From NCBI GenBank assembly GCA_001804285.1, contig MHFR01000045.1:534-62492 (forward strand): a stretch of 61,959 nucleotides of DNA, in the 5' to 3' direction. This document shows positions 1 through 61,959 of the stretch, piece after piece. The position numbers and the translations under genes are program-made. Within the stretch, counting starts at the first letter, position 1, and each line of letters begins with the position of its first letter. This stretch comes from Candidatus Danuiimicrobium aquiferis (GTDB taxonomy: Bacteria; Omnitrophota; Omnitrophia; Omnitrophales; Danuiimicrobiaceae). Below the pieces are notes generated by a model. It was given only the letters and a program-made list of their open reading frames with translations, was not told the DNA's origin and ran no database searches.

Positions 1-1
1 G

Positions 2-3000
2 AATGTGAACTGGAATGATTTACAGGTTTTGAGTGATGTCGGAGTGAACTGGGGTGATATGGAAGTTCTGAGTGATACAAATATTAATTGGCAAGACTTA
101 CAGATTATGAGTGATGTGGGGATTAATTGGTCAGATATGAAAACCTTGAATGATCAAAATATTAATTGGAGTGATTTGCAAATTCTGAGTGATAGCGGAA
201 TCAATTGGAGTGATTTGAAGGTTTTCACAGACGCAAATGTTAATTGGGATGACTTTAAAGTGATGACAGATACCGGGGTGAACTGGAGCGATTTTAAAGT
301 CATAAGTGAGGCTGGGATTAATTGGTCAGACTTAGAGGTTTTGAGTGATGCCGGGGTAAATTGGCTCGATATGAAGGTTTTGAGTGATACAAATGTGAAT
401 TGGGATGACCTTCAATTGCTTAGTGACAACAATATCAATTGGAATGATTTGGAAATATTAAGCGATGCAAATATTAATTGGAATGATCTTCAGATTATGA
501 CAGATGTTGGATTGAACTGGGACGATATGGTGATTATGACAAAGATCAATGTGAATTGGGATGACATGAAATCTATGAGTGATGCCGGAGTGAATTGGTC
601 ACTTTTTACAAGCCAAGGAGTAAACTGGGCGGATATCCGCGCGATGAGCATTGCCAATGTGAATTGGGGTGATCTACAAACGATGAGTGACTCAAATGTA
701 AATTGGAGTGATTGGAGAACAATGAGCGATATGGGAGTGAACTGGAATGACTTGCAGGTGCTGAGTGATGCGGGAGTGAACTGGAGCGATATGGAGGTTT
801 TGAGCAAGGCAAATGTAAACTGGGATGATCTGCAGGTGATAAGTGAAACGAATGTGAACTGGATTGACTTCAAGACCATGAGCGAATCTAATGTGAACTG
901 GAACGACTTGCGCATTTTAAGTGATGCGGGAGTCAATTGGTCTGATTTTAAGGTGTTGAGCGAGACAAATGTAAATTGGAATGACTTACAAGTGATGAGT
1001 GATGCGGGAGTGAATTGGAGCAATCTCCAAGTTCTTACTTTGGCTAATATTAATTGGATTGATTTACAGACAATGTCTGACACAGGAGTGAATTGGAGTG
1101 ATTTCAAGGTGTTGAGCGAGATGAATATCAACTGGGATGATTTACAGGCGCTAACCGATGCAGGAGTGAATTGGGCGGATATGAAGGTCTTTAGCGAGGC
1201 AAACGTAAATTGGAGTGATCTGGAAGTCATGACCGATGCGAATGTGAATTGGATGGATATGCAGGCATTAAGCGCAGCCAATATTAACTGGAATGATTTG
1301 CAGGTGATGTCGGATAGCCATACCAATTGGTCTGATTTTAAGGTGCTAAGTGAAGCTGGTGTTAACTGGGCTGATTTCCAGGAAATGAGCGAAGCTGGAG
1401 TGAATTGGTCGGATATGAAAGTTTTGAGTGATGCGAATATCAATTGGTCGGATATGCAAATGATGACAGAAATGCATGTCAATTGGGGAGACTTGGAGGC
1501 ACTTCATGATGCAAATATCAATTGGGATGATTTGCAAGTGTTGAGCATGACCAATGTTAATTGGGCTGACCTCGAGACGTTAACCACAGCAGGTGTTAAT
1601 TGGTCAGATATTCAAACTATGAGTGATGCCGGAGTGAACTGGAGTGATTTCGAAACGCTGAGCGAAACCAATATTAATTGGGAAGATTTGCGTGTGTTAA
1701 GCGAGGCTGGAGTAAATTGGGGAGATCTGAAATTGCTGAGTGATACAAACATCAACTGGAATGATTTGCAATTGCTGAGTGATACAAATGTCAATTGGTC
1801 TGACTTCCAAATCTTAAGTGATGCAAATGTCAATTGGAATGACTTGCAGGCTCTCAGTGACGCCGGAATTAATTGGGATGACTTCAAAGTGTTTAGTTCT
1901 GCTAATATAAATTGGGTTGATATGAAAGTTTTGAGCGATACCGGTCTAAACTGGGGTGATATGGAGGTATTGAGTAAGGCCAATGTGAATTGGGGAGATT
2001 TACAAGTCATGAGCGATGCGGGAGTGAATTGGAGTGATATGAAAGCGTTAAGTGATACAAATGTTAATTGGGATGATTTGCAGGCTTTGAGCGAAGCCGG
2101 AGTTAATTGGGGTGATTTACAAGTGATGAGTGATAACAATATTAACTGGATGGATATGCAAGTTCTCTCGCAGACAAATATTAATTGGAATGATTTTAAG
2201 ATGATGAGTGATGCCGGAGTAAATTGGAGTGATATGGAGGTCTTGAGTAAGGCTAATGTAAATTGGAATGATCTGCAGGTGTTGAGCGATATAGGGGTGA
2301 ATTGGGATGATTTTCAGGCGCTGAGTTATGCAAATGTGAATTGGGGAGACTTACAGGCCCTAAGTGATGCGGGCATTAATTGGGATGATATGAATATCTT
2401 GACCAAAGCGAATGTGAACTGGAATGATATGAAAATGCTGAGTGACGCTGGGATTAATTGGGGAGACCTAAAATTAATGAGTGATGCGGGAGTGAACTGG
2501 AATGATATGGAAGCGCTGAGCAAAACAAATGTTAATTGGGATGATATGCAAGCCCTGAGCGAAGCGAATATTAATTGGCAGGACTTGCAAACAATGAGTG
2601 ATGCAAATGTGAACTGGAATGACATGCAAACCATGAGCGATCGCAATGTTAATTGGGATGATCTCCGAATTTTGAGTGACGCGAATGTTAATTGGCAAGA
2701 TCTCGAACTTCTCTCTGACGCCGGAGTAAATTGGGAAAATATGCAAGTGATGAGTGATGCCGGGGTGAATTGGGGGGATATGGAAGTCTTGAGTAAAGCG
2801 AATGTAAATTGGAATGACTTGCAGGTGATGAGTGAAGCCGGGGTGAACTGGGGTGATATGGAAATCTTGAGTAAAGCGAATGTAAATTGGAATGACTTGC
2901 AGGTCATGAGTGATGCCGGGGTGAACTGGGGTGATATGGAAGTCTTGAGTAAAGCGAATGTAAACTGGAATGACTTGCAGGTCATGAGTGATGCCGGGGT

Positions 3001-6000
3001 GAACTGGAGTGATATGGAAGTATTGAGTAAAGCGAATGTAAATTGGAATGATTTACAGGTTCTGAGTGATGCGGGAGTGAACTGGAGTGATATGGAAGTA
3101 TTGAGTAAAGCGAATGTAAATTGGGGAGACTTACAGGTGATGAGTGACGCCGGAGTAAACTGGAGTGATATGGAGGTCTTGAGTAAAGCGAATGTGAATT
3201 GGAGTGACCTACAGGTATTAAGTGACGCCGGGGTGAACTGGAGTGATTTGGAAACATTGAGTAAGACAAACGTGAATTGGGCAGATCTTCGTTCATTGAG
3301 TGATGCCGGGGTGAATTGGGGGGATATGGAAGTCTTGAGTAAAGCGAATGTGAACTGGAGTGATTTGAATGTGTTAAGTGAAGCTGGGGTGAATTGGGCG
3401 GATATGAAAGTATTAACTGATGCGGGAATTAATTGGGGTGACATGCAGGTTTTCAGCGACGCGAATGTGAATTGGAATGACATGAAAGCGTTAAGCGATA
3501 CAAATGTGAATTGGTTTGATCTGCAAATGATGAGCGATGCTGGGGTGAATTGGTCTGATATGAAAATCCTAGGTGATACGAATGTGAATTGGACGGATTT
3601 TCAAATCATGAGCGATGTTGGAGTGAATTGGAGTGATATGGAAGTTTTAAGCAAAGCGAATGTAAATTGGAACGACTTTCAAGTGTTGAGTGACGCCGGC
3701 GTGAATTGGGCGGATCTTAAAGTTCTTTCGGATACGAACGTGAACTGGGTGGACTTGCAAATTATGAGTGATGAGGGTGTTAATTGGATCGATCTGCAAG
3801 GGTTAAGCCGAGCCAACATTAATTGGAATGACATTCAAAACTTAAGTGATGCCAATGTTAATTGGGACGATTTACGTCTGCTTGGTAATGCCAATGTGAA
3901 TTGGAGTGATTTGCAAGTTTTGACAGATAATAACATTAACTGGTCCGACCTGAAAGTATTGAGTGATACGGGGGTAAACTGGGATGATTTGCAGGCTTTG
4001 AGCGATGCCGGAGTGAACTGGTCGGATATGAAAGCTTTAAGTCAGGCAAATGTTAACTGGTCTGATTTGCAAATGCTGAGCGATTCGAATATTAATTGGC
4101 TTGATATGCAGACTTTTAGCGATGCTAATGTGAATTGGCAGGATTTGCGTTTGTTGAGTGACGCCGGAGTGAACTGGAGTGATTTCGAAGTTATGAGTAA
4201 AGCAAATGTGAATTGGGATGAATTCAAAACTCTGAGCGAAGCAAATGTGAATTGGGGAGATTTACAGGTATTGAGTGATGCTGGCATCAATTGGGATGAC
4301 TTGAAGACTTTGAGCGCGACAAATATTAATTGGGAAGATCTCAAGGCGATGAGTGACACGAATGTGAATTGGCTCGATATGAAAGCGCTTGGAGATGCCA
4401 ATGTCAATTGGGATGATTTACAAATTATGTCTGACAACAATGTGAATTGGTTGGATATGAAAGCTTTGAGTGATGCCGGCGTGAATTGGAGTGATTTACA
4501 GGTCATGAGTGATGTGGGAGTGAATTGGAGTGACATGAAAGTTTTCTCCGAAGCGAATGTGAATTGGTCTGATATAAAAACCATGGCAGACATGGGGGTC
4601 AATTGGATAGACATGGAAGCCATGAGTGACGCGGGGGTCAATTGGGACGATCTTCGGGTTCTGAGTCAGACGAATGTAAATTGGAGCGATCTGGAAATAT
4701 TAAGCACTGCGAATGTGAATTGGAATGATTTGCAGACATTGACTGATGCCGGGGTGAACTGGAGTGATATGGAAGTCTTAAGTAAGGCGGATATAAACTG
4801 GAACGACTTACAGGTGATGAGTGATGCAGGAGTCAACTGGAGTGATATGGAAGTGCTGAGTAAGGCGAATGTAAATTGGGGCGATTTGCAAGCGTTGAGC
4901 GATGCCAATGTGAATTGGAATGATCTTCAGGTACTTACCGATGCGGGCGTGAATTGGGACGATATGCAGATCCTTAGCAAAGCAAATATCAATTGGAGTG
5001 ATTTTGGGACATTGAGTAAAGCCGGCGTCAATTGGTCTGATTTGCAGGTGATGAGTGATACCCATGTAAATTGGAATGATTTAAAGACTCTCTCTGATGC
5101 CGGAATCAACTGGAGTGACCTTAAAGTCATGGCTGAGACCAATGTAAACTGGGAAGATCTCAAAGCCTTAAGTGATATGGGAGTTAATTGGGCTGATCTG
5201 AAGAGCCTTGGCGATGCAAATGTGAATTGGTCTGATTTGCAGTCTATGTCGGATGCCGGAGTAAATTGGCTGGATCTGCAAACTCTAAGTAAGGCTAACG
5301 TCAATTGGTCTGATTTTCAGGGTTTGTCAGAAGCAAATATTAATTGGGCCGATTTGCAAACCATGAGTGATGCCGGAGTGAACTGGAGTGATTTTAAGAC
5401 GCTGAGTGAGGCGAATGTGAATTGGGGAGATCTGCAAGCGATGAGTGACGCTGGGGTGAACTGGAACGATATGGAGGTGTTGAGTAAATCGAATGTGAAT
5501 TGGGATGATTTGCAGGTTCTGAGTGATATGGGGTTGAACTGGGCAGATTTCCAAGTATTAAGCGACACGGGTATCAATTGGGCTGATTTAGGCATTCTCG
5601 GTAACAGTAATATCAATTGGGCTGATCTGCAGGTCATGAGTGATCAAGGAGTGAATTGGGCAGATTTTGAAACTCTTAGCAAGGCCAATATTAATTGGAA
5701 TGATTTCCAGGCTTTGAGTGCTGCCAATGTGAATTGGGTGGACCTCAGGATCTTGAGTCAAGCCAATGTTAACTGGAGCGATTTGCAGACATTGAGCGAT
5801 GCCGGAGTAAATTGGAATGATTTCCAGGTGATGAGTGATGCTGGGGTGAATTGGGAAGACATGAAACTTCTAAGCGAGGCAAATGTCAATTGGGGTGACT
5901 TTGAAGCGTTGAGTGATGCGAATGTGAATTGGAATGACTTGCAAGTTCTCAGCGATGCAGGAGTAAACTGGTCAGATATGCAAATCCTGACTCAAGCGAA

Positions 6001-9000
6001 TGTGAACTGGGGGGATTTAGAGGTTTTGAGCGATGCGAATGTGAATTGGTCTGATTTGGCGATTCTTGCTGCATCAAATGTGAATTGGGGAGATTTACAG
6101 GTGATGAGTGATGCGGGGGTGAATTGGAGTGATATGGAAGTGCTCAGTAAAGCGAATATAAATTGGAATGATTTGGAAGTAATGAGTGATGCGGGAGTGA
6201 ATTGGTCTGATATGGAAGTTTTGAGTAAGGCGAACGTGAATTGGGATGACTTACAGGTACTGAGCGCCGCCGGGGTGAACTGGGGTGATATGGAGGTATT
6301 AAGTAAAGCGAATGTGAACTGGAACAACTTACAGGTGATGAGTGACGCTGGAGTAAACTGGGGTGACATGGAGGTACTCAGTAAAGCGAATGTGAATTGG
6401 AATGACTTACAGGTTCTCAGTGATGCCGGGGTAAACTGGAGCGACATGGAAATAATGAGCAAGGGGAATGTGAATTGGAATGACTTGCAGGTTCTGAGTG
6501 ATGCGGGAGTGAACTGGAGTGATCTGGAAGTGCTGAGCAAGGCGAATGTGAATTGGGGAGACTTACAGGTTCTGAGTGATGCTGGAGTGAACTGGAGTGA
6601 TATGGAAGTTTTAAGTAAAGCGAATGTGAATTGGGGAGACTTACAGGTGATGAGTGATGCGGGCGTGAATTGGGCAGATATGAATGTGCTAACAGATGCA
6701 AATGTAAATTGGGATGATTTGAATGTGTTGAGTAAAGCGAACGTAAATTGGTTCGACATGCAAACGATGAGCGATGCCGGAGTGAATTGGAGCGACTTTA
6801 AAGTGCTGAGTGAAGCGAATGTGAATTGGGATGATTTACAAACACTCTCTGATACCGGTATCAACTGGCTTGATTTTAAAGTTTTGTCGGATGCCGGTAT
6901 TAATTGGTCTGATTTCCAGGTCATGGCAGACGCGAATGTGAATTGGAGTGATATGAAGGCCATGAGTGAAATGGGAGTGAATTGGCTGGATTTGGAGTCG
7001 ATGCATGACGCAAATATTAATTGGAGTGATTTACATGCCCTGAGCGAAACCCAAATTAATTGGGATGACCTGCAAGTTCTATCCAAGGCGAACATTAATT
7101 GGAGCGATTTTAAGACTCTCACCGAAGCCGGAGTGAACTGGAGCGATCTCCAAACCATGAGCGATGCGAATGTCAATTGGTCAGATATTCGAACATTGAG
7201 CGAAACCAATGTGAACTGGGATGATTTGCAGTCTCTGAGTGAAGCCGGAATTAATTGGGGCGATTTCAAGGTCATGAGCGATATCGGAATTAACTGGAGT
7301 GATATGCGGGTGTTGAGTGAGACGAATATCAATTGGAGTGATATGAAAAATATGAGTGATGCGGGGGTGAATTGGCTTGATCTTGAAGCCCTGAGTGATT
7401 CAAACGTGAATTGGAATGATCTTCAGCTGATGTCGGATTCAAATTTGAACTGGAATGATTTCCGTGCATTGAGTGACATGGGAATCAATTGGAGTGATAT
7501 AGAAGTGATGACCGATGCCGGCGTGAATTGGTCAGATTTTAAGGTGCTGAGCGAGACGAACGTGAATTGGAATGACTTGCAGGTGATGAGTGATGCAGGT
7601 GTCAATTGGAGTGATATGGGAGTTTTGAGTTCGGCGAATGTCAATTGGAATGACTTGCAGGTGCTGAGTGATGCGGGAGTCAATTGGAATGATTTTAAGG
7701 TTCTCGGAGAGGCGAATATTAATTGGGATGATTTCCAGAATATGACCGATGCAAATGTCAATTGGGATGATTTAAATATTCTTTCAAAAACGAATGTCAA
7801 CTGGTCTGATTTGCAAGCCATGGCGGATATGGGCGTGAATTGGGGAGATCTCAAAGTGTTGAGTGACGCGGGAGTGAACTGGTCAGATATGCAGGCGCTT
7901 ACCGCAGCGAATGTGAATTGGTCTGGCCTGAAATCGCTGAGTGATGCCGGAATCAATTGGACAGATCTTGAAATCATGAGCGATGCCGGGGTGAATTGGG
8001 CGGATATGAAAGTTCTGAGTGAGGCGATAGTCAATTGGGATGATATTAAGGCGCTCAGTGAAGCCGGTGTGAATTGGAACGATTTCCAAGCATTGAGTGC
8101 CGCGAACGTGAATTGGACGGATCTCAATGCGCTAAGCGATGCGAATGTCAATTGGCTTGATCTTAAACAGTTGAGCGAGGCAAATGTGAACTGGGCAAAT
8201 CTGCAAACGATGAGTGATGCGGGGGTGAACTGGAGTGATATGGAAGTATTGAGTAAAGCGAATGTGAACTGGTCTGATTTTCAAACTTTGAGTGATGCAA
8301 ATGTGAACTGGTCTGATTTTCAAGTCTTGAGCGATGCCAACGTAAACTGGAATGATATGCAACTATTGAGTCAGGCGAATATTAATTGGAATGACATTAA
8401 AACGTTGAACGATGCGAATGTGAATTGGAACGATTTGCAAGTCCTGAGCGATGCGGGAGTGAATTGGAGTGATTTCGAAGTGATGAGCGACACGAATATC
8501 AATTGGAATGAGATTAAATCGCTCAGCGATACCGGTATTAATTGGTCAGATATTAAAACGTTTGCGGATACGAATATTAACTGGAGCGATCTCAAGGCTT
8601 TATCGGATGTCGGTATCAATTGGAGTGATATGCAGTTGCTCGCTAATGCAAACATCAATTGGACTGATCTAAAGGTCCTAAGTGATGCCGGCGTGAATTG
8701 GGGAGACCTCAATATTTTGAGTCAAGCGAATGTGAATTGGACGGATCTCCAGACGATGAGCGATGCCGGGGTGAATTGGTCCGACCTCGGTGCGTTGAGC
8801 ACGGCTAACGTGAATTGGAGCGATCTTGAATTGATGAGTGATGCCAATGTTAACTGGCAGGAAATGAAAGTGTTGAGCGATAATAATATTAACTGGTCTG
8901 ATCTCCAGGCGATGAGCGATGCGGGAATTAATTGGAATGATTTCGAAGTGTTAAGCAAAACAAATGTGAATTGGGATGATTTGCAAGTTTTGAGCGATGC

Positions 9001-12000
9001 TGGAGTGAATTGGTCCGATATGAATATTTTGAGCCGCGCGAATGTTAATTGGAGTGATATTCAAACGCTTGCGGATGCAAACATTAATTGGTCGGACTTG
9101 GAAGTGCTGAGCGATACCGGTGTCAATTGGGATGATATGAAAGCACTTTCGGATGCGGGCGTGAATTGGAATGATTTGGAAGTAATGAGTGATGCGGGAG
9201 TGAATTGGTCTGATATGAAAGTTTTGGCGGACAGCAATGTGAATTGGAGTGATTTGCAGGTTTTGGGTGATGCCGGAATCAATTGGAACGATTTCCAAGC
9301 ACTTACCCTTGCCGGAGTCAATTGGGAAGATATGCGTATTTTATCGGCGGCAAACGTCAATTGGGATGGGATGAAAGCGCTGAGTGATGGAAATGTGAAC
9401 TGGGCTGATATGCAACTACTAACCGATGCGGGCGTCAATTGGAATGATCTCAAATTGATGAGTGAATCTAATGTGAATTGGACCAACTTCGAAGTGATGA
9501 GTTCTTCTGGAATCAATTGGGATGACATTAATCTGTTAAGCCGTGCCGGGGTTAATTGGGATGGATTGTCGGCATTGGCGGATTCCAATATCAATTGGGA
9601 TGATTTACAGATCATGTCCAAGGCAGGCGTGAATTGGGGTGATTTTAAGGCGCTCAGCGAAGCGAATGTCAATTGGAATGATTTACAAGTGATGAGTGAT
9701 ACGGGAGTGAATTGGAATGATTTACAAATGATGAGTGATATGGGAGTGAATTGGAATGATATGCAGAGCTTAACCGATGCGGGAGTGAACTGGGCTGATT
9801 TGAAAACCTTGAGCGATGTGGGAGTGAATTGGAATGATTTCAAAGTTTTAGGCGATGCGAATATTAATTGGGATGATTTGCAGACTTTAACTGATAATGG
9901 TATCAATTGGTTGGACTTTAGAGGGTTAAGCGAAGCCAATGTGAATTGGATAGGATTGGAGGCATTAGCCAAAGCAAATGTGAATTGGGAGGACCTCCGA
10001 AGCATGAGCGACGAGGGAATTAATTGGAGTGATTTTTCCTCTCTCACAGCTTCGAATATCAATTGGTCAGACTTGAAAATTATGGCTGAATCTGGTGTGA
10101 ATTGGGGTGATTTGAGCGCCCTCAGCGAGTCTAATATTAATTGGGAAGATTTGCAAAATATGACCGACGGGAATGTCAATTGGGAAGGTCTTGGTGAGAT
10201 GAGCGATGCCAATGTGAATTGGTCTGATTTTCAAGTCATGAGTGATGCTAAAGTTAACTGGCTGGAACTGTCGGAATTGAGCGAGCAAAATATTAATTGG
10301 GTCGGGATGAAGAACCTTACGGAGGCGCAAATTGATTGGACCAATTTAGCGCAATTAACAACCGCTGGAGTGAACTGGGATAGTTTAGCATCACTGTCTG
10401 GAGCGGATGTGAATTGGGATTCTCTGGAAGTAATGAGTACGGCGGGAGTGAATTGGGACGGAATTGACGAGCTGAGCCGCGCAGGAGTGAACTGGAATGA
10501 TTTGAAATTGATGAGTGAAGCGAGTATTAATTGGGGTGATTTTCAAGTGATGTCGAATATAAATCTAAACTGGGAAGACCTTCAGACGCTCAGTGATGTC
10601 GGCATCAATTGGAGTGACTTTAAATTGATGAGCGATACGGGGATCAATTGGAGTGATATGGGTGTGATGGCGGAGGCAAATGTCAATTGGGAAGAAATCC
10701 GGACCATGTCTGAAATTAATGTGAATTGGTTAGATTTGAGAAGCTTGACGGAAGCTGGTATTAATTGGAATGATATCGGCGCATTTTCCGAAGCCGGCAT
10801 CAATTGGAGCGATATCAAAGTTCTCTCACAAGCTGGGGTGAATTGGAATGACCTTCAATCGTTGACTGAAGCCGGCATTAATTGGTCAGATCTTGGTACG
10901 ATGACTGAAGCCGGGGTGAATTGGCTGGATCTCAAAGTACTTGCCGAAACGAATGTGAATTGGGATGATTTGCAGTCGATGACGCAGGCGGGAATTAATT
11001 GGAGCGATATGGGTGCGTTAACGAAAGCCGGCGTAAATTGGGTGGATTTGAAGGTAGTGACGGAAACTAATATTAACTGGGATGATCTTGGTTATATGAC
11101 AGGGACCGGGATTAATTGGACCGATGTTCAAGGCCGGTCGGTATCGCATATTAATTGGTCCAGTATTGCCGGATTAGCCGGTTCGAATATTAATTGGTTA
11201 GATATGGCGACTATCAGTGATCGCGTTGACGGGCTGATAACCGATTTAACGGATACGCTCAATACGGTGACAACGATGAACACAACCATAGGCACAACCG
11301 GAGATACAAGTGCTGCTGATACACTATTTGGGAAATCGATGTTAATTTTGGATGGTGTAAACGGGATCAATGCTGACAATATCGATACGCTTGTCGAGAT
11401 GTTAGGAGATCCATCTGACCTAGCGACGACAGATACAGTTTTCGGCAAGATCGCGGCTTCGAGGGCAGTGATCGACAGCGTGAGTTCAACATTGGGCGCG
11501 ACGACCGATACTTCCGCAACTGCTTCACTCTATGGAAAGGTTTTAGGGGTTGAGGAAGCATTAGATGAATTGGATGAAGGTACGTTGACACAGTTGGCTA
11601 CCCTTTCGACAACCATTGGTTCCACCACAGATGCATCAACTGCGGAAACGCTGTTTGGCAAAGTGGCAGCAAGTAGAGCATTGGTTGGAACAACTTCGGA
11701 TGCAACTTCAACCTTGAGCGTATTTGGAAAATTAGCCAAGCTAACTTCCGCTCTGGACAATGTTGACGGGACAACCAATAGCATTTTAGAACAAACCAAA
11801 GGATTGAGTAATACACTTACGGGGTCAGACAGTCAATCGATACAAAGCAAGATTGAAAACTTGAAGGGTCTTGTTGAACAATTGAATGGGTTAACCAGCA
11901 CGATGGCAACAGAAAACTTGCAGCAACATGTCGTATCCCAGCAGCTGATCAACACGTTAATCGATAAGGTCAACCAAAGTGCTTCGGATCTCGGATTTAT

Positions 12001-12241
12001 CGGATCTCATATTGATTCTCTGACCGAAGAGCAAAGCAAAAATCAGACGGCGGTACAATCGAAATTGGATGAAATTAAGACATTTGTTTCGGCGATTCAT
12101 AAGGCAACAGAAGCTCAGTCGTATGTGGCGCTTTCGGAGGAAGGCGAGGAACAGGTTCAAGCCATTATTCAGTCGACAATTGGCGGTGAAGAACCAACCG
12201 CAGCTGAACCTGCAGGCGGAACGACACCTCCCGTGACATAA
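2..12241 (+). CDS. Giant tandem-repeat protein, 5'-truncated by the window edge (>=4,079 aa visible). About 285 copies of a 13-aa NW unit plus a 340-aa non-repeat C-terminal module. Function unknown; possibly a secreted or surface fibre/adhesin.
   Basis: The reading frame is uninterrupted from the first bases of the window to TAA at 12239-12241. Periodicity is a strict in-frame 39 nt. Amino-acid positions are conserved while the DNA shows synonymous variation, so selection acts on the protein. The GTG at 5 is just an internal Val codon, so the true N-terminus lies upstream of the window. Confidence 0.85.
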   Translation, partial: NVNWNDLQVLSDVGVNWGDMEVLSDTNINWQDLQIMSDVGINWSDMKTLNDQNINWSDLQILSDSGINWSDLKVFTDANVNWDDFKVMTDTGVNWSDFKVISEAGINWSDLEVLSDAGVNWLDMKVLSDTNVNWDDLQLLSDNNINWNDLEILSDANINWNDLQIMTDVGLNWDDMVIMTKINVNWDDMKSMSDAGVNWSLFTSQGVNWADIRAMSIANVNWGDLQTMSDSNVNWSDWRTMSDMGVNWNDLQVLSDAGVNWSDMEVLSKANVNWDDLQVISETNVNWIDFKTMSESNVNWNDLRILSDAGVNWSDFKVLSETNVNWNDLQVMSDAGVNWSNLQVLTLANINWIDLQTMSDTGVNWSDFKVLSEMNINWDDLQALTDAGVNWADMKVFSEANVNWSDLEVMTDANVNWMDMQALSAANINWNDLQVMSDSHTNWSDFKVLSEAGVNWADFQEMSEAGVNWSDMKVLSDANINWSDMQMMTEMHVNWGDLEALHDANINWDDLQVLSMTNVNWADLETLTTAGVNWSDIQTMSDAGVNWSDFETLSETNINWEDLRVLSEAGVNWGDLKLLSDTNINWNDLQLLSDTNVNWSDFQILSDANVNWNDLQALSDAGINWDDFKVFSSANINWVDMKVLSDTGLNWGDMEVLSKANVNWGDLQVMSDAGVNWSDMKALSDTNVNWDDLQALSEAGVNWGDLQVMSDNNINWMDMQVLSQTNINWNDFKMMSDAGVNWSDMEVLSKANVNWNDLQVLSDIGVNWDDFQALSYANVNWGDLQALSDAGINWDDMNILTKANVNWNDMKMLSDAGINWGDLKLMSDAGVNWNDMEALSKTNVNWDDMQALSEANINWQDLQTMSDANVNWNDMQTMSDRNVNWDDLRILSDANVNWQDLELLSDAGVNWENMQVMSDAGVNWGDMEVLSKANVNWNDLQVMSEAGVNWGDMEILSKANVNWNDLQVMSDAGVNWGDMEVLSKANVNWNDLQVMSDAGVNWSDMEVLSKANVNWNDLQVLSDAGVNWSDMEVLSKANVNWGDLQVMSDAGVNWSDMEVLSKANVNWSDLQVLSDAGVNWSDLETLSKTNVNWADLRSLSDAGVNWGDMEVLSKANVNWSDLNVLSEAGVNWADMKVLTDAGINWGDMQVFSDANVNWNDMKALSDTNVNWFDLQMMSDAGVNWSDMKILGDTNVNWTDFQIMSDVGVNWSDMEVLSKANVNWNDFQVLSDAGVNWADLKVLSDTNVNWVDLQIMSDEGVNWIDLQGLSRANINWNDIQNLSDANVNWDDLRLLGNANVNWSDLQVLTDNNINWSDLKVLSDTGVNWDDLQALSDAGVNWSDMKALSQANVNWSDLQMLSDSNINWLDMQTFSDANVNWQDLRLLSDAGVNWSDFEVMSKANVNWDEFKTLSEANVNWGDLQVLSDAGINWDDLKTLSATNINWEDLKAMSDTNVNWLDMKALGDANVNWDDLQIMSDNNVNWLDMKALSDAGVNWSDLQVMSDVGVNWSDMKVFSEANVNWSDIKTMADMGVNWIDMEAMSDAGVNWDDLRVLSQTNVNWSDLEILSTANVNWNDLQTLTDAGVNWSDMEVLSKADINWNDLQVMSDAGVNWSDMEVLSKANVNWGDLQALSDANVNWNDLQVLTDAGVNWDDMQILSKANINWSDFGTLSKAGVNWSDLQVMSDTHVNWNDLKTLSDAGINWSDLKVMAETNVNWEDLKALSDMGVNWADLKSLGDANVNWSDLQSMSDAGVNWLDLQTLSKANVNWSDFQGLSEANINWADLQTMSDAGVNWSDFKTLSEANVNWGDLQAMSDAGVNWNDMEVLSKSNVNWDDLQVLSDMGLNWADFQVLSDTGINWADLGILGNSNINWADLQVMSDQGVNWADFETLSKANINWNDFQALSAANVNWVDLRILSQANVNWSDLQTLSDAGVNWNDFQVMSDAGVNWEDMKLLSEANVNWGDFEALSDANVNWNDLQVLSDAGVNWSDMQILTQANVNWGDLEVLSDANVNWSDLAILAASNVNWGDLQVMSDAGVNWSDMEVLSKANINWNDLEVMSDAGVNWSDMEVLSKANVNWDDLQVLSAAGVNWGDMEVLSKANVNWNNLQVMSDAGVNWGDMEVLSKANVNWNDLQVLSDAGVNWSDMEIMSKGNVNWNDLQVLSDAGVNWSDLEVLSKANVNWGDLQVLSDAGVNWSDMEVLSKANVNWGDLQVMSDAGVNWADMNVLTDANVNWDDLNVLSKANVNWFDMQTMSDAGVNWSDFKVLSEANVNWDDLQTLSDTGINWLDFKVLSDAGINWSDFQVMADANVNWSDMKAMSEMGVNWLDLESMHDANINWSDLHALSETQINWDDLQVLSKANINWSDFKTLTEAGVNWSDLQTMSDANVNWSDIRTLSETNVNWDDLQSLSEAGINWGDFKVMSDIGINWSDMRVLSETNINWSDMKNMSDAGVNWLDLEALSDSNVNWNDLQLMSDSNLNWNDFRALSDMGINWSDIEVMTDAGVNWSDFKVLSETNVNWNDLQVMSDAGVNWSDMGVLSSANVNWNDLQVLSDAGVNWNDFKVLGEANINWDDFQNMTDANVNWDDLNILSKTNVNWSDLQAMADMGVNWGDLKVLSDAGVNWSDMQALTAANVNWSGLKSLSDAGINWTDLEIMSDAGVNWADMKVLSEAIVNWDDIKALSEAGVNWNDFQALSAANVNWTDLNALSDANVNWLDLKQLSEANVNWANLQTMSDAGVNWSDMEVLSKANVNWSDFQTLSDANVNWSDFQVLSDANVNWNDMQLLSQANINWNDIKTLNDANVNWNDLQVLSDAGVNWSDFEVMSDTNINWNEIKSLSDTGINWSDIKTFADTNINWSDLKALSDVGINWSDMQLLANANINWTDLKVLSDAGVNWGDLNILSQANVNWTDLQTMSDAGVNWSDLGALSTANVNWSDLELMSDANVNWQEMKVLSDNNINWSDLQAMSDAGINWNDFEVLSKTNVNWDDLQVLSDAGVNWSDMNILSRANVNWSDIQTLADANINWSDLEVLSDTGVNWDDMKALSDAGVNWNDLEVMSDAGVNWSDMKVLADSNVNWSDLQVLGDAGINWNDFQALTLAGVNWEDMRILSAANVNWDGMKALSDGNVNWADMQLLTDAGVNWNDLKLMSESNVNWTNFEVMSSSGINWDDINLLSRAGVNWDGLSALADSNINWDDLQIMSKAGVNWGDFKALSEANVNWNDLQVMSDTGVNWNDLQMMSDMGVNWNDMQSLTDAGVNWADLKTLSDVGVNWNDFKVLGDANINWDDLQTLTDNGINWLDFRGLSEANVNWIGLEALAKANVNWEDLRSMSDEGINWSDFSSLTASNINWSDLKIMAESGVNWGDLSALSESNINWEDLQNMTDGNVNWEGLGEMSDANVNWSDFQVMSDAKVNWLELSELSEQNINWVGMKNLTEAQIDWTNLAQLTTAGVNWDSLASLSGADVNWDSLEVMSTAGVNWDGIDELSRAGVNWNDLKLMSEASINWGDFQVMSNINLNWEDLQTLSDVGINWSDFKLMSDTGINWSDMGVMAEANVNWEEIRTMSEINVNWLDLRSLTEAGINWNDIGAFSEAGINWSDIKVLSQAGVNWNDLQSLTEAGINWSDLGTMTEAGVNWLDLKVLAETNVNWDDLQSMTQAGINWSDMGALTKAGVNWVDLKVVTETNINWDDLGYMTGTGINWTDVQGRSVSHINWSSIAGLAGSNINWLDMATISDRVDGLITDLTDTLNTVTTMNTTIGTTGDTSAADTLFGKSMLILDGVNGINADNIDTLVEMLGDPSDLATTDTVFGKIAASRAVIDSVSSTLGATTDTSATASLYGKVLGVEEALDELDEGTLTQLATLSTTIGSTTDASTAETLFGKVAASRALVGTTSDATSTLSVFGKLAKLTSALDNVDGTTNSILEQTKGLSNTLTGSDSQSIQSKIENLKGLVEQLNGLTSTMATENLQQHVVSQQLINTLIDKVNQSASDLGFIGSHIDSLTEEQSKNQTAVQSKLDEIKTFVSAIHKATEAQSYVALSEEGEEQVQAIIQSTIGGEEPTAAEPAGGTTPPVT
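2741..3375 (+). repeat. Block of ~8 near-identical 78-nt super-units (DAGVNW[S/G]DMEVLSKANVNW[N/G/S]DLQV[M/L]S)
   Basis: Aligning consecutive 78-mers by eye (2761, 2839, 2917, 2995, 3073, 3151...) shows only a few substitutions per copy. This is far more similar than the rest of the array. Confidence 0.9.
6088..6680 (+). repeat. Second block of ~7.5 near-identical 78-nt super-units of the same DAGVNWSDMEVLSKANVNWNDLQV[M/L]S type
   Basis: It has the same 26-aa consensus as block 2741-3375, repeated with few changes. The two blocks are ~3.3 kb apart inside the same ORF. Confidence 0.9.
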
Positions 12242-12352
12242 GGACTTGAAACACCCGGTAAGGAAAGATAAGGTATTTCGGCCTAAATAGTCAATTTTAG
12301 GAATTATTAGCCGTTAATAATAAAAAAGTAAAACGTTCATTTATTGTGTTTG

Positions 12353-12451
12353 TTTAGCGTTTTGAAGTTGACCATTGCCCCTCACCCTACCCATCTCCCG
12401 GGGGAGAGGGCAGGGGCGAGGGAGATTTATTCATAACTTCAAAATGCTAAA
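12353..12451. repeat. Type-A palindromic element (~100 nt): AT-rich arms flanking a GC-rich core CCCCTCACCC...GGGGGAGAGGG...GAGGG
   Basis: The left arm TTTAGCGTTTTGAAGTT is the reverse complement, with 1 mismatch, of the right arm AACTTCAAAATGCTAAA. The core itself is an imperfect palindrome. A full second copy lies in inverted orientation at 44262-44360, and a core-only copy at 41951-42008. Confidence 0.8.
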
Positions 12452-12505
12452 TAACTCAACCTGACCGTTTTTTTTGATTGAGCAGTTTACAACACTTTAT
12501 GCTGC

Positions 12506-12573
12506 GTCATTCCCGAAAGCTTTTGTCGGGAATCTACAGCCTTAGATTCCCGCTTAAAACTTGCGGGAATGAC
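12506..12573. repeat. Type-B double-hairpin element (~65-75 nt): outer stem GTCAT/ATGAC enclosing two hairpins ATTCCCGN...NCGGGAAT
   Basis: The sequence is GTCATTCCCGAAAGCTTTTGTCGGGAAT...ATTCCCGCTTAAAACTTGCGGGAATGAC. Related copies lie at 38412-38486 and 42834-42896, and a longer relative at 30871-31033. Confidence 0.8.
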
Positions 12574-12689
12574 AAAAAACCGGTCAACCTGAGTAAATAA
12601 TTATCATTTATTAACCATTTAGCCCGGATTTCTCGTCGATTTGCGAAATTGATGAGAAGGTGTCGGGATAGGAACCTATAACGGCTAAA

Positions 12690-14036
12690 ATGAGAATATT
12701 TAGCGCAAATAATAGATTTTTTCTGCTATTTTTTATACTGAGTAGTTCATTCCTTTACTATTTTTTCCCTTTGCAGCCGCTTTGTGCGGAAGAGGCGATT
12801 GAGATTAAAATTGTCGCTATCAATCCCTCTCCTAAAGCTAAAACCACCGCTAAAATTATGCAGGCATTGCCGCCGGAAGTAAAACAAGAGGATGTGATAG
12901 ATGCCCAAGGGCTTCAAATTATTTATAATCCCGATCAAGACAACTATGCAGTTTCAGGGGAAATAGAATTACAGCCGCGTGAGAAAAAAACGATCACCGT
13001 TAAAGTCAGAAATGTCTGGTCGATTTCCGGCGATGAAATTCAGGAAGTTCGGGATCAATTAGCTAAAAATGTGCAGTCGCTTGCCGGAACCAAATATGAG
13101 ACGACCAGTAAATTATTAGCGGATAAAGTCCAACAAGAACTCGATAGTGTTCAAGCAGATGAAGAAAAGGCGGTCGGGATTAAACAGAAGATTGATCTTT
13201 ACCGGGCGCATGTAAAGCAGCTCGAAGCCATCAGGACAAGAGTGATTTCTTTGGAGTCCATGCGGCGGGTGGGAGATGAGCAGCAAGAAGGCGCACGAAC
13301 GGTTGAATTTAAAGTTTCGGCGTCGAACCCGTCGAACGAACCAAAGGCGATGACGGTACGGTCAGCTTTGCCCGAAGATATCACGAGTGATGCTGTTCTG
13401 GATAAGGGTGATTTTATGATGCTCTTTGACCAATCCAAGGGCCGCTTTATTGTCGAAAAGCAGGATAATTTTAATGCGAAAGAAGCCAAAACATACACAA
13501 TTATTTTAAGAGATATTTGGTATATCCCAAAACCAGAGCTGGATTATTTGGGGGAACAAACACAAAAGTTGGTGAAGCAGTTTGAAGGAAGTCAGTATGC
13601 GGGGTATGCGACTCAATTGGGAGATGTGATTAAGCAGAATCTCGACAAGATTAATGAACTGCAGGAGGAAATCGGAGCAGATGCGTCTATTAGCGATCGT
13701 AAGCGCACATTTATTCTAAATTCCGGCCGGCTGGATCTGGCCAAGAAAAAAATTAAAGAACTTCAAGAGTTATTGCTCGAATTGCCTATCACAGTCAAAA
13801 AGAAAGAAGACCAAATTAAGGCGATTCGGGAATTTCAGAAAGCGCTGGAGAAAATTCTGAGCATGGGAATCGACCCGGAGAAGAAGACGACATGGTTTAT
13901 CATTCTCGGGATTATTGCGATAGTTTTTATCGTAGGACTGATTTTTTATTTTACATGGCTTGCAAAATTAAAACAAAGTAAAGAAAAAGAAAGAAAGATT
14001 GCGTCTTCGCAACAGGCGACGCAATCTAAAACCTGA
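12690..14036 (+). CDS. Membrane-anchored protein of unknown family with an internal tandem duplication; first gene of the ATPase/T2SS-like array
   Basis: 448-aa ATG ORF. It has a hydrophobic N-terminal signal/anchor (FFLLFFILSSSFLYYFF..LCAEE). A C-terminal TM helix (WFIILGIIAIVFIVGLIFYFTWL) is followed by a basic tail. Two homologous ~125-aa modules (aa ~36-160 and ~205-330) are each followed by helical, heptad-like sequence. Confidence 0.75.
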   Translation: MRIFSANNRFFLLFFILSSSFLYYFFPLQPLCAEEAIEIKIVAINPSPKAKTTAKIMQALPPEVKQEDVIDAQGLQIIYNPDQDNYAVSGEIELQPREKKTITVKVRNVWSISGDEIQEVRDQLAKNVQSLAGTKYETTSKLLADKVQQELDSVQADEEKAVGIKQKIDLYRAHVKQLEAIRTRVISLESMRRVGDEQQEGARTVEFKVSASNPSNEPKAMTVRSALPEDITSDAVLDKGDFMMLFDQSKGRFIVEKQDNFNAKEAKTYTIILRDIWYIPKPELDYLGEQTQKLVKQFEGSQYAGYATQLGDVIKQNLDKINELQEEIGADASISDRKRTFILNSGRLDLAKKKIKELQELLLELPITVKKKEDQIKAIREFQKALEKILSMGIDPEKKTTWFIILGIIAIVFIVGLIFYFTWLAKLKQSKEKERKIASSQQATQSKT

Positions 14037-14047
14037 TTGATCCAATT

Positions 14048-15544
14048 ATGACGAGTGATTTACGATATAAAGAATTTGGCGTAGTTAAATCCGTTTGCGG
14101 TTGCGTTGTAAACGTATTAAATTTAAAGAATTGTTTTCTCGGACAACTAGTCCGTTTTGGCTATGGCACCGAGGGGATTATTATGGGATTTAATCCGGAT
14201 AGTGCCATGGTGCTTGTCGTCAAACAAAACGAGCCGCTTTCCGCCGGGACGAAAGTGGAAGCAACCCTTGAGCCGTTCAACATGCCGACGGGTGAAAAGT
14301 TTATGGGGCGTGTGGTGAATCCACTCGGAGAGGCTTTGGATGGGCAGGGCGATATTGAACCCGATGAAATGCTGCCTTATTTTGCGAAAGGGCCCGGAAT
14401 CATGGATCGAAATCCCGTTGTCGTGACGATTGAAACCGGTGTCAAGATGGTTGATACGATGCTGCCTCTTGGGCACGGCCAGAGGTCACTCATCATGGGT
14501 GATAAAATGATGGGGAAAACGACCATCGGTACGGATATTATCCTTAATCAAAAGGGAAGAAATGTGATTTGTATTTATTGTGCGATTGGGAAACCGCGGG
14601 CGACTTTGTCGCGTGTGATTAATTTACTGAGCCAAAACGGCTGTTTGGATTATACGATTGTTTGTTCTGCCGGCGCCAACACATCTCCGGGTCAGCAATA
14701 TTTAGCGCCTTACGCCGCTTGTTCTCTCGGCGAGTATTTTATGAAACGAGGCAAGCGCGTATTTGTTTTATTTGACGATTTTACCAAGCATGCGTGGTCG
14801 TATCGTGAACTTTCACTGCTGATGGGTGTTCCGCCGGGACGAGATTCTTATCCCGGAGACGTATTTTATTTGCATTCCAGGATGATTGAACGCGCTGCAC
14901 AGCTGAACGATAAATTAGGAAATGGTTCCATGACGTTTATCGCGATCGTGGAATTGCTTGAAGGAGATTTAACGGCATATGTTCCGACAAATTTGGTGTC
15001 TATGACCGACGGTCAAATTGTGTTGAATACGACCTCGTTTAACGAAGGATTCCGTCCCGCTCTGGATATTGGTTTATCGGTGTCACGTATCGGAACGAAA
15101 GTTCAGTGGAAAGCCATGAAGGATGTAAGTAAATCCATGCGTTTGGAATATATTCAATATAAAGAACTATTGCGTATCAGTAAATTGTCTACAGGCGGTA
15201 TTTCCGTGGAAACACAGGAAAAACTGGATTCGGGAAAACTATTGACCTCGTTAATTGTTCAAGGGCCCAATGTTCCGGTTGACTATGTCCGGCAAATTAT
15301 GGTTTTTTTCGTAAGAAACGAGAAGTTATTGAAAGGATTGACCCCGGAGCAGGGAGGCTTGTTTGTAGAAAATATTTTGGAATATGCCGAACAACATGAT
15401 CATGGTTTGGTCGCGGAGTTGCGCAGTAAGAAAGACTTAAAAGATGACCTGAAGCAAAGAATTACAAAAGTTGCTCAGATTTTGATCGATGATATTAAAC
15501 AGGGTTCTGTTCAAAAAGCTTCGCCTGTGGGGGCTGCGAATTGA
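14048..15544 (+). CDS. atpA: F-type ATPase alpha subunit, divergent
   Basis: It matches alpha signature blocks: ETGVKMVDTMLPLGHGQRSLIMGDKMMGKT (P-loop GxxxxGKT at 14498-14521), PGRDSYPGDVFYLHSRMIERAA, VPTNLVSMTDGQIVL and GLSVSRIG. The N-terminus looks ~20 aa shorter than E. coli alpha, based on an alignment from memory. Confidence 0.9.
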   Translation: MTSDLRYKEFGVVKSVCGCVVNVLNLKNCFLGQLVRFGYGTEGIIMGFNPDSAMVLVVKQNEPLSAGTKVEATLEPFNMPTGEKFMGRVVNPLGEALDGQGDIEPDEMLPYFAKGPGIMDRNPVVVTIETGVKMVDTMLPLGHGQRSLIMGDKMMGKTTIGTDIILNQKGRNVICIYCAIGKPRATLSRVINLLSQNGCLDYTIVCSAGANTSPGQQYLAPYAACSLGEYFMKRGKRVFVLFDDFTKHAWSYRELSLLMGVPPGRDSYPGDVFYLHSRMIERAAQLNDKLGNGSMTFIAIVELLEGDLTAYVPTNLVSMTDGQIVLNTTSFNEGFRPALDIGLSVSRIGTKVQWKAMKDVSKSMRLEYIQYKELLRISKLSTGGISVETQEKLDSGKLLTSLIVQGPNVPVDYVRQIMVFFVRNEKLLKGLTPEQGGLFVENILEYAEQHDHGLVAELRSKKDLKDDLKQRITKVAQILIDDIKQGSVQKASPVGAAN

Positions 15545-15804
15545 ACACATTTAATCTGCGCGTGTTGAGTTCTGTTCGTGTGTTGTTTAGTGAACAAGTG
15601 GCGTCTGTGTTTCTTTCGGGGGATGAAGGGGAATTTGAATTGCTTCCTTTTCATTACCCATTGATGGCTGCTCTGCCTGAAGGGGAAATTGTCATTGCCG
15701 GATATGACAAAATTCCATTACGACAGGGGGTTGTTGTTTTTTTAGATAATATCTGTACGATTATTATTGAAGAATTAGTCGCGGAATCTTTTATTGAAAA
15801 TTAA
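15541..15804 (+). CDS. atpC: F-type ATPase epsilon subunit, N-terminal beta-sandwich domain only (87 aa)
   Basis: LRVLSSVRVLFSEQVASVFLSGDEGEFELLPFHYPLMAALPEGEIVIA aligns with E. coli epsilon [48 protein letters not shown]. The C-terminal helical hairpin is absent. The TTG start overlaps the atpA stop (TTGA). Confidence 0.8.
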   Translation: MNTFNLRVLSSVRVLFSEQVASVFLSGDEGEFELLPFHYPLMAALPEGEIVIAGYDKIPLRQGVVVFLDNICTIIIEELVAESFIEN

Positions 15805-15824
15805 ACCGATTTAAAGGATGGGCC

Positions 15825-16040
15825 ATGCAAAATGCAATTGCGTTAGTAGGCATCATGTTCATCGCTGTCATGGGGCCGGCGATTGTTATTGCTGTGATCG
15901 GTTTTGCGACCATTAAAGCTTTGGGGCGGAACCCGTCTGCAGCGCCCAAGATTTTTATGGGAGTCGTGATGATGCTTATTTTTGCTGAAGCGACATCCAT
16001 TATCGCACTTTTAATCATTTACCAGTTGTTTCATCCATAA
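15825..16040 (+). CDS. atpE: F-type ATPase c subunit (71 aa hairpin)
   Basis: It has two TM helices joined by the polar loop ALGRNPSAAP (compare ARQP in E. coli). A carboxylate sits in helix 2 (FAEATS, Glu codon 15987-15989). The helix-1 GxGxGxG motif is largely replaced (VMGPAIVIAVIGFA). Confidence 0.85.
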   Translation: MQNAIALVGIMFIAVMGPAIVIAVIGFATIKALGRNPSAAPKIFMGVVMMLIFAEATSIIALLIIYQLFHP

Positions 16041-16059
16041 AAAGTGATCGGGAGGCGTT

Positions 16060-16809
16060 ATGAAGTTCATTCACATTGTTCAGTTTCTAATTTTTCAAAG
16101 CATTTTTGTCGGGATTGTTATTTATTTTCTAAGAAAAATATTTTATGCCGACACCGATAGTGCCATTAATCGGTTGGGCAGCGTCCATGAAGATATGCAG
16201 AAGAAACAGCAGGAGTTGGCACAGAAAATCGACCTAGCCGAAAAGGAATATCAAAACAAGAAAGACGAGGCGATTGCGATCAAAGACAAGCTTCAGGCAC
16301 AAGCGGTGGATGAATCCAGAAAAAAGAAAGATGAAATGATGAAAGAGGCGAAGGTGGAAGCCGATGCCCTGATTGACAAGGCGGTGAAATCGAGCGCAAA
16401 ACATTTGAAAGACATAGAAAAGAATTTTAATGTCAAAGTGATAGAATTCAGTGCGGCGCTTATCCGGTCTATTTTTAGTGAAGAAACATTGAAGAAAATC
16501 CATCAGGATTTTGTTGCGGATTTCCTGACTCGAAGTAAAGATTTGGATCTGACGAGCGTGAGCGAAGATATTTCAGATTTAACGATTAAGACAGCCCTGC
16601 CTTTGGAAGAAGAGGTGAAGGTGAAATTAAATACGATGATCCAAGCGAAATTAAAAAGAGAAATCACGTTTACTGAAGTCGTTGATAAAGAGCTTGTGGC
16701 GGGGATTTTGCTCCAACTTGGGACGCTTGTGTTGGATGTGTCCGTCAGTAACGCTATTCGTGAGAAAAATTTGGAAATGCGGCGCGATCAGGAAATTGCA
16801 AACCGGTAA
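16060..16809 (+). CDS. atpF: F-type ATPase b subunit fused to a delta (OSCP) C-terminal-like segment (249 aa)
   Basis: It has an N-terminal TM helix followed by a long charged helix typical of b. The C-terminal ~65 aa (from ~16582), ALPLEEEVKVKLNTMIQAKLKREITFTEVVDKELVAGILLQLGTLVLDVSVSNAIRE, resembles the E. coli delta C-terminus (...[35 protein letters not shown]). No separate delta gene is present. Confidence 0.7.
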   Translation: MKFIHIVQFLIFQSIFVGIVIYFLRKIFYADTDSAINRLGSVHEDMQKKQQELAQKIDLAEKEYQNKKDEAIAIKDKLQAQAVDESRKKKDEMMKEAKVEADALIDKAVKSSAKHLKDIEKNFNVKVIEFSAALIRSIFSEETLKKIHQDFVADFLTRSKDLDLTSVSEDISDLTIKTALPLEEEVKVKLNTMIQAKLKREITFTEVVDKELVAGILLQLGTLVLDVSVSNAIREKNLEMRRDQEIANR

Positions 16810-16818
16810 TGACAAAAC

Positions 16819-17688
16819 ATGGGTAAGGTTTCATCTCTTAAGGCAGAAGTAGAAGAAGTAAGGGATCTTGTTGAGATTTTTAGCGTATTGAAGGATGTCG
16901 CGACAAACCGTTATTATCAGATGATTGGACAGCAGGAAGATTTATCGAATTTTTTTAAGGAATTCGATGTGTTTTTTAATATGTTGGGTTCTTTGAATAC
17001 GAGTAGTCCGCTGATTAGAAATACGAATCCGGTAACTATTATTCTTACAGTGACTGCTGAGCCAAGTTTTATGTCAATTTTAAATTCCAAGGTTTGTAAT
17101 ACAGCTTTGGAAGAGTACAAGAAACGTCCGAATTCGAAAGTGGTTTGTGTCGGATGGCGTGGAGAAGATAAATGCAAGCAGCTCGGGATGGAAGTGGATC
17201 AAACGTATAAAAATGTTGAAGAGTTTGGACGGTATCAGTCCGCGCTTAAAATCCGGGATTATTTGATGGAGAAAGTGATAAGCGGAAAAGCGGGGCGGGT
17301 AATTTGTGTGAGTGTTTTTGCGCAAAATTTCAGCATGCTTAAACCTAAGGTTGTGACTCTTCTTCCCGCCGAAGATATGATTAAAAAGGGAGCTGCTGAA
17401 GGAAAACGGTCGAATCTTGGGCAAGGAAGAGATTTTATTCTTGAATCCGGCGTGGATGCGTTGATGCGGGTGATTGCCGATGTTTGGGTAACGACAAGAA
17501 TTGTAGAGATCCTTTCGGAAACCAAACTTGCCGAATTTGCGGCTCAAGCGCAGCAGCTTGATTCCAGTATCGACGGGTTATCTGCGGAGCGGAAAGGATT
17601 AAACATTCAATTTAAAAAGGCGTTGCGGGCAAATCTGAATAAAGCGATACGTGAGGTTGTTGTTGCAAGCAAAATAAAGAAAAATTAA
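16819..17688 (+). CDS. atpG: F-type ATPase gamma subunit, highly divergent
   Basis: Its size (289 aa) and its position between b and beta fit gamma. The N- and C-terminal helices show weak gamma-like patterns (C-terminus LNIQFKKALRANLNKAIREVVVAS versus the canonical NKxRQAxITxELxEIV). Confidence 0.65.
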   Translation: MGKVSSLKAEVEEVRDLVEIFSVLKDVATNRYYQMIGQQEDLSNFFKEFDVFFNMLGSLNTSSPLIRNTNPVTIILTVTAEPSFMSILNSKVCNTALEEYKKRPNSKVVCVGWRGEDKCKQLGMEVDQTYKNVEEFGRYQSALKIRDYLMEKVISGKAGRVICVSVFAQNFSMLKPKVVTLLPAEDMIKKGAAEGKRSNLGQGRDFILESGVDALMRVIADVWVTTRIVEILSETKLAEFAAQAQQLDSSIDGLSAERKGLNIQFKKALRANLNKAIREVVVASKIKKN

Positions 17689-17713
17689 CATTTCATTACA
17701 GGGAAAGGTCTGA

Positions 17714-19129
<1,416 letters not shown>

Positions 19130-19141
19130 AGGAGTTTGTTC

Positions 19142-21337
19142 ATGAATAACAGAATGGAAAAGGCGTGTTTTAATATTTTGGTCAGTTCCGGAAATATTGC
19201 GCGGGAAAAATTGGAAGAAGTTTATAATGAAGCGGAAAATTCCAAATTTTCATTTACAGAGTTAATTGTCCAAAAAGGGGTATTGAAAGAACCCGAACTT
19301 CTTAAGATTTATTCGAAGAATTTGGGGATCCCTTATCTCAGTCTGAAAGTTTTGACGGTGGAACAGGCCGTTATTGATAAGATTCCTGTGAAATTTGCAT
19401 GGTATTACAAGTTTTTCCCTATTCAATTAACAGAGAGAAAGTTAACGATTGCATTATCACGTCTCTTGGATGTGAATGCACTCGATGAAATTCGTCTCGG
19501 ACTGGGACTCGATATTGACTTCGTATTTGCCGCGTCGTTTGATATCGAAGAAATGCTGAAAAAGTATTATGGTCTTGGCGCGACTACGGTTGAAAAGATT
19601 CTTTCGGAAGATACGCAGCCAAGATCCGCGGGAAAGATGGACAGGGCCGATGAAGGAGTTGAAGATATTGAAAAGCTCGCAGAAACTGCTTCGGTCGGAC
19701 AGCTCGTGAATCAAATTATCCTGGATGCGTTTCAGAAGCGGGCGAGTGATATTCATATTGAACCTCTTCGGGGAGATGTCAGAATTCGCTACCGCATTGA
19801 CGGGGAGCTACAGGAGGCCAAAGTGCCCCCGGAAATGAAAAAATTCTATCTTCCAATTTTATCCCGTATCAAAATTATGGCCAATCTCAATATTGTTGAA
19901 AGACGCTTGCCGCAGGACGGAAAAGCGCGTGTTAAAACACGGGATCAGTCTTTAGATTTGCGCATATCAACGATGCCGACTCCTCACGGTGAAAGCATGG
20001 CGATCAGAATTCTACCCCATAAAACAGTTTTCAATTTAAATGAACTTGGCTTTGGGAAAGAGCAGGTTAAAATTTTCGAGGATCTTATTTATAGGCCGAA
20101 TGGCATTATCTTTGTGACCGGACCAACCGGAAGCGGGAAAAGCACGACTTTATATGCTGCCATGAATACACTCAACACGATTAAGAAAAAAATCATTACG
20201 ATTGAAGACCCTGTAGAGTATGAAATTGAAGGAATTACACAAATTCAAGTTCAATCTGAAGTCGGCCTTACTTTTTCAAGAGGGCTGAGAAGTGTGCTTC
20301 GTCATGATCCTGATGTGATGATGGTCGGAGAAGTCCGGGATCTTGAAACGGCAGATATTGCAATTCGTTCGGCATTAACAGGGCATTTGATTTTATCCAC
20401 GCTTCACACAAATGATGCGGCAACCGGAGTCACACGACTTCTTGATATCGGTGTCGAACCGTATTTGGTTGCTTCCAGCGTGATCGCTTTTATTGCGCAG
20501 CGGCTTGTTCGCGTGATATGTTCAAATTGCAAAGAAGTCGATAAAGAAGTGACGCCTGACATCAAACATATGATTCGAAAAGAGTTGAAATTGGGGCCGG
20601 TTGCTGATGTAAAGGTTTATAGGGGAAAGGGATGCGAAGAATGCAATCGGACGGGTTATTCCGGCCGGGTTGCTATTTATGAAGTGTTGCTTATGAACGA
20701 GGTCATTCGGAAACTGATATTCATGGGATCATCAGCCGAAGAAATTAAGAGGCGAGCAAGACAGTTGGGGATGAAAACGCTTCGTCAAGACGGTTGGAAG
20801 AAAGCTTTGGATGGTATCACCACGCCCGCGGAAATCTTAAAAGTAGCACCTAATGATGATGAAGTGCTGGAATTGTCTGAGAAATTGGTATTGCCAGAAG
20901 AACAAGGCGTTGAGACGGTCATTCCCGATCCCGAAACGCAAGCTGCGTCGAGTGATAATCGAAAATTTGAACGTGTCCAGATTAAATTTCATATTACGTA
21001 TCGAACTATCGGTGCGGAAGCGGGGAAGGAAACGGAGTTTATTAAGCAGGAATTGACCGCTCAAACTGAAAATATCAGTGCTGGAGGAATGGCGTTTATT
21101 ACCAACCATGGACTCAAAGAAGGTGATGTCCTGGATTTAAAACTGGATTTAAAGGATGGCGAGAAGCCCGTTCAGTGCCTTGGAAAAGTTTTGAGAGTCA
21201 CTCAACTCATCGAAGGGGAGGGTGATGGAGAACATTTTGTCTTTAGGATTGCGATTACATTTTTAGCCATTAGTAGTTCAGAGCGGTTACGGATAGAAAA
21301 TTTCTGTAAGAACGAAACCAGAAATGAAAACATTTAG
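19142..21337 (+). CDS. gspE: GspE/PilB-family secretion ATPase with a C-terminal PilZ domain
   Basis: It has an N-terminal T2SSE_N-like domain, Walker A GPTGSGKST, MVGEVRD and LILSTLHTND blocks, and the tetracysteine CSNC...CEEC. The C-terminal ~120 aa carries RKFER (20960-20974) and NISAGG (21071-21088), which match PilZ RxxxR and (D/N)xSxxG. The ATG at 19142 follows AAAGGAG; the TTG at 19136 in the ORF track is an alternative start. Confidence 0.9.
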   Translation: MNNRMEKACFNILVSSGNIAREKLEEVYNEAENSKFSFTELIVQKGVLKEPELLKIYSKNLGIPYLSLKVLTVEQAVIDKIPVKFAWYYKFFPIQLTERKLTIALSRLLDVNALDEIRLGLGLDIDFVFAASFDIEEMLKKYYGLGATTVEKILSEDTQPRSAGKMDRADEGVEDIEKLAETASVGQLVNQIILDAFQKRASDIHIEPLRGDVRIRYRIDGELQEAKVPPEMKKFYLPILSRIKIMANLNIVERRLPQDGKARVKTRDQSLDLRISTMPTPHGESMAIRILPHKTVFNLNELGFGKEQVKIFEDLIYRPNGIIFVTGPTGSGKSTTLYAAMNTLNTIKKKIITIEDPVEYEIEGITQIQVQSEVGLTFSRGLRSVLRHDPDVMMVGEVRDLETADIAIRSALTGHLILSTLHTNDAATGVTRLLDIGVEPYLVASSVIAFIAQRLVRVICSNCKEVDKEVTPDIKHMIRKELKLGPVADVKVYRGKGCEECNRTGYSGRVAIYEVLLMNEVIRKLIFMGSSAEEIKRRARQLGMKTLRQDGWKKALDGITTPAEILKVAPNDDEVLELSEKLVLPEEQGVETVIPDPETQAASSDNRKFERVQIKFHITYRTIGAEAGKETEFIKQELTAQTENISAGGMAFITNHGLKEGDVLDLKLDLKDGEKPVQCLGKVLRVTQLIEGEGDGEHFVFRIAITFLAISSSERLRIENFCKNETRNENI

Positions 21338-22568
21338 TTATACTGCCAAAAAAGGACCGATAGAACTTCGCACGGGAGCGGTCCAAGCCGAATCGGTAGA
21401 TCAAGCGATAGATTTGATTAGCAACATGGGGTTGGTCCCTGTGACTGTTGATGAGTCTTTGACATCTGGAGGGGCGAACGATCGAATGACGCAGGCGATC
21501 AAAGAGCCTCCTCGGTTAACCATTTCAAAAAAGGCAGTTAAATCCCGCGATTTAATTATGTTTTATGAACAACTTGCAAGATTGGTGAAGTCCGGAATTC
21601 CAATATTAAAAGCTATCGGAATTGCTTCGGATCAAACCGGCAACCCGGCATTTCAAAAGATTTTAAATCAAATTCAAAACGAAGTCCAACAAGGGAAAGA
21701 GTTGTCCTCTGCGCTTGCTGATCATCCGGGCGTTTTCTCGATGTTTGATATTTCAATGATTAAAGCCGGTGAAAGTGTCGGCAAACTGGAAGAAGCGTTA
21801 ACGCGGATCGCTGCCTATCGCGATGAACAGGAAAAAATAAAATCGAAAGTCAGAGCAGCATTGGCCTATCCGGCGTTTATGCTGGCGGTTGGAGTGGGAA
21901 CCGTTGTTTTTATGATTGCCTATGTGATTCCGCAATTTTCACGTTTTTTTGCTGATTTAGGGCAAAACTTACCTTTGTTAACGCGTTTGTTGATTCAATT
22001 TAGTAAATGGGGACAAACTTGGTTTCCGGTCATTACGCTGATATTTATATGTTTGTTTTTTCTCTGCGGAAAATTCCGGAAAACGGCGAAAGGTAAATTA
22101 TTTTTTGACGAATTAGTGTTGAAAATCCCCCTGATTGGCAAAATTATTTTAAAAACTGAAATTGAAAAATTAAGCCGGACTTTAGAAATGTTGATTCGAA
22201 GCGGGTTGCCTTTGCTAACGGCGATCAGTGTGGCATTGCTTGTGATTGATAACGAGGTGCTTCGTGCCGGATTAGGAAAATGTAAACAGATTGTTGAGGA
22301 TGGCGGCGGTTTAGGTGAGGGACTCCGACAAAGCAATCTTTTTCCCAGTTTTGTTTTTAACATGGTGCAGGTGGGGGAGGAATCTGGGAACCTCGAAGAT
22401 GCTTTTACGAATGTTGCCGAATGGTATGAACGGGATATTAATGAATCGATTCGGGTGATGATGACGTTGATTGAGCCGGCTCTCATTTTAGTGATAGGAC
22501 TTATGATTGGTGTAATTGTTATGGCTGTTTTATTGCCGGTGTTTAGCATTAATACTTTAGCGCAGTGA
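21324..22568 (+). CDS. gspF: GspF/PilC-family inner-membrane platform protein
   Basis: 414 aa with duplicated cytoplasmic T2SSF-type domains and three TM segments. The N-terminus FSYTAKKGPIELRTGAVQAES...LISNMGLVPV is typical of the family. The start overlaps gspE by 14 nt. Confidence 0.88.
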   Translation: MKTFSYTAKKGPIELRTGAVQAESVDQAIDLISNMGLVPVTVDESLTSGGANDRMTQAIKEPPRLTISKKAVKSRDLIMFYEQLARLVKSGIPILKAIGIASDQTGNPAFQKILNQIQNEVQQGKELSSALADHPGVFSMFDISMIKAGESVGKLEEALTRIAAYRDEQEKIKSKVRAALAYPAFMLAVGVGTVVFMIAYVIPQFSRFFADLGQNLPLLTRLLIQFSKWGQTWFPVITLIFICLFFLCGKFRKTAKGKLFFDELVLKIPLIGKIILKTEIEKLSRTLEMLIRSGLPLLTAISVALLVIDNEVLRAGLGKCKQIVEDGGGLGEGLRQSNLFPSFVFNMVQVGEESGNLEDAFTNVAEWYERDINESIRVMMTLIEPALILVIGLMIGVIVMAVLLPVFSINTLAQ

Positions 22569-22601
22569 GTATGTAACCTGTTTAAAATAAAGGGGTTAGA
22601 G

Positions 22602-23042
22602 ATGATTCACAAAATCAATACGTATCGACGAAAACTAAAAGGATTTACGCTTATCGAAATTTTATTGGTTGTTATTATTATCGGAACATTATCAGCAATG
22701 CTCATTCCCCGATTGAGTGGGCGCTCAGATCAGGCCAGAATAGCAGCGGCTAAAGCGGATGTCACCGTCAATATCCCAACGGTTTTGAAGTTATATGAAT
22801 TGGATAATGGTTTTTTCCCTTCCACCGAGCAAGGGCTCAAAGGATTGATGGTGAAACCCATAACGGAGCCGATTCCTCAGAACTGGAATGGCCCGTATTT
22901 GGAGAATGAGCCTATCGATCCGTGGGGGCGACCCTATCAATATAAATCCCCGGGTGAGCATCGTCCTCATGATTATGATTTGTATTCTTTGGGAAAGAAT
23001 GCTGCTGCCGAAAAAACGGATGATGATATTAAGAACTGGTAA
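22602..23042 (+). CDS. gspG: GspG-type major pseudopilin
   Basis: The prepilin leader ends KG|FTLIEILLVVIIIG with Glu at +5. It carries the hallmark GspG C-terminal block DPWGRPYQYKSPGEH..YDLYSLGKN. Confidence 0.9.
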   Translation: MIHKINTYRRKLKGFTLIEILLVVIIIGTLSAMLIPRLSGRSDQARIAAAKADVTVNIPTVLKLYELDNGFFPSTEQGLKGLMVKPITEPIPQNWNGPYLENEPIDPWGRPYQYKSPGEHRPHDYDLYSLGKNAAAEKTDDDIKNW

Positions 23043-23048
23043 TCAGCT

Positions 23049-23447
23049 ATGAGGCTAACTCATCAATCCGGTTTTTCACTTGTTGAGGTGATGTTGGCTA
23101 CCCTCGTCTTATCTGTTGGTTTAGTCACAATTTACCGTCCGTTGCTTTCGGCGTTAGATGCCGTGGAATATGGAGATGCTCGCTTGGAGATGAATCGGTT
23201 GATTTCCAATCAAATTTGTGAATGGGAGCAAATTGTTTTCCAAACTGGCAGGCCGATGACAAATCAAAAGGGAGTTCTGATAGGAAGTAAAAAAGCTTTT
23301 CAATATTATGCCGATATTAAAAGTATAGATTCTAATCCGATATTACAGCATGCTAAAGTGACAATGACGTGGGAAGGCTTAGGAAGAAAAAAGCAGGCAA
23401 CAAGGGATTTTTATGTTGGCGGAACGCCGGTTGAAACGACAGCGTAA
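23049..23447 (+). CDS. Minor pseudopilin (GspI-like by size)
   Basis: It has a prepilin-type N-terminus SG|FSLVEVMLATLVLSVGL and is 132 aa. It sits 6 nt after gspG. Confidence 0.6.
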   Translation: MRLTHQSGFSLVEVMLATLVLSVGLVTIYRPLLSALDAVEYGDARLEMNRLISNQICEWEQIVFQTGRPMTNQKGVLIGSKKAFQYYADIKSIDSNPILQHAKVTMTWEGLGRKKQATRDFYVGGTPVETTA

Positions 23448-24069
23448 TTCAGAAGGAGCGAGACGCTCCCCAAAGGGTTTTTCCTTAATTGAGTTGTTAA
23501 TTGCCGTTTCAATTATTTCTTTTCTTGGAGTTGTTATCTATTCGGCATTGTCACAAGGGCTTAAAATCTGGAAGAGGACAACCGTTGAGAAGCCGGAAAT
23601 CAATGTCGAGTTGATGCTTGAAAAATTTGCGTCGGATTTACGCAATGCATCCAATAATTCTATTGGCCGGTTTGCGGGAGAAGAAAAAGCAGTTCGTTTT
23701 CTTGTTTTAGGAACATCATTGAAGAGCCCAGAAAATGAAGGCGGGATTCCGATGCCTTATCAAGTTCGCTACGAATTTGATGCGGGCAAAGGCATTTTTC
23801 GAAAGGTTCAAACAGATTACCGGGACTTGCTATATCAGACCGGCGAAAAGGCGGGCATTGAAGTAGAAAAGATTAATTTAAAGGATTGTCGAATTCGGTA
23901 TTATTATTATAATGCTGAAGAAAACTCGGCCATATGGAAAAGTTTGTGGCAAGAAGAGTGTTTGCCAAGGGCAGTTAAAATTGATATGGGTTACAGCACA
24001 CAATACGGGGTAAGGACAGTGACGAAAACAATCGCGGTTCCGGCAAACTATTGCCAGGCAAAGGGTTAA
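23413..24069 (+). CDS. Minor pseudopilin (GspJ/GspH-like by size)
   Basis: It has a prepilin-type N-terminus KG|FSLIELLIAVSIISFLG and is 218 aa. It overlaps the preceding gene by 35 nt. Confidence 0.55.
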   Translation: MLAERRLKRQRNSEGARRSPKGFSLIELLIAVSIISFLGVVIYSALSQGLKIWKRTTVEKPEINVELMLEKFASDLRNASNNSIGRFAGEEKAVRFLVLGTSLKSPENEGGIPMPYQVRYEFDAGKGIFRKVQTDYRDLLYQTGEKAGIEVEKINLKDCRIRYYYYNAEENSAIWKSLWQEECLPRAVKIDMGYSTQYGVRTVTKTIAVPANYCQAKG

Positions 24070-24073
24070 AAGC

Positions 24074-25591
24074 GTGGAAACTCTCGAGACAACTATCTCA
24101 ACTCAACAAAAATTTGGGACCATCCCGCAAAAAAGCAAATCCTTGATGGATTTGGTGGGCATTGATTTGAGCGGAAATATTGTGAAAATCGTTCACGCGA
24201 AAGTTCAGGGCGGCCGGATTGTTGCTGAAAATGTGGTTCACAACAAATTTGCGGAAAATGCAGACGATGAAATCAGCCAGTTTATTGTAAAAACGCTCAA
24301 GAAATTTAGAGTCAGAACCAAAAAAGCCATTTGCGTGATTCCGTCGAAATTGTTGATCACGAAAAATGTTGACATGCCCTCCCGCGATCGCAACGAAATC
24401 GATAAAATTGTCGATTTACAAGCCGGCCGATTCACCCCTTATTCACGAACTGAAATCGTCATTGATTACCTTTGTATGGACACTCCCGAACAATATTACA
24501 CAAATGTTTTCTTGATTATCATGCATCGCAAAATGGTCGAACGCTATTTAAAAATTTTTGAAAAAGCACAATTAGACCTCGACAAAGTGGCGGTGTCGTC
24601 GGAAGGTATGGGGATTGCCTATCATCATATTGCAGATACGAAGTTGGCAGACACGCCGGTCGGGGGGATTCATTTTTCCAATGACTGTTCGGATTTGACA
24701 ATTATTGATCGACAGCAGCTCGTTTTTATTCGGAATATTCCGATTGGTTTGGATCATCTTAAGGAAAATAAAGAGTGGGCGCTTGGGGAATTTCTGAAGC
24801 AATTGAATAAATCAATGTTGACGTATCAAAATCAAGGTGTTGGTAGGCCCATTGCGGTCTTGGTTGTGACAGGATTGGTTGAGGAGCTTGATTACATTGA
24901 AAAAGAAATTCGCGAATCAGTTCCTTATGTTTTTGCAAGCAAGATTCCGATTAAAATGGTTCCTTATCAGACGTATTTTAGTTTCCGTGACGGAACAACG
25001 GAAGGAGCTCGGGGTGATGGCAAAATGTCTTTTTTTGAGATTTTATCTTGTTTGTTTTCCTATCCAAGGTTGCAGATAGATTTGATTCCGAAGGAGATTA
25101 AACTCAAACGGAAATTTCAGGAAAGCGGCCATGATGTGATCATGATTGCGATTCTGCTTTTTGTGAACATGTTTCTGATTTGCGGTTTTCTTGCGGGGAA
25201 GATGGTCATCAAGAGCAATTATTTGGAAAATTTGACTCAGTTGTATAAAAAAACGGTTGAAGAGTCTAATAGTATCAGGCAAATGGCTGACCGGACAAAA
25301 TTCCTTCGAAGTATTTTAGAGTCGCGGGGAAAGGGATTGGGTGCGTTTCAACGGGTGACGGGAATGATTGGACAGGAGATTTATCTTTCGGAATTCCGGT
25401 ATGGCAATGACCGGAAAATCGTGATAGTCGGGACGGCTGACTCCATGTCTCGTGTGTTTAATTTTGTGACAGAATTGGAACAATCCGGCTATTTCGAAAG
25501 TGTTAAGACCAATCAGACAAAATCCCGCCGCGAAGCGGGCAAGGATGTGGCCGATTTTGAAATTGAAACCGTCATAAGGGAAAATATTTGA
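24074..25591 (+). CDS. GspL-like assembly protein (PilM-type cytoplasmic domain + TM + PilN-type periplasmic domain)
   Basis: The N-terminal VGIDLSGNIVKIVHAKV... is typical of PilM/GspL actin-like domains. There is a single TM helix (VIMIAILLFVNMFLICGFLAG) preceded by LIPKEIKLKRK, as in PilN. GTG start. Confidence 0.65.
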   Translation: METLETTISTQQKFGTIPQKSKSLMDLVGIDLSGNIVKIVHAKVQGGRIVAENVVHNKFAENADDEISQFIVKTLKKFRVRTKKAICVIPSKLLITKNVDMPSRDRNEIDKIVDLQAGRFTPYSRTEIVIDYLCMDTPEQYYTNVFLIIMHRKMVERYLKIFEKAQLDLDKVAVSSEGMGIAYHHIADTKLADTPVGGIHFSNDCSDLTIIDRQQLVFIRNIPIGLDHLKENKEWALGEFLKQLNKSMLTYQNQGVGRPIAVLVVTGLVEELDYIEKEIRESVPYVFASKIPIKMVPYQTYFSFRDGTTEGARGDGKMSFFEILSCLFSYPRLQIDLIPKEIKLKRKFQESGHDVIMIAILLFVNMFLICGFLAGKMVIKSNYLENLTQLYKKTVEESNSIRQMADRTKFLRSILESRGKGLGAFQRVTGMIGQEIYLSEFRYGNDRKIVIVGTADSMSRVFNFVTELEQSGYFESVKTNQTKSRREAGKDVADFEIETVIRENI

Positions 25592-25609
25592 GCAGAAAGG
25601 AGTCTTCTT

Positions 25610-26284
25610 TTGTTTGATCAAGCGATTGCGTATTATCAGAAGTCACCAAAATTGACAAAAATACTTTTTCTCGTAGCGTCTGCGGTTGTGTCGTTTGCCA
25701 TTATATATTTTTTGGTTTTAGGCCCAATCTTTTCACAGTTGAATACGATGAGTGCTGAAATTAAAGCCAAGTCGCAAACGATCAAACAAAATTTGCGAAT
25801 GCTTTCAATGAAAAACAGTATTATGCGAGACAATGATAAGGTTGCCAACTACTTGAGTGAAGGGAATCTGTCAAAAGAAGAAATTATTGCGGGCCATCTT
25901 CATGAGGTTGAAAATCTTGCCAACATGCATCAAGTCACTATCAATAAGATCGAATCAGGCAATATTGCGGAAAACCCTTTATGCAAAAAATACGAAATTT
26001 CAGTCGATTGTGAAGGAGTGTTAAGCGATATATTGGCATTTATGAATGACTTGGAAGATTCGGAATATTTGTTTCAAATTACTAATTACCGTTTAAATCC
26101 GAAGACCAAACAGGGAACAGTCATCAAGGCTTTTCTTGGCGTTTCCCGGATCGTAGTGAGCGCCGAAGGGGTAAAAGAACTTCAGAAAGAATCAGCTGAA
26201 AACGCTCAGAATTCCGCGACTATTAAAACGAATCAAACGTCTGAAAAAATAGAAAAGAAGGCTGAAAATGTTCAACAAAAATAG
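25610..26284 (+). CDS. GspM/PilO-like bitopic assembly protein
   Basis: It has an N-terminal TM helix, then a coiled segment (LNTMSAEIKAKSQTIKQNLRML), then a small alpha/beta domain (VDCEGVLSDILAFMNDLEDSEYLFQITNYRLNP). The TTG start is 6 nt after AAAGGAG. Confidence 0.5.
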   Translation: MFDQAIAYYQKSPKLTKILFLVASAVVSFAIIYFLVLGPIFSQLNTMSAEIKAKSQTIKQNLRMLSMKNSIMRDNDKVANYLSEGNLSKEEIIAGHLHEVENLANMHQVTINKIESGNIAENPLCKKYEISVDCEGVLSDILAFMNDLEDSEYLFQITNYRLNPKTKQGTVIKAFLGVSRIVVSAEGVKELQKESAENAQNSATIKTNQTSEKIEKKAENVQQK

Positions 26285-27002
26285 CATTTATGTGTTATGT
26301 GTTTGCATAATTTGCATAACGTGTTTGTCCGGAAGTGCGCTTGCCGAACCTACGGGGAAAGGAGATCAAGAGTTTAATGCCTTATATAAAGCCGCTCTCG
26401 ACAGTTTGGGGAAAGAAAACGATCAAGAAGCATTGGATATGTTCCTGAAGGCCCTTGATCTAAAACCTGATATACAAAATGCTCCTTTTTTTAATCATTT
26501 AGGATTTGCATATATGCAGGCCGGTGATGTGGAGGAAGCGATCGTTCGTTTTAAAACAGCTCTTCGGATAGATCCGAAATATGCAGATGCCTATTCAAAT
26601 TTAGGCTCCGCTTACGCAAGTCAGGAGACGGGGACTGATTTAGCGGTTGAGCAATATCAGAAGGCGATTGAATTGGATCCCAAACAAGGGAAGGCGTATT
26701 TGGGGCTTGGTTGGGTTTATTTGATTCGCAAACACCATCCGCAAGAGTCAATTAAACAGTTTACGAAGGCGATTGAAATTGATTCCACAATGGACTTGGC
26801 GTTATATGGATTGGGGCTATCTTATGTGGCTTCGGGGAAAAGTGAGCTATCGATTAAGCCCATTTCAACGCTTCGTGCACATAATAAATTCGAGTATGCC
26901 GCTGCGATCGAAGCGTCTATCAAACAAGTTGAGACAAAATCGCAGCCTGCTTCAATGACGTCACAGCCCCCTCAGCCTGGAACCGAACCGGGACCGGCAT
27001 AA
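26268..27002 (+). CDS. Secreted TPR-repeat protein (PilF/PilW-like position at the end of the array)
   Basis: It has a signal peptide (...CLSGSALA|EP). It carries at least four TPR-like units (e.g. AYSNLGSAYASQETGTDLAVEQYQKAIELDP and AYLGLGWVYLIRKHHPQESIKQFTKAIEID) and a Pro/Gln-rich tail. Confidence 0.7.
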   Translation: MFNKNSIYVLCVCIICITCLSGSALAEPTGKGDQEFNALYKAALDSLGKENDQEALDMFLKALDLKPDIQNAPFFNHLGFAYMQAGDVEEAIVRFKTALRIDPKYADAYSNLGSAYASQETGTDLAVEQYQKAIELDPKQGKAYLGLGWVYLIRKHHPQESIKQFTKAIEIDSTMDLALYGLGLSYVASGKSELSIKPISTLRAHNKFEYAAAIEASIKQVETKSQPASMTSQPPQPGTEPGPA

Positions 27003-27103
27003 AAGCGTATTTACGCCTACGGGAGAGGCAACCTTAAATTTAGGACTTCCAATTGAAGCTGCCCATAGTACTGCGAACCCATGAAAATTAAATTGATGCA
27101 GGA

Positions 27104-27478
27104 CTATTCTTTCTTGTGATTTTCTTCGTTTTTTTCTTTCGGGGCTAATTTTTTGAGTTTGTACTCGATGATTCCCATGGCTTGAGCGAGCGTTTCCGTT
27201 CGATTGTTTTGTTCGTTGATGTGAATGGTTAAGAACAATGTCAACATGATAAAAAAAACGAGAAATAGAAAAAAAATGAAGTTACTTGCCAGTTGAAACC
27301 CGGCAAAACGAGCTAAGATGTGAAGAAGATGGCTATTTAACCCCAAGACTAAAACGATTGTGCACCCGAAAAGCCATGATAAGGAATATTTAAACGTCAT
27401 TTTTTCCCGGCGGATTTGCTCGATCACGGTTAGTAAAATAACAACGGTGATCAGAATAACGAAAACCTTTACATTCAT
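27104..27478 (-). CDS. DUF2304-like small membrane protein, the usual partner of GT2 polyprenyl-phosphate glycosyltransferases
   Basis: 124 aa with 3-4 TM helices and the motif IEQIRREKMTFKYSLSWLF. Its start overlaps the stop of the upstream GT2 gene (ATGA). Confidence 0.6.
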   Translation of the reverse strand: MNVKVFVILITVVILLTVIEQIRREKMTFKYSLSWLFGCTIVLVLGLNSHLLHILARFAGFQLASNFIFFLFLVFFIMLTLFLTIHINEQNNRTETLAQAMGIIEYKLKKLAPKEKNEENHKKE

Positions 27479-28215
27479 AATTCCTCCTTAGGATTTCTTT
27501 TTAGTGAATCAATCAAGATGGCAAGCGTGACCTTAACCATGTAATAAATTGTTGAAAAATATCGAATGGATGAAACGCCACCAAGCCGTTTTTTCATATT
27601 AACGGGAACTTCGATAATTTTCGCGTTGAATCGCTTGGCCATTTTTACTGCTTCGGGCTCTGGAAAATCGACCGGATAATATTCCGAAAAATGTTTAATC
27701 AACGATCGACCGGTGGCTCGGTAGCCCGACGTTGGATCTGTTAAATGGATGCCGGTTATCCAGCGGAGAAGATTTGCAAAGAACTGGATGCCGATCCGGC
27801 GTATCGGGGTAGATTTGAAATCCGATTTCATAAGAAGGAATCTACTGCCGATACATAAATCAAAGTTCCGGAATAGGACAGGTTCAAGAACGTTGTTTAA
27901 ATAAGCCGGATCATGTTGGTAATCCCCGTCGATTTGGATGGTTGCGTTATATCCTTCGAGGTGGGCAATTTTATAGCCGGTTTGGACCGCACCGCCGATC
28001 CCTAAATTGAATGGATGCGTGACAACGGAAACGCCGGGTGCTTTGGCTTCTTCCGCTGTATTGTCGTGAGAACCGTCGTTGACAACCAAGATATCATATT
28101 CAGGATAGGCAGACATGATGTCCGTGATTAAGCGCTTGATGATGCGTTCTTCGTTGAATGCCGGGATAATAATGAGAACTTTAAATTTTTTCATAAGCTC
28201 TATTATGCCTTGCAT
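27475..28215 (-). CDS. Family 2 glycosyltransferase (GtrB / polyprenyl-phosphate sugar synthase-like)
   Basis: It carries VLIIIPAFNEE...DILVVNDGSHDNT and IQIDGDYQHDP (DxD-type). Its size, 246 aa, fits the family. Confidence 0.85.
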   Translation of the reverse strand: MQGIIELMKKFKVLIIIPAFNEERIIKRLITDIMSAYPEYDILVVNDGSHDNTAEEAKAPGVSVVTHPFNLGIGGAVQTGYKIAHLEGYNATIQIDGDYQHDPAYLNNVLEPVLFRNFDLCIGSRFLLMKSDFKSTPIRRIGIQFFANLLRWITGIHLTDPTSGYRATGRSLIKHFSEYYPVDFPEPEAVKMAKRFNAKIIEVPVNMKKRLGGVSSIRYFSTIYYMVKVTLAILIDSLKRNPKEEL

Positions 28216-28311
28216 TTAAACGAACTCAAGTAAATTTTGTAATATTGCATAAATCAATCATCTATTGGACACTGAGCAGTGTTAGAATGAAACAGGGAGT
28301 ATTTCTGAGAT

Positions 28312-30861
28312 ATGAGACGGAATAAATTAAAACTCTTTATTGCTGCTTTTGTCGCATTTTTAATTTCATGCGTCATCTCAATTTATGTTAGAACCTATGC
28401 TTTGAGAGAATCGACATACGTTCCGGCAGCCGCTCGGGCCGTGGCCGAAAAAATGGTACAGACGTCTTTGAGAAATCAGGTAATGGCCATTTTATCCGTA
28501 AAGAGCGAAAACCTTCCGGAATCCTTACGTTTACGGCTTGCCGAAAAACAAGTTGAAAACCTTATCAAAACGGACCGGCCGCGCTATGAGCAAGCGGTGA
28601 ACCAAATGCTGTCTGAAATGCGTCAGTCGCAGAACCCTCAACAATCACGCCATTATTTGCTTGAAGCAGATCCGTATTATTACTATTACATTTCAAGCAT
28701 TTTGGCGGAACAGGGGAAGTTTACGGCTGAGTTTAAAGACGGGATGTATTTTAATCGCTTGAGAGGCGCGCCGCATGGAAGATGGACGTATTTTTACTTA
28801 AATTCCTATGTCGGATATTATTTTTATCGAATCCTTGAATTTTTCTTGCCGCATATTGAACTCATGGAAGCTTTGGGTTATGTTTCTCTCGTTCTAACCG
28901 TGGTAGCGCTTGCATTATTCTTTATTCTCTGTTATTCGCTTGATGTGGGATTGTTTTCTGCGTTTTTAGGATCCATTATTTTTGGGTTAGCTCCTGTTTT
29001 TATCCAGAGAAGTGCTTATGGCTGGTATGATTCCGATCCGTACAATTATATTTTCCCATTTGCCGTCTTAAGCTTGTATTTCTGGTCGACGAAACGAAAT
29101 CGTTTTGTTTATGCTTCCGGAATTATTGCAGGGTTTTTAACCGCTCTTTTTGCCATGTTCTGGCAAGGGTGGCCATTTATTTTTGTGCTTGTTTTGGTCG
29201 CCGGAATAACTTCGGGGATCTTGGGTGTATTACTTAGAAAAAAAGAAGGACAGGGATATCCTAAGTTTTCGGTTTCTTTTTTTGTGACCTGTCTTTTGTT
29301 TGGTTTGATATTCTTGACGCCTAAACGCTTGGCAGATAATTTTTTTCAGGGTTTTTCATTCCTCGGACAATTCAATCCGTCTGAATTGGAGGTTTGGCCT
29401 AATCTTTTTCTGACGGTGGGTGAAACGCGGTCTATTCAACTCATTAAACTGGTTTATTTAAGCGGAAATATGATAACGTTTTCTGTTAGCATATTGGGTG
29501 TCATTTGGTATCTCATTTGGAGCCTTCGCTCCAGGAACTTTCATTCTTTTTCGCGATGGACAACCTTGATGATTCTTTTGATTCCATTGACGGTAATGTC
29601 TTTGCAGACAGAAAGATTTGCGCTTCTTTTTGTCATTCCGTACGCATTATTTCTGACGATGGCGGTTGAGGGGATCAATGACGTATTCGAAAAACTGGTG
29701 TTGCTGATCAATCAATTCCGGAAAATCCAGGAGGGATTTAAAAAAACGCTCATTCGTATTGTCCCGGCTGTCATTGCCATGATTGTGCTTCTGCCGATGA
29801 CGTTGATCGAAGGGCATATTGTGGGACTTAGAATAAAACCGATTATGAACGATGCTTGGTATGCCATGATGATGGAAATTAAAGAAAAAACGCCCAAAGA
29901 TGCAATCATTGATTGCTGGTGGCCACCCGGGCATTTTATTTCCGGGTTGGCGAAACGAAGAGTTCTTTTTGACGGCGCAAGCCAGCAAGTTCCGGAAGCG
30001 TATTGGCTTGCGAAGGCTTATTTAGCCAATGACGAACGTGTGTCTGCCGGGATTCTAAGGATGCTTGACGTGAGCGGGAATGATTCTGTGGATTATTTGA
30101 AAAAAGTCGGATTTGACTTACCGATGAGCATTGATATAGTGACGAGCTTGTTGCCTCTTAGTCGCGAGCAAGCGTTCGGTGTTTTCCCGGAAAAGATGTC
30201 TGCAGAACAAAAAAATAATTTATTGGATTTGATTTATGGATCCAAACAACTGCCACCCGGCTATCTTTTAATTTATGATGACTTAATGAAGCAAAATCTA
30301 GCCTTAACGATGGTGGCAAAATGGGATTTTAGAAAAGCGCTTGAAATGAAAACCCAAGGCCGAAACAAAACTACGGCAGAGAATAAAAAATCAAACATTC
30401 CGGATCCGTATGTTAGGCAGGTGATGGAAATTATCGGCGGAATTTGGAAGTATACGCCGGAATCAAGGTTGAAAGAGCGAAAGGGGAATCTTTTCTTCTT
30501 TGATAATGGGTTACGGATAGATATCCCGACAAAAGAGGCGTTCATCGAGCAGCCCGAGAAAAAACTGAAAGGAAAGCCGCTGAGCTTGTTTTATTTGGAA
30601 GGAAATCAGCTGATTGAAAAACAGTATTTAGATGGCAATGTTGATGTCTCCGCTCTTTTGATTGAGCAAAACGGGGAATATTCATGCGTCATGGCAAATC
30701 GCGAATTGATTCGATCTATGCTTTTTCGACTCTATTATTTGAACGGTGAGGGCTTGGACTATTTCAAACCTTTCCTTAAACAATCGGATGATAAGACGAA
30801 AACATATCTCTACCTTTTTCAAGTTGATTATAATTTATTAAAGAAGGCGGATGGCCAGTAA
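28312..30861 (+). CDS. STT3/PglB/AglB-like polytopic membrane protein (GT-C oligosaccharyltransferase homologue) with a variant WWDYG motif
   Basis: It has an N-terminal multi-TM domain. The loop motif LLEADPYYYYY (28663-) resembles the FDPYFNYR of STT3. A second acidic loop reads GWYDSDPYN (29020-). The periplasmic domain opens with CWWPPGHFISG...LFDG (WWPPG at 29917-31), where STT3 enzymes have WWDYGY...DG. Confidence 0.7.
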   Translation: MRRNKLKLFIAAFVAFLISCVISIYVRTYALRESTYVPAAARAVAEKMVQTSLRNQVMAILSVKSENLPESLRLRLAEKQVENLIKTDRPRYEQAVNQMLSEMRQSQNPQQSRHYLLEADPYYYYYISSILAEQGKFTAEFKDGMYFNRLRGAPHGRWTYFYLNSYVGYYFYRILEFFLPHIELMEALGYVSLVLTVVALALFFILCYSLDVGLFSAFLGSIIFGLAPVFIQRSAYGWYDSDPYNYIFPFAVLSLYFWSTKRNRFVYASGIIAGFLTALFAMFWQGWPFIFVLVLVAGITSGILGVLLRKKEGQGYPKFSVSFFVTCLLFGLIFLTPKRLADNFFQGFSFLGQFNPSELEVWPNLFLTVGETRSIQLIKLVYLSGNMITFSVSILGVIWYLIWSLRSRNFHSFSRWTTLMILLIPLTVMSLQTERFALLFVIPYALFLTMAVEGINDVFEKLVLLINQFRKIQEGFKKTLIRIVPAVIAMIVLLPMTLIEGHIVGLRIKPIMNDAWYAMMMEIKEKTPKDAIIDCWWPPGHFISGLAKRRVLFDGASQQVPEAYWLAKAYLANDERVSAGILRMLDVSGNDSVDYLKKVGFDLPMSIDIVTSLLPLSREQAFGVFPEKMSAEQKNNLLDLIYGSKQLPPGYLLIYDDLMKQNLALTMVAKWDFRKALEMKTQGRNKTTAENKKSNIPDPYVRQVMEIIGGIWKYTPESRLKERKGNLFFFDNGLRIDIPTKEAFIEQPEKKLKGKPLSLFYLEGNQLIEKQYLDGNVDVSALLIEQNGEYSCVMANRELIRSMLFRLYYLNGEGLDYFKPFLKQSDDKTKTYLYLFQVDYNLLKKADGQ

Positions 30862-30870
30862 GTTTAAAAT

Positions 30871-31033
30871 GGGTATCCGTTCAGCCCGTCATTGCGAGCC
30901 AAGGAGCAATAAGGTGGCACGCTGTACAAAACGCACAGCACTTTGCGCTTTGTAAAGTGAAGCAATCCCATACCTGAGATTGCCGCGTCGGTCTGATAGC
31001 CTCCTCGCAATGACGCAAGGGGTATCTGAACGG
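30871..31033. repeat. Long palindromic element of the GTCATTGCGAG...CTCGCAATGAC class (~160 nt)
   Basis: The outer arms CCGTTCAG..CGTCATTGCGAG and CTCGCAATGACG..CTGAACGG are reverse complements. The element is intergenic, between the STT3-like stop and the next start. Confidence 0.75.
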
Positions 31034-31055
31034 TTACTAACATGGAGGGAACACA

Positions 31056-31400
31056 ATGAAGCATTGGATATGTTTTTTGATCGTCGCTCTTTTGATGATT
31101 AGCGTGAACGTGTGTGCTCAGGACGATGTGTCGGAGGATGGTGGCGTTTATAAGGATGGAAGGCTGTTCAATATTTCGCCCGATCGAAAAATGATTAATG
31201 TCGGAGGGGTTAATACACCGGAAGGTCTCGACATTTACATGAATCGATGGTTTGAACGTTTTGAAGGTGAGATCAAAGATTTGGGACGCAAAATTGATGA
31301 CCTTTCGAATGAAATAAAAGAACTTAAGAAAAGTGTAGAAAAAAATGCAGAAAGTAGTCAGGCTAGGACATCCACCGAGGGAAATGTATTTAAACGGTAG
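31056..31400 (+). CDS. Small secreted protein with a C-terminal coiled coil
   Basis: GGAGGG lies 7 nt upstream of the ATG. It has a signal peptide (MKHWICFLIVALLMISVNVCA|QDD) and the heptad-like EGEIKDLGRKIDDLSNEIKELKKSVEK. It ends 6 nt before gspK. Confidence 0.65.
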   Translation: MKHWICFLIVALLMISVNVCAQDDVSEDGGVYKDGRLFNISPDRKMINVGGVNTPEGLDIYMNRWFERFEGEIKDLGRKIDDLSNEIKELKKSVEKNAESSQARTSTEGNVFKR

Positions 31401-31406
31401 ATTATC

Positions 31407-32489
31407 ATGAAGAATAAAAGAAATCAAAACGGCAGTATTTTTATTCTTGTCATGTGGGTGCTTCTATTTTTGAGCGTATTTGCTTTTGCGGTTGGCTACG
31501 CGACACGGCAGTATTTACAGTTTATTCAAAAACTTGAAATTAGGGAGAACTTGCGGGAAATTGCTGAAGCGGGTGTTAAAAAAGCAATTTATATTCTCGA
31601 TAGAAAAAAGTTACAGCAACCCGTGGCGGATTTTTTAAATGAAGATTGGAGTCAAAACCCGAAAGAATTTCAAGACATTTCGCTTGGGCGAGGTTTTTTC
31701 GCAGTTTCATATGAGTCACCTGTGGTGACGAAGAAAGAAACCGGTAAGATCAACGAGGAAACAAAAGCAATCACATCGGAAAATGAAAATGTCCGCTATG
31801 GCGTTATTGACGAAGAGCGAAAACTTAATATTAACAAAGTAGATAAACCTGTTGCGATGACAAAACTATTTCGAGAGGCTGCAGAGATTGATGAGGACCT
31901 GGCATATTCCATCGCCGTTTCGATTATAGATTGGCGCGATCAAGATGAGTTTTCTTATGACTACGGTGCGGAAAGTCAATATTACAAATCCTTAAGCCCC
32001 CCGTATAAAGCCAAGAATACGGATTTTGATACACTGGAAGAATTGCTCTTTGTGAAAGGAGTCACGCCTGAAATTTATTCAAAAATTAATCTGTATATAA
32101 CCATTTACGGAAATGGTTCAATCAATTTGAATACAGCATCGGAATATGTTTTAAAAGCCATAGGTTTTCCAGATTCGCTGGTCAAAAAGGTTGTCGAATT
32201 TCGCCGCGGGCCTGATCAGAAAGAAGGGACATCCGACGATCTGGCTTTTACTGAACTCGAGAGCGCTGTTGATGTGCTCAACCAAACCTATTATTTAGAC
32301 GATATTGAAAAAGGATTTTTCAAGTCGATGATTGATTCGGGACGGCTTCAAATATTTTCAAATTATTTTACAATTCAGAGCGTTGCGGCGTTAAATGGCC
32401 GCACAGAGGCATTAAAAGTAACCTGTGTTTTTGAGCGACACGGCCAAATTCGGAAGTGGAATGAACAATATTTTTCAACAGGGGATTGA
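31407..32489 (+). CDS. gspK: GspK-like minor pseudopilin
   Basis: It has a hydrophobic N-terminus GSIFILVMWVLLFLSVF without Glu+5, as in GspK. It is 360 aa. It carries the helix-hairpin-helix-like INLNTASEYVLKAIGFPDSLVKKVVEFRRG that is typical of GspK. Confidence 0.7.
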   Translation: MKNKRNQNGSIFILVMWVLLFLSVFAFAVGYATRQYLQFIQKLEIRENLREIAEAGVKKAIYILDRKKLQQPVADFLNEDWSQNPKEFQDISLGRGFFAVSYESPVVTKKETGKINEETKAITSENENVRYGVIDEERKLNINKVDKPVAMTKLFREAAEIDEDLAYSIAVSIIDWRDQDEFSYDYGAESQYYKSLSPPYKAKNTDFDTLEELLFVKGVTPEIYSKINLYITIYGNGSINLNTASEYVLKAIGFPDSLVKKVVEFRRGPDQKEGTSDDLAFTELESAVDVLNQTYYLDDIEKGFFKSMIDSGRLQIFSNYFTIQSVAALNGRTEALKVTCVFERHGQIRKWNEQYFSTGD

Positions 32490-32920
32490 ACATGGCGCGT
32501 GCTTTTTTAGTCCGTGAAATTCATTGTGAGGCAAACGATGAAGTGGGGTTTCTTGGGAGGGTTGTCATTGCGCTTGCGCAACAGAATGTATCGATTTCCC
32601 ATTTATCAGCTTATACGGCGGGCGAGACGGGGTATCTACAATTTATAGTTCGAGAAGTGGATGTGGATAAGGCGAAAGAAGCCGTTGGTTATTTTATTCC
32701 AAAGATTTCTGTGAGGGAGGCGTTGATTGTTGAATTTGAAAACAAAGTGGGAACGCTTGCGCCGGTTGCCAAGTTGCTCGGCAGTAATGGTATCGGGATC
32801 AATTATGTGTACGGGACAAGTTCGGATGGATTTAAAATTGTCGGTGTTTTCTCGACGACTGATAATCAAAAAGCCTCAGAGCTGATTAACCAAGATTCCG
32901 GGTGGGCCATTAACAAATAA
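32486..32920 (+). CDS. Tandem ACT-domain-like small protein
   Basis: It has two ~65-aa halves, each beginning with a beta-alpha-beta pattern (GFLGRVVIALAQQNVSISHL and GTLAPVAKLLGSNGIGINYV). The TTG start overlaps the gspK stop; the ATG at 32492 is an alternative. Confidence 0.5.
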   Translation: MNMARAFLVREIHCEANDEVGFLGRVVIALAQQNVSISHLSAYTAGETGYLQFIVREVDVDKAKEAVGYFIPKISVREALIVEFENKVGTLAPVAKLLGSNGIGINYVYGTSSDGFKIVGVFSTTDNQKASELINQDSGWAINK

Positions 32921-32951
32921 CTGATTCGATGAACGATGAAATGAGTCAAAC

Positions 32952-34214
32952 ATGAAAAACAGGGTTGAAGTAATTATTATTTTTCTTGCGTTTATGATTG
33001 TGACGTTAGTATCTGACGGAATGACTGCTGGCTCGCATGATCGGAATGTCAATATTCCGAAAAAAGAAGAGGCAAAAGCCAATATTGCACAAGGGGAACA
33101 AGATAAGGCGGGGGAGAAACAATCGTCTGATACAGGTTCGTCACGCGGCAAAGTGGATGTGATGGAAGAACTCAAACTCTATTCAAAAGCATTAAACGCG
33201 GTTCTGGAAGGCTATGTGGATGACGTTGAAGCGAGACAAATGTTATATGAAGCCGTGAAGGGGATGATGAGTTCTCTGGATAAATATTCAAATTTTATCG
33301 ATGCTAAAACGTTTGAAATGATGAAAATTCACATGAAGGGAGAATATGCCGGGATCGGTACGATTTTAGCAAGGCTGGACGGCCTGCCTGCGATATATGA
33401 AATTCAGGAAAACAGTCCGGCGGCCAAAGCGGGATTGTTGGTGAAAGATAAAATATTACAGGTTGATCAAACGTCGACACAAGGACTTGAAATTGAAAAA
33501 GTAACTCTGATGATGAGGGGGGACGCTGGGACGAAAGTGGTGTTAAAAATTCAACGGGATGAGCCCAAAAAAATATTTGATATCACATTAACCCGTGAGA
33601 AAATCGAAATTCCCGCAGTCAAAGAAATCAAAATGATCGGGAAGCATATAGGCTATGTGCACATTAGTAACTGGCAGGAAAATACAATTGAGCAATTTGA
33701 CAACGCGTTTAATGATTTAAAAGCGAAGGGAATGCAAGCACTGATTATTGATCTTAGAGATAATGGCGGGGGATTGCTGACCAGCGCTGTGGATTTAGCT
33801 GAGCGATTTCTCAATAAAGATAAAATCATTGTGAATGTAAAGAGTAAGGTCAACGTGCAGCGCAAAGAATATATTTCGACCGGCGAAAAGAAACTTGATG
33901 ATTATGAGCTATTGGTGCTCATTAATGAAAAGTCCGCAAGTGCTTCTGAGATTTTCTCTGCAGCAATGCAGGACAATAAACGTGGGACGGTGATTGGTGA
34001 GAAATCGTATGGAAAAGCTTCTGTTCAATCTGTGATTCCTTTGGATGACGTTACCGGCATGAAATTAACCACAGCGAAATATTTCACTCCGGCCGGAACG
34101 GCGATTGATGGAAACGGGGTTAAACCTGATATTATAGTTTCAAAAAAAATGGATGGAATGAAAGAAGATATGCAGCTGATGCGGGCTATTGCAAAGCTAA
34201 AACAATTTATGTGA
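32952..34214 (+). CDS. S41 C-terminal processing peptidase (Ctp/Prc family)
   Basis: It has a PDZ region (YAGIG...SPAAKAGLLVKDKILQVD). The catalytic blocks are LIIDLRDNGGGLL, LINEKSASASEIF (Ser) and GEKSYGKASVQ (Lys). An N-terminal anchor or signal is present. Confidence 0.88.
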   Translation: MKNRVEVIIIFLAFMIVTLVSDGMTAGSHDRNVNIPKKEEAKANIAQGEQDKAGEKQSSDTGSSRGKVDVMEELKLYSKALNAVLEGYVDDVEARQMLYEAVKGMMSSLDKYSNFIDAKTFEMMKIHMKGEYAGIGTILARLDGLPAIYEIQENSPAAKAGLLVKDKILQVDQTSTQGLEIEKVTLMMRGDAGTKVVLKIQRDEPKKIFDITLTREKIEIPAVKEIKMIGKHIGYVHISNWQENTIEQFDNAFNDLKAKGMQALIIDLRDNGGGLLTSAVDLAERFLNKDKIIVNVKSKVNVQRKEYISTGEKKLDDYELLVLINEKSASASEIFSAAMQDNKRGTVIGEKSYGKASVQSVIPLDDVTGMKLTTAKYFTPAGTAIDGNGVKPDIIVSKKMDGMKEDMQLMRAIAKLKQFM

Positions 34215-34242
34215 TGAAGAAGGATGAACAGGGATAGATTTC

Positions 34243-34893
34243 ATGGAAAACGAAAAGAATAGCCAATATAAAGCGAAAGAGCGTTATACAGATAAAAATG
34301 TTGCGACAGCCTATGACGAAGAGCGGTTTACAAGTTGGGTTGGGCAAATCGCTCATAAAATTGAATCGGATGCGTTGGCGTATAGTGTAGATCGTTACTT
34401 TGAAAAAGGAGGATCTATTTTGGATATTCCTTGCGGAACGGGAAGATTGCTTCCAGTCCTGCTCAACCGCGGTTTTTTAGTGACCGGTGGTGATATCTCA
34501 AATGAAATGATTCAAGTTGCACAAAAGAAATATGGAAATGCAACTTTCAAGGTTGTTGATGCCGAAAACTTGCCATTTTCGGACAACGCTTTTGATTATG
34601 TTACCAGCTATCGGTTGATGTGCCATTTGCCGAAAGACGTGCGTCGTAAAGTCCTGGGCGAGATGGTTCGCGTGGCGCGCAAAACGGTGGTCGTGAACTA
34701 TCATTTTACGAGTTTAGCTCCGGTTGCAATTTTAAACCAGCTTTTTCGTCCGACCTGTTGTGCGACTTATCCGGTTAAAATGAATGAAATCTCCGGCGAA
34801 CTTCCGAATGAAAATTGCGAGATTCTTGAGATTCGGAAGTTGAGCTGGTTTGAACGCAGTTCATCATTAGTGGTTATTAAAAAGAAAAATTGA
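34243..34893 (+). CDS. Class I SAM-dependent methyltransferase
   Basis: Motif I reads ILDIPCGTGRL, post-I reads GGDIS, and the family pattern FDYVTSYRLMCHL is present. Confidence 0.8.
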   Translation: MENEKNSQYKAKERYTDKNVATAYDEERFTSWVGQIAHKIESDALAYSVDRYFEKGGSILDIPCGTGRLLPVLLNRGFLVTGGDISNEMIQVAQKKYGNATFKVVDAENLPFSDNAFDYVTSYRLMCHLPKDVRRKVLGEMVRVARKTVVVNYHFTSLAPVAILNQLFRPTCCATYPVKMNEISGELPNENCEILEIRKLSWFERSSSLVVIKKKN

Positions 34894-36080
34894 AAAAGCC
34901 ATTCTTATCAGACGTCAGCATTATTTTCTCGGGTCAGTTGATTGCCGGTGGAGCTGCATTTATTTATACCGTGATAACCGCCCGGCTTCTCGGAATCGAA
35001 GATTACGGTTTATTCCAGTCTTTGTTTGCGTTGTATGGAATTTGTTCTCTTTTTAGTAATCCACTCTATCTTTCGGTTGTTCATGGAGTCGGCGTTTCAC
35101 CGCCTGAATTTCGCGCAGAGGCAACCGGTCAATTCATAAAAGTCGCATCTATTTTTGCGGGCATGATTGCTGTTGGTCTGATCATTATTTCGCCCAAACT
35201 TATAGGCGTTTTACATATGAATTCTCTATTGCCGATTTGGATAGTTGCTATTTTGCTCATTACACGTGCGTGGCTTACGACCATATATGGTTCGATTCAA
35301 GGGCAGAATCAACATGGTTTGTTTTCAGTTTCAAAAATCGCCGAAGCGCTTATTTGTTTGATAATCGGAACGATGTTTTTAGTTTTAGGAGGACGGACCG
35401 TCGGCGCAATTTTCGGCTATTTTTGGGGAATGGTACTGCCAATTTTCTATTTTGTTTTTATCAAACGGATTTTTATCATACGAAAAGGTTTTGATCGCAT
35501 TAAAGTTGAGTTTGGAAATATCGCCAAAATTTTAATCGCATTCGGTGTTTTAACGATGATTGACAATCTGCCGATTCTGATCGGCCGCTCAAAATTAAGT
35601 CCGGAAGAAAGCGGTTTGTTCGGAGCTTTGTTTAATTTGCGAAACATACTGTTTCCTTTTGCATTTGCTGTCGCGGTTCCGTTTTACACGCATTCATTGA
35701 ATGGAAATCAACAACCGTCTATTTTCAAAAAGGCATTGTTGTTAGTTTCCGGGCTGGGAGTGGGATTTGTATGCGCCGGAATTCTATTCCCGAAATTCTT
35801 AATCAGTACGATTTATGGGAGGACATTTGTCGAAGCCTCACAGTATATGGCGATTTACGGCGTTTCTTTATGGCTAGAAATGATTCTGATTGTTTTGATT
35901 TTTTACAGGCTTGCTCAAAAGAAGATCAATTCGTGGATTTTACCGTTACCGATTTTCATTTTCATTCCATGTCTGTTTTTTTCGCACTTAAATATTGGGC
36001 AGTTAATGATCAGTCAAATCGTGGCATCAATCATTTATGTTTTAATTTTTTCAGCAAATTCCCTTTTTGATCGTTCATAG
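34890..36080 (+). CDS. Polysaccharide biosynthesis / oligosaccharide flippase-like membrane protein
   Basis: About 10-12 TM helices. The N-terminus ...FSGQLIAGGAAFIYTVITARLLGIEDYGLFQSLFAL is typical of Wzx-like proteins. The TTG start overlaps the upstream stop. Confidence 0.6.
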   Translation: MKKPFLSDVSIIFSGQLIAGGAAFIYTVITARLLGIEDYGLFQSLFALYGICSLFSNPLYLSVVHGVGVSPPEFRAEATGQFIKVASIFAGMIAVGLIIISPKLIGVLHMNSLLPIWIVAILLITRAWLTTIYGSIQGQNQHGLFSVSKIAEALICLIIGTMFLVLGGRTVGAIFGYFWGMVLPIFYFVFIKRIFIIRKGFDRIKVEFGNIAKILIAFGVLTMIDNLPILIGRSKLSPEESGLFGALFNLRNILFPFAFAVAVPFYTHSLNGNQQPSIFKKALLLVSGLGVGFVCAGILFPKFLISTIYGRTFVEASQYMAIYGVSLWLEMILIVLIFYRLAQKKINSWILPLPIFIFIPCLFFSHLNIGQLMISQIVASIIYVLIFSANSLFDRS

Positions 36081-37423
36081 AGTTTTAAATCATCCAAAAA
36101 GTCTTTTTGCTCAGATTCGAGCAGGGAATCAACTCGATCCTGATGATTGAGTTTTAATAAAAACCGTCCCCCATCTTGGTCATAAATGATTTTGCTTTGC
36201 TTTTTAATTCTGCAATAAAAATGGGAATCATCAATGGTTTCGATCCAAATTGATTTTTTGGGGTCAACGGATGATTTTTCTTGAAGTAGGCTTACGAAAC
36301 TTTCGCCGAAAAAGGTGTTTTCTTCGGATATGCCGCAGATATTTAATAGGCTCGGTGCAAGGTCTATGAGCGAAACTGGTTGTTCAATGGAGGGCATACC
36401 CGAAGAAAGTTCCGGATGATAAATCATTAAGGGCACCCTGATTGATTCATCATAAAATTGTTCCGGAGGTGTTTCCCAGTAGCCATGTTCCCAAAATCCG
36501 TAGCCGTGGTCTGCCAGGATTACAATGCACGTATTTTTTAATTGGTCACGCCGCTCGAGAAATTTAAAAATCCGATTGATTTGTGAAAATACGTGCAAAA
36601 TGCTCCGGTCGTAGAGATCGAGTAGAACCGGCATTAAATCATGACGAATCGGTTTTTGTTTCAGGATCGCTTCATTCAATATTCGCTTGATTGCATGCAG
36701 TTTATCTCGGTTGCCTTGATTTTCTTCGGGTGGATTGAGGGGGATATGCGTATCGAGGTAATGAGCCCATGCCATAAAAGGTTTGTTGGGTTCGAGTGCT
36801 GTTAAACGATCGAGGATGTAATTAGTGACCGTGACGCAATTCCTTCCTTCGAGACCGACGGGCTGCTTTAAATTTTTTTTACTTAAAGCATTATAGGTTT
36901 CCCGAAGCCAATGGAATGCGCGCTCGAAAAAATGGACCATTTTTTTTGACGGGCAGTAACGCATGGTGTAAATCGTGTGTTTAACGAAACTGTTGAAGAG
37001 GCTGTCCGGCGGCAGATGATCTTCGCGTGAAATTCCCACATAATCATCGAATCCTCGGGCGTACCCTTGCCCTGGAGTCAGAAAATTTGTCCAGCACGTA
37101 TGAGCGATCGTGTGGTAGCCATGATCCTGAAAGATTTCGGCAAGCATTCGCGCTTTGTATGGAATGTCTAACTTTTTGACATATTGCCAGAGAACTTTTG
37201 TTTCGCAAAGATCCGGCCAGATGGACGCCATGATAGCAGGAAATGAGCGAACAGTTGCCATGGAGTAGGTATATGCGTTTTTGAAGACGGCTATTTTATT
37301 GCGGAACGGATCAAGCGCCTCGTCAGTTTTTAACGAGTAGCCGTATGAGCTGAGGTGATCGGGCCTGAGGGCGTCGACTGTTAATAAAACTAAATTTGTT
37401 TTCGAACGATCATCCTGTGTCAT
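36035..37423 (-). CDS. Sulfatase-like hydrolase/transferase (alkaline phosphatase superfamily)
   Basis: It carries LVLLTVDALRPDHLSSYGY near the N-terminus and ILADHGYGFWEHGY later. The Cys/Ser-x-Pro-x-Arg formylglycine motif is not evident (SMATVRSFPAIM), so it may not be a true sulfatase. Confidence 0.7.
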   Translation of the reverse strand: MTQDDRSKTNLVLLTVDALRPDHLSSYGYSLKTDEALDPFRNKIAVFKNAYTYSMATVRSFPAIMASIWPDLCETKVLWQYVKKLDIPYKARMLAEIFQDHGYHTIAHTCWTNFLTPGQGYARGFDDYVGISREDHLPPDSLFNSFVKHTIYTMRYCPSKKMVHFFERAFHWLRETYNALSKKNLKQPVGLEGRNCVTVTNYILDRLTALEPNKPFMAWAHYLDTHIPLNPPEENQGNRDKLHAIKRILNEAILKQKPIRHDLMPVLLDLYDRSILHVFSQINRIFKFLERRDQLKNTCIVILADHGYGFWEHGYWETPPEQFYDESIRVPLMIYHPELSSGMPSIEQPVSLIDLAPSLLNICGISEENTFFGESFVSLLQEKSSVDPKKSIWIETIDDSHFYCRIKKQSKIIYDQDGGRFLLKLNHQDRVDSLLESEQKDFLDDLKLYERSKREFAEKIKT

Positions 37424-38370
37424 TTTGTTTGTTGTGTCGTTGAAAGAATTTTATCAAAAGAGGTTCCCAGTGGAAAAATCCACGGGTTGCACTCGTTTAA
37501 AAAGATTTCGAAATGCCGAGAAGCTTGGATCTGCATCTCTTTTGAATACAGAGACTCGCCGAACAAAGAAGCGTACCGACTTTCATACGCCAGGAATTCC
37601 TCAACAAAGACACTCCGCTCAACAGGCGTTTCTGGGGTATTCGGTTTAAGTAAAATAAAATGTATTTTGGCCGGGTTTTGTTGCTGATCCTTCGCAATAC
37701 CAATCGAAGCGGGATTTACCACGACATTGAAATTGATATGTTGTGCGGTAGCGATTGAAAGCAGGTGATTCATGAGGATCGAAACGCGGTCGACGGGTGA
37801 TAATCGTTTTAAAAACCGCGTATTTCTGACCGTATTCCACCGCAATTCAATTTCGTTAGAAATAGCGATAATTGGACTGCCCGTCTTGAAAAGAAGTTCA
37901 TTGTCACCCATAAACATTGCGTCGCGTTCAAGTGCCTGCATGAGAATGCTGGTTTTTCCGGAACCGGGGTAACCGGAAACGATAAATATTTCATTTTGAT
38001 ATTGGAATGCAGATCCGATTAAAGAAAAACCGTTCCGCTGAACGATTTCGCGTTTTAACAGCGGAATAATGACCATTCGCCATGCTAAAAATGTCGTAAA
38101 GATGGGGGAATAAAAATAAATCGTCTCGTGTGCTTTATCATCTTTGCGCAGGGCTAATGTCCATGGGATCATCTTGTAGACTCCGGAGGTCACGGTTGTG
38201 CCAGACGATGGGATATCTTTTTGGGACGAGGGAAAGATCAAGTCAATAGACGGTTGGTTGACGGGCGATTTGAATTGTTTCAAATCATTCTTAAATTCAA
38301 TGAAATTCCGCTCGTAGAACGCGCGAAATTTGAGTAAATCATGAATATTGTAAAACCGGTCGACTTCCAT
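37420..38370 (-). CDS. Hypothetical protein with an HprK-like P-loop
   Basis: 316-aa ORF. Its start is coupled to the downstream gene by a 4-nt overlap. The central motif IFIVSGYPGSGKTSILMQAL resembles the HPr-kinase-type P-loop. Confidence 0.5.
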   Translation of the reverse strand: MEVDRFYNIHDLLKFRAFYERNFIEFKNDLKQFKSPVNQPSIDLIFPSSQKDIPSSGTTVTSGVYKMIPWTLALRKDDKAHETIYFYSPIFTTFLAWRMVIIPLLKREIVQRNGFSLIGSAFQYQNEIFIVSGYPGSGKTSILMQALERDAMFMGDNELLFKTGSPIIAISNEIELRWNTVRNTRFLKRLSPVDRVSILMNHLLSIATAQHINFNVVVNPASIGIAKDQQQNPAKIHFILLKPNTPETPVERSVFVEEFLAYESRYASLFGESLYSKEMQIQASRHFEIFLNECNPWIFPLGTSFDKILSTTQQTK

Positions 38371-38411
38371 AAAAACTCCACCTTTTTGATTATTTACTCA
38401 CTGCCCGTTTT

Positions 38412-38486
38412 TGTGTCATTCCCGCGTGCTTTAGGCGGGAATCGATGAATCGTGGATGCCCGACTAAAGCATTCGGGCATGACACA
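38412..38486. repeat. Type-B double-hairpin element
   Basis: The sequence is TGTGTCATTCCCGCGTGCTTTAGGCGGGAAT...ATGCCCGACTAAAGCATTCGGGCATGACACA. It is intergenic, within a same-strand gene pair. Confidence 0.8.
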
Positions 38487-38526
38487 GGATAACCTATCGT
38501 AGTCTATCCAATGACATGAAAAACGA

Positions 38527-39648
38527 TCATTTGAAAAACTGACGAATCTCGCTCACTGTTTTTTCCGCATCCGCATCACTCAAATTTTGATGGAGCGGGA
38601 TGTTGAGCATTGTTTCATTAATTTCTTCGGCATTTTTAAGGTGCGCTTTTGATTTTAAATATTTCACCAAATGGAGCGGGTAGTAACGGAACGTGGTGTA
38701 AATGCCTTTATCTTTCAAATAATTCGCGAGTTGATCGCGTTTTTTCGGAACTTTTAGCCAATAAAGATAATAGGTGGACGTGCATCCTGGAAGCGGCTCG
38801 GGGGGCGTTATAGCACCCGGGATATTGGATAGATTTTTTTGGTAATAATCCCAGACTTGTTTTCGGCGTTCGATAAATTGAGGCAATTTACGGAGTTGAA
38901 CGCGTCCCATCGAGGCCAGAATATCGTTCGAGATAAAACGGCCGGAAACATTGGAAAGTTCGAATTCCCACCATCGAAGGTTGCCTTGTTTGAGCGAATC
39001 TGTTCCCGATGTGGTGGTTGATGGAAAGCCCAGGTAACGCAGCGATTTTGCAAGATTAAACGCTGCTTCGTCATTGATGATCAGTGCGCCGCCGTCTCCC
39101 ATCACTAAAATTTTCATGGCGTCAAAACTGAACACGCCGGCGGCTCCTAAATTTCCGCAATGGGTTCCTTTGTATTTTGAAGAAACGGAATTCGCGCTGT
39201 CTTCTATGATTTTAATTTTTTTTCCGCAAGCAACTTTGATTTCATCGAACGGTGCAGGATGTCCGCCGTAATGCAGGATAAAAACGGCTTTTGTTTTTCG
39301 GGTTTTTAAACGGTCAATTTCTGAAGGCAAAATATTGCACGTTTTGGGATCAACGTCAGCGAAAACGGGTTTTGCCCCGACACTCAGAATGGCGCTTGGA
39401 ATCGCATTGAAATTGCAGGTGGTGACGATGACTTCATCACCTTTCCCGATTCCAAGTGCCCGAATTGCGATGAAAATCGCGGAGGTGCAGCAATTGGTCA
39501 GCAGAACGCGCTCAGTCCCAAAATAATTCCCGAGTTCTTTTTCGAAAGCTTTGCACTCCTGTCCCATCCCGAGCCATCGGGAATTGATAACGTTTCGTGC
39601 TGCTTGAATTTCTTCTTCACCCAGTGTGTTTGAAAAAACCTGAATCAT
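38527..39648 (-). CDS. DegT/DnrJ/EryC1/StrS-family PLP-dependent sugar aminotransferase
   Basis: It carries SFDAMKILVMGDGGALI (PLP-Lys context) and an N-terminal FEKELGNYFG..LLTNCCTSAIFIAIRALGIG. It is 373 aa. Confidence 0.88.
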   Translation of the reverse strand: MIQVFSNTLGEEEIQAARNVINSRWLGMGQECKAFEKELGNYFGTERVLLTNCCTSAIFIAIRALGIGKGDEVIVTTCNFNAIPSAILSVGAKPVFADVDPKTCNILPSEIDRLKTRKTKAVFILHYGGHPAPFDEIKVACGKKIKIIEDSANSVSSKYKGTHCGNLGAAGVFSFDAMKILVMGDGGALIINDEAAFNLAKSLRYLGFPSTTTSGTDSLKQGNLRWWEFELSNVSGRFISNDILASMGRVQLRKLPQFIERRKQVWDYYQKNLSNIPGAITPPEPLPGCTSTYYLYWLKVPKKRDQLANYLKDKGIYTTFRYYPLHLVKYLKSKAHLKNAEEINETMLNIPLHQNLSDADAEKTVSEIRQFFK

Positions 39649-39666
39649 TGCTTTCTCCTGTTTTGT

Positions 39667-40698
39667 TTATTCGTATTTTGCCATTTGTTTGGTTGAAATA
39701 CCATATTTCGTGAATAATTCAAAAATATCAGAGCGTGATAACCGTTTAAACGGTTTCATTTCATTCCGCCGTTTCCACATGACAGGGAACTTCATCAAGG
39801 CGGCCCAGTGTGCTTTGAGTAGAATCATAACTCCGGAAAATAGAGAATTTTGCTTCCGGTAATGCGCAAGCGCGCCTTTTTTATCTTTAATGGATAAATA
39901 GAGCTGATACAGATAGCGATAAGCCGAGTAGAAGAAGCTGAGGATTAATAAATCGACCGGAAAATATTTGAAACAAATATAAATCCGGTTCCGTTCGACA
40001 TGAAATGCTTTGAATGCGGAATAACTTCCCGCTGCGCGCGAGTGGGCGTGATAGGCAATCGCATGCGGCGTGTAGATGCATTTCCAGCCGGCAATTTGAT
40101 GTTTCCAGCCCATATCCGTTTCGTCGCAGTAAATAAAAAAGTCGGGGTCGTAATCGCCGATTTCATTAATCATTTCGCGTCGGTAAAGGCAGCAGCAATC
40201 ATTCGCGCAAAAAACTTCTTCAATTTTCATATACGTATCGGCAGGTTGGAGCCGCCCGCGGCCGGAGGAAGAGCCATCTTTATAAATATCGAGTCCGCAA
40301 ACCTCAATGGTTTTAGAATCGTCCCAAAGCAAAATCCGGCTTGCGCAAGAACCGTAACGGGGATGAAGGTTAATCGCTTTGACCATTTCTTCAACGCATT
40401 TTGGATCTAAATAGGCATCATTATTGATCAATGCAATATAATCACTTTGCGTTGCGTTCATCCCGATATTGCAGGCAATTCCCCAGCCCGAGTTATAGCC
40501 GGTTTGAATGGCTTTCAGTTGTGGGAATCGTTTAAGAATCTGTTCGAAAGAGCCATCTTTCGAGGCGTTATCGACGACAACAATTTCGATCGGCCGATAA
40601 GTTTGTGTCAGAACCGATTCGATACATTTTTGAATAGGATCGCCGCCATTGTAATTTGGAATGATGACGGAAACCTTGCCTTTATTTTGCAATTCCAT
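39667..40698 (-). CDS. Family 2 glycosyltransferase
   Basis: It carries VSVIIPNYNGGDPIQKCIESVLTQTY..IEIVVVDNASKDGS and LINNDAY. Confidence 0.88.
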   Translation of the reverse strand: MELQNKGKVSVIIPNYNGGDPIQKCIESVLTQTYRPIEIVVVDNASKDGSFEQILKRFPQLKAIQTGYNSGWGIACNIGMNATQSDYIALINNDAYLDPKCVEEMVKAINLHPRYGSCASRILLWDDSKTIEVCGLDIYKDGSSSGRGRLQPADTYMKIEEVFCANDCCCLYRREMINEIGDYDPDFFIYCDETDMGWKHQIAGWKCIYTPHAIAYHAHSRAAGSYSAFKAFHVERNRIYICFKYFPVDLLILSFFYSAYRYLYQLYLSIKDKKGALAHYRKQNSLFSGVMILLKAHWAALMKFPVMWKRRNEMKPFKRLSRSDIFELFTKYGISTKQMAKYE

Positions 40699-40797
40699 AA
40701 CCTGTTTTATAATAGGGTGTTAGGATAAGTTAAGTTCTCGGATTTATTCATCTAATATACGGCAAAAAATGGGGGATCCTGAAGAATAACTTAAGGG

Positions 40798-42309
40798 TCA
40801 TTCCGATTGTTTTTGTTTGAGAGAGAACAGGTTGTGAGAAAAAACTTCAAATGTGAAGATGACTGCAAGAATACTGCTATGTAATAACAGGCGATCCATC
40901 GCTGTTTTGATTTGTTCCAGCAAGCCATGGGGTGTGAAATGAAAAATCAAAAAATAACCGAGATTAATGAACAATACCATGCTGCAAAAGATCCAGCGAT
41001 GATTTTCGAATGCGCGCTTTGGGTGGCACAGAATCGCAAGCGCGAATAGAAACCAAATTCCTTTCCACTGTGATAAATTGTTAATAAACACCCAATAAGC
41101 CATTCCGATTATTTTTGTATTTCTTATATTAGTTGCTTGCTTCAATATCTCTTGCCATGTTCGACCGGATCCAATATATTCGCCGCCGGTTGTGCCAAGG
41201 AATCCCTTGATCCATAAATTGCTAAGTACCGGAAGACATAATCCAGCGAAAAAAATGCCCAATAGTTTCAGTTTGTCCACAGGCTTTGTTTGTTTGGCGG
41301 CAAGAATTGCGATGAAAATTAATATAGTTAAGAATGCGGAGAAAAGAAGCCCTTCGTCTTTTGTCCATGCGGCCAGGCCGCATAAGTATCCGCTGAGTAG
41401 AAAAAGATTTTTTCCATTATGTCGGAGGGCGATCACTGCAGTTGTTGTTGATGCGGTGATGAAAAAGCATAATGGAATATCTGCATATTGTGTAGCCGAC
41501 CAAAAAGTTAATGCTTTCATTGTGAGGATGAGAGCTCCTGCGAGAAATCCACACCAAATCGAAACCGTTCTTGAAAGATACCAAACTGTCAGGAGAACAA
41601 GACCGGCGAAAAATGACAAGTTGACTAAATTTGGCCAAATCAGGATTTCTCTATTTAGCCAGTTCCAGCCCCAAGCGATAGAGCCCGGAAGCATTAAGGG
41701 GTATCCGGGGTGGCTCCATGAAATGGTCGATGAAAACATTTGGGCCCATTCGGAAGGGATGCGGTGATAGAATTTTGCTTTCAAATTCCAAAAGAAGCGC
41801 GCATCCCATCCTCCAAAGACATCCCACACCATGCGGGAACTAAAAAAATCCCAATATTTCCATAGATAGATCAAAAAAATGAGCAATGAAAGAAAAATTA
41901 AAATCCGATTAACTAATACTTTGTTCAACAGATTCGTACCGACTTCCATTCCCCTCACCCCCCGCAGGGAATTTTCCCTCTCCCCGGGGGAGAGGGTAGG
42001 GTGAGGGTCATTCTGGTACGGAGGTTGATTGAGTGATTTTTCTCTTCGCAAATAGAATTTGTTTTTAATCAAGAGGATAACAAGCATGATCAATAAAACG
42101 ATGCATGAAAAGATAGAGATTGTTTTGCCGTGTGCATTTCCGGCGAAATATGACCAAAACAGGATTAAAGAGCACGTTCCGAGCCCGACAGGTATTGCCA
42201 TGATAAGTGCGAATGAAATTCGTTCGGAAAGGCGAATTCCGCGGGTAAGCTGTGCGACGAGGCAAAAGCCGAGGAGAAGAGGAATGATGAGTGGTAATAG
42301 TGAGTTCAT
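40798..42309 (-). CDS. Polytopic membrane protein (possibly GT-C glycosyltransferase or polymerase-like) carrying an in-frame palindromic-element insertion
   Basis: 503 aa with more than 10 predicted TM helices on both sides of aa 101-120 (DPHPTLSPGERENSLRGVRG). Those residues are encoded by the Type-A core at 41951-42008. An alternative start, M121, lies at 41949. Confidence 0.55.
   Translation of the reverse strand: MNSLLPLIIPLLLGFCLVAQLTRGIRLSERISFALIMAIPVGLGTCSLILFWSYFAGNAHGKTISIFSCIVLLIMLVILLIKNKFYLRREKSLNQPPYQNDPHPTLSPGERENSLRGVRGMEVGTNLLNKVLVNRILIFLSLLIFLIYLWKYWDFFSSRMVWDVFGGWDARFFWNLKAKFYHRIPSEWAQMFSSTISWSHPGYPLMLPGSIAWGWNWLNREILIWPNLVNLSFFAGLVLLTVWYLSRTVSIWCGFLAGALILTMKALTFWSATQYADIPLCFFITASTTTAVIALRHNGKNLFLLSGYLCGLAAWTKDEGLLFSAFLTILIFIAILAAKQTKPVDKLKLLGIFFAGLCLPVLSNLWIKGFLGTTGGEYIGSGRTWQEILKQATNIRNTKIIGMAYWVFINNLSQWKGIWFLFALAILCHPKRAFENHRWIFCSMVLFINLGYFLIFHFTPHGLLEQIKTAMDRLLLHSSILAVIFTFEVFSHNLFSLKQKQSE
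41951..42008. repeat. Type-A GC-rich palindromic core (core only) inside a coding region
   Basis: The sequence CCCCTCACCCCCCGCAGGGAATTTTCCCTCTCCCCGGGGGAGAGGGTAGGGTGAGGG is the same core family as at 12377-12425 and 44290-44336. Confidence 0.8.
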
Positions 42310-42749
42310 TTGAGTTTTCTCACAATTCCTTGTGAGTCATTCATTTTAGACAGCCATTCATAACCGGTTTCTTTTAATCGTTTTTCTGCGGTGGAAGCGT
42401 TCCGGCAAAATAAAATCCCAAGCTGTTCTTTCGGTTCCCAATTTAAAACAAGCGGGCAAAGAGAAGATTGCGCTTCCCGGTAGAGTGTTTTGGATTGAAG
42501 CGAGGTGTCGTCATCTGTGATAAAGGAAAAAACTCCAGTTTTTGGGAGAAGTGGTTTCAGAGATTTTAATTTATTTCCAAGCGGAATAAATCCTTTGTCT
42601 GTGCCTTGAAATAAGCTTTTTAATAATTCCGGCGGGGCTGTGCGTTCAATTGACGTTGAAGTGGTTATGATTAAAATTAAAATGATGACGTAAAAAATCG
42701 ACAAAATACCGATTCTGGCGATTTTCGGGATAGAAGGTGCGGCGTTCAT
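42306..42749 (-). CDS. Small membrane-anchored protein (start trimmed to M56 of the ORF-track call)
   Basis: The first 55 codons of the ORF-track call 42306..42914 read through the Type-B repeat (CHSRESGNPETMDARFRGHD) and are unlikely to be real. From the ATG at 42749 the protein begins MNAAPSIPKIARIGILSIFYVIILILII (TM anchor). Its stop overlaps the next gene's start by 4 nt. Confidence 0.5.
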   Translation of the reverse strand: MNAAPSIPKIARIGILSIFYVIILILIITTSTSIERTAPPELLKSLFQGTDKGFIPLGNKLKSLKPLLPKTGVFSFITDDDTSLQSKTLYREAQSSLCPLVLNWEPKEQLGILFCRNASTAEKRLKETGYEWLSKMNDSQGIVRKLK

Positions 42750-42833
42750 TTCTGTATTTAAATTGTCAGATTTCGCTGATATAGTATTTGGACTGTATTT
42801 GTTTGGCGTTTTGAAGTACCGGTGATTTTCATT

Positions 42834-42896
42834 TGTGTCATGCCCGCGAAAGCGGGCATCCATGGTTTCTGGATTCCCGCTTTCGCGGGAATGACA
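42834..42896. repeat. Type-B double-hairpin element
   Basis: The sequence is TGTGTCATGCCCGCGAAAGCGGGCAT...ATTCCCGCTTTCGCGGGAATGACA. It lies in the divergent intergenic region. Confidence 0.8.
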
Positions 42897-43011
42897 AAAC
42901 GCCAAGGTTTTCACAGGTAATTACTTCAAAATGCTGAACAGATATTTTGAATTGAAGTTTCATGGATAATAGTTTACACAGCGAAAGTATAAAAACAAAC
43001 AGATAAATTCG

Positions 43012-44220
43012 ATGAAAGAATACGATTATTTAATTGTTGGGGCGGGAATTGTAGGGCTTGCGGTTGCTCGCGAGCTAAAAATGCGAGAACCAAAGGCGCA
43101 TATTTGCGTTTTGGAGAAGGAAGCAAAAGCCGGTGTGCATGCGAGCGGTCACAATAGCGGCGTTTTGCATTGCGGGATTTATTATTCAAGCGATTCCTTG
43201 AAAGCGCGTGTTTGCGCAACCGGCGCACGGATGATGCGCGAATTCGTGGAATCTCAAAACCTTCCGATTCGACGTAGCGGAAAGGTGATTATTGCTACTT
43301 GCGAGGAAGAATTGCCGATTTTGGATAAACTCATGGAAAACGCGAAAAATAACGACGTGTGTGCTGAATTGCGCGCCGTGAAGGGGATTAAAGAAATAGA
43401 GCCCAATGCAGAGCCTTATCGCGCCGGTATTTATTCACCGGACACGGCTGTCGTTGATAGCGCACTTGTGACGCAAAGGTTAGCTAACGTGATGAGCGCA
43501 CAAGGCGTTGACATTTTTTATCATGAACGCGTGAAATCAATCAATCCTGAGTGCTGCGAAGTGAAGACGGAAAATAATGTTTATCACTATTCCTATCTTT
43601 TTAACTGTGCGGGTGCGTATGCGGACACGATTGCAAAATTTTTTGGACTGGGGAAAGATTATGCACTGGTTCCGTTTAAAGGGCTTTATTTTAAATTACG
43701 TTCCGAGCAAGCAGGCCTTGTCAATGGCAATATTTATCCGGTTCCGGATGTCCGGATGCCGTTTCTTGGCGTTCATTTAACCAAGGTTGTCAGTGGCGAT
43801 GTTTATGTTGGGCCGACGGCGATGCCTGCGTTCGGCAGGGAGCATTATGGGTTTCTGAAAGGGATGGAAATTCGTGAGAGTGTTTTAATGTTCAAACATT
43901 TGGCAGACCTGTATTTGAAGAACGCACAATCATTTCGCAATTTAGTTCACCAGTCGACGGTTAATTATCTAAAGACTTTTTTTGTTCATTCTGCGAGGAA
44001 ACTTGTGCCGAAGTTGACTACCGGGGATTTGATCTCATCGAACAAAGTTGGAATACGGCCGCAGCTTATCAATAAAGCCAAGAAATGTCTTGAAATGGAT
44101 TATGTCATTGAAGAAGGCGCGAATTCGCTCCACGTTCTCAATTCCATTTCTCCGGCGTTTACCAGCGCTTTTGCGTTTGCAAAAGTCATATTGGACAGGC
44201 GCGGTGGTGGTAACCAATGA
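43012..44220 (+). CDS. lhgO: L-2-hydroxyglutarate oxidase-like FAD-dependent oxidoreductase
   Basis: The N-terminal dinucleotide fold reads YDYLIVGAGIVGLAVAREL. The LhgO-like block GVLHCGIYYSSDSLKARVC is present. It is ~400 aa. Confidence 0.75.
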   Translation: MKEYDYLIVGAGIVGLAVARELKMREPKAHICVLEKEAKAGVHASGHNSGVLHCGIYYSSDSLKARVCATGARMMREFVESQNLPIRRSGKVIIATCEEELPILDKLMENAKNNDVCAELRAVKGIKEIEPNAEPYRAGIYSPDTAVVDSALVTQRLANVMSAQGVDIFYHERVKSINPECCEVKTENNVYHYSYLFNCAGAYADTIAKFFGLGKDYALVPFKGLYFKLRSEQAGLVNGNIYPVPDVRMPFLGVHLTKVVSGDVYVGPTAMPAFGREHYGFLKGMEIRESVLMFKHLADLYLKNAQSFRNLVHQSTVNYLKTFFVHSARKLVPKLTTGDLISSNKVGIRPQLINKAKKCLEMDYVIEEGANSLHVLNSISPAFTSAFAFAKVILDRRGGGNQ

Positions 44221-44261
44221 TTTGAAAAAATGGTTTTTTAAGGTAGAATAGCTTCCGATGA

Positions 44262-44360
44262 TTAACGCAATTGAAGTTATTAACAAATTCCCCTCACCCC
44301 TGCCCTCTCCCCGCGGGAGAGGGTTAGGGTGAGGGGCGATAGTCAACTTTAGAACGCTAA
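44262..44360. repeat. Type-A palindromic element, full length, inverted relative to the 12.4-kb copy
   Basis: The core is CCCCTCACCCCTGCCCTCTCCCCGCGGGAGAGGGTTAGGGTGAGGGG. The arms TTAACGCAATTGAAGTT and AACTTTAGAACGCTAA match the arms of copy 12353-12451 in reverse orientation. Confidence 0.8.
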
Positions 44361-44382
44361 TTTTTAAGCAACTGATCTATTT

Positions 44383-46059
44383 ATGACAAAAGACAAACTG
44401 ATAATCGGATTAGGACAGATCAACCCGACTGTCGGCGATATTGCCGGCAACACGAAAAAGATATTGTCCTGCATTAAACAAGCGGAAGCAAAAGGTGTCG
44501 ACCTGCTTGTGTTTCCGGAGCTTGCTATTTCCGGCTATCCGATCTGGGATTTGGCAAATAAGAAAACATTTGTTGAAAAAGGGTTAGAAGCATTAGCAAA
44601 AATCACCCAAAAAACACGGGGATTAAATGTTGCGGTTGCTGTTGGGTTTGTGGATATTCGCAAAGCGGGCGGCGGAAAAAATTTTGATTCTATGGCCGTA
44701 ATCCGGAATGGGAAAATCATTCACAAACAGCATAAAGCGCTTCTTCCTACCTACGATGTTTTTCTGGAAGGAATTTTCTTTGAACCAGGCAACGATTTTG
44801 CAACTTTCAAAATTAATGATATCCCGATAGGTGCAACGATTTGCGAAGATATTTGGGATGACCAGTATGCGGTAAAACCCGCGCACGTATTGGCGAAAAA
44901 TGGCGCGAAAATCATTCTCAATCTTTCTGCGTCGCCATATCACCGGAAAGTCCCGCTTGTTCGCAATGATTTAATTTGCAGGAAGGCAAAAGATTATGGG
45001 GTTTGGATTGTTTACGCGAATCAAGTCGGGGGGCAAGACGATTTGATTTTCGATGGCCGGAGTGTGATATGTAATCCCGCCGGAAAAATTGTATATCAAG
45101 CCGAGTCGTTCTGTGAAGGGCTTTATGTTGTGACGCTCGAATTGGATCGAAAATCAAAATCACAGGTAGCTTACGAACAATTCAACGAAATTGGGGAAAT
45201 GTATGAAGCGTTGAAGCTTGGCCTACAGGATTATGTTCGGAAAAATGGATTTAAAAAAGTGGTGTTGGGATTGAGCGGCGGAATTGATTCGGCGCTGGTT
45301 GCGGTGATTGCAGCTGATGCGCTCGGGCCGGAAGCCGTGATTGGGGTGACGATGCCGGGGCCGTTTTCTTCGAAAGGGAGCTGGGCGGATTCTGAAATAT
45401 TGGCCCGCAATCTCGGGGTCGAATTTCGGGTGAAGCCCATTAAACAGCAATACACGAAATTTGTCGAAGAGACCATCAAGGAAAAGAAAAAACGTGGTAC
45501 TTCGGCGAGCGAAGATAGAACCATTTCGCTTGCGATGGAAAATCTTCAGGCGCGATTACGCGGGATGCAGCTGATGTACCTTTCGAATGACGAAGGCGCT
45601 CTTCTCCTTACGACCGGAAATAAATCGGAACTGGCCATGGGTTACGGAACACTATACGGCGATATGTGCGGTGGGTTGTCCGTCATTGGCGATGTGTTCA
45701 AGGTGGATGTCTACCGCCTTGCCGATTACCGGAATTCCGTTTCATCGGTGATTCCGAAAACCATTATTAACAAAGCCCCGTCAGCGGAACTTCGGCCGAA
45801 TCAAAAAGATTCGGATTCGCTTCCGGAATATGACATCCTGGACGCGATTCTCCATTTGTATATCGAAAAAAATCTTGGATTTGAAGAGATTTGCGAAGAA
45901 TTAAAATCGAAAGGGATTCCTGCGGAAACCGTTCGCCGTGTGGTTTCTAAAGTAGACTTCAATGAATACAAACGCCGCCAGCTCGCGCCGGCGTTGCGAG
46001 TCAGTGAGAAGGCCTGGTTCGGCCGACGGATGCCGATTACGAACTGTTTCCGGTTGTAG
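44383..46059 (+). CDS. nadE: Glutamine-dependent NAD+ synthetase (CN-hydrolase domain + NAD synthetase domain)
   Basis: The N-terminal nitrilase-like domain carries LVFPELAISGYP and ATICEDIW (Cys). The C-terminal domain carries the PP-loop LGLSGGIDSALVA. It is 558 aa. Confidence 0.92.
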   Translation: MTKDKLIIGLGQINPTVGDIAGNTKKILSCIKQAEAKGVDLLVFPELAISGYPIWDLANKKTFVEKGLEALAKITQKTRGLNVAVAVGFVDIRKAGGGKNFDSMAVIRNGKIIHKQHKALLPTYDVFLEGIFFEPGNDFATFKINDIPIGATICEDIWDDQYAVKPAHVLAKNGAKIILNLSASPYHRKVPLVRNDLICRKAKDYGVWIVYANQVGGQDDLIFDGRSVICNPAGKIVYQAESFCEGLYVVTLELDRKSKSQVAYEQFNEIGEMYEALKLGLQDYVRKNGFKKVVLGLSGGIDSALVAVIAADALGPEAVIGVTMPGPFSSKGSWADSEILARNLGVEFRVKPIKQQYTKFVEETIKEKKKRGTSASEDRTISLAMENLQARLRGMQLMYLSNDEGALLLTTGNKSELAMGYGTLYGDMCGGLSVIGDVFKVDVYRLADYRNSVSSVIPKTIINKAPSAELRPNQKDSDSLPEYDILDAILHLYIEKNLGFEEICEELKSKGIPAETVRRVVSKVDFNEYKRRQLAPALRVSEKAWFGRRMPITNCFRL

Positions 46060-46063
46060 GCGG

Positions 46064-46127
46064 TACCCCTTCCAAAAGTACAGGGTTTAATTTGAATCCC
46101 GTACGTATTAGAAGGGGTGCTTTTTTC
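46064..46127 (+). terminator. Putative intrinsic terminator after nadE
   Basis: ACCCCTTC (46065-46072) pairs with GAAGGGGT (46111-46118) around an internally paired loop. A T-run TTTTTT (46121-46126) follows. Confidence 0.55.
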
Positions 46128-46139
46128 TAAAAGAAACGA

Positions 46140-46169
46140 TTGACTGTGGAACAAAGGAAACAATACAAT
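46140..46169 (+). promoter_or_regulatory. Sigma70-like promoter upstream of the flotillin gene
   Basis: TTGACT (46140-46145), then a 17-18 nt spacer, then ATACAAT (46163-46169). Confidence 0.4.
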
Positions 46170-46286
46170 TTCAACCGTGACCCAAAGTTGGAATCAAAGT
46201 GCAAAATCAGATTCCCCGCGGGTGTTCAAAAAGGTCTGCATGGATAGACACTATGTGTGTGACAAATAAACCAAGGAGGAATTAGC

Positions 46287-47573
46287 ATGCCGTATTTAAT
46301 AACGGGGTTAGTGGTTCTCGGAGCAATCAGTTTGTTTTTTTTACGTCACATTTTAGGGGGTATGGTCGGTTTGTACCGTGTTGTTCCGGTCAATGAAGCG
46401 CATATCCGAATTTTACGTCATAAAAAAGATACATTTTCTACGCGTGAAGGCAGAAGTTCCTACTGGGTAATTCCGTTTATTACAAAACTGAACAGGCTTC
46501 CATTGTCCAATCTGGCGATTCCGGTGAATGATATCAAGCTGAATGATAAAAATATGGCGAAATTCGTCTGTGATATCGTTTGCTTCATCAACATCAGAGA
46601 CCTGAATCTGGCCGCCGAACGCCTAGTGCTATCAAACGCGGAAAAAGAAATGGGGTTTGATTTCATGAGGCTTTCCGAGGATTTGAAAGCGATTATGGAA
46701 AGCATCGGGCGAACGGTGGTTACCAAGCAAACACTGCTCGATATTTATATGAATCGTCAGTTGCTTGACGAAGCTATTACAAAAGAAGTGGAGGTTGTCT
46801 TTCCTAAATGGGGAATTCAGCTTGTTGACCTGGAATTAAAAGATATTAAGGACGCGGCGGGTAGCACAATCATCGCTGACATTGAAAGAAAAGTAGCCGC
46901 GGACATCCGTCGCGATGCGGATATACGCGTTGCGACGACGACGAAAGAAGCCGAGATCGCTAAAGCCGAAGCGGAAGAGCTTTATCGTAAGCGCCAAATT
47001 GAGAAAGACAAAGCTATCGGCATCGCGGAGCAGACGAAGAATCAAGACATCGCGTTAGAGGAGGCCAAAGCCAACACTCAAAAAATCGAGGCCCTAAGAA
47101 AAATCGAAGTCGGTCATGCGGACATCGAGAAGGAGAAAATCGAACAGTTGGCATTGGCGCAGCGTATCAAGTTTACGGTAGAGGCCGAAGGCCATTCAAA
47201 TGAAATCGAAGCCGTCGGGCGAGCCGAGGCGAACATTATTCAGATCAAAAAAGAGGCGGAAGCGGCCGGCACTTTAAAACTCGCTGAAGCGCTGAAACAG
47301 TTCAATGAAACTGCGCTCAATGTGAAGATGCTCGATATTCACAAAGATGTGATGATTGCAAAATTTCATGCGCTTGCCGAGTCGATTCAGAAGGCAGACA
47401 TCAAATGGATTATGAGCGGCGCCAATGCGCAGAAATTCTTTGGACTGAATTTAGACGCTGAAGGAGGAGCCAACCTTCAGCAATTCTTCGATGAAAGCGG
47501 GCTCGATTTGGAAAAATTAAAAGCCCTCTTGGTCAAAGACAAAAACGACATCGGTCCGGCGAAAACAAAATAA
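46287..47573 (+). CDS. SPFH/Band 7 flotillin-like protein
   Basis: An N-terminal TM helix is followed by an SPFH domain, then a long Ala/Glu-rich repeat region (EAEIAKAEAEELYRKRQIEKDKAIGIAEQ...). AAGGAGG lies upstream of the ATG. Confidence 0.85.
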   Translation: MPYLITGLVVLGAISLFFLRHILGGMVGLYRVVPVNEAHIRILRHKKDTFSTREGRSSYWVIPFITKLNRLPLSNLAIPVNDIKLNDKNMAKFVCDIVCFINIRDLNLAAERLVLSNAEKEMGFDFMRLSEDLKAIMESIGRTVVTKQTLLDIYMNRQLLDEAITKEVEVVFPKWGIQLVDLELKDIKDAAGSTIIADIERKVAADIRRDADIRVATTTKEAEIAKAEAEELYRKRQIEKDKAIGIAEQTKNQDIALEEAKANTQKIEALRKIEVGHADIEKEKIEQLALAQRIKFTVEAEGHSNEIEAVGRAEANIIQIKKEAEAAGTLKLAEALKQFNETALNVKMLDIHKDVMIAKFHALAESIQKADIKWIMSGANAQKFFGLNLDAEGGANLQQFFDESGLDLEKLKALLVKDKNDIGPAKTK

Positions 47574-47731
47574 AAAAAAGGCCATATAATTTAATTACCG
47601 CGATTAGCCGCGTTGGCAAAAAAAATAACAAAAAAGTACCATGCACAATTTGCTTTTACAATCGGAATCGGCAAATAAAAAAACCAGGTGCTTTCACTGA
47701 AGAAACGATTGTTTCATGCATCAAATTTGAT

Positions 47732-48319
47732 GTGCGCGTGATATCTTTGGACGTTCAGCAGCTCCACAACAAGAAGACTGAAATGTTTGAGAAAGCGATC
47801 GGTTATTTGGTTCGAAGATCCGGGAAAGAATTCACACCAAAGTACAAAACGATTGCGACAATTTTAGGCGCGATTCTTTTTATTGCGGGTTGGCCGGCGC
47901 TGCTTTATGGGGTTGGGTTATTGTTTCCCGGAGAAGTTTTTCCCGCGGCCAGCGGCAAGTACGTTATTGCTGCACTTTCGTTTGCTGTTGGAATTCCATG
48001 GATGTTGTGGGCTATTTGGTGGCAGCTGTCGCGCGGAAAAGGAACGCCGGTGCCTATTGTACCTACTCAAACATTTCTTCCCTCTGGCCCGTATCAATAT
48101 GTTCGAAATCCTATGATTGTGGGACATCTTTTTTATCTTTTGGGATGGGCAGCGCTTTTCAATTACATGGGCGGATTTTGGTTTGTTTTGTTTTTTGCAG
48201 TCATCATGGTGCTGGAAATTAAACTGATAGAAGAGAAAGAACTCGAACAGCGTTTTGGGGGCGCGTACCGTCAATACAAGAAAATGACACCTTTTGTCAT
48301 TCCGCGGTTCAGACAATAG
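47732..48319 (+). CDS. Isoprenylcysteine carboxyl / phospholipid methyltransferase-family membrane protein
   Basis: It carries GPYQYVRNPMIVGHLFYLLGWA and the C-terminal EEKELEQRFGGAYRQYKK, both typical of the ICMT/PEMT family. The ATG at 47783 is an alternative start. Confidence 0.8.
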   Translation: MRVISLDVQQLHNKKTEMFEKAIGYLVRRSGKEFTPKYKTIATILGAILFIAGWPALLYGVGLLFPGEVFPAASGKYVIAALSFAVGIPWMLWAIWWQLSRGKGTPVPIVPTQTFLPSGPYQYVRNPMIVGHLFYLLGWAALFNYMGGFWFVLFFAVIMVLEIKLIEEKELEQRFGGAYRQYKKMTPFVIPRFRQ

Positions 48320-48429
48320 AGGCGAGCTGTTTGGGGGATTAGAGAACTGGCGGTTGTGGTGGAGTAGGGAACACTTGCGACTGAAAACTCGGAACCCGGA
48401 ACTCGAAACTCTCTTCAGCTACTGCAAAC

Positions 48430-48458
48430 TGGACGATTCCTGATTAAGATGGTAGAAT
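48430..48458 (+). promoter_or_regulatory. Possible promoter (extended -10) upstream of the small lipoprotein/ogt genes
   Basis: TGGACG, then 17 nt, then TAGAAT, with TGG immediately 5' of the -10. AGGAG lies 9 nt before the ATG at 48487. Confidence 0.3.
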
Positions 48459-48486
48459 CCATTTACTCAAACAGGAGAAGAAAGAA

Positions 48487-48690
48487 ATGAGACGATTTCG
48501 GATTTTATTTATATTGATCAGTGTGGCTTTTGTTTTGGGTTGTGCAAGTAGTGGAAAGCCCATTAAAAAGATAGTCGAGCCGATTCAAAAGGCGAGTGAT
48601 GAGATTGGGGAAACCCGGACGCTTGGTAAAGAGCGTACGTATGCTGTCGTTTCTCCGAGGGACGATAAAAAACTGACAATTCCGTTTTGA
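48487..48690 (+). CDS. Small lipoprotein
   Basis: It has a signal peptide with a lipobox (FVLG|C) and is 67 aa. An RBS is present. Confidence 0.55.
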   Translation: MRRFRILFILISVAFVLGCASSGKPIKKIVEPIQKASDEIGETRTLGKERTYAVVSPRDDKKLTIPF

Positions 48691-49217
48691 CGGAATTGAT
48701 GAGTCTAATGATTTTGTCCGGGTATGCTAAAACGGCAGTCGGTGAATTCCTCATCCGCGCCAGTAAGCGAGGAATTGTATCGATCAACTTTCCGACAAAA
48801 CGCAGGAGCGATTTATCCATTCCGGTTTCTTCTCAAGAATCTTTGCAGCATATCAAAATGTGCGAAAAGGGCCTTTTGCGTTTTTTTAAAGGCCGGCAGG
48901 CGGAATTATCCGGAATTCCAATCGATTGGCAGCAATTCGGTACTTTTGATCGGCGCATTTATCAGGCATTGCGAAATGTGCCGCCCGGGGAAACTATTTG
49001 TTATGGCGAATTGGCGCGAAGGAGCGGATTTCCTAAAGCGGCACGTGCGGTGGGAAATGCATTGAACCGGAATCCAGTCCCGATTTTGATTCCATGTCAC
49101 CGGGTTTTGCGGAAAGACGGATCCTTGGGCGGTTTCAGCAGCGGAATTGGTTGGAAACGTAAATTGCTCCACTTGGACAAAAAACAGAACCGGACATTTC
49201 ATAAAAGGAGTAACTGA
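48687..49217 (+). CDS. ogt: Methylated-DNA-protein-cysteine methyltransferase
   Basis: The active-site motif IPCHRVL is preceded by YGELARRSGFPKAARAVGNALNRNPVPILIP. Confidence 0.9.
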   Translation: MTELMSLMILSGYAKTAVGEFLIRASKRGIVSINFPTKRRSDLSIPVSSQESLQHIKMCEKGLLRFFKGRQAELSGIPIDWQQFGTFDRRIYQALRNVPPGETICYGELARRSGFPKAARAVGNALNRNPVPILIPCHRVLRKDGSLGGFSSGIGWKRKLLHLDKKQNRTFHKRSN

Positions 49218-49220
49218 TCA

Positions 49221-49619
49221 GTGAATGCACGAAATATTGTTTTGCTTGCTAAAAATGCGGCAGAAGAAAAAATGGGGGTTGATCCGGTTGTTTTAGACGT
49301 TCGGGAACTGACGGATATTGCGGACTATTTTCTCATTGTACACGGAACTTCCGATCGCCACGTCCGGACATTGGCAGATCATATTATGGATGTTCTCGAT
49401 CAGAACAATGTGCGGGTTGCACATGTCGAAGGATTGACTTCTGCCAAATGGGTTCTTTTGGATTATAGCAATGTGATGATCCATGTGTTTTATTATGAAA
49501 CGAGGAGTTATTATCATTTAGGGCGGCTTTGGGGCGAAGCCAAAGTCGTAAAAACAATTAAAGGTACGAAAAAGAATGAAAAACGAACTAAAAAAGCTGG
49601 TCGACCGCATTCTTCCTGA
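49221..49619 (+). CDS. rsfS: Ribosome silencing factor
   Basis: It carries DPVVLDVRELTDIADYFLIVHGTSDRHVRTLADHI and WVLLDYSNVMIHVF. The GTG start follows AAAAGGAG. Confidence 0.9.
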   Translation: MNARNIVLLAKNAAEEKMGVDPVVLDVRELTDIADYFLIVHGTSDRHVRTLADHIMDVLDQNNVRVAHVEGLTSAKWVLLDYSNVMIHVFYYETRSYYHLGRLWGEAKVVKTIKGTKKNEKRTKKAGRPHSS

Positions 49620-51270
49620 AATTCTTTCCGAGTTAAGCCCCGAGCAGCCAATCGATCCTAAAAAAATTGATTATGATGTTGACCTTCCGAAGGTCAAGGG
49701 ACATGGGGACCTTTCGATTAATCTTGGTTTTCAACTCAGCAGGATGCTCAAAAAAGCGCCTTTTGAAATTGCTACGCACTGTCTTCGGATCATTGAAAAG
49801 AAAATGAAGGTCGACGCAGATTGGCAAAAGTGGGTAAAAAGTGTGACGGTTGCGAAACCCGGGTTTCTAAATTTTAAATTGGTTGAAAATTCTGCGGCCG
49901 GATTTTTGATTGATATGGCAAAAGCGGATGCGGCTTACGGCAAATCTGAATTTGGAAAAGGAAAAAGAGTTCTGATCGAATTTGTAAGTGCAAATCCAAC
50001 CGGACCGCTGACGATTGCGCATGGCCGCCAAGCAGCACTGGGAGACACCCTGGCGCGTATTTTGAATGCGGTTGGGTTTAAGGCGGATAAAGAATTCTAT
50101 TTGAACGATGCCGGCCGCCAAATCCGTTTGCTCGGAGAGAGTATTTGGGCTCGATTTTGTGAGTTGAGCGGCAAGCCCTATGCATTTCCGGAAGAAGGTT
50201 ATAAAGGGACTTATTTGATTGATATTGCGCGCGAGCTTAAGGAACAATTTGGCGAGTCTTTGTTGTCGAAAAAATCAGCGGAAGCGATTGACACGGCCAG
50301 GCAGTTTGGCGTGACGAAAATTTTGGATAGCATTAAAAAAGATCTCGCTGATATGCGGATTGTATTTGACAATTATTTTAGTGAGAAGAGTTTGTATGAA
50401 CGTAAAGTGGTTGAGGAAGTGATTGAACGCTTGCGTGCGAAACAGTTGGTTTTTGAAGCGGAAGGTGCCGTATGGTTCCGATCGACGGATTTTGGCGATG
50501 ATAAAGACCGAGTGTTGAGAAAATCGACCGGTGAAAATACTTATTTAGCGCCGGATATCGCCTATCACTCCGTCAAATTCGGGCGTGGTTATGAACGGCT
50601 TGTCAATTTGTGGGGGCCGGACCACCACGGATATGTTCCGAGGCTCAAAGCGGCCTGCCAGGCGCTCGGATATTCCAAAGATCAAATTGATGTATTAATT
50701 GTCCAGCTTACGACGCTTTATCGGGATGGGGTGCCTGTCCGGATGTCGACGCGGGCGGGCGAATTTGTCACGCTCCGGGAATTGATGGATGAGGTCGGAG
50801 TCGATGCAACACGGTTTTTCTTTCTAATGCGCAAAGTGGATAGTCATCTTGATTTTGATCTGGAGCTTGCGAAAAAACAGTCGGATGAGAATCCGGTCTA
50901 TTATCTTCAATATGCGCACGCGCGCATTTCGAGCATTTTGGCATATGCGAATCGGCCCGATGAACAGGTTGATGATTTGATGAAAGCGGACTTGTCGCGG
51001 ATTATCGAACCGGAAGAAATCAATTTGATTAAAAAAATGTCGGAGTTCCCGGAAGCACTCGTCCAGGCAGCGACGAATTTAGAACCTTACCGGATTGTTG
51101 ATTATTTGCGGGAATTGGCAGCGTCATTTCATAAATTCTACGCGCTCCACCGGGTGGTGTCGGATGACCCGTCATTGACTCAAGCACGGCTTCTTCTCAC
51201 CCATTGTGTCCGGCTCGTTCTTAGAAACGGTTTAACCGTTCTTGGCGTATCCGCGCCGAAGAAAATGTAA
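49576..51270 (+). CDS. argS: Arginine--tRNA ligase
   Basis: It carries EFVSANPTGPLTIAHGR (HIGH region), an MSTR(A) KMSKS-like motif, and the C-terminal anticodon-binding DALR-type region. It is 564 aa. Confidence 0.93.
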   Translation: MKNELKKLVDRILPEILSELSPEQPIDPKKIDYDVDLPKVKGHGDLSINLGFQLSRMLKKAPFEIATHCLRIIEKKMKVDADWQKWVKSVTVAKPGFLNFKLVENSAAGFLIDMAKADAAYGKSEFGKGKRVLIEFVSANPTGPLTIAHGRQAALGDTLARILNAVGFKADKEFYLNDAGRQIRLLGESIWARFCELSGKPYAFPEEGYKGTYLIDIARELKEQFGESLLSKKSAEAIDTARQFGVTKILDSIKKDLADMRIVFDNYFSEKSLYERKVVEEVIERLRAKQLVFEAEGAVWFRSTDFGDDKDRVLRKSTGENTYLAPDIAYHSVKFGRGYERLVNLWGPDHHGYVPRLKAACQALGYSKDQIDVLIVQLTTLYRDGVPVRMSTRAGEFVTLRELMDEVGVDATRFFFLMRKVDSHLDFDLELAKKQSDENPVYYLQYAHARISSILAYANRPDEQVDDLMKADLSRIIEPEEINLIKKMSEFPEALVQAATNLEPYRIVDYLRELAASFHKFYALHRVVSDDPSLTQARLLLTHCVRLVLRNGLTVLGVSAPKKM

Positions 51271-52190
51271 TGAATGACCAAATTCTATTCATTATCGGTC
51301 CCACAGCATCCGGAAAATCCGAGATTGGGTTAGAACTCGCGAGACGCACTTGTGCCGAAATTATCTCCTGCGATTCCATGCAGATTTATAAAGGAATGGA
51401 TATCGGTACCGCCAAACCTTCTCCGGAAGAACAAAAAGAAGTTCCCCATCACTTGATTGATATTATTTCGCCGCAGGAAAGTTTTTCTGTTTACGAATAT
51501 CGCGAGCTTGCGCTGAAAGCAATTCAGAAAATCAGAGGAAAAGGGAAACTCCCACTGTTCGTTGGCGGATCAGGTTTATATATACGGGCGGTGGTTGATG
51601 GCCTTGATCCTTTGCCCGGGAGAGTGAATGAAGTTCGGGAAAAGTTGGGAAAAATCGAAAAAGAAAAAGGCTTAATAGCGCTATATGAAAAATTACAGCA
51701 GGTGAATCCCAAACGCGCCAAAGAACTTCATCCGAATGATAAAAAGCGGATTATTCGCGCCCTTGAAATTTGGGAACTATCGGAAGAATCGGGGATGTAT
51801 GGCAAAGAAAAAAGAAAAGCCGATTTTTCAGGACAATTTCACATGTATGGAGTGATGCGCGATCGCGAAGAATTGTATCAGCGAGTTGAACAGCGGGTTG
51901 ATGAGATGATGGCGAGTGGATGGCTTCGCGAAGTCGAGTGCTTAAAAAAAGGTGGGTTTTCTGAAACGGCCCGAGAGGCGATCGGGTATAAAGAGTTGCT
52001 CGAACATATAGCCGAAAAAAAGACGCTCGAAGAAACTGTTGCTGAAATTAAGAAACGGACGCGGCATCTTGTTAAAAAGCAAATGACTTGGTTTCGGTCC
52101 GATAAGCGCATAAAATGGGTCCCGGTTAAAGGCGTAAACTTTGCGGAGAAAACTGCTGTTGAGATTTTAAACGATTTGAAAGGAATATAA
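51270..52190 (+). CDS. miaA: tRNA dimethylallyltransferase
   Basis: It carries the P-loop IIGPTASGKS, the block ISCDSMQIYKGMDIGTAKPS, and HHLIDI. Confidence 0.93.
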   Translation: MNDQILFIIGPTASGKSEIGLELARRTCAEIISCDSMQIYKGMDIGTAKPSPEEQKEVPHHLIDIISPQESFSVYEYRELALKAIQKIRGKGKLPLFVGGSGLYIRAVVDGLDPLPGRVNEVREKLGKIEKEKGLIALYEKLQQVNPKRAKELHPNDKKRIIRALEIWELSEESGMYGKEKRKADFSGQFHMYGVMRDREELYQRVEQRVDEMMASGWLREVECLKKGGFSETAREAIGYKELLEHIAEKKTLEETVAEIKKRTRHLVKKQMTWFRSDKRIKWVPVKGVNFAEKTAVEILNDLKGI

Positions 52191-52751
52191 ATGAGCTCAA
52201 AGGGTAACTCTAATTTTAAGACGCTTTCGAGGAAGGTGATTTTTAAAGGAAAAATTTTTACTCTTGAGACGGTTTGTAAAAAAGCGCCGAACGGAAAGTT
52301 TTTGAAACATGACATTGTGAGACATCCGGGCGCTGTTGTGGTGATTCCTGTTTTATCGAAAGACAGGTTTGTGATGATCCGGCAATACCGCTCGGCGTTA
52401 GATTCTGTGATTTGGGAATTTCCCGCCGGGACGTTAGAAAAAGGCGAATCACCGCTTGCATGTGCGAAACGCGAGATTATTGAAGAAATAGGATTTGAAG
52501 CGAGAAAATGGAAGAAATTGGGGGTTTTTTATCCTGCACCGGGTTTTTCAACCGAATGTCTGTCTTTATATTTGGCGCATGATTTGCGACCGAAAAGGAG
52601 CGCAAAAGATTCTGACGAGTTTATTACACGCAAAATTTTACGGTTAACGCAATTACAAACAATGGTTTCTCGTGGTATAATTATTGATGCAAAAACATTG
52701 GTCGGGCTTTTGTATTATCAGATGTGGAACAAGAAACAAGCGTCTTTCTAA
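52191..52751 (+). CDS. Nudix hydrolase (ADP-ribose pyrophosphatase-like)
   Basis: The Nudix box is GTLEKGESPLACAKREIIEEIGF. Confidence 0.85.
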   Translation: MSSKGNSNFKTLSRKVIFKGKIFTLETVCKKAPNGKFLKHDIVRHPGAVVVIPVLSKDRFVMIRQYRSALDSVIWEFPAGTLEKGESPLACAKREIIEEIGFEARKWKKLGVFYPAPGFSTECLSLYLAHDLRPKRSAKDSDEFITRKILRLTQLQTMVSRGIIIDAKTLVGLLYYQMWNKKQASF

Positions 52752-52817
52752 TTAGGCATTCAAGTAGGTTTTGATTTGACCGATAATTATAGGGAAATAT
52801 AAGCGAGTTCATTTTCT

Positions 52818-53183
52818 ATGAATAAACATATTTTAATCGCAGATGACGAGTTGGATGTAATCGAAACGGCCAAGTTGCGTTTACAGGCATTCGGTTATAA
52901 AGTTACGACCACGATGGGTGAGAAAACCATTGAGGACGTTCGCAAAGCCAAGCCCGATTTAATTCTTTTGGATGTGATTATGCCGGGGATGGATGGTTTT
53001 GCCGTGATTCGTGAGTTGAAACGTGATCCGGAATTAGCGAAAATTCCCGTGGTTGTATTTTCCGCAAAACCACGGGCCGCAATGATTGAGCTTTTCAGCC
53101 CGGAAGGAATAGCCGGTTATATTTCAAAACCCTACGATGCTAAGGAACTTCTGAAGCAAATTAATCAGATCCTAGGCGTATAG
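52818..53183 (+). CDS. Single-domain response regulator (CheY-like receiver)
   Basis: It carries ILIADDE, DLILLDVIMPGMDGF (phospho-acceptor Asp context) and VVVFSAK. It is 121 aa. Confidence 0.9.
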   Translation: MNKHILIADDELDVIETAKLRLQAFGYKVTTTMGEKTIEDVRKAKPDLILLDVIMPGMDGFAVIRELKRDPELAKIPVVVFSAKPRAAMIELFSPEGIAGYISKPYDAKELLKQINQILGV

Positions 53184-53204
53184 CTTTACATTTTTTTCTC
53201 CCGA

Positions 53205-53233
53205 TTGATTTCAGCCGCTAAAACCTGTACAAT
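53205..53233 (+). promoter_or_regulatory. Sigma70-like promoter upstream of the deoxyhypusine synthase-like gene
   Basis: TTGATT (53205-53210), then exactly 17 nt, then TACAAT (53228-53233). Confidence 0.45.
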
Positions 53234-53251
53234 AATCATTCTTACAATGGA

Positions 53252-54421
53252 ATGACCAAGGAAGGAATGATTATTGTGAATGAGTTGCCTTTTACAAGCC
53301 TATCAGATACCGCGCTCAAGAAGCAGAAAGCTGAAATATTATCTCAGCCTGTTGTAGACATTGATGTGTCTAAAGGAAATACGCTCGCAAAGCTTCTGGA
53401 TGGGTTTCAAGAGATGTCCATTCAGGCGAGGAATCTTGGTGACTGTGCGGATGTGTTTGAGAGAATGCTTAAGGACCCTGAACGGCCGACCATTTTACTG
53501 GGGCTGGCGGGGCCCTTGATTGCCGCCGGATTGCGAAAAGTGATTCGTGACATGATTGCTTACGGACTCGTGGATGTGGTGGTTTCGACCGGTGCAATTT
53601 TATATCAGGATTTATACCGGGCGCGTGGGTTTCATCATTACCGCGGGACTCCGGACGCTGACGATCGGGTTCTTCGGGATCTTTTAATCGACCGAATCTA
53701 TGATACTTATGTGGACGAGGAACAATTTATTAATCTCGACAGGGAGATCGGACAATTTTCAGATGCGTTGCCGCCCGGAGAATATTCAAGTCGTGCTTTT
53801 CTCCGTGAATTGTCCCGAAGTATCGTTGATTCAAACTCCATCTTAGGCGAAGCCTATCGGCAGGGGGTTCCGGTTTTTTCTCCCGCGCTGAACGATTCAA
53901 GTATCGGGATCGGTTTGACGGAGCATCATCACCGCGCGCGGCAGGAAGGGCGGAAAAGTATTGTTATCAATTCAATCCAGGATAATTATGAGTTGACCCA
54001 AATTGTAGTTCAGTCAAAAAGTACTGCTGCTATTTACGTGGCAGGCGGTGTTCCGAAGAATTTTATTAATGATTCGATTGTGATGGCCTATATTTTTGGA
54101 TGTAATACCGGCGGCCATCGATATGCCATTCAAATGACAACCGACGCGCCCCACTGGGGCGGATTAAGCGGAAGTACGCTGTCGGAAGCAAAATCGTGGG
54201 GAAAAATTAATAAAAAAGCAGACCATCAGATGGTTTTTGTTGAACCCTCGGTTTCATTGCCGCTGATTGTCGGTTCGGTTTTAGAAAAAAAAGCATACGA
54301 AAAGCGCACGCGTATGTTATTCGAGTGGGCTGGCGATAAGCTTGAGAAATTAGCGTATGGCGGGATAAGAACAGAAGCGGAAATTTGCGGAGCAAATTGT
54401 TCAAATTGTAAAAAAGTTTAA
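53252..54421 (+). CDS. Deoxyhypusine synthase family protein
   Basis: It carries GLAGPLIAAGLRKVI..GLVDVVVSTGA. The catalytic-lysine block SEAKSWGKI matches eukaryotic DHS EAVSWGKI, followed by SVSLPLIV. Confidence 0.85.
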   Translation: MTKEGMIIVNELPFTSLSDTALKKQKAEILSQPVVDIDVSKGNTLAKLLDGFQEMSIQARNLGDCADVFERMLKDPERPTILLGLAGPLIAAGLRKVIRDMIAYGLVDVVVSTGAILYQDLYRARGFHHYRGTPDADDRVLRDLLIDRIYDTYVDEEQFINLDREIGQFSDALPPGEYSSRAFLRELSRSIVDSNSILGEAYRQGVPVFSPALNDSSIGIGLTEHHHRARQEGRKSIVINSIQDNYELTQIVVQSKSTAAIYVAGGVPKNFINDSIVMAYIFGCNTGGHRYAIQMTTDAPHWGGLSGSTLSEAKSWGKINKKADHQMVFVEPSVSLPLIVGSVLEKKAYEKRTRMLFEWAGDKLEKLAYGGIRTEAEICGANCSNCKKV

Positions 54422-54433
54422 GGAGGAACTGTT

Positions 54434-55375
54434 GTGAAAGCCATTGTGACTGGTGGAGCAGGTTTTGTTGGTTCCAATATTGCATTGGAGCTTGAATCAA
54501 AGGGTGCGGAAGTGATTGTGATTGATGACTTTTCATCCGGCAATTTTAAAACGCTAAAAGGCTTCTACGGGGACGTGATCGCAAAGGATGTGAATGAAAT
54601 TGATTGGAATAAGCTCGATAACGTTGATGTTGTGTTTCACGAGGCCGCGATTACCGATACGACCGTGATGGATCAGAAGCGGATGATGGAAGCGAATGTC
54701 GAAAGTATCCGAAAAGTCTTGGCTTATTGCGTTAAAAATGAAACGAGACTTGTTTATGCTTCTTCGGCGGCTGTTTATGGAAATGAGCCCGCGCCACAGT
54801 CAGAAGAGGGGATTTTAAATCCACTCAATATTTATGGTTATTCTAAATTCGTCGCCGATCAAGTGGCGATGAAAGTTGCGCGCGAAGCAAAAATTATCAT
54901 TGTGGGGCTTCGCTATTTTAATGTGTTCGGCCAACGCGAACAATTTAAGGGGCCGGCGGCCAGCATGATTTATCAGTTGGCGGAGCAGATTCGCAGCGGA
55001 AAGCGTCCGCGGATTTTTCATGACGGTCACCAGAGCCGTGATCATATTTATGTGAAGGATGTGGTCGGCGCTAATTTGGCTGCGATGCAAGCCAAGAAAA
55101 GCGGTGTGGTGAATGTCGGGACGGGAGTTGCAACCAGTTTTAACCGCCTGATTGAGATTATTAACGGCGTTTTAGGAACTCACTTGGCACCGGATTATTT
55201 TAATAATCTCTATTCCTTTTATCAAAATAAAACACAAGCTTCGACGGAGCATTTAAAAAAGTTACTCGGTTTCCAAACAAAATACACGATAGAAGAAGGC
55301 ATTGAAGAATACCTCAAGACTATTTATACCCTCAAGGAACCTCATTTTATGAGCAAGGAAGAAGTGAAGAAGTAA
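54434..55375 (+). CDS. hldD: ADP-L-glycero-D-manno-heptose 6-epimerase-like SDR
   Basis: Block-by-block resemblance to E. coli HldD: VTGGAGFVGSNI, YASSAAVYG, PLNIYGYSKF, VGLRYFNVFGQRE..KG..ASM, and YQNKTQAS near the C-terminus. The GTG start follows AAGGAGG. Confidence 0.8.
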   Translation: MKAIVTGGAGFVGSNIALELESKGAEVIVIDDFSSGNFKTLKGFYGDVIAKDVNEIDWNKLDNVDVVFHEAAITDTTVMDQKRMMEANVESIRKVLAYCVKNETRLVYASSAAVYGNEPAPQSEEGILNPLNIYGYSKFVADQVAMKVAREAKIIIVGLRYFNVFGQREQFKGPAASMIYQLAEQIRSGKRPRIFHDGHQSRDHIYVKDVVGANLAAMQAKKSGVVNVGTGVATSFNRLIEIINGVLGTHLAPDYFNNLYSFYQNKTQASTEHLKKLLGFQTKYTIEEGIEEYLKTIYTLKEPHFMSKEEVKK

Positions 55376-55573
55376 GATAAATGGCTTGATAGACTTCAGC
55401 AGTCATTCCGGTCGGCATTCCTCCCTAATTTGTTTATTGATCAGATAAAATCTCACCAAATTTAGTACTTAGCTTCCACAACATCCAGCCGATAATTATA
55501 AGGAATTAAATAAACTGTAATATAAAGAGGCTTTTTTGGGGAATAATTTTAATTCCTGAGGAAACGGCATAAG

Positions 55574-58093
55574 ATGAGTGATTCCAAGAAGCTGCAGAAA
55601 TGTCTTTGTATGCACGGACATTTCTATCAACCTCCACGCGAGAATCCGTGGCTGGAAGCGATTGAAAGCCAGGAAAGTGCTGCCCCTTACCATGATTGGA
55701 ACGAACGAATTCATGCCGAATGTTATCTCCCGAATGCCCGCGCTCGAGTGCTCGATCACACATGGAAAATCGTTAACATTATTAATAATTACGAACGAAT
55801 GAGTTTTAATTTCGGGCCGACGCTCCTTTCATGGCTTGCCACGAAACATACGGTTGTATGTAAATATTTACTAGAGGCGGATCGGAAAAGTTTAGAAAAA
55901 CACGGAGGCCATGGAAATGCCATCGCGCAAGTTTATAATCACATGATTATGCCGCTTGCCAATGAGCGCGATCAGAACACACAGGTGAAATGGGGTGTGT
56001 CTGAATTCCGTTATCGTTACGGCCGCGAGCCCGAAGCGATTTGGCTTCCCGAGACAGCTTGTAATCAGCAGACGATGGAGGTGCTGATCAAGAATGGAAT
56101 CAAATTTACGATTCTCGAGCCGCATCAAATCAATCAAATTAAACATCTCAACGATGACAAGTGGCATCACATTCCTGTTGGGACGATTGACCCAAAACAG
56201 CCATACCGGATTTTCTCGGAACTGGATCCCGAAAAATATATCGACATTTTCGTTTATGACGGGCCGATTTCAAAAGATATCGGATTTTCTGACTTGTCGC
56301 GTGATTCAAAGGCGCTCGCCAACCGTTTTGACGGAGCGATTGACCGGAACCGTCAGACGAATCAGATCATCAGCGTTGCGACGGATGGAGAAACCTTCGG
56401 CCATCACAAGCATTTTGCCGATCGGACACTCGCGTATTTTTTAAATGTTGAGGCCGAGCAGCGGGGCCTTCGGATTGTCAATTTTGGAGAATATTTAGAG
56501 GAAAATCCGCCGCAATATGCGATTAAGTTGAATCCGGGAGAAGGCGAGGGAACGGCTTGGAGTTGTGCGCATGGGATCCGGCGATGGAAAGATCATTGCG
56601 GTTGCCGCGGTGGCGGGCCGGCTGAGTGGCATCAACATTGGCGGAAACCATTACGGGAATCGCTTGACTGGTTGAGGGATGAACTCGCCAGGGTTTTTGA
56701 AGAAGTCGGCGGAAAATATTTCCGGGATGTTTGGGAAACAAGGGATGATTATATTTCGGTGGTGTTGAATCGTTCGCCCGAAAATGTAAAGGCTTTTTTG
56801 ACGGAACACGCGATCGTTCCTCTCAGCGAAGAAAATCGGGTGATTTGCCTGAAGCTTCTTGAGATGCAACGGCATGCGATGCTCATGTATACGAGTTGCG
56901 GCTGGTTTTTTTCGGAAATCTCAGGAATTGAAACAGTTCAGATTTTACAATATGCAGCGCGCGCGATTCAACTGGCTGAGGAAGTTTCCGATCAGAGTTT
57001 TGAAAAAGATTTTTTAGAACGGCTCGCGATGGCGAAGAGCAATGTACCTGAATTTCGCGATGGACGCGGGGTTTATCAATTACTCGTTAGGGCGTCGATG
57101 TTTTCACTTGCGCATATGGCAAGCTGCTATGCGACCTGTTCGATTTTTAATGATTATTTTGGAGAAAAAGAAAATATTCAACTTTACTGCTACAACCTCA
57201 AAGTGTCATATCAGCGGAAGGAATCTTTTGGGAATATCACCCTGAATTATGGGCGAATCCGGATTGATTCAAATATTACGTTTGAAGCGGCGGATTATGT
57301 GTTTGCGGTCATTCAGATCGGCCAATACGATTTCCGTTGTTCCGTGAAGCCCTTCCAAGGGTATTCGGAATTCAAGAAGGTGGAAGAAGAATTATTTAAA
57401 GGGCTCGAAGTGCTGCACATGGTCGAGTTGATGCGGAAAATCGACATTTATTTTGGTGAAAAATATTTTTCTCTTAAAGATTTGCCGCTTGAGGAAAGAA
57501 AGAAAGTGATTTCGATTTTAACGGGCGAAATGATCGAAAAAATATCGAATCAGCAAGAGCAGCTTTTCGATGAAAACCGGAAAATGAACGAAATCTACCG
57601 GTCGATTAATCTTCCGATTCCGAAAGAAATTCGATTTGCGGCTGCCCATACGCTGAAACGGCGCCTTGAACGGGCGGTGGAAGAATTAGCTGAAGGATCA
57701 TTTAGTCCCAAAAAAGCAATTCCCGTTTATCGAATTATTGAAATGGCGAAATCGTTTGATATCGAACTTGAAAAAGAAAATGTAGCGCATTTTCTCAGGA
57801 ATGAACTTGACACGCGCACGCGAAGACTCCTGGAAAAAGTGGATTCCAATCTGATGATGGAATGCCTTCATATTGGGAAGCTGGCCAAGAAAATTGGGAT
57901 CGAGCTTGATATGCGCGAGTCGCAGGATCATGTTTTTTCTTTGACGAATCAATTTGATTCCCGGAACCATATTGTCCCATTTCTCGACGGAGAAACCAAA
58001 GTGCAGCTACTGAGCTTGCTTGCCATGGCTCACATCAACACAAGCGTTCTTAAAAAAGCGCTTGAAGTCGCGATTCCTCAAAAGAGCAATTAA
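55574..58093 (+). CDS. Glycoside hydrolase family 57 protein with a long C-terminal extension (DUF3536-type architecture)
   Basis: The N-terminal CMHGHFYQPPRENPWLEAIE...PYHDWNERI is the GH57 signature. It also carries ATDGETFGHH. It is 839 aa. Confidence 0.88.
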   Translation: MSDSKKLQKCLCMHGHFYQPPRENPWLEAIESQESAAPYHDWNERIHAECYLPNARARVLDHTWKIVNIINNYERMSFNFGPTLLSWLATKHTVVCKYLLEADRKSLEKHGGHGNAIAQVYNHMIMPLANERDQNTQVKWGVSEFRYRYGREPEAIWLPETACNQQTMEVLIKNGIKFTILEPHQINQIKHLNDDKWHHIPVGTIDPKQPYRIFSELDPEKYIDIFVYDGPISKDIGFSDLSRDSKALANRFDGAIDRNRQTNQIISVATDGETFGHHKHFADRTLAYFLNVEAEQRGLRIVNFGEYLEENPPQYAIKLNPGEGEGTAWSCAHGIRRWKDHCGCRGGGPAEWHQHWRKPLRESLDWLRDELARVFEEVGGKYFRDVWETRDDYISVVLNRSPENVKAFLTEHAIVPLSEENRVICLKLLEMQRHAMLMYTSCGWFFSEISGIETVQILQYAARAIQLAEEVSDQSFEKDFLERLAMAKSNVPEFRDGRGVYQLLVRASMFSLAHMASCYATCSIFNDYFGEKENIQLYCYNLKVSYQRKESFGNITLNYGRIRIDSNITFEAADYVFAVIQIGQYDFRCSVKPFQGYSEFKKVEEELFKGLEVLHMVELMRKIDIYFGEKYFSLKDLPLEERKKVISILTGEMIEKISNQQEQLFDENRKMNEIYRSINLPIPKEIRFAAAHTLKRRLERAVEELAEGSFSPKKAIPVYRIIEMAKSFDIELEKENVAHFLRNELDTRTRRLLEKVDSNLMMECLHIGKLAKKIGIELDMRESQDHVFSLTNQFDSRNHIVPFLDGETKVQLLSLLAMAHINTSVLKKALEVAIPQKSN

Positions 58094-58098
58094 GCCTC

Positions 58099-59193
58099 AT
58101 GCCGAACCTCAAAAAAGAACAACCGAAAAGCGTTGAAATTGCTCAACCGACGGATTCTTTTAAGAATGCGCGGCGGTTGATCCATTTTTTATCCCGGCAC
58201 AGAAAGAATATTCCGAATATACTGGTTATGGTGCATGATTTTCCGGATCCTGACGCAATCGCGTCTGCGTATACGCTCCAATATATAGCTGAAAAAAAAT
58301 TCGGGATTGAAAGCCGGATTGTGTTTGGAGGCGTGATCGGACGGACGGAAAACCGCGCCATGGTGGATATTTTAAAGATTCGGTTGCATAAGATTCGGCC
58401 CGTTGATTTTAAAAAATATGCAAATATTGTGCTTGTAGATACACAACCGGGGTTTGGAAATAATTCTTTCCCCCAAAACGGGAAGGCTACGATTGTGATT
58501 GATCAGCACGAACCGCTTTCTGAAAAAGTCCAAGCGAAGCTTTCGATTATTGACACAGGGTGCGGCGCGACTTGCGTGATTCTAACGCAGGCACTGCTTC
58601 TTCTGAATATCGAAATCCCGAAGAGGATCGCTACGGCGCTTGCGTATGGCATTTTATCGGATACCATGAATTTGTACAGGGCTGACCGGAGCGACGTCAT
58701 TCAAACCTATTTGGATATTTTACATTATTCGGATTTAAGAGCACTCGCCAAAATTCAAAATCCGGAACGGTCGCGGTCGTTTTTTTCAACCCTTGCAAGG
58801 TCGATACAAGGCGCAATGTTTTGCCGTGGGTTGATTGTGTCTCATCTGAAAAATGTGGTGAATCCCGATCTGGTTTCGTTGGTTGCGGATTTTCTTCAGG
58901 CTTACCGGGGTATCAAGTGGGTTTTTTGTACGGGCCGTTATAAGGGAACATTGTATATTTCATTTCGAACGACCAACCTGAATGTCGATGCAGGTGAAAT
59001 TTTACGCGATATTTTTATACGCCGGGGTAAAGCCGGCGGCAGCGGAACCATGGCGGGTGGTCGGTTTGAAGTCGGGACAGATGTTTCCGAAAGTGTCTGG
59101 GAAGAAGTTGAAGTTTCCTTCGTGGAGCGCCTCCGCCGCCGCATTCGCATTCCAGCCCGCGCTGACTTCTATTTCCCATTCCGCAATAGATAG
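58099..59193 (+). CDS. DHH/DHHA1-family phosphoesterase
   Basis: It carries VHDFPDPDAIASA, VLVDTQP, IDQHE and a C-terminal GGSGTMAGG (a variant of the DHHA1 GGGH motif). Confidence 0.75.
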   Translation: MPNLKKEQPKSVEIAQPTDSFKNARRLIHFLSRHRKNIPNILVMVHDFPDPDAIASAYTLQYIAEKKFGIESRIVFGGVIGRTENRAMVDILKIRLHKIRPVDFKKYANIVLVDTQPGFGNNSFPQNGKATIVIDQHEPLSEKVQAKLSIIDTGCGATCVILTQALLLLNIEIPKRIATALAYGILSDTMNLYRADRSDVIQTYLDILHYSDLRALAKIQNPERSRSFFSTLARSIQGAMFCRGLIVSHLKNVVNPDLVSLVADFLQAYRGIKWVFCTGRYKGTLYISFRTTNLNVDAGEILRDIFIRRGKAGGSGTMAGGRFEVGTDVSESVWEEVEVSFVERLRRRIRIPARADFYFPFRNR

Positions 59194-59204
59194 GCTATCC
59201 TCTG

Positions 59205-59228
59205 ACAGATCGGATTGGATCTGTTTTA
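59205..59228 (+). terminator. Weak intrinsic terminator candidate
   Basis: ACAGATC (59205-11) pairs with GATCTGT (59218-24) around a 6-nt loop, followed by TTTT. Confidence 0.4.
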
Positions 59229-59332
59229 AAATGATATTTTTCAAAATGACTTTATGATGAAGTTATGGTTTAATAATCCCGTGTTTTTCACTTACAGAGA
59301 AGCTAATAAAGAATTATTGCGGAGAGGATCAA

Positions 59333-59809
59333 ATGAGTGTCATTTCTGAAAAAGCGATGCATTTTCTCGAAAAACAAGGGGTGGTGGTCGTTTCGACCCT
59401 GGATGAATTTGGGAAAATTCATTGTTCCGTCAAAGGCATCGTCGGACTTGAAAAAGAAGGTAAAGTATTCGTCATCGATCTTTATCATCACCGGACCTTT
59501 CAAAATCTTCAAAAAAATCCGACAGTTAGTATTACTGCAATCGATGAGCACGCATTTGCGGGTTATACATTGCAAGGCAAGGCAAAGATTGTTCCGCGCG
59601 AGGAAATTCAAGGGCATATTATCGAAAAATGGGAAAAAAGGATTGTTCGGCGCATCTCAAATCGACTGATTAAGAGTTTGCAGGCGGGTGTTTTGACGGA
59701 GCGCCATCATGAAGCACATCTGCCCACCGTTCCGAAATATTTAATCGAAGTTGATGTCGAAAAAGTGATTGATTTAACACCGCCGGTCAGGAAATCACCG
59801 GACAATTAA
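59333..59809 (+). CDS. Pyridoxamine 5'-phosphate oxidase-like FMN-binding split-barrel protein
   Basis: 158 aa. The N-terminal pattern ...FLEKQGVVVVSTLDEFGKIHCSVKG... and the later ...VSITAIDEHAFAGYTLQGKA are typical of the family. Confidence 0.65.
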   Translation: MSVISEKAMHFLEKQGVVVVSTLDEFGKIHCSVKGIVGLEKEGKVFVIDLYHHRTFQNLQKNPTVSITAIDEHAFAGYTLQGKAKIVPREEIQGHIIEKWEKRIVRRISNRLIKSLQAGVLTERHHEAHLPTVPKYLIEVDVEKVIDLTPPVRKSPDN

Positions 59810-59912
59810 GCGAATATTCGCTGCCGGATGATGTTTTCGGCAATCGCTCGATATGACTAAAGATTTTCCAAAACCGGAAATTAAAAAAACCGGAAAGTGG
59901 TAAAAAAGGTTC

Positions 59913-61391
59913 ATGCGGACACACCCGATTCTGTATCAAATTAATGCGCTTTCTTTTTTGCAACGCTTAAATGAAGCAAACCGTCTGCATTCGACCATCT
60001 CTGATTTTATTGATCGAGGCTGGCGGATGCTCATGAACCGGGGTTTCGATCTGGTGTGGCTGATGGGCGTTTGGCAGAGAAGTCCCGAAGCGCGCAAAAT
60101 TGCATTGAACCATCAAGGCCTGAGGGAGCATTACACCCGGATTTTACCCGGCTGGAATGATGACGACGTGACAGGTTCTCCGTATGCCGTTTATTCCTAC
60201 GAGATTGATTCGCGGCTCGGAAGCAAAGAAGAATTTCTTCAGGTAAAATCGAGATTGAATCAGTTGGGGATTAAGCTGATACTCGACTTTGTGCCGAATC
60301 ATTTGGCGATCGACCATTCATGGACATTTTCAAATCCGGCGCGTTTTATCAACGGAAACGAAAATTTACAACGTGAACATCCCGGCTGGTTTTTTAAATC
60401 AGCGAGCGGTGCTATTCTTGCGCATGGCCGTGATCCCTATTTTCCCCCATGGTCTGACACGGTTCAGGTCAATTTTTTTTCGGAAGACATGCGTGCAGCG
60501 TTGATTGGTGAATTGCTAAAGGTGGCGGAACTTTGTGATGGTGTCCGCTGTGATATGGCGATGTTAGGATTGAATGATGTATTTGCATGGATTTGGGGGG
60601 CGTTTCTTGGGAATGTGACATTGCCGAACAAAGAGTTTTGGGCGCTCGCGATTCGCGAGGTAAAGCGTCGCTATCCCAAATTTATTTTCATGGCGGAAGT
60701 TTATTGGGATCTTGAAAAGAGATTACAGGATCTTGGTTTTGATTTTACGTATGATAAAAAGCTGTACGATCTTTTGCTCCATTCCGGATCGGCAGATTTA
60801 AGGGATTATTTAAAAATGGACGCAGCGCTTCAAAACGGGATGGTGCGTTTTATCGAAAACCATGATGAACAAAGAGCTGTTTCGGCTTTTGGCGTTGAAA
60901 AGTCTAAAGCGGCTGCTGTCGTGATGGCGACCATTCCCGGAATGCATTTGTTTCATGATGGACAGTTTGAAGGGAAGAAAATTCATTTGCCGATTCAGCT
61001 GCAACAGGAGCCGCATGAGGGTGCGGATCGCGAGATTGCTGATTTCTACGAAAAGCTCCTTGATTACGCACGTGTGGCGGTGATGCATTACGGGAAATGG
61101 ATGTTTTTAGAATGCCAGCCCTTTGATTCGGGGAATTCATCTCATCGGAATATTTTGGCATGGTGCTGGCATGATGAATCGGACGTGCGCGTTATCATGG
61201 TTAATTATTCGCAACTTGGATCTCAGGCGAGAATTAGCATCCCGGAGTGTTTTTTTTCAAAGGCACCGACTTTGCGCTTGCGTGATCATTTAACGAAACA
61301 AAATATGCCCCCTGTCCGGAAAGAAGAAATTGAAAACGGAATTCCGATTCATCTGGAACCATGGCAATCCTGTTTACTGCAACCTGTTTAG
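59913..61391 (+). CDS. GH13 alpha-amylase-family glycosidase
   Basis: The four GH13 conserved regions are present: LILDFVPNH, GVRCDMA, FMAEVYW and FIENHDE. Confidence 0.88.
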   Translation: MRTHPILYQINALSFLQRLNEANRLHSTISDFIDRGWRMLMNRGFDLVWLMGVWQRSPEARKIALNHQGLREHYTRILPGWNDDDVTGSPYAVYSYEIDSRLGSKEEFLQVKSRLNQLGIKLILDFVPNHLAIDHSWTFSNPARFINGNENLQREHPGWFFKSASGAILAHGRDPYFPPWSDTVQVNFFSEDMRAALIGELLKVAELCDGVRCDMAMLGLNDVFAWIWGAFLGNVTLPNKEFWALAIREVKRRYPKFIFMAEVYWDLEKRLQDLGFDFTYDKKLYDLLLHSGSADLRDYLKMDAALQNGMVRFIENHDEQRAVSAFGVEKSKAAAVVMATIPGMHLFHDGQFEGKKIHLPIQLQQEPHEGADREIADFYEKLLDYARVAVMHYGKWMFLECQPFDSGNSSHRNILAWCWHDESDVRVIMVNYSQLGSQARISIPECFFSKAPTLRLRDHLTKQNMPPVRKEEIENGIPIHLEPWQSCLLQPV

Positions 61392-61404
61392 TCAAGGAGA
61401 TCTT

Positions 61405-61794
61405 ATGACCTTTGTCGAATTATTAAAGCAAATCAAAACCGTTGAACTACACGAAATCCGTGTTGATTTGCCGGAAAAACTCGAAGTGGTTTCCACGAAT
61501 CAAAATCTCAGTCAACTTACCGCGTTTTTTGACCAGTTTTTCGGCAAACCGCTTAAAGCTCCGAATGAATTCCCATCGGGGATTGCCAAAAAATATGCAG
61601 GCCCCTATGGGGGAATACGATCGGATCAGACACTTTATTGCTTGCATGATGGGGAAGTCTGCAGTTTCGTCATGATTTGGCCGTGGTCAGATAATATGTT
61701 ATCGACCGTTAAAATTTTCCAAGATAAAGTGGCGCCCGTTTCGGCGCCGTCCGGCAAGGCAGTGCAGAGTTTTTTTAAACGTTTTTTCGAGTAA
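61405..61794 (+). CDS. Hypothetical protein (129 aa)
   Basis: The ATG at 61405 lies 6 nt after AAGGAG. The longer ORF-track start at 61330 would overlap the GH13 gene by 62 nt. Confidence 0.5.
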   Translation: MTFVELLKQIKTVELHEIRVDLPEKLEVVSTNQNLSQLTAFFDQFFGKPLKAPNEFPSGIAKKYAGPYGGIRSDQTLYCLHDGEVCSFVMIWPWSDNMLSTVKIFQDKVAPVSAPSGKAVQSFFKRFFE

Positions 61795-61804
61795 CTATAC
61801 GCCC

Positions 61805-61873
61805 GGTACCATTTCCAAAAGTGCCAGGTTCTGACTTCATTGGTATAGAACCCTGCACTTTTGGAAATGGTAC
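61805..61873. repeat. Long inverted repeat (27-nt arms, ~16-nt loop) right after the last gene
   Basis: The reverse complement of GGTACCATTTCCAAAAGTGCCAGGTTC matches GAACCCTGCACTTTTGGAAATGGTAC with 2 mismatches. Confidence 0.8.
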
Positions 61874-61959
61874 AGGCCAGTTGACTCATAATAAAAGGTA
61901 ACCGAAGGAAGTAAGGGGCATCGAATCGTTGCCTCATCATCAAGGTTACTGAGCAAGCC

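Follow-up and report, generated by a model that had tools for sequence, protein, structure and literature searches.

Giant proteins and ATPase/pilus loci in Omnitrophota

Giant proteins of the 'Archaeovorin' and 'Dockerin-type' kinds have been described in Omnitrophota (West-Roberts et al., 2023, bioRxiv 10.1101/2023.11.21.568195; Seymour et al., 2023, PMC10066038; 2026 preprint, 10.64898/2026.06.07.730766). They carry many transmembrane (TM) helices, SecA DEAD domains and HEAT/TPR/enzyme or dockerin/TSP3 domains, and a gspD/E/F-rcpC system precedes the gene. The protein analyzed here, which we call the NW protein for its recurring Asn-Trp pair, belongs to the same phylum, is likewise very long and breaks short-read assemblies, lies near type II secretion or pilus genes as those giants do, and like them invites a proposal of attachment to host or prey cells. 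In contrast to them, it has no TM segment (maximum 19-residue hydropathy 0.92) and no Pfam domain, consists almost entirely of one unnamed 13-residue unit, and is encoded between a secretin and an F1-like ATPase. Neither a Trp repeat nor a 13-residue repeat is mentioned in the three sources cited above.

A second point of comparison is the Omnitrophota locus in which a 'symbiotic' type-2/3 F-type ATPase is co-located with type IVa pilus genes (57 of 66 contigs); this locus has been proposed to serve in attaching to host cells and moving on them (Seymour et al., 2023, PMC10066038). It matches the downstream half of our locus (F1-like alpha through beta, PilB, PilC, pilins), but in the part of that account drawn on here the giant NW gene and its neighbor hyp448 are not reported as conserved first genes, whereas in our data both genes come before the ATPase at 30 of 30 loci. 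The gliding machinery of Mycoplasma mobile similarly combines chains of a non-respiratory F1-like ATPase with surface proteins of very large size that catch host surfaces and pull on them (PMC8406192, PMC11864180, PMC6935860), an analogy already drawn for the Omnitrophota ATPase (PMC10066038). However, no known family is homologous to the NW protein, c, b/delta, gamma and epsilon subunits are also retained in the Omnitrophota set, and the NW organism, probably a diderm, has a secretin; mechanical coupling of the ATPase to the NW protein could be proposed purely by analogy.

In giant tandem-repeat adhesins, such as the Ig-repeat RTX adhesins and the helical-bundle Ebh rod, the repeat units are folded domains of 90-130 residues. 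Their design comprises an export signal, a binding region at one end, a long repeat stalk of variable copy number and an anchoring region at the other end. The NW protein has this general design in common with them, but its unit is of 13 residues, and neither an RTX/T1SS signal, an LPXTG motif, an autotransporter barrel nor any other known anchoring motif is present in it.

The NW array and its family

The window, that is, the whole 61,959-nt stretch analyzed, opens within the giant gene. On the + strand, frame 2 stays open for 4,079 aa, from base 2 up to a stop at 12241 and with 0 stops in between, while the other five frames contain 29-483 stops over the array. Within this frame we counted 287 Asn-Trp pairs, with a spacing of exactly 13 residues in 284 of the 286 gaps, which bears out the roughly 285 tandem units of the preliminary description, as does the Trp content (7.7% of residues) its estimate of one in 13. 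The two irregular spots are a 10-residue unit at about aa 197-207 and an IDW that replaces INW in one unit at about aa 3444. The array (2..11227, +; spacing count, codon-position identity, exact-repeat scan) ends essentially where first placed, at 11220, and the frame runs on through a non-NW tail of 337 aa (11228..12241, +). The unit consensus in the window is V/I(98%)-N(100)-W(100)-s-D(93)-L/M/F-q/k/e-v-L/M(95)-S/T(90)-D/E/K-A-(N 51% / G 44%), Cys is absent, and the 3,745 residues of the repeat contain no Pro. For the fragment a pI of 4.05 and a mass of 454 kDa were calculated; its N-terminus is missing, removed by the contig/window end.

A word-indexed search returned 32 NW homologues, every named one from Omnitrophota; GTDB species representatives yielded 322 confirmed NW stretches, and 459 of 1.84 billion cluster representatives matched at E <= 1e-3. 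Genes of the family contain from about 23 units to 562 or more, the longest array lying within an open frame of 7,542 aa on a contig of 1.34 Mb. P0039 and P0037, both complete members, have 23 and 42 units, respectively; these short arrays could be collapsed assemblies.

The N-terminus, which the preliminary description had expected to lie upstream, was reached through orthologues: in about 24 loci it consists of a signal peptide and a beta-rich head. From the N-terminus, members run from a Sec-type signal peptide through a variable beta-rich head and the NW array to a conserved 'TLFGK' tail rich in Thr and Ser; in some lineages the head also bears LamG or other modules of a binding type. Other secreted multidomain proteins that carry adhesin-type domains also contain NW-like modules. 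The tail in the window contains five 'T-[TS]-D-x-S...[LV]-[FY]-G-K' repeats, which give way to a polar stretch of helical appearance and then to an acidic/Pro end. Homologous tails are present in P0025, P0014 and P0033 and in the complete members P0037 and P0039; no Pfam, PDB or PHROGs family matched this tail. Pfam and NCBIfam searches found no catalytic domain in NW proteins.

The gene cluster

The NW gene is followed by a hairpin-rich intergenic region (12350..12573, from inverted-repeat analysis), in which a 20-nt inverted repeat (12350-12369 / 12435-12454) flanks a GC-rich palindrome; the arms of a second hairpin (12506-12573) are 31 nt long. This region may be a terminator, an attenuator or a repeat element; a scan of its + strand for consensus terminators returned nothing. 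Next comes hyp448 (12690..14036, +), which has a signal/TM segment at aa 10-28, a C-terminal TM helix at aa 397-428 and a short basic tail; it was classed as a single-pass membrane protein. Self-comparison revealed two homologous domains of about 170 aa (internal duplication, E = 5e-17), and no Pfam, NCBIfam, PDB or PHROGs match was found. At each of the 30 loci compared, a homologue of it begins 5-250 nt past the stop of the NW gene.

Pfam domains then identify an F1-like ATPase set (14048..19129, all +) of alpha (14048-15544), epsilon (15541-15804), c (15825-16040), b/delta (16060-16809), gamma (16819-17688) and beta (17717-19129), with no PF00119 match for an a-subunit anywhere in the window. 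Beta retains [21 protein letters not shown] and VPADDMTDP, and c retains the FAEATS Glu; by these motifs the enzyme looks catalytically intact. The type IV pilus/T2SS-like genes, also assigned by Pfam domains (19136..26284, all +), encode PilB/MshE with PilZ (19136-21337), PilC/GspF (21324-22568), a GspG-like pseudopilin (22602-23042), two N-methyl pilins (23049-23447 and 23413-24069), a PilM-PilN fusion (24074-25591) and an unassigned 224-aa ORF (25610-26284). At the periphery of the cluster (26268..32489) are a TPR protein (26268-27002, +), a GT2 (27475-28215, -), an STT3/PglB-like oligosaccharyltransferase (28312-30861, +) and a GspK-like minor pseudopilin (31407-32489, +).

This order (NW gene, hyp448, F1-like ATPase, PilB, PilC, pseudopilins) is found in 30 of 30 orthologous loci. 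Of 24 loci compared upstream of the NW gene, 22 have a secretin, 23 a TPR protein and 20 one or more FGE-sulfatase-like proteins, all encoded on the same strand, and an ExeA-like ATPase also belongs to this part of the cluster. As a control, loci around mostly canonical F-type alpha genes contained NW arrays in 0 of 80 cases.

A possible surface tether

Our best reading, to which we give a probability of about 0.6, is that the NW protein is a secreted, rod-like surface tether or adhesin tied to the secretion/ATPase machine; we infer this adhesive function, as we do the rod shape, the surface location and the anchoring. The protein would be exported by Sec and the T2SS/T4P-like machine of the cluster and retained by its tail, possibly on hyp448, so as to form a long surface stalk with the N-terminal head held out toward host or prey cells, while the adjacent ATPase/pilus motor would supply secretion or mechanical force. 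The proposed docking of the tail on hyp448 lacks direct support, since a crude heptad test found no coiled coil in either.

A lesser possibility, which we regard as rather improbable, is a structural envelope or matrix protein (a coat, an S-layer-like lattice, a periplasmic spacer or a matrix fibre) whose head has no specific adhesive function and which is merely co-transcribed with its exporter. The very repeat-rich sequence with a signal peptide, the lack of a catalytic domain and the 20-fold variation in copy number, as expected of a spacer, would all suit such a role. However, the N-terminal head is conserved and carries the LamG or other binding-type modules in some lineages, and the invariant tight linkage to the ATPase and pilus motor suggests an active apparatus rather than a passive coat.

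Fold of the repeating unit

The prediction of 10-20 units with a Foldseek search, as suggested in the preliminary description, gave a partial answer. Two AlphaFold2 runs assigned DSSP helix to positions 3-11 in 20/20 and 12/12 units, but without packing, and Foldseek found nothing with the models. In neither run was a confident three-dimensional model obtained (pLDDT 45, pTM 0.25), so we infer, rather than see, the rod shape and the buried Trp. The hydrophobic moment over positions 3-12 peaks at 110-120 degrees and is lowest at 170-180 degrees, and the strongest couplings between unit positions are at i+3/i+4; covariation between positions 7 and 11 involves mostly like-charged pairs, a unit-subtype effect. 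One short alpha-helix per 13 residues, most likely fully capped, is the conformation that these results support, and the lack of Pro in the repeat agrees with it. By helix-capping rules, which govern the placement of N-cap, N3 and C' residues, Asn2 would be the N-cap, Asp5 its capping-box partner at N3 and Gly/Asn13 the C' residue, with Val/Ile1 doubling as a hydrophobic staple. Val/Ile1, Trp3, Leu6, Val8, Leu/Met9 and Ala12 would form a continuous apolar core, and hundreds of stacked units a thin rod. If each helix took up a generic 0.5-1 nm, the array of 287 would extend over about 0.15-0.3 µm. Cells of this phylum are reported to measure about 0.2 µm, comparable to this estimate.

The fold first envisaged was a solenoid with a 26-residue coil in two pseudo-equivalent halves, an inner Trp/Leu ladder and cation-binding Asp residues. 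As a beta-solenoid it now appears unlikely, although several observations would fit it. The alternation of G-type and N-type units in the window is real yet imperfect (a switch in 178 of 262 neighbor pairs, with 0 of 10,000 shuffles as high), Asp5 is kept in 84-93% of units in the window and the family, a 3-fold enrichment of D7-D11 pairs could reflect cation bridging, and the dominant harmonic of whole-unit hydrophobicity, 2.6 residues, is not clearly helical, nor is it diagnostic. Against this fold, both AlphaFold2 runs gave helices rather than strands, the hydrophobic moment has its minimum at 170-180 degrees, and the hydrophobic positions 3, 6, 9 and 12 are spaced by 3, not 2. Furthermore, position 13 is Gly in 87% of 8,030 units (70 arrays) and most orthologues show no alternation, so the structural unit of the family is, on sequence grounds, 13 residues and not 26; the 26-aa super-repeat is lineage-specific. 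Likewise, the two to three acidic residues per unit hold for the window (mean 2.05) but are lineage-specific, as net charge per unit across orthologues ranges from -2.9 to about 0. Several orthologues have Lys/Arg at positions where the window has Asp, leaving only Asp5 conserved, and cation binding is not a trait of the family. What remains of the earlier picture, and is still the most plausible gross shape, is a long fibre with buried Trp/Leu.

A polyvalent glycan- or cell-wall-binding protein, with solvent-exposed Trp residues that bind polysaccharide all along the array as aromatic residues do in choline-binding and cell-wall-binding repeats, seems very unlikely. One invariant Trp per unit, polysaccharide and glycosylation genes nearby and the co-occurrence of NW-like modules with lectin-type LamG domains would agree with it, but a core would be required for the apolar positions, six out of 13, Trp3 shares a face with Leu6 and Leu9, and CW_binding, SH3b, LysM and CBM families gave no match in Pfam and NCBIfam searches.

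The unit could not be assigned to any named family, as the preliminary description had held. Searches of Pfam, NCBIfam and PHROGs with the repeat returned composition or periodicity artefacts alone, with 0 independently significant stretches and, for Pfam and NCBIfam, scores nearly always under the curated cut-off, while a PDB sequence-profile search found just a myc-tag concatemer and a heptad repeat. The top Pfam match, also precomputed for one NW homologue, was the lysostaphin N-terminal repeat (PF25533), which shares the period of 13 but neither the NW motif nor the apolar pattern; at 33 bits against a cut-off of 60 and with 0 independently significant stretches, we rejected it as a periodicity artefact. 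Pentapeptide_4 was also rejected (19.8 bits, cut-off 38). The NW unit resembles TPR (34 aa), HEAT (~40), ANK (33), LRR (20-30) and pentapeptide (5x4) repeats in being a short tandem unit with conserved apolar positions and a turn residue, and an elongated superhelix is likely to be its overall shape too. However, its period of 13, with one helix of about nine residues, is shorter than any of these, the Pfam models of these classes do not match it, and AlphaFold2 does not converge on a known packing. By these comparisons, the 13-residue NW repeat is a new class.

Selection on the protein and integrity of the array

At all lags from 1 to 100, identity between units is about 61% for DNA and about 54% for protein, their conserved residues are encoded by many synonymous codons, and identity at codon positions 1, 2 and 3 is 0.59, 0.77 and 0.45, respectively. 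The far greater variability of position 3 than of position 2 upholds the claim of a selected protein periodicity as opposed to a DNA satellite. The longest exact DNA repeat inside the array is 55 nt and no 61-mer is present twice, and the array can be assembled unambiguously. It was also reproduced independently: an NCBI contig is 100% identical to window positions 2690-24036, a JGI contig from an independent assembly is 99.96% identical over 18.3 kb (6.5 kb of array included), and in a related organism a long-read-style contig contains 260 or more units spaced 39 nt apart. That the array is a mis-assembled or non-coding DNA satellite, open by chance, is already refuted and has next to no likelihood: contig ends do truncate most public NW copies, but one frame alone is without stops through 12.2 kb, codon positions vary and 61-mers fail to recur as just described, independent assemblies agree, and the protein pattern is kept over dozens of species at 45-63% identity with conserved end domains. 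Established here are the repeat and the selection on it, the existence of the family, its end domains and its synteny; the region encodes the C-terminal 4,079 aa, or more, of a real giant protein of an Omnitrophota nanobacterium.

One further contig (L077) leaves the window sequence at 12454, in the hairpin region, and joins hyp448 to a different upstream region without an NW gene; should this join prove real, the cluster can also occur with no giant gene in that place.

A giant open reading frame built from 13-residue units

Frame 2 of the plus strand is open from base 2 of the window to a stop codon at 12241, encoding 4,079 aa, and the remaining five frames contain 29-483 stops across the array. 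The translation holds 287 Asn-Trp pairs, with 284 of the 286 gaps between them being exactly 13 residues; the preliminary description of a giant ORF with Asn-Trp at every 13th residue is thus borne out. The two irregular units are a 10-residue unit near aa 200 and an IDW unit near aa 3444. The NW array, as we call this tandem run of 287 units, spans nt 2-11227 (+) with the consensus V/I-N-W-s-D-(L/M/F)-(Q/K/E)-v-(L/M)-(S/T)-(D/E/K)-A-(N/G). On the same strand, a C-terminal tail of 337 aa without NW units runs from the end of the array to the stop; it is Thr/Ser-rich and carries five [LV]-[FY]-G-K repeats (aa 3745-4079). Trp makes up 7.7% of the residues of the window protein and acidic residues number 2.05 per unit, with no Cys in the protein and no Pro among the 3,745 repeat residues. 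The hydropathy maximum over the 4,079 aa (19-residue window) is 0.92, corresponding to no TM segment.

Several antisense ORFs of 175-446 aa lie within the array (window 490-10212, minus strand), where minus frame 1 has only 29 stops in 11.2 kb. These ORFs, and the high GC skew of the region (0.37-0.48), result from the codon composition of the repeat.

The array is an old protein repeat under selection

At every lag between 1 and 100, units share about 61% identity in DNA and about 54% identity in protein, and the array is therefore old and diverged rather than recently expanded. Per codon position, between-unit identity is 0.59, 0.77 and 0.45, and conserved residues are encoded by many synonymous codons, which agrees with the earlier proposal of a selected protein periodicity as opposed to a DNA satellite. 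The longest exact DNA repeat in the array is 55 nt, and no 61-mer occurs twice.

The array was also reproduced in other assemblies. NCBI contig MHFP01000089.1 (GCA_001804245.1) is 100% identical to window 2690-24036, and a JGI contig from a separate assembly matches the window at 99.96% identity across 18.3 kb, of which 6.5 kb fall in the array. In a related organism, a long-read-style contig contains at least 260 AAYTGG motifs, of which 206 are spaced at exactly 39 nt, with frameshifts breaking the series. An artefactual array, whether a mis-assembly or a satellite, is excluded by these checks, and what remains is a giant tandem-repeat ORF that is real and under selection. The source contig extends beyond the window by no more than about 700 nt (maximum length 62,659 nt), and both end inside the NW array; an exact-pattern scan of a metagenome collection for the sequence upstream of the window found nothing.

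Family-wide and lineage-specific traits of the unit

Pooling 8,030 units from 70 arrays gave the family consensus [IV]-N-W-s-D-[LIFM]-x-V-[LM]-[ST]-x-[ATS]-G. The window matches it with 287 units, the sole difference being that N is as frequent as G at position 13. Since Gly occupies this position in 87% of the 8,030 units, the N/G alternation, and with it the 26-residue super-repeat that the preliminary description had emphasized, belongs to the lineage of the window and a few others and is not a trait of the family. The same holds for the two to three acidic residues per unit noted there: over the orthologues, net charge per unit ranges from -2.9 to about 0, and several have Lys/Arg at position 11. 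From the pooled units and this charge spread, the invariant features are Asn2, Trp3, Asp5, apolar residues at positions 1/6/8/9/12, Ser/Thr10 and Gly13.

No named family matches the unit

Searches of all parts of the NW protein, and of hyp448, the ORF directly downstream (window 12690..14036, +), against Pfam, NCBIfam and PHROGs returned no real family. The matches that fell on the repeat (Lysostaphin_N, Ntox33, RecG_dom3_C, Pentapeptide_4 and others) comprised 0 independently significant stretches in all, and nearly all of the Pfam/NCBIfam ones were under their curated cut-offs. Against all PDB sequences, a profile of the repeat matched only a myc-tag concatemer and a heptad repeat, and searches with the tail, hyp448 and an N-terminal profile gave chance matches only. 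NCBI names for family members are ‘hypothetical’, ‘LamG domain-containing’ or ‘carboxypeptidase-like regulatory domain-containing’. In the accessible text of Omnitrophota giant-protein papers and of the wider literature searched, we came across neither a Trp repeat nor a 13-residue repeat.

The exclusion of pentapeptide, RTX, LRR and TPR/HEAT repeats made from the sequence alone held up, as no model scored above its cut-off and the period is 13. Pentapeptide repeats have a 5-residue A(D/N)LXX unit (Pentapeptide_4: 19.8 bits against a cut-off of 38, 0 stretches), and leucine-rich repeats a 20-30-residue unit with LxxLxLxxN, whose models had no match. For RTX proteins or giant T1SS adhesins, the array and tail contain no GGxGxD nonapeptides or T1SS signal and no Pfam match, and NW orthologues have a Sec-type signal at the N-terminus, unlike the C-terminal T1SS signal of RTX adhesins. 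TPR/HEAT/ANK alpha-solenoids are built from 33-40-residue two-helix units, as compared with one predicted helix per NW unit, and gave no profile match. The 13-residue repeats of Lysostaphin_N (PF25533) scored 33.4 bits against a gathering threshold of 60, with 0 stretches. A phage tail fibre or other viral protein was rejected as well (all PHROGs matches had 0 stretches and IMG/VR held no confirmed relative), as was a resemblance to helix-hairpin-helix motifs, all matches being insignificant.

Structure of the unit

The preliminary description proposed a very long solenoid or fibre of 26-residue coils. AlphaFold2 was run on 260 aa (20 units, 13-row self-alignment) and on 156 aa (12 units, 57 rows including exact substrings of five homologues); both runs reached a pLDDT of 45 and a pTM of 0.25, so that their secondary structure alone was used. 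At this low confidence, both placed a helix at positions 3-11 in 32/32 units, with a four-residue linker, which makes a beta-type coil unlikely. Foldseek found 0 matches in the PDB to the low-confidence model (pLDDT 45). The hydrophobic moment of positions 3-12 peaks at 110-120 degrees and has its minimum at 170-180 degrees, and the strongest couplings between positions are at i+3/i+4 (7-11, 5-8, 8-11, 4-7). As evidence for contacts this covariation was downgraded, given that the 7-11 coupling consists mostly of like-charged pairs, an effect of unit subtypes; a Fourier analysis of the whole unit is dominated by a 2.6-residue harmonic and is not diagnostic. Together, the predicted secondary structure, the hydrophobic moment, the absence of Pro and the i+3/i+4 couplings support one helix per NW unit.

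By textbook helix-capping rules, the conserved residues fall exactly at the expected cap positions. Asn2 would serve as N-cap with Asp5 as its capping-box partner at N3, a hydrophobic staple would link Val/Ile1 to Leu6, and a Schellman motif would have Gly/Asn13 at C’ and, as its apolar pair, Leu9 and the Val1 of the following unit. Taking the helix predictions, the sequence evidence and these cap positions together, one short capped helix per unit is favoured, and so is the stacking of these helices as an elongated rod around a core of Trp, Leu and Val. Assuming a generic 0.5-1 nm per helix, an array of 287 units is estimated to span about 0.15-0.3 um, and the 562 units of the longest array described below about twice that.

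Distribution and architecture of the family

A word-indexed search returned 32 homologues, nearly all ‘partial’, and every named one belongs to Candidatus Omnitrophota. Scanning GTDB species representatives confirmed 322 stretches, mostly at contig ends and mostly in Omnitrophota-labelled genomes or in unnamed or differently labelled MAG bins. An exhaustive HMM search of 1.84 billion representatives gave 459 matches at E <= 1e-3 and 134 at E <= 1e-10. The NW family is globally rare, and it is Omnitrophota-wide with conserved ends; viral contigs (IMG/VR) yielded no confirmed relative.

The full architecture of NW proteins was pieced together from fragments. The N-terminus consists of a signal peptide ending in A-x-A, followed by (Q/A)(Y/I)(T/Y)GGSxxG and a conserved, beta-rich head of about 300 aa with no detectable family; signal peptide and head were observed in about 24 orthologous loci. 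NW proteins thus have a Sec-type signal in the orthologues and no TM segment. A few ‘IKAKTDTINWxDI’ pre-repeats lie between head and array, and the Thr/Ser-rich ‘TLFGK’ tail follows the array. The window tail is homologous to those of five family members (P0014, P0025, P0033, P0037, P0039), but as a query it retrieves only 3 homologues; the tail is fast-diverging. In many orthologues a single ‘T-D-T-S...T-L-F-G-K’ motif stands directly before the first NW unit; the C-terminal tail has five copies (window 11228-11800), and the motif may cap both ends of the array.

The number of units varies widely: about 23 in P0039 (complete, 900 aa), about 42 in P0037 (complete, 1,292 aa, with an extra LamG domain) and 300-450 in other loci before the end of the fetched stretch. 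On a 1.34-Mb contig, the NW gene is open for at least 7,542 aa with at least 562 units (560/561 gaps of 13) and is incomplete. One orthologue (locus L031, 5561-9500) has about 900 additional N-terminal residues, including roughly eight ‘FQWSKRLGG...NADLNGDGDTADxNE’ repeats, propeller- or calcium-binding-like in look, and two FN3-like stretches, which suggests that the head is modular. Modules of 10-15 looser NW-like 13-residue units are also found in otherwise unrelated secreted proteins (P0043, P0044, P0053, P0108), beside GLUG/M26-N, InlB B-repeat, NBR1-type Ig and LamG domains. The unit thus serves as an extracellular module that can be reused, and is not confined to the giant gene.

The NW gene lies within a conserved supercluster

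A hairpin-rich spacer of 449 nt separates the NW stop codon from hyp448, whose product combines a signal/TM segment with two homologous domains (about 170 aa each) and a C-terminal TM helix and belongs to no known family. A crude heptad test did not support a coiled coil in either the tail or hyp448. An F1-like ATPase set follows on the plus strand (window 14048-19129: alpha, epsilon, c, b/delta fusion, gamma, beta), with catalytic motifs and the c-subunit carboxylate intact. The called ORFs scanned over the 62-kb window included no a-subunit (PF00119); an F1-like ATPase of this composition would amount to a rotor ring plus stator stalk that lacks any recognisable ion channel. Behind it lie genes for PilB/MshE-PilZ, PilC, a GspG-like pseudopilin, minor pilins and PilM-N, the segment from hyp448 to PilC occupying window 12690-22568 (+) directly downstream of the NW gene.

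This order is conserved. A hyp448 homologue begins 5-250 nt past the NW stop in 30/30 orthologous loci with enough downstream sequence, and in those 30 loci the ATPase and pilus genes stand in identical order behind it, as far as the fetched stretches extend. In the 24 loci that include the NW N-terminus, genes upstream on the same strand encode a secretin (22), a TPR protein (23), FGE-sulfatase-domain proteins (20), an ExeA-like AAA ATPase (12) and a 209-aa protein of unknown function (17). With synteny on both sides, the NW gene sits mid-way in one conserved secretion/pilus/ATPase supercluster, and is invariably embedded in this secretin-ATPase-pilus cluster. As a specificity control, NW arrays were present at 0/80 loci around mostly canonical F-type alpha genes, among the matches listed.

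Comparison with known systems and a possible function

The Omnitrophota comprise widespread, uncultured nanobacteria that are thought to live on other cells. To our knowledge, their mode of attachment is not known. Giant proteins of the Archaeovorin type have numerous TM regions and a divergent SecA DEAD helicase domain, whereas the NW protein has neither: 3,742 aa of contiguous NW units plus the tail leave no room for such domains in the window ORF, and orthologues covering the missing N-terminus contain none there. Dockerin-type giants carry dockerin/EF-hand and thrombospondin type 3 repeats, in contrast to the NW protein, which has no PF00404 or PF18884 match. Lacking TM helices, SecA and dockerin/TSP3, the NW protein represents a further class of Omnitrophota giant.

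Giant repeat stalk proteins as a kind are already known, as is the neighbouring ATPase/pilus locus. In the accessible portion of one paper, this ‘symbiotic’ F-type ATPase/pilus locus is proposed to drive attachment and motility, and that portion contains no mention that we could find of the NW gene or hyp448 (Seymour et al., 2023; PMC10066038). New are the repeat class, with no family, structure or AlphaFold solution, and its strict genetic coupling to hyp448 and to an F1-like ATPase that lacks the a-subunit. With a conserved giant secreted protein encoded first in the proposed attachment/motility half of the cluster, the locus gains a candidate surface component and a testable model, and a 13-residue unit with an invariant Asn-Trp, up to more than 560 copies and no AlphaFold2 solution is a candidate new repeat fold.

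We infer that the NW protein acts at the surface as a rod-like tether or adhesin. Sec and the adjacent secretion machine would export it, and its tail would hold it, possibly via hyp448, so as to present the N-terminal head; the ATPase/pilus motor would serve secretion or supply force. Three less likely readings can be named: a passive coat or matrix, to be set beside the strict coupling to an ATPase and pilus cluster; a glycan binder with exposed Trp, where the favoured rod would have Trp in its core; and a beta-solenoid cation binder, with the Trp/Leu ladder and possible cation-binding Asp of the preliminary description, at odds with the predicted helices. The most far-reaching form of the tether reading is doubtful, and we put it at roughly 15%: that the array is a new solenoid fold in which each 13-residue unit contributes a single capped helix of about 9 residues, which would make it the shortest known helical repeat, and that its fibre, 0.15-0.5 um in length, is mechanically coupled by way of the single-pass hyp448 both to a pilus motor and to a rotary F1-like ATPase with a c-ring but no a-subunit, the whole being an unrecognised ATP-driven tether, winch or gliding apparatus with which ultra-small Omnitrophota catch or move on host cells.

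The NW unit would also make an attractive minimal scaffold of helical repeats. In public records these proteins are ‘hypothetical’ or carry the name of an incidental domain at the N-terminus; with a profile of the unit, hundreds of truncated ORFs could be annotated and assembly break points flagged.

Further observations at the locus

The one or two FGE-sulfatase-domain proteins (about 530-580 aa) are encoded immediately upstream of the NW gene in 20/24 loci (for example L027, 4032-7307, and L003, 8262-10004). Because the NW protein has neither Cys nor a formylglycine-type C/S-x-P-x-R motif, these proteins may be structural rather than formylglycine-generating. A sulfatase is also encoded in the window, on the minus strand at 36035-37423.

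A GT2 glycosyltransferase and an STT3/PglB-like oligosaccharyltransferase are encoded within the pilus/T2SS-like cluster (window 27475-30861). N-W-(S/T) forms an N-X-S/T sequon in 99/287 window units, and S/T occupies position 4 in 43% of family units. N-glycosylation was rejected in its Campylobacter-type form, as the array has no D/E-X-N-X-S/T sequon (acidic -2 residue in 0 units).

A JGI contig (L077) has identical hyp448/ATPase/pilus genes and no NW gene. It departs from the window at 12454, the end of a 20-nt inverted-repeat arm, and upstream of this point (L077 1-6351) carries a divergent canonical F1Fo operon (atpI-like, a, c, b, delta, alpha, gamma, beta); at the other loci, no canonical F1Fo genes were found ahead of NW genes. 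The contig could be a strain variant in which the giant gene is absent or relocated, or a chimeric assembly. In MAG JACPXL01, two contigs (L001 and L047) each have an NW C-terminus followed by hyp448 and the F1-like ATPase, which points either to a second copy of the whole cluster or to a strain mixture in the bin.

Finally, the spacer between the NW gene and hyp448 contains, within window 12350-12573, a GC-rich palindrome, CCCCTCACCCTACCCATCTCCCGGGGGAGAGGGCAGGGGCGAGGGG, which is bracketed by the 20-nt inverted repeat and accompanied by a second hairpin with 31-nt arms. The region may act as a terminator or attenuator, or be a small repeat element; two further contigs start or break in it.

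Follow-up and report, generated by a model that had tools for sequence, protein, structure and literature searches.

Organization of the locus

We analysed a 61,959-nucleotide stretch of contig MHFR01000045.1 from Candidatus Danuiimicrobium aquiferis (Omnitrophota), referred to here as the window. Between positions 12690 and 27002 it contains an array of 15 ORFs, all on the + strand, whose gene identities were taken from Pfam and NCBIfam profiles. The array and its surroundings contain the following features.

5..12241, +, giant NW-repeat secreted protein, 3' part, at least 4078 aa (ORF and repeats)
12242..12689, no strand, spacer of REP-like palindromic elements between giant gene and array (RNA fold, recurring 12-mers)
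12690..14036, +, X448, putative detached membrane-anchor module of the giant protein (AF2; homology to fused giant C-termini)
14048..15544, +, F-type alpha (PF00006, PF00306; TIGR00962 489.7 bits, cutoff 484.45)
15541..15804, +, epsilon, beta-sandwich domain only, 87 aa (PF02823, residues 4-77)
15825..16040, +, c subunit, 71 aa (PF00137; TM2 Glu55, loop GRNPSAAPK)
16060..16809, +, stator, b (TM and coiled coil) fused to the delta/OSCP C-terminal domain (PF00213, positions 97-167 of 172)
16819..17688, +, gamma, full length, very divergent (PF00231 78.5 bits; TIGR01146 51.8 bits, cutoff 194)
17717..19129, +, F-type beta (TIGR01039 525.3 bits, cutoff 462.85; motifs including PADDMTDP)
19136..21337, +, GspE/PilB-type assembly ATPase (PF00437, N-terminal MshEN PF05157, C-terminal PilZ PF07238)
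21324..22568, +, GspF platform protein (PF00482 twice; TIGR02120 355.6 bits, PilC models at most 275)
22602..23042, +, GspG major pseudopilin (PF08334, N_methyl; TIGR01710 147.1 bits, cutoff 88.85)
23049..24069, +, two overlapping minor pseudopilin genes, 132 aa and 218 aa (prepilin-type N-terminal motif in both)
24074..25591, +, GspL-like protein: PilM-type cytoplasmic domain, TM, PilN-type periplasmic domain (PF11104, PF05137)
25610..26284, +, single-pass membrane protein in the GspM/PilO position (weak T2SSM match, E 0.017; one TM)
26268..27002, +, secreted TPR protein, PilW/Tgl-like, last array gene (TPR families)
31407..32489, +, GspK minor pseudopilin (PF21687; NF037980 97 bits)

The ORF calls and junction lengths of an earlier note on this DNA were reproduced. 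In order, the junctions are +11, -4, +20, +19, +9 and +28 nt, the gspE start, and then -14, +33, +6, -35, +4, +18 and -17 nt. The atpD-gspE junction measures +6 nt if translation starts at TTG 19136, or +12 nt if it starts at ATG 19142. Upstream of the gspE start the sequence reads ...TAAAGGAGT, and the AAAGGAG ribosome-binding site shares bases with the atpD stop codon, as the earlier note had stated. Promoter-like and terminator-like matches inside the array occur at shuffle level (39 versus 32 +/- 6 and 19 versus 16 +/- 4 in shuffled sequence, respectively).

The array had been placed directly downstream of the giant gene. The two do adjoin, but 448 nt of very stable palindromic sequence intervene (RNA fold -158 kcal/mol, z = -9.5 versus shuffles); in relatives this gap is usually below 100 nt. 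Twelve-mers of the spacer hairpins recur near positions 38400, 41990, 42890 and 44300.

The giant protein and its anchor

The giant protein ends in a non-repeat, Ser/Thr-rich helical domain. More than 60 related loci have, upstream of the array, an ORF whose extreme C-terminus matches the last 300 aa of the giant protein at 24-34 % identity. At one locus, L049, the homologue of the giant protein is short (1324 aa) and displays a Sec signal peptide, a Laminin_G_3 domain, GINWxD repeats and a tail as in the giant.

The first array gene encodes X448, which was previously regarded as an unknown membrane protein of 448 aa. It starts with a signal peptide, followed by a beta-sandwich plus three-helix bundle in two copies, and closes with a TM helix and a short, Lys-rich tail in the cytoplasm. 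X448 matched nothing in Pfam or NCBIfam, and a fold search of its AF2 model (pLDDT 83.7, pTM 0.65) against the PDB gave no match (best E 0.02, TM below 0.15). It is homologous, however, to the C-terminal 230 aa of the giant ORFs in L085, L087 and L093 (BLASTP E 3e-18), three loci of the group described below as type B, where the module is fused to the giant C-terminus. Because of this homology to a C-terminal anchor fused in giant ORFs, X448 can be tied to the giant protein. As judged from its sequence, X448 represents the membrane anchor of the giant protein as a separate polypeptide, newly recognized here.

A remodelled F-type ATPase

The ATPase genes of the array resemble canonical F1Fo in several respects. 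Alpha and beta score above the curated atpA and atpD cutoffs and have every catalytic motif, including the alpha P-loop (GDKMMGKT) and Arg finger (SVSRIG), and both are predicted to be catalytically competent. The closest relatives of beta are all from Omnitrophota, at 60-74 % identity. The array also has recognizable gamma, epsilon, c and b subunits and a delta C-terminal domain. Among its proteins, c shows the highest conservation (median identity 68 %).

In other respects the complex differs from canonical F1Fo. The gene order is rearranged, the genes sit inside a secretion operon, and b is fused to half of delta: residues 162-233 of the fusion align to residues 97-168 of E. coli delta, a weak alignment to a b subunit covers residues 11-112, and the N-terminal domain of delta is absent. 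Alpha starts about 18 residues later than canonical chains, with its residue 3 aligning to residues 21-29 of solved alpha structures. The possible N-terminal extension is at most 9 aa in 81 of 84 loci, and in 79 of these there is none at all. Alpha lacks the N-terminal delta-binding segment; the alpha N-terminus and the delta N-terminal domain have been lost together. The C-terminal helices of epsilon are lost as well. The epsilon gene has a TTG start and a 4-nt overlap with alpha; its product is 81-113 aa long across the clade, and the gene is missing from L001, L002, L005-L009 and L047. As the array has neither subunit a nor a delta N-terminal domain, the ATPase set cannot be called complete-looking, the term used in the earlier note.

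N-ATPase (atpDCQRBEFAG) likewise has no separate delta gene. The best NCBIfam match of the b-delta fusion is the N-ATPase b subunit (TIGR03321), to which it aligns weakly end to end, at 47 bits and far under the cutoff; alpha and beta reach 452 and 449 bits on N-ATPase models with cutoffs of about 750. N-ATPase operons include a, AtpQ and AtpR, in an order unlike that of the array.

A T2SS-like machine

The genes after beta are best described as T2SS-like. GspG passes its equivalog cutoff, and GspF, GspK and the secretin of L049 all obtain their best scores with T2SS models. At L049 the short length of the giant gene leaves the sequence beyond it visible, and the secretin is located upstream of that gene. 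A GspL-like protein, a PilM-PilN fusion with one TM helix (residues 351-369), and a GspM-like protein follow in the usual order, and the position of the latter after PilMN is kept in related loci. The minor pseudopilins have weak GspJ/PilV matches, and the TPR protein scores 63.8 bits as PilW and 48 bits as Tgl, both under cutoffs. GspK lies 4.4 kb downstream of the array here, and inside it in L003 and many other relatives. No PilT gene was found within the array.

This machine differs from a T2SS in three ways. First, a giant cargo/anchor gene and an F-type ATPase are placed between the secretin and the platform genes. Second, GspE scores equally as PilB (TIGR02533 569 bits, TIGR02538 566 bits) and has MshEN and PilZ domains; it is probably controlled by c-di-GMP. 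Third, no prepilin peptidase was found within the window.

Conservation across Omnitrophota

Loci from 80 GTDB species share one order, which we call type A: NW-repeat ORF, X448, alpha, (epsilon), c, (c2), b-delta, gamma, beta, GspE, GspF, GspG and so on. In 60 of 65 GTDB species loci the next gene after beta is GspE, often at a spacing of 2 nt or with a 4-nt overlap, and in all 65 GspE lies within 1 kb. The X448 gene is directly upstream of alpha in 67/70 loci, with an NW-repeat ORF upstream of it in 62/68. Conservation of the atpD-gspE adjacency and of the 448-aa gene, which the earlier note had proposed as a check, is therefore borne out, and the array behaves as a single conserved unit linked to the giant gene. 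The arrangement is conserved, beyond mere compactness, and the window region is one type A copy of an Omnitrophota-wide supra-operon.

A second Omnitrophota alpha clade (46 % identity) defines type B, with the order epsilon-c-b-delta-alpha-gamma-beta. Here too a giant ORF comes before the array and GspE/GspF after it, with GspE following beta in 9/9 loci that have enough downstream sequence. This survey is small and uses non-dereplicated metagenome contigs, of which L086 and L096 share an identical c subunit. The association between array and giant gene thus persists under a different internal order.

An F-type ATPase beside T2SS/T4P genes is already known, contrary to the earlier note. Williams et al. 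2021 (PMC8542988, Suppl. Table 5) list F-type ATPase genes adjoining T2SS/T4P genes in two Ca. Aceula MAGs, which correspond to L035 and L030 and have the order AtpA-C-E-F-G-D as here. In Seymour et al. 2023 (PMC10066038), ‘symbiotic’ non-respiratory F-type ATPase/T4aP loci are reported from all Omnitrophota classes, with co-location within 10 kb on 57/66 contigs and an alpha clade separate from the respiratory one. These loci and ours are the same thing: alpha and beta of the array fall in an Omnitrophota-only clade, and the ATPase cluster is directly beside PilB/GspE and PilC/GspF. The papers name the neighbour T4aP, whereas here GspG, GspF, GspK and the secretin score best as T2SS. The earlier note was correct that giant genes adjoin T2SS-like genes in Omnitrophota (West-Roberts 2023), although the giant-gene context reported there is different and has no ATPase. 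A full-text search of PMC10066038 and PMC8542988 found no mention that subunit a is missing, that delta, epsilon and alpha are truncated or that the c carboxylate can be lost; nor did it find the c2 paralogue, the anchor X448 or the immediately upstream large/giant repeat gene.

Subunit a and the c-ring carboxylate

With E. coli AtpB as query, no AtpB-like ORF was found in the window, in 84 type-A loci or in 12 type-B loci; the same query found one in 28/32 canonical operons. The search covers the arrays, and a divergent or unlinked a could escape it. An a as divergent as gamma, epsilon, c and b would also escape annotation, because these subunits already fall below curated thresholds and KofamScan. 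The manual annotation of the two Aceula MAGs, which are 92 % complete, lists only AtpA, C, E, F, G and D, and no subunit a.

The TM2 Glu is present in 76/77 type-A c subunits in the alignment, and the type-A c2 paralogue likewise retains it. This near-invariance, together with the top conservation of c, is what would be expected if ion binding and a partner resembling a were still important. In type B, by contrast, the TM2 carboxylate is replaced in 6/14 c subunits (Gln in 5, Val in 1). Each of these arrays has a single c gene, and every beta in them retains Walker A and GER; among type-B alpha ORFs, the P-loop is kept in 13/16 and the Arg finger in 15/16. Loss of the c carboxylate alongside intact beta catalytic motifs is newly found here, and it suggests that the ion path is dispensable in some relatives of the array.

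A model for the array and its alternatives

Based on these results, we propose a model in which the ATPase is a non-chemiosmotic, ATP-hydrolysing rotary module that works without subunit a and serves the secretion system and the giant protein. We hold this model with moderate confidence. As no ion-channel subunit is present and the complex is set between the giant protein with its anchor and a T2SS-like machine, it probably acts as a motor driven by ATP and not as the ATP synthase of the cell.

The first part of the model concerns the components. The large or giant repeat protein would be exported by Sec, with X448 as its inner-membrane anchor. Beside it would stand a remodelled rotary ATPase made of alpha3beta3, gamma, a short epsilon, a c-ring and a single b-delta(CTD) stator, and an inner-membrane pseudopilus platform made of GspE-PilZ, GspF, GspG, minor pseudopilins, the GspL-like and GspM-like proteins and TPR proteins.

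The second part involves the motor. The complex, with an epsilon that has no inhibitory C-terminal domain, would hydrolyse ATP and turn gamma(epsilon) and the c-ring against the b-delta stator, and ion translocation would not be obligatory. We know of no experimental precedent for an ATP-driven c-ring without subunit a. The work may then be passed inside the membrane to an array-encoded partner, which would be the giant-protein anchor or else the GspF/GspL platform, and may help to export, hold or move the giant surface protein. Membership of one operon, the sole basis for this step, suggests that ATPase and secretion are functionally coupled.

The alternative that survives best, which we regard as possible but rather unlikely, is that the complex is an ion-pumping F-type ATPase whose subunit a is unlinked or unrecognized. 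A local H+ (or Na+) gradient built by ATP hydrolysis would then energize export of the giant protein through Sec/SecDF and the T2SS, and the cells would be fermentative or acetogenic, with a V-type enzyme as the main ATP synthase. T2SS export requires proton-motive force besides ATP. The retention of c Glu55 in type A and of the c2 Glu, the canonical scores of alpha and beta, the availability of a V-type enzyme for ATP synthesis, and an epsilon whose missing C-terminal domain fits a hydrolysis-biased enzyme are all consistent with pumping. Nevertheless, neither roughly 96 arrays nor the two curated MAGs yielded an a gene, although the AtpB query does find one in most canonical operons; moreover, delta has lost its N-terminal domain and alpha its N-terminus, and a catalytic F1 persists in type-B arrays without the carboxylate.

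It is very improbable that the ATPase is a homologue of the Mycoplasma type 2/3 F1-like (G1) gliding ATPase powering surface motility, as Seymour et al. 2023 would have it. Their alpha tree (PMC10066038) groups the clade with Mycoplasma type 2/3, and both are non-respiratory F1 derivatives. The G1-ATPase of Mycoplasma mobile and the type 2 and 3 complexes are thought to be mechanical rather than chemiosmotic, and the array ATPase may resemble them in its mode of action. However, on the MMOB1660 and MSC_0619 models alpha scored 383 and 269 bits (cutoffs 600 and 520; canonical alpha models 490-515 bits) and beta 395 and 382 bits (cutoffs 850 and 570; canonical atpD 525 bits). As these scores are far under all four curated family cutoffs, the array ATPase is not a type 2/3 member. 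Against PDB chains, beta matched G1-beta (9io5_A) at 314 bits and F1 beta at 457 bits. Mycoplasma G1-type beta has an N-terminal extension, unlike the array beta. The Mycoplasma clusters also differ from the array in that the latter retains c-ring and b-type stator subunits, and no gliding-machinery genes are present.

We give very little credence to an ordinary housekeeping ATP synthase brought next to secretion genes by genome compaction, with the linkage passively inherited. Alpha and beta exceed the canonical cutoffs, Omnitrophota genomes are small, and no other atp or V-type genes lie within the 62-kb window. On the other hand, the linkage is kept in at least 80 species and through internal rearrangement of the atp genes, subunit a is absent, and the carboxylate is lost in some lineages. 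Another member of the phylum, Kaelpia imicola, has a canonical atpBEFHAGD operon without secretion linkage. In addition, both Aceula MAGs have a full V-type ATP synthase operon besides the F-type array, and V/A-type subunits have a prevalence of 70-99 % across the rest of class Gorgyraeia. The presence of a V-type ATP synthase alongside the array is new here, and it contradicts, in relatives, the suggestion that the array holds the only ATP synthase of the cell. From this, and from the separate alpha clade of Seymour et al. 2023, we infer that the complex is not a housekeeping ATP synthase.

Last, F1 relatives in T3SS export are a precedent for a secretion machine that is served by a relative of rotary ATPases and encoded together with it, and the array adjoins a secretion system, but it is highly doubtful that the F1-like hexamer is a FliI/FliH/FliJ-style docking or unfolding ATPase at the export gate of the giant protein: FliI-FliH-FliJ is a different branch of the family, a homo-hexamer without a membrane ring, whereas the array encodes a true alpha/beta hetero-hexamer with a full gamma filling the central pore, a c-ring and a stator; alpha and beta scored 169-192 bits on FliI/SctN models, so far under the cutoffs (380-620) that they fall outside that family; and the short homologue of the giant protein carries a Sec signal peptide.

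Gene content of the array

ORF listing and translation confirmed that the array at 12690-27002 consists of 15 consecutive ORFs on the + strand, as the earlier note had read it. All the junction lengths that it gave were reproduced. The sole difference lies in the choice of a start for gspE, which may be TTG at 19136 (+6) or ATG at 19142 (+12), 6-12 nt past the atpD stop. The sequence also bears out the ribosome-binding site of gspE, AAAGGAG, over the atpD stop codon. We scanned the array for sigma-70 promoters and intrinsic terminators, but consensus matches were no commoner than in shuffled sequence; thus, the scan is uninformative on transcription units.

Gene products of the array at 12690-27002 (assigned with Pfam and NCBIfam unless stated otherwise)
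Gene 1, + strand: X448, 448 aa, no Pfam/NCBIfam annotation
Gene 2, + strand: F-type alpha
Gene 3, + strand: epsilon, 87 aa, beta-sandwich only
Gene 4, + strand: c, 71 aa
Gene 5, + strand: b fused to the C-terminal half of delta/OSCP, 249 aa
Gene 6, + strand: gamma
Gene 7, + strand: beta, 470 aa
Gene 8, + strand: GspE, with N-terminal MshEN and C-terminal PilZ
Gene 9, + strand: GspF
Gene 10, + strand: GspG
Genes 11-12, + strand: two minor pseudopilins
Gene 13, + strand: PilM-TM-PilN protein with GspL architecture
Gene 14, + strand: single-pass protein, weak GspM match
Gene 15 (last), + strand: secreted TPR protein

A GspK gene follows 4.4 kb downstream of the array end. Measured against T2SS models, GspG passes (TIGR01710, 147.1 bits vs 88.85). 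GspF and GspK have T2SS models as their best match but stay under the cutoffs (355.6 bits vs 424 and 97 vs 130), and GspE is tied between T2SS and PilB (569 vs 566 bits). The GspL-like and GspM-like proteins were assigned from their architecture and a weak match. Neither an outer-membrane secretin nor a prepilin peptidase is present in the window, which starts inside the giant gene.

Conservation of the linkage in two gene orders

An alpha alignment was searched against one genome per GTDB species and gave 80 loci (related loci from genomes and metagenome contigs carry L numbers here). Most of them belong to Omnitrophota MAGs. Labels of Planctomycetia/-ales, Elusimicrobia or Patescibacteria occur on about 20, which were taken to be mislabelled bins. 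The best 120 homologues of beta are all from Omnitrophica/-ota or unnamed organisms, at 59-74 % identity, which places the window's organism in Omnitrophota. Judged on similarity matches and loci rather than on a tree, alpha and beta appear to form an Omnitrophota-specific clade apart from the respiratory F-type enzymes.

Essentially one gene order, that of the window, was found among these loci, and we call it type A: NW-repeat ORF, X448, alpha, (epsilon), c, (c2), b-delta, gamma, beta, GspE and GspF, followed by (M-type peptidase), GspG, pseudopilins, (GspK) and PilMN. GspE stands directly after beta in 60/65 loci and within 1 kb in all 65, the commonest gaps being 2 nt or a 4-nt overlap. 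X448 lies directly upstream of alpha in 67/70 loci, and 62 of 68 have a homologue of the window's giant protein upstream of X448. Thus, the arrangement that the earlier note had singled out for checking in relatives, atpD next to gspE together with X448 and NW-repeat genes, is conserved. The giant homologue runs past the contig end in 58 of the 62 loci, as repeat-rich giant genes tend to do in assemblies.

An exhaustive alpha search exposed, via P0148, a second Omnitrophota alpha clade with 46 % identity to the window alpha. Two look-ups and one metagenome scan supplied the context of this second type, type B: a giant or large ORF, (X448-like), epsilon, c, b-delta, alpha, gamma, beta, (MshEN), GspE-PilZ and GspF onward. 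GspE follows beta in each of the nine type-B loci with enough downstream sequence. As the linkage is kept in both atp gene orders, the association of ATPase, secretion genes and giant gene has survived rearrangement, which argues against a passively inherited accident.

Several loci carry additional genes or copies. About half of the type-A loci (~35 besides L003) have an extra gene for a c-like hairpin, c2, placed after c and before b-delta. It encodes 71-84 aa with the loop YPSKTP and a mostly conserved TM2 Glu (6286-6531 in L003); the window and its nearest relatives lack it. A Peptidase_MA_2 (HExxH) gene of ~250-290 aa lies between GspF and GspG in many arrays (L003 13335-14096; L086 17289-18155; a 780-970-nt GspF-GspG gap in many loci), and is missing from the window. 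In type-B arrays, beta and GspE are separated by a short independent gene, which in L085 (13751-14218) encodes a 155-aa MshEN-domain protein and in L086 (13729-13947) is a 72-aa ORF; the GspE of L086 has no MshEN domain. L008 and L009 are two type-A arrays in one MAG (JACPXL01, contigs 33 and 22) with proteins 70-99 % identical and an NW-repeat gene each. Either one genome holds both arrays, or strains were binned together.

Subunits present and missing

The catalytic core of the ATPase is intact. Alpha has its P-loop (GDKMMGKT) and Arg finger (SVSRIG), beta has its P-loop, GER and PADDMTDP motifs, and both pass the canonical models (alpha 489.7 bits vs a cutoff of 484.45, TIGR00962; beta 525.3 vs 462.85, TIGR01039). 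Gamma, epsilon, c and b-delta are recognisable, yet they score far below curated cutoffs. The earlier note had described this set as complete-looking. That description could not be upheld, because subunit a and the N-terminal domain of delta are missing.

The delta part of the stator corresponds to OSCP profile positions 97-167 and aligns with E. coli delta 97-168. As only the C-terminal half is matched, the N-terminal domain is missing. In known enzymes this domain clamps the N-termini of alpha. The window alpha starts ~18 residues later than solved alpha chains, and this late start is common to 81/84 related loci. These findings suggest that alpha lost its N-terminus, and delta its N-terminal domain, in coordination. 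Epsilon is only 81-113 aa long across the clade, so that its inhibitory C-terminal helices are missing, and the gene is absent from the closest relatives (L001, L002, L005-L009 and L047).

Subunit a was sought with family profiles (ATP-synt_A) and with E. coli AtpB; neither gave a similar ORF in the 62-kb window. As a control we used 32 canonical operons caught incidentally in the metagenome scan. An AtpB-like ORF (24-40 % identity) was found upstream of alpha in 28 of them, and the same query gave no match in 84 type-A loci, 12 type-B loci or the window. Two Aceula MAGs, both 92 % complete, likewise have no subunit a in a manually annotated table, which does give AtpB for one member of Omnitrophota with a canonical atpBEFHAGD operon (PMC8542988, Suppl. 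Table 5). In the KO data of Seymour 2023, the sF-bearing genome 221 has K02111 and K02112 without K02108. It also has no K02110 although c exists, so KO absence is weak evidence.

Candidates for subunit a were considered and rejected. X448, as a divergent form of it, was set aside because its only TM helix is C-terminal and its periplasmic domains are large. The three ~190-aa genes upstream of the repeat gene in L049 encode secreted paralogues. A 503-aa nine-TM protein (40798-42309) has the wrong size and lies in a polysaccharide-cluster context.

The c subunit is the most conserved protein of the array (median identity 68 %). Of 77 type-A c subunits, 76 have the TM2 Glu, which is Glu55 in the window. 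Among 14 type-B c subunits, this residue is Glu in eight, Gln in five (L085, L087, L090, L091 and L093) and Val in one (L098), while the RNPS loop and the remaining hairpin are conserved. Each of the Gln/Val arrays has a single c gene, and in the beta subunits Walker A and the catalytic GER motif are intact. Across the type-B alpha ORFs, the P-loop is present in 13/16 and the Arg finger in 15/16. The TM2 carboxylate is indispensable for ion translocation. As it is replaced in six type-B arrays, at least these lineages would run an F1 that is competent in catalysis on a ring unable to carry ions.

The giant protein and its anchor

In >60 loci, the extreme C-terminus of the upstream ORF aligns to the final 300 residues, outside the repeats, of the giant protein in the window; thus, these genes are orthologous. 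A short homologue in L049 (1324 aa) carries a Sec signal peptide and a Laminin_G_3 domain, and shares the GINWxD repeats and the tail. Upstream of it lie genes for a secretin (239.5 bits on the GspD model, below 351), a TPR protein and three small secreted paralogues, so that a T2SS-like operon encloses both the repeat-protein gene and the ATPase. The three paralogues (2713-4536, ~190 aa, no family match) stand in tandem, with the secretin and TPR genes on one side and the short NW-repeat gene on the other.

X448 has a signal peptide and two copies of a unit made of a beta-sandwich and a three-helix bundle; a single TM helix at the C-terminus leads into a short basic tail. AF2 gave a confident model (pLDDT 83.7), and a fold search against PDB found no counterpart (best E 0.02, TM below 0.15). 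The X448 module is homologous to the last ~230 residues of the giant ORFs in the type-B loci L085, L087 and L093 (BLASTP E 3e-18). In these three loci it is fused to the giant protein, TM helix included; at other loci it is a separate gene of 232-475 aa. Based on the fusion, we conclude that X448 is the predicted membrane anchor of the giant protein.

The 448-nt spacer between the giant gene and X448 (12242-12689) contains REP-like palindromic elements (fold z = -9.5), with further copies near 38389-38414, 41983-42000, 42806-42930 and 44297-44330. There are two hairpin types, GCCCCTCACCCTACCC...GGGCAGGGGCGAGGG and GTCATTCCCG...CGGGAATGAC. As the same junction is usually <100 nt in relatives, the elements look inserted in the window. 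They may terminate or stabilise the giant-gene transcript.

Relation to published loci

The array is a further case of a published Omnitrophota locus. The earlier note knew of no described T2SS or T4P locus operonic with F-type genes; the adjacency was already reported in Williams 2021 and Seymour 2023. Ca. Aceula lacicola and Ca. A. meridiana were annotated with AtpA, AtpC, AtpE, AtpF, AtpG and AtpD (PMC8542988, Suppl. Table 5), and the cluster contigs of that study are our L035 and L030. Seymour 2023 (PMC10066038) found a non-respiratory F-type ATPase/T4aP locus in 56/111 Velamenicoccia species and in every class, with the ATPase and T4aP within 10 kb on 57/66 contigs. In the window the genes are 6-12 nt apart, well inside this <10 kb distance. 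We found no later characterisation of the system in the literature. A 2026 preprint on 176 complete genomes reports alpha and beta in 125/176, and gamma in only 30/176 at a strict threshold (10.64898/2026.06.07.730766). The earlier note had also mentioned giant genes adjoining T2SS-like genes in Omnitrophota; West-Roberts et al. (2023) do tie giant genes, other ones, to T2SS-like loci, and do not mention an ATPase.

What appears to go beyond these papers is the absence of subunit a relative to a control, the probable co-loss of the alpha and delta N-termini, the two gene orders, the apparently dispensable carboxylate, X448 as a putative anchor, and the repeat gene and ATPase inside a T2SS-like operon. 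With the basic adjacency published, the gain is in the anatomy and the particular tests that it allows.

A model for the array

F-type ATPases are a textbook chemiosmotic machine. Carboxylate loss in some lineages, the constant placing inside a T2SS-like operon and the neighbouring giant and anchor genes point to non-bioenergetic work. On balance, we favour the view that the array encodes a non-housekeeping, ATP-hydrolysing F-type module that serves the T2SS-like machine and the anchored giant protein without obligatory ion translocation. In this model the enzyme would run in the direction of ATP hydrolysis, and torque would be passed to a putative partner encoded in the same array.

A more specific form of the model is possible, and we offer it tentatively. 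The array may encode a new kind of membrane motor, an F-type rotary ATPase without an ion channel, in which ATP hydrolysis alone turns a c-ring that engages the transmembrane anchor of a giant, envelope-spanning surface protein or the GspF/GspL platform. The channel would have been shed as subunit a and, in some lineages, as the c-ring carboxylate as well. The partner of the ring would be X448, the fused C-terminal module or the GspF/GspL platform, and during prey attachment the motor would reel in or rotate the giant fibre, or extrude it through the secretin. Such a motor would in effect do with ATP what ion-driven rotary motors do in secretion and gliding. An F-type complex with c-ring and stator kept and subunit a gone would be the third independent case, besides T3SS/flagellar export and Mycoplasma gliding, of a rotary ATPase recruited for work outside bioenergetics, and the first to keep the membrane rotor. 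Additionally, the giant proteins of Omnitrophota would gain a testable set of partners, namely anchor, ATPase, pseudopilus platform and secretin. This set bears on how these ultra-small bacteria, probably predators or epibionts, attach to hosts.

The main rival reading supposes that export is energised by an ion pump whose subunit a would be unlinked or divergent. Its best arguments are the near-invariant Glu of type-A c subunits and the very high conservation of c; we consider it rather unlikely.

It has been proposed, by analogy with Mycoplasma, that the locus functions in attachment or motility (Seymour 2023, PMC10066038). Homology to the Mycoplasma gliding machinery seems very improbable to us, as it is contradicted by family-model scores and by the membrane subunits. 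On the type 2/3 models the window alpha and beta score 383 vs a cutoff of 600 and 395 vs 850 (MMOB1660/1670), and 269 vs 520 and 382 vs 570 (MSC_0619/0618); all four scores are below those on canonical models. Solved F1 alpha/beta structures match at 424-457 bits and Mycoplasma G1 beta at 314 bits. G1 has no Fo subunits, whereas the window has c and b-delta genes, and G1 beta has a long N-terminal extension, whereas the 470-aa window beta aligns to 9io5_A 300-751. The N-ATPase models also score below cutoff (alpha 452 vs 750.5, TIGR03324; beta 448.8 vs 752, TIGR03305).

A housekeeping synthase is scarcely credible. The window shares the catalytic alpha/beta pair with canonical F1Fo, but it has no subunit a, and in place of a peripheral stalk of a b dimer and full delta it has only the delta C-terminal domain fused to b. 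The preservation of the linkage through rearrangement also contradicts this reading. The earlier note's alternative, that these genes are the cell's only ATP synthase, fails in relatives: both Aceula MAGs have a V-type operon on other contigs (AtpK, I, D, B, A and E), which the authors of that study treat as the ATP synthase (PMC8542988), and V/A-type subunits occur in 70-99 % of the rest of class Gorgyraeia (preprint 10.64898/2026.06.07.730766). No second rotary ATPase lies within the 62-kb window. A FliI-like export ATPase is no more credible, since alpha and beta reach just 169-192 bits on the FliI/SctN (FliI/YscN) models, whose cutoffs are 380-620.

In the source data of Seymour 2023, genomes 221 and 58 have V-type I and K (K02123 and K02124), with V-type A/B not called. 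This KO pattern is that of a genome with only F-type alpha and beta KOs, and it is probably a threshold artefact.

Genes downstream of the array

At 27104-30861 the window has DUF2304 and GT2 genes on the - strand, then an 849-aa STT3 gene. This trio of DUF2304, glycosyltransferase 2 and STT3 follows the array in the window and in its closest relatives, among them L001 (16406-18657) and L002, and hints at N-glycosylation of the pseudopilins or the giant protein. A polysaccharide/glycan cluster at 34890-42914, with no direct link to the array, encodes a flippase-like Polysacc_synt protein, a sulfatase, a DegT aminotransferase, a GT2 and the unannotated 503-aa nine-TM protein.
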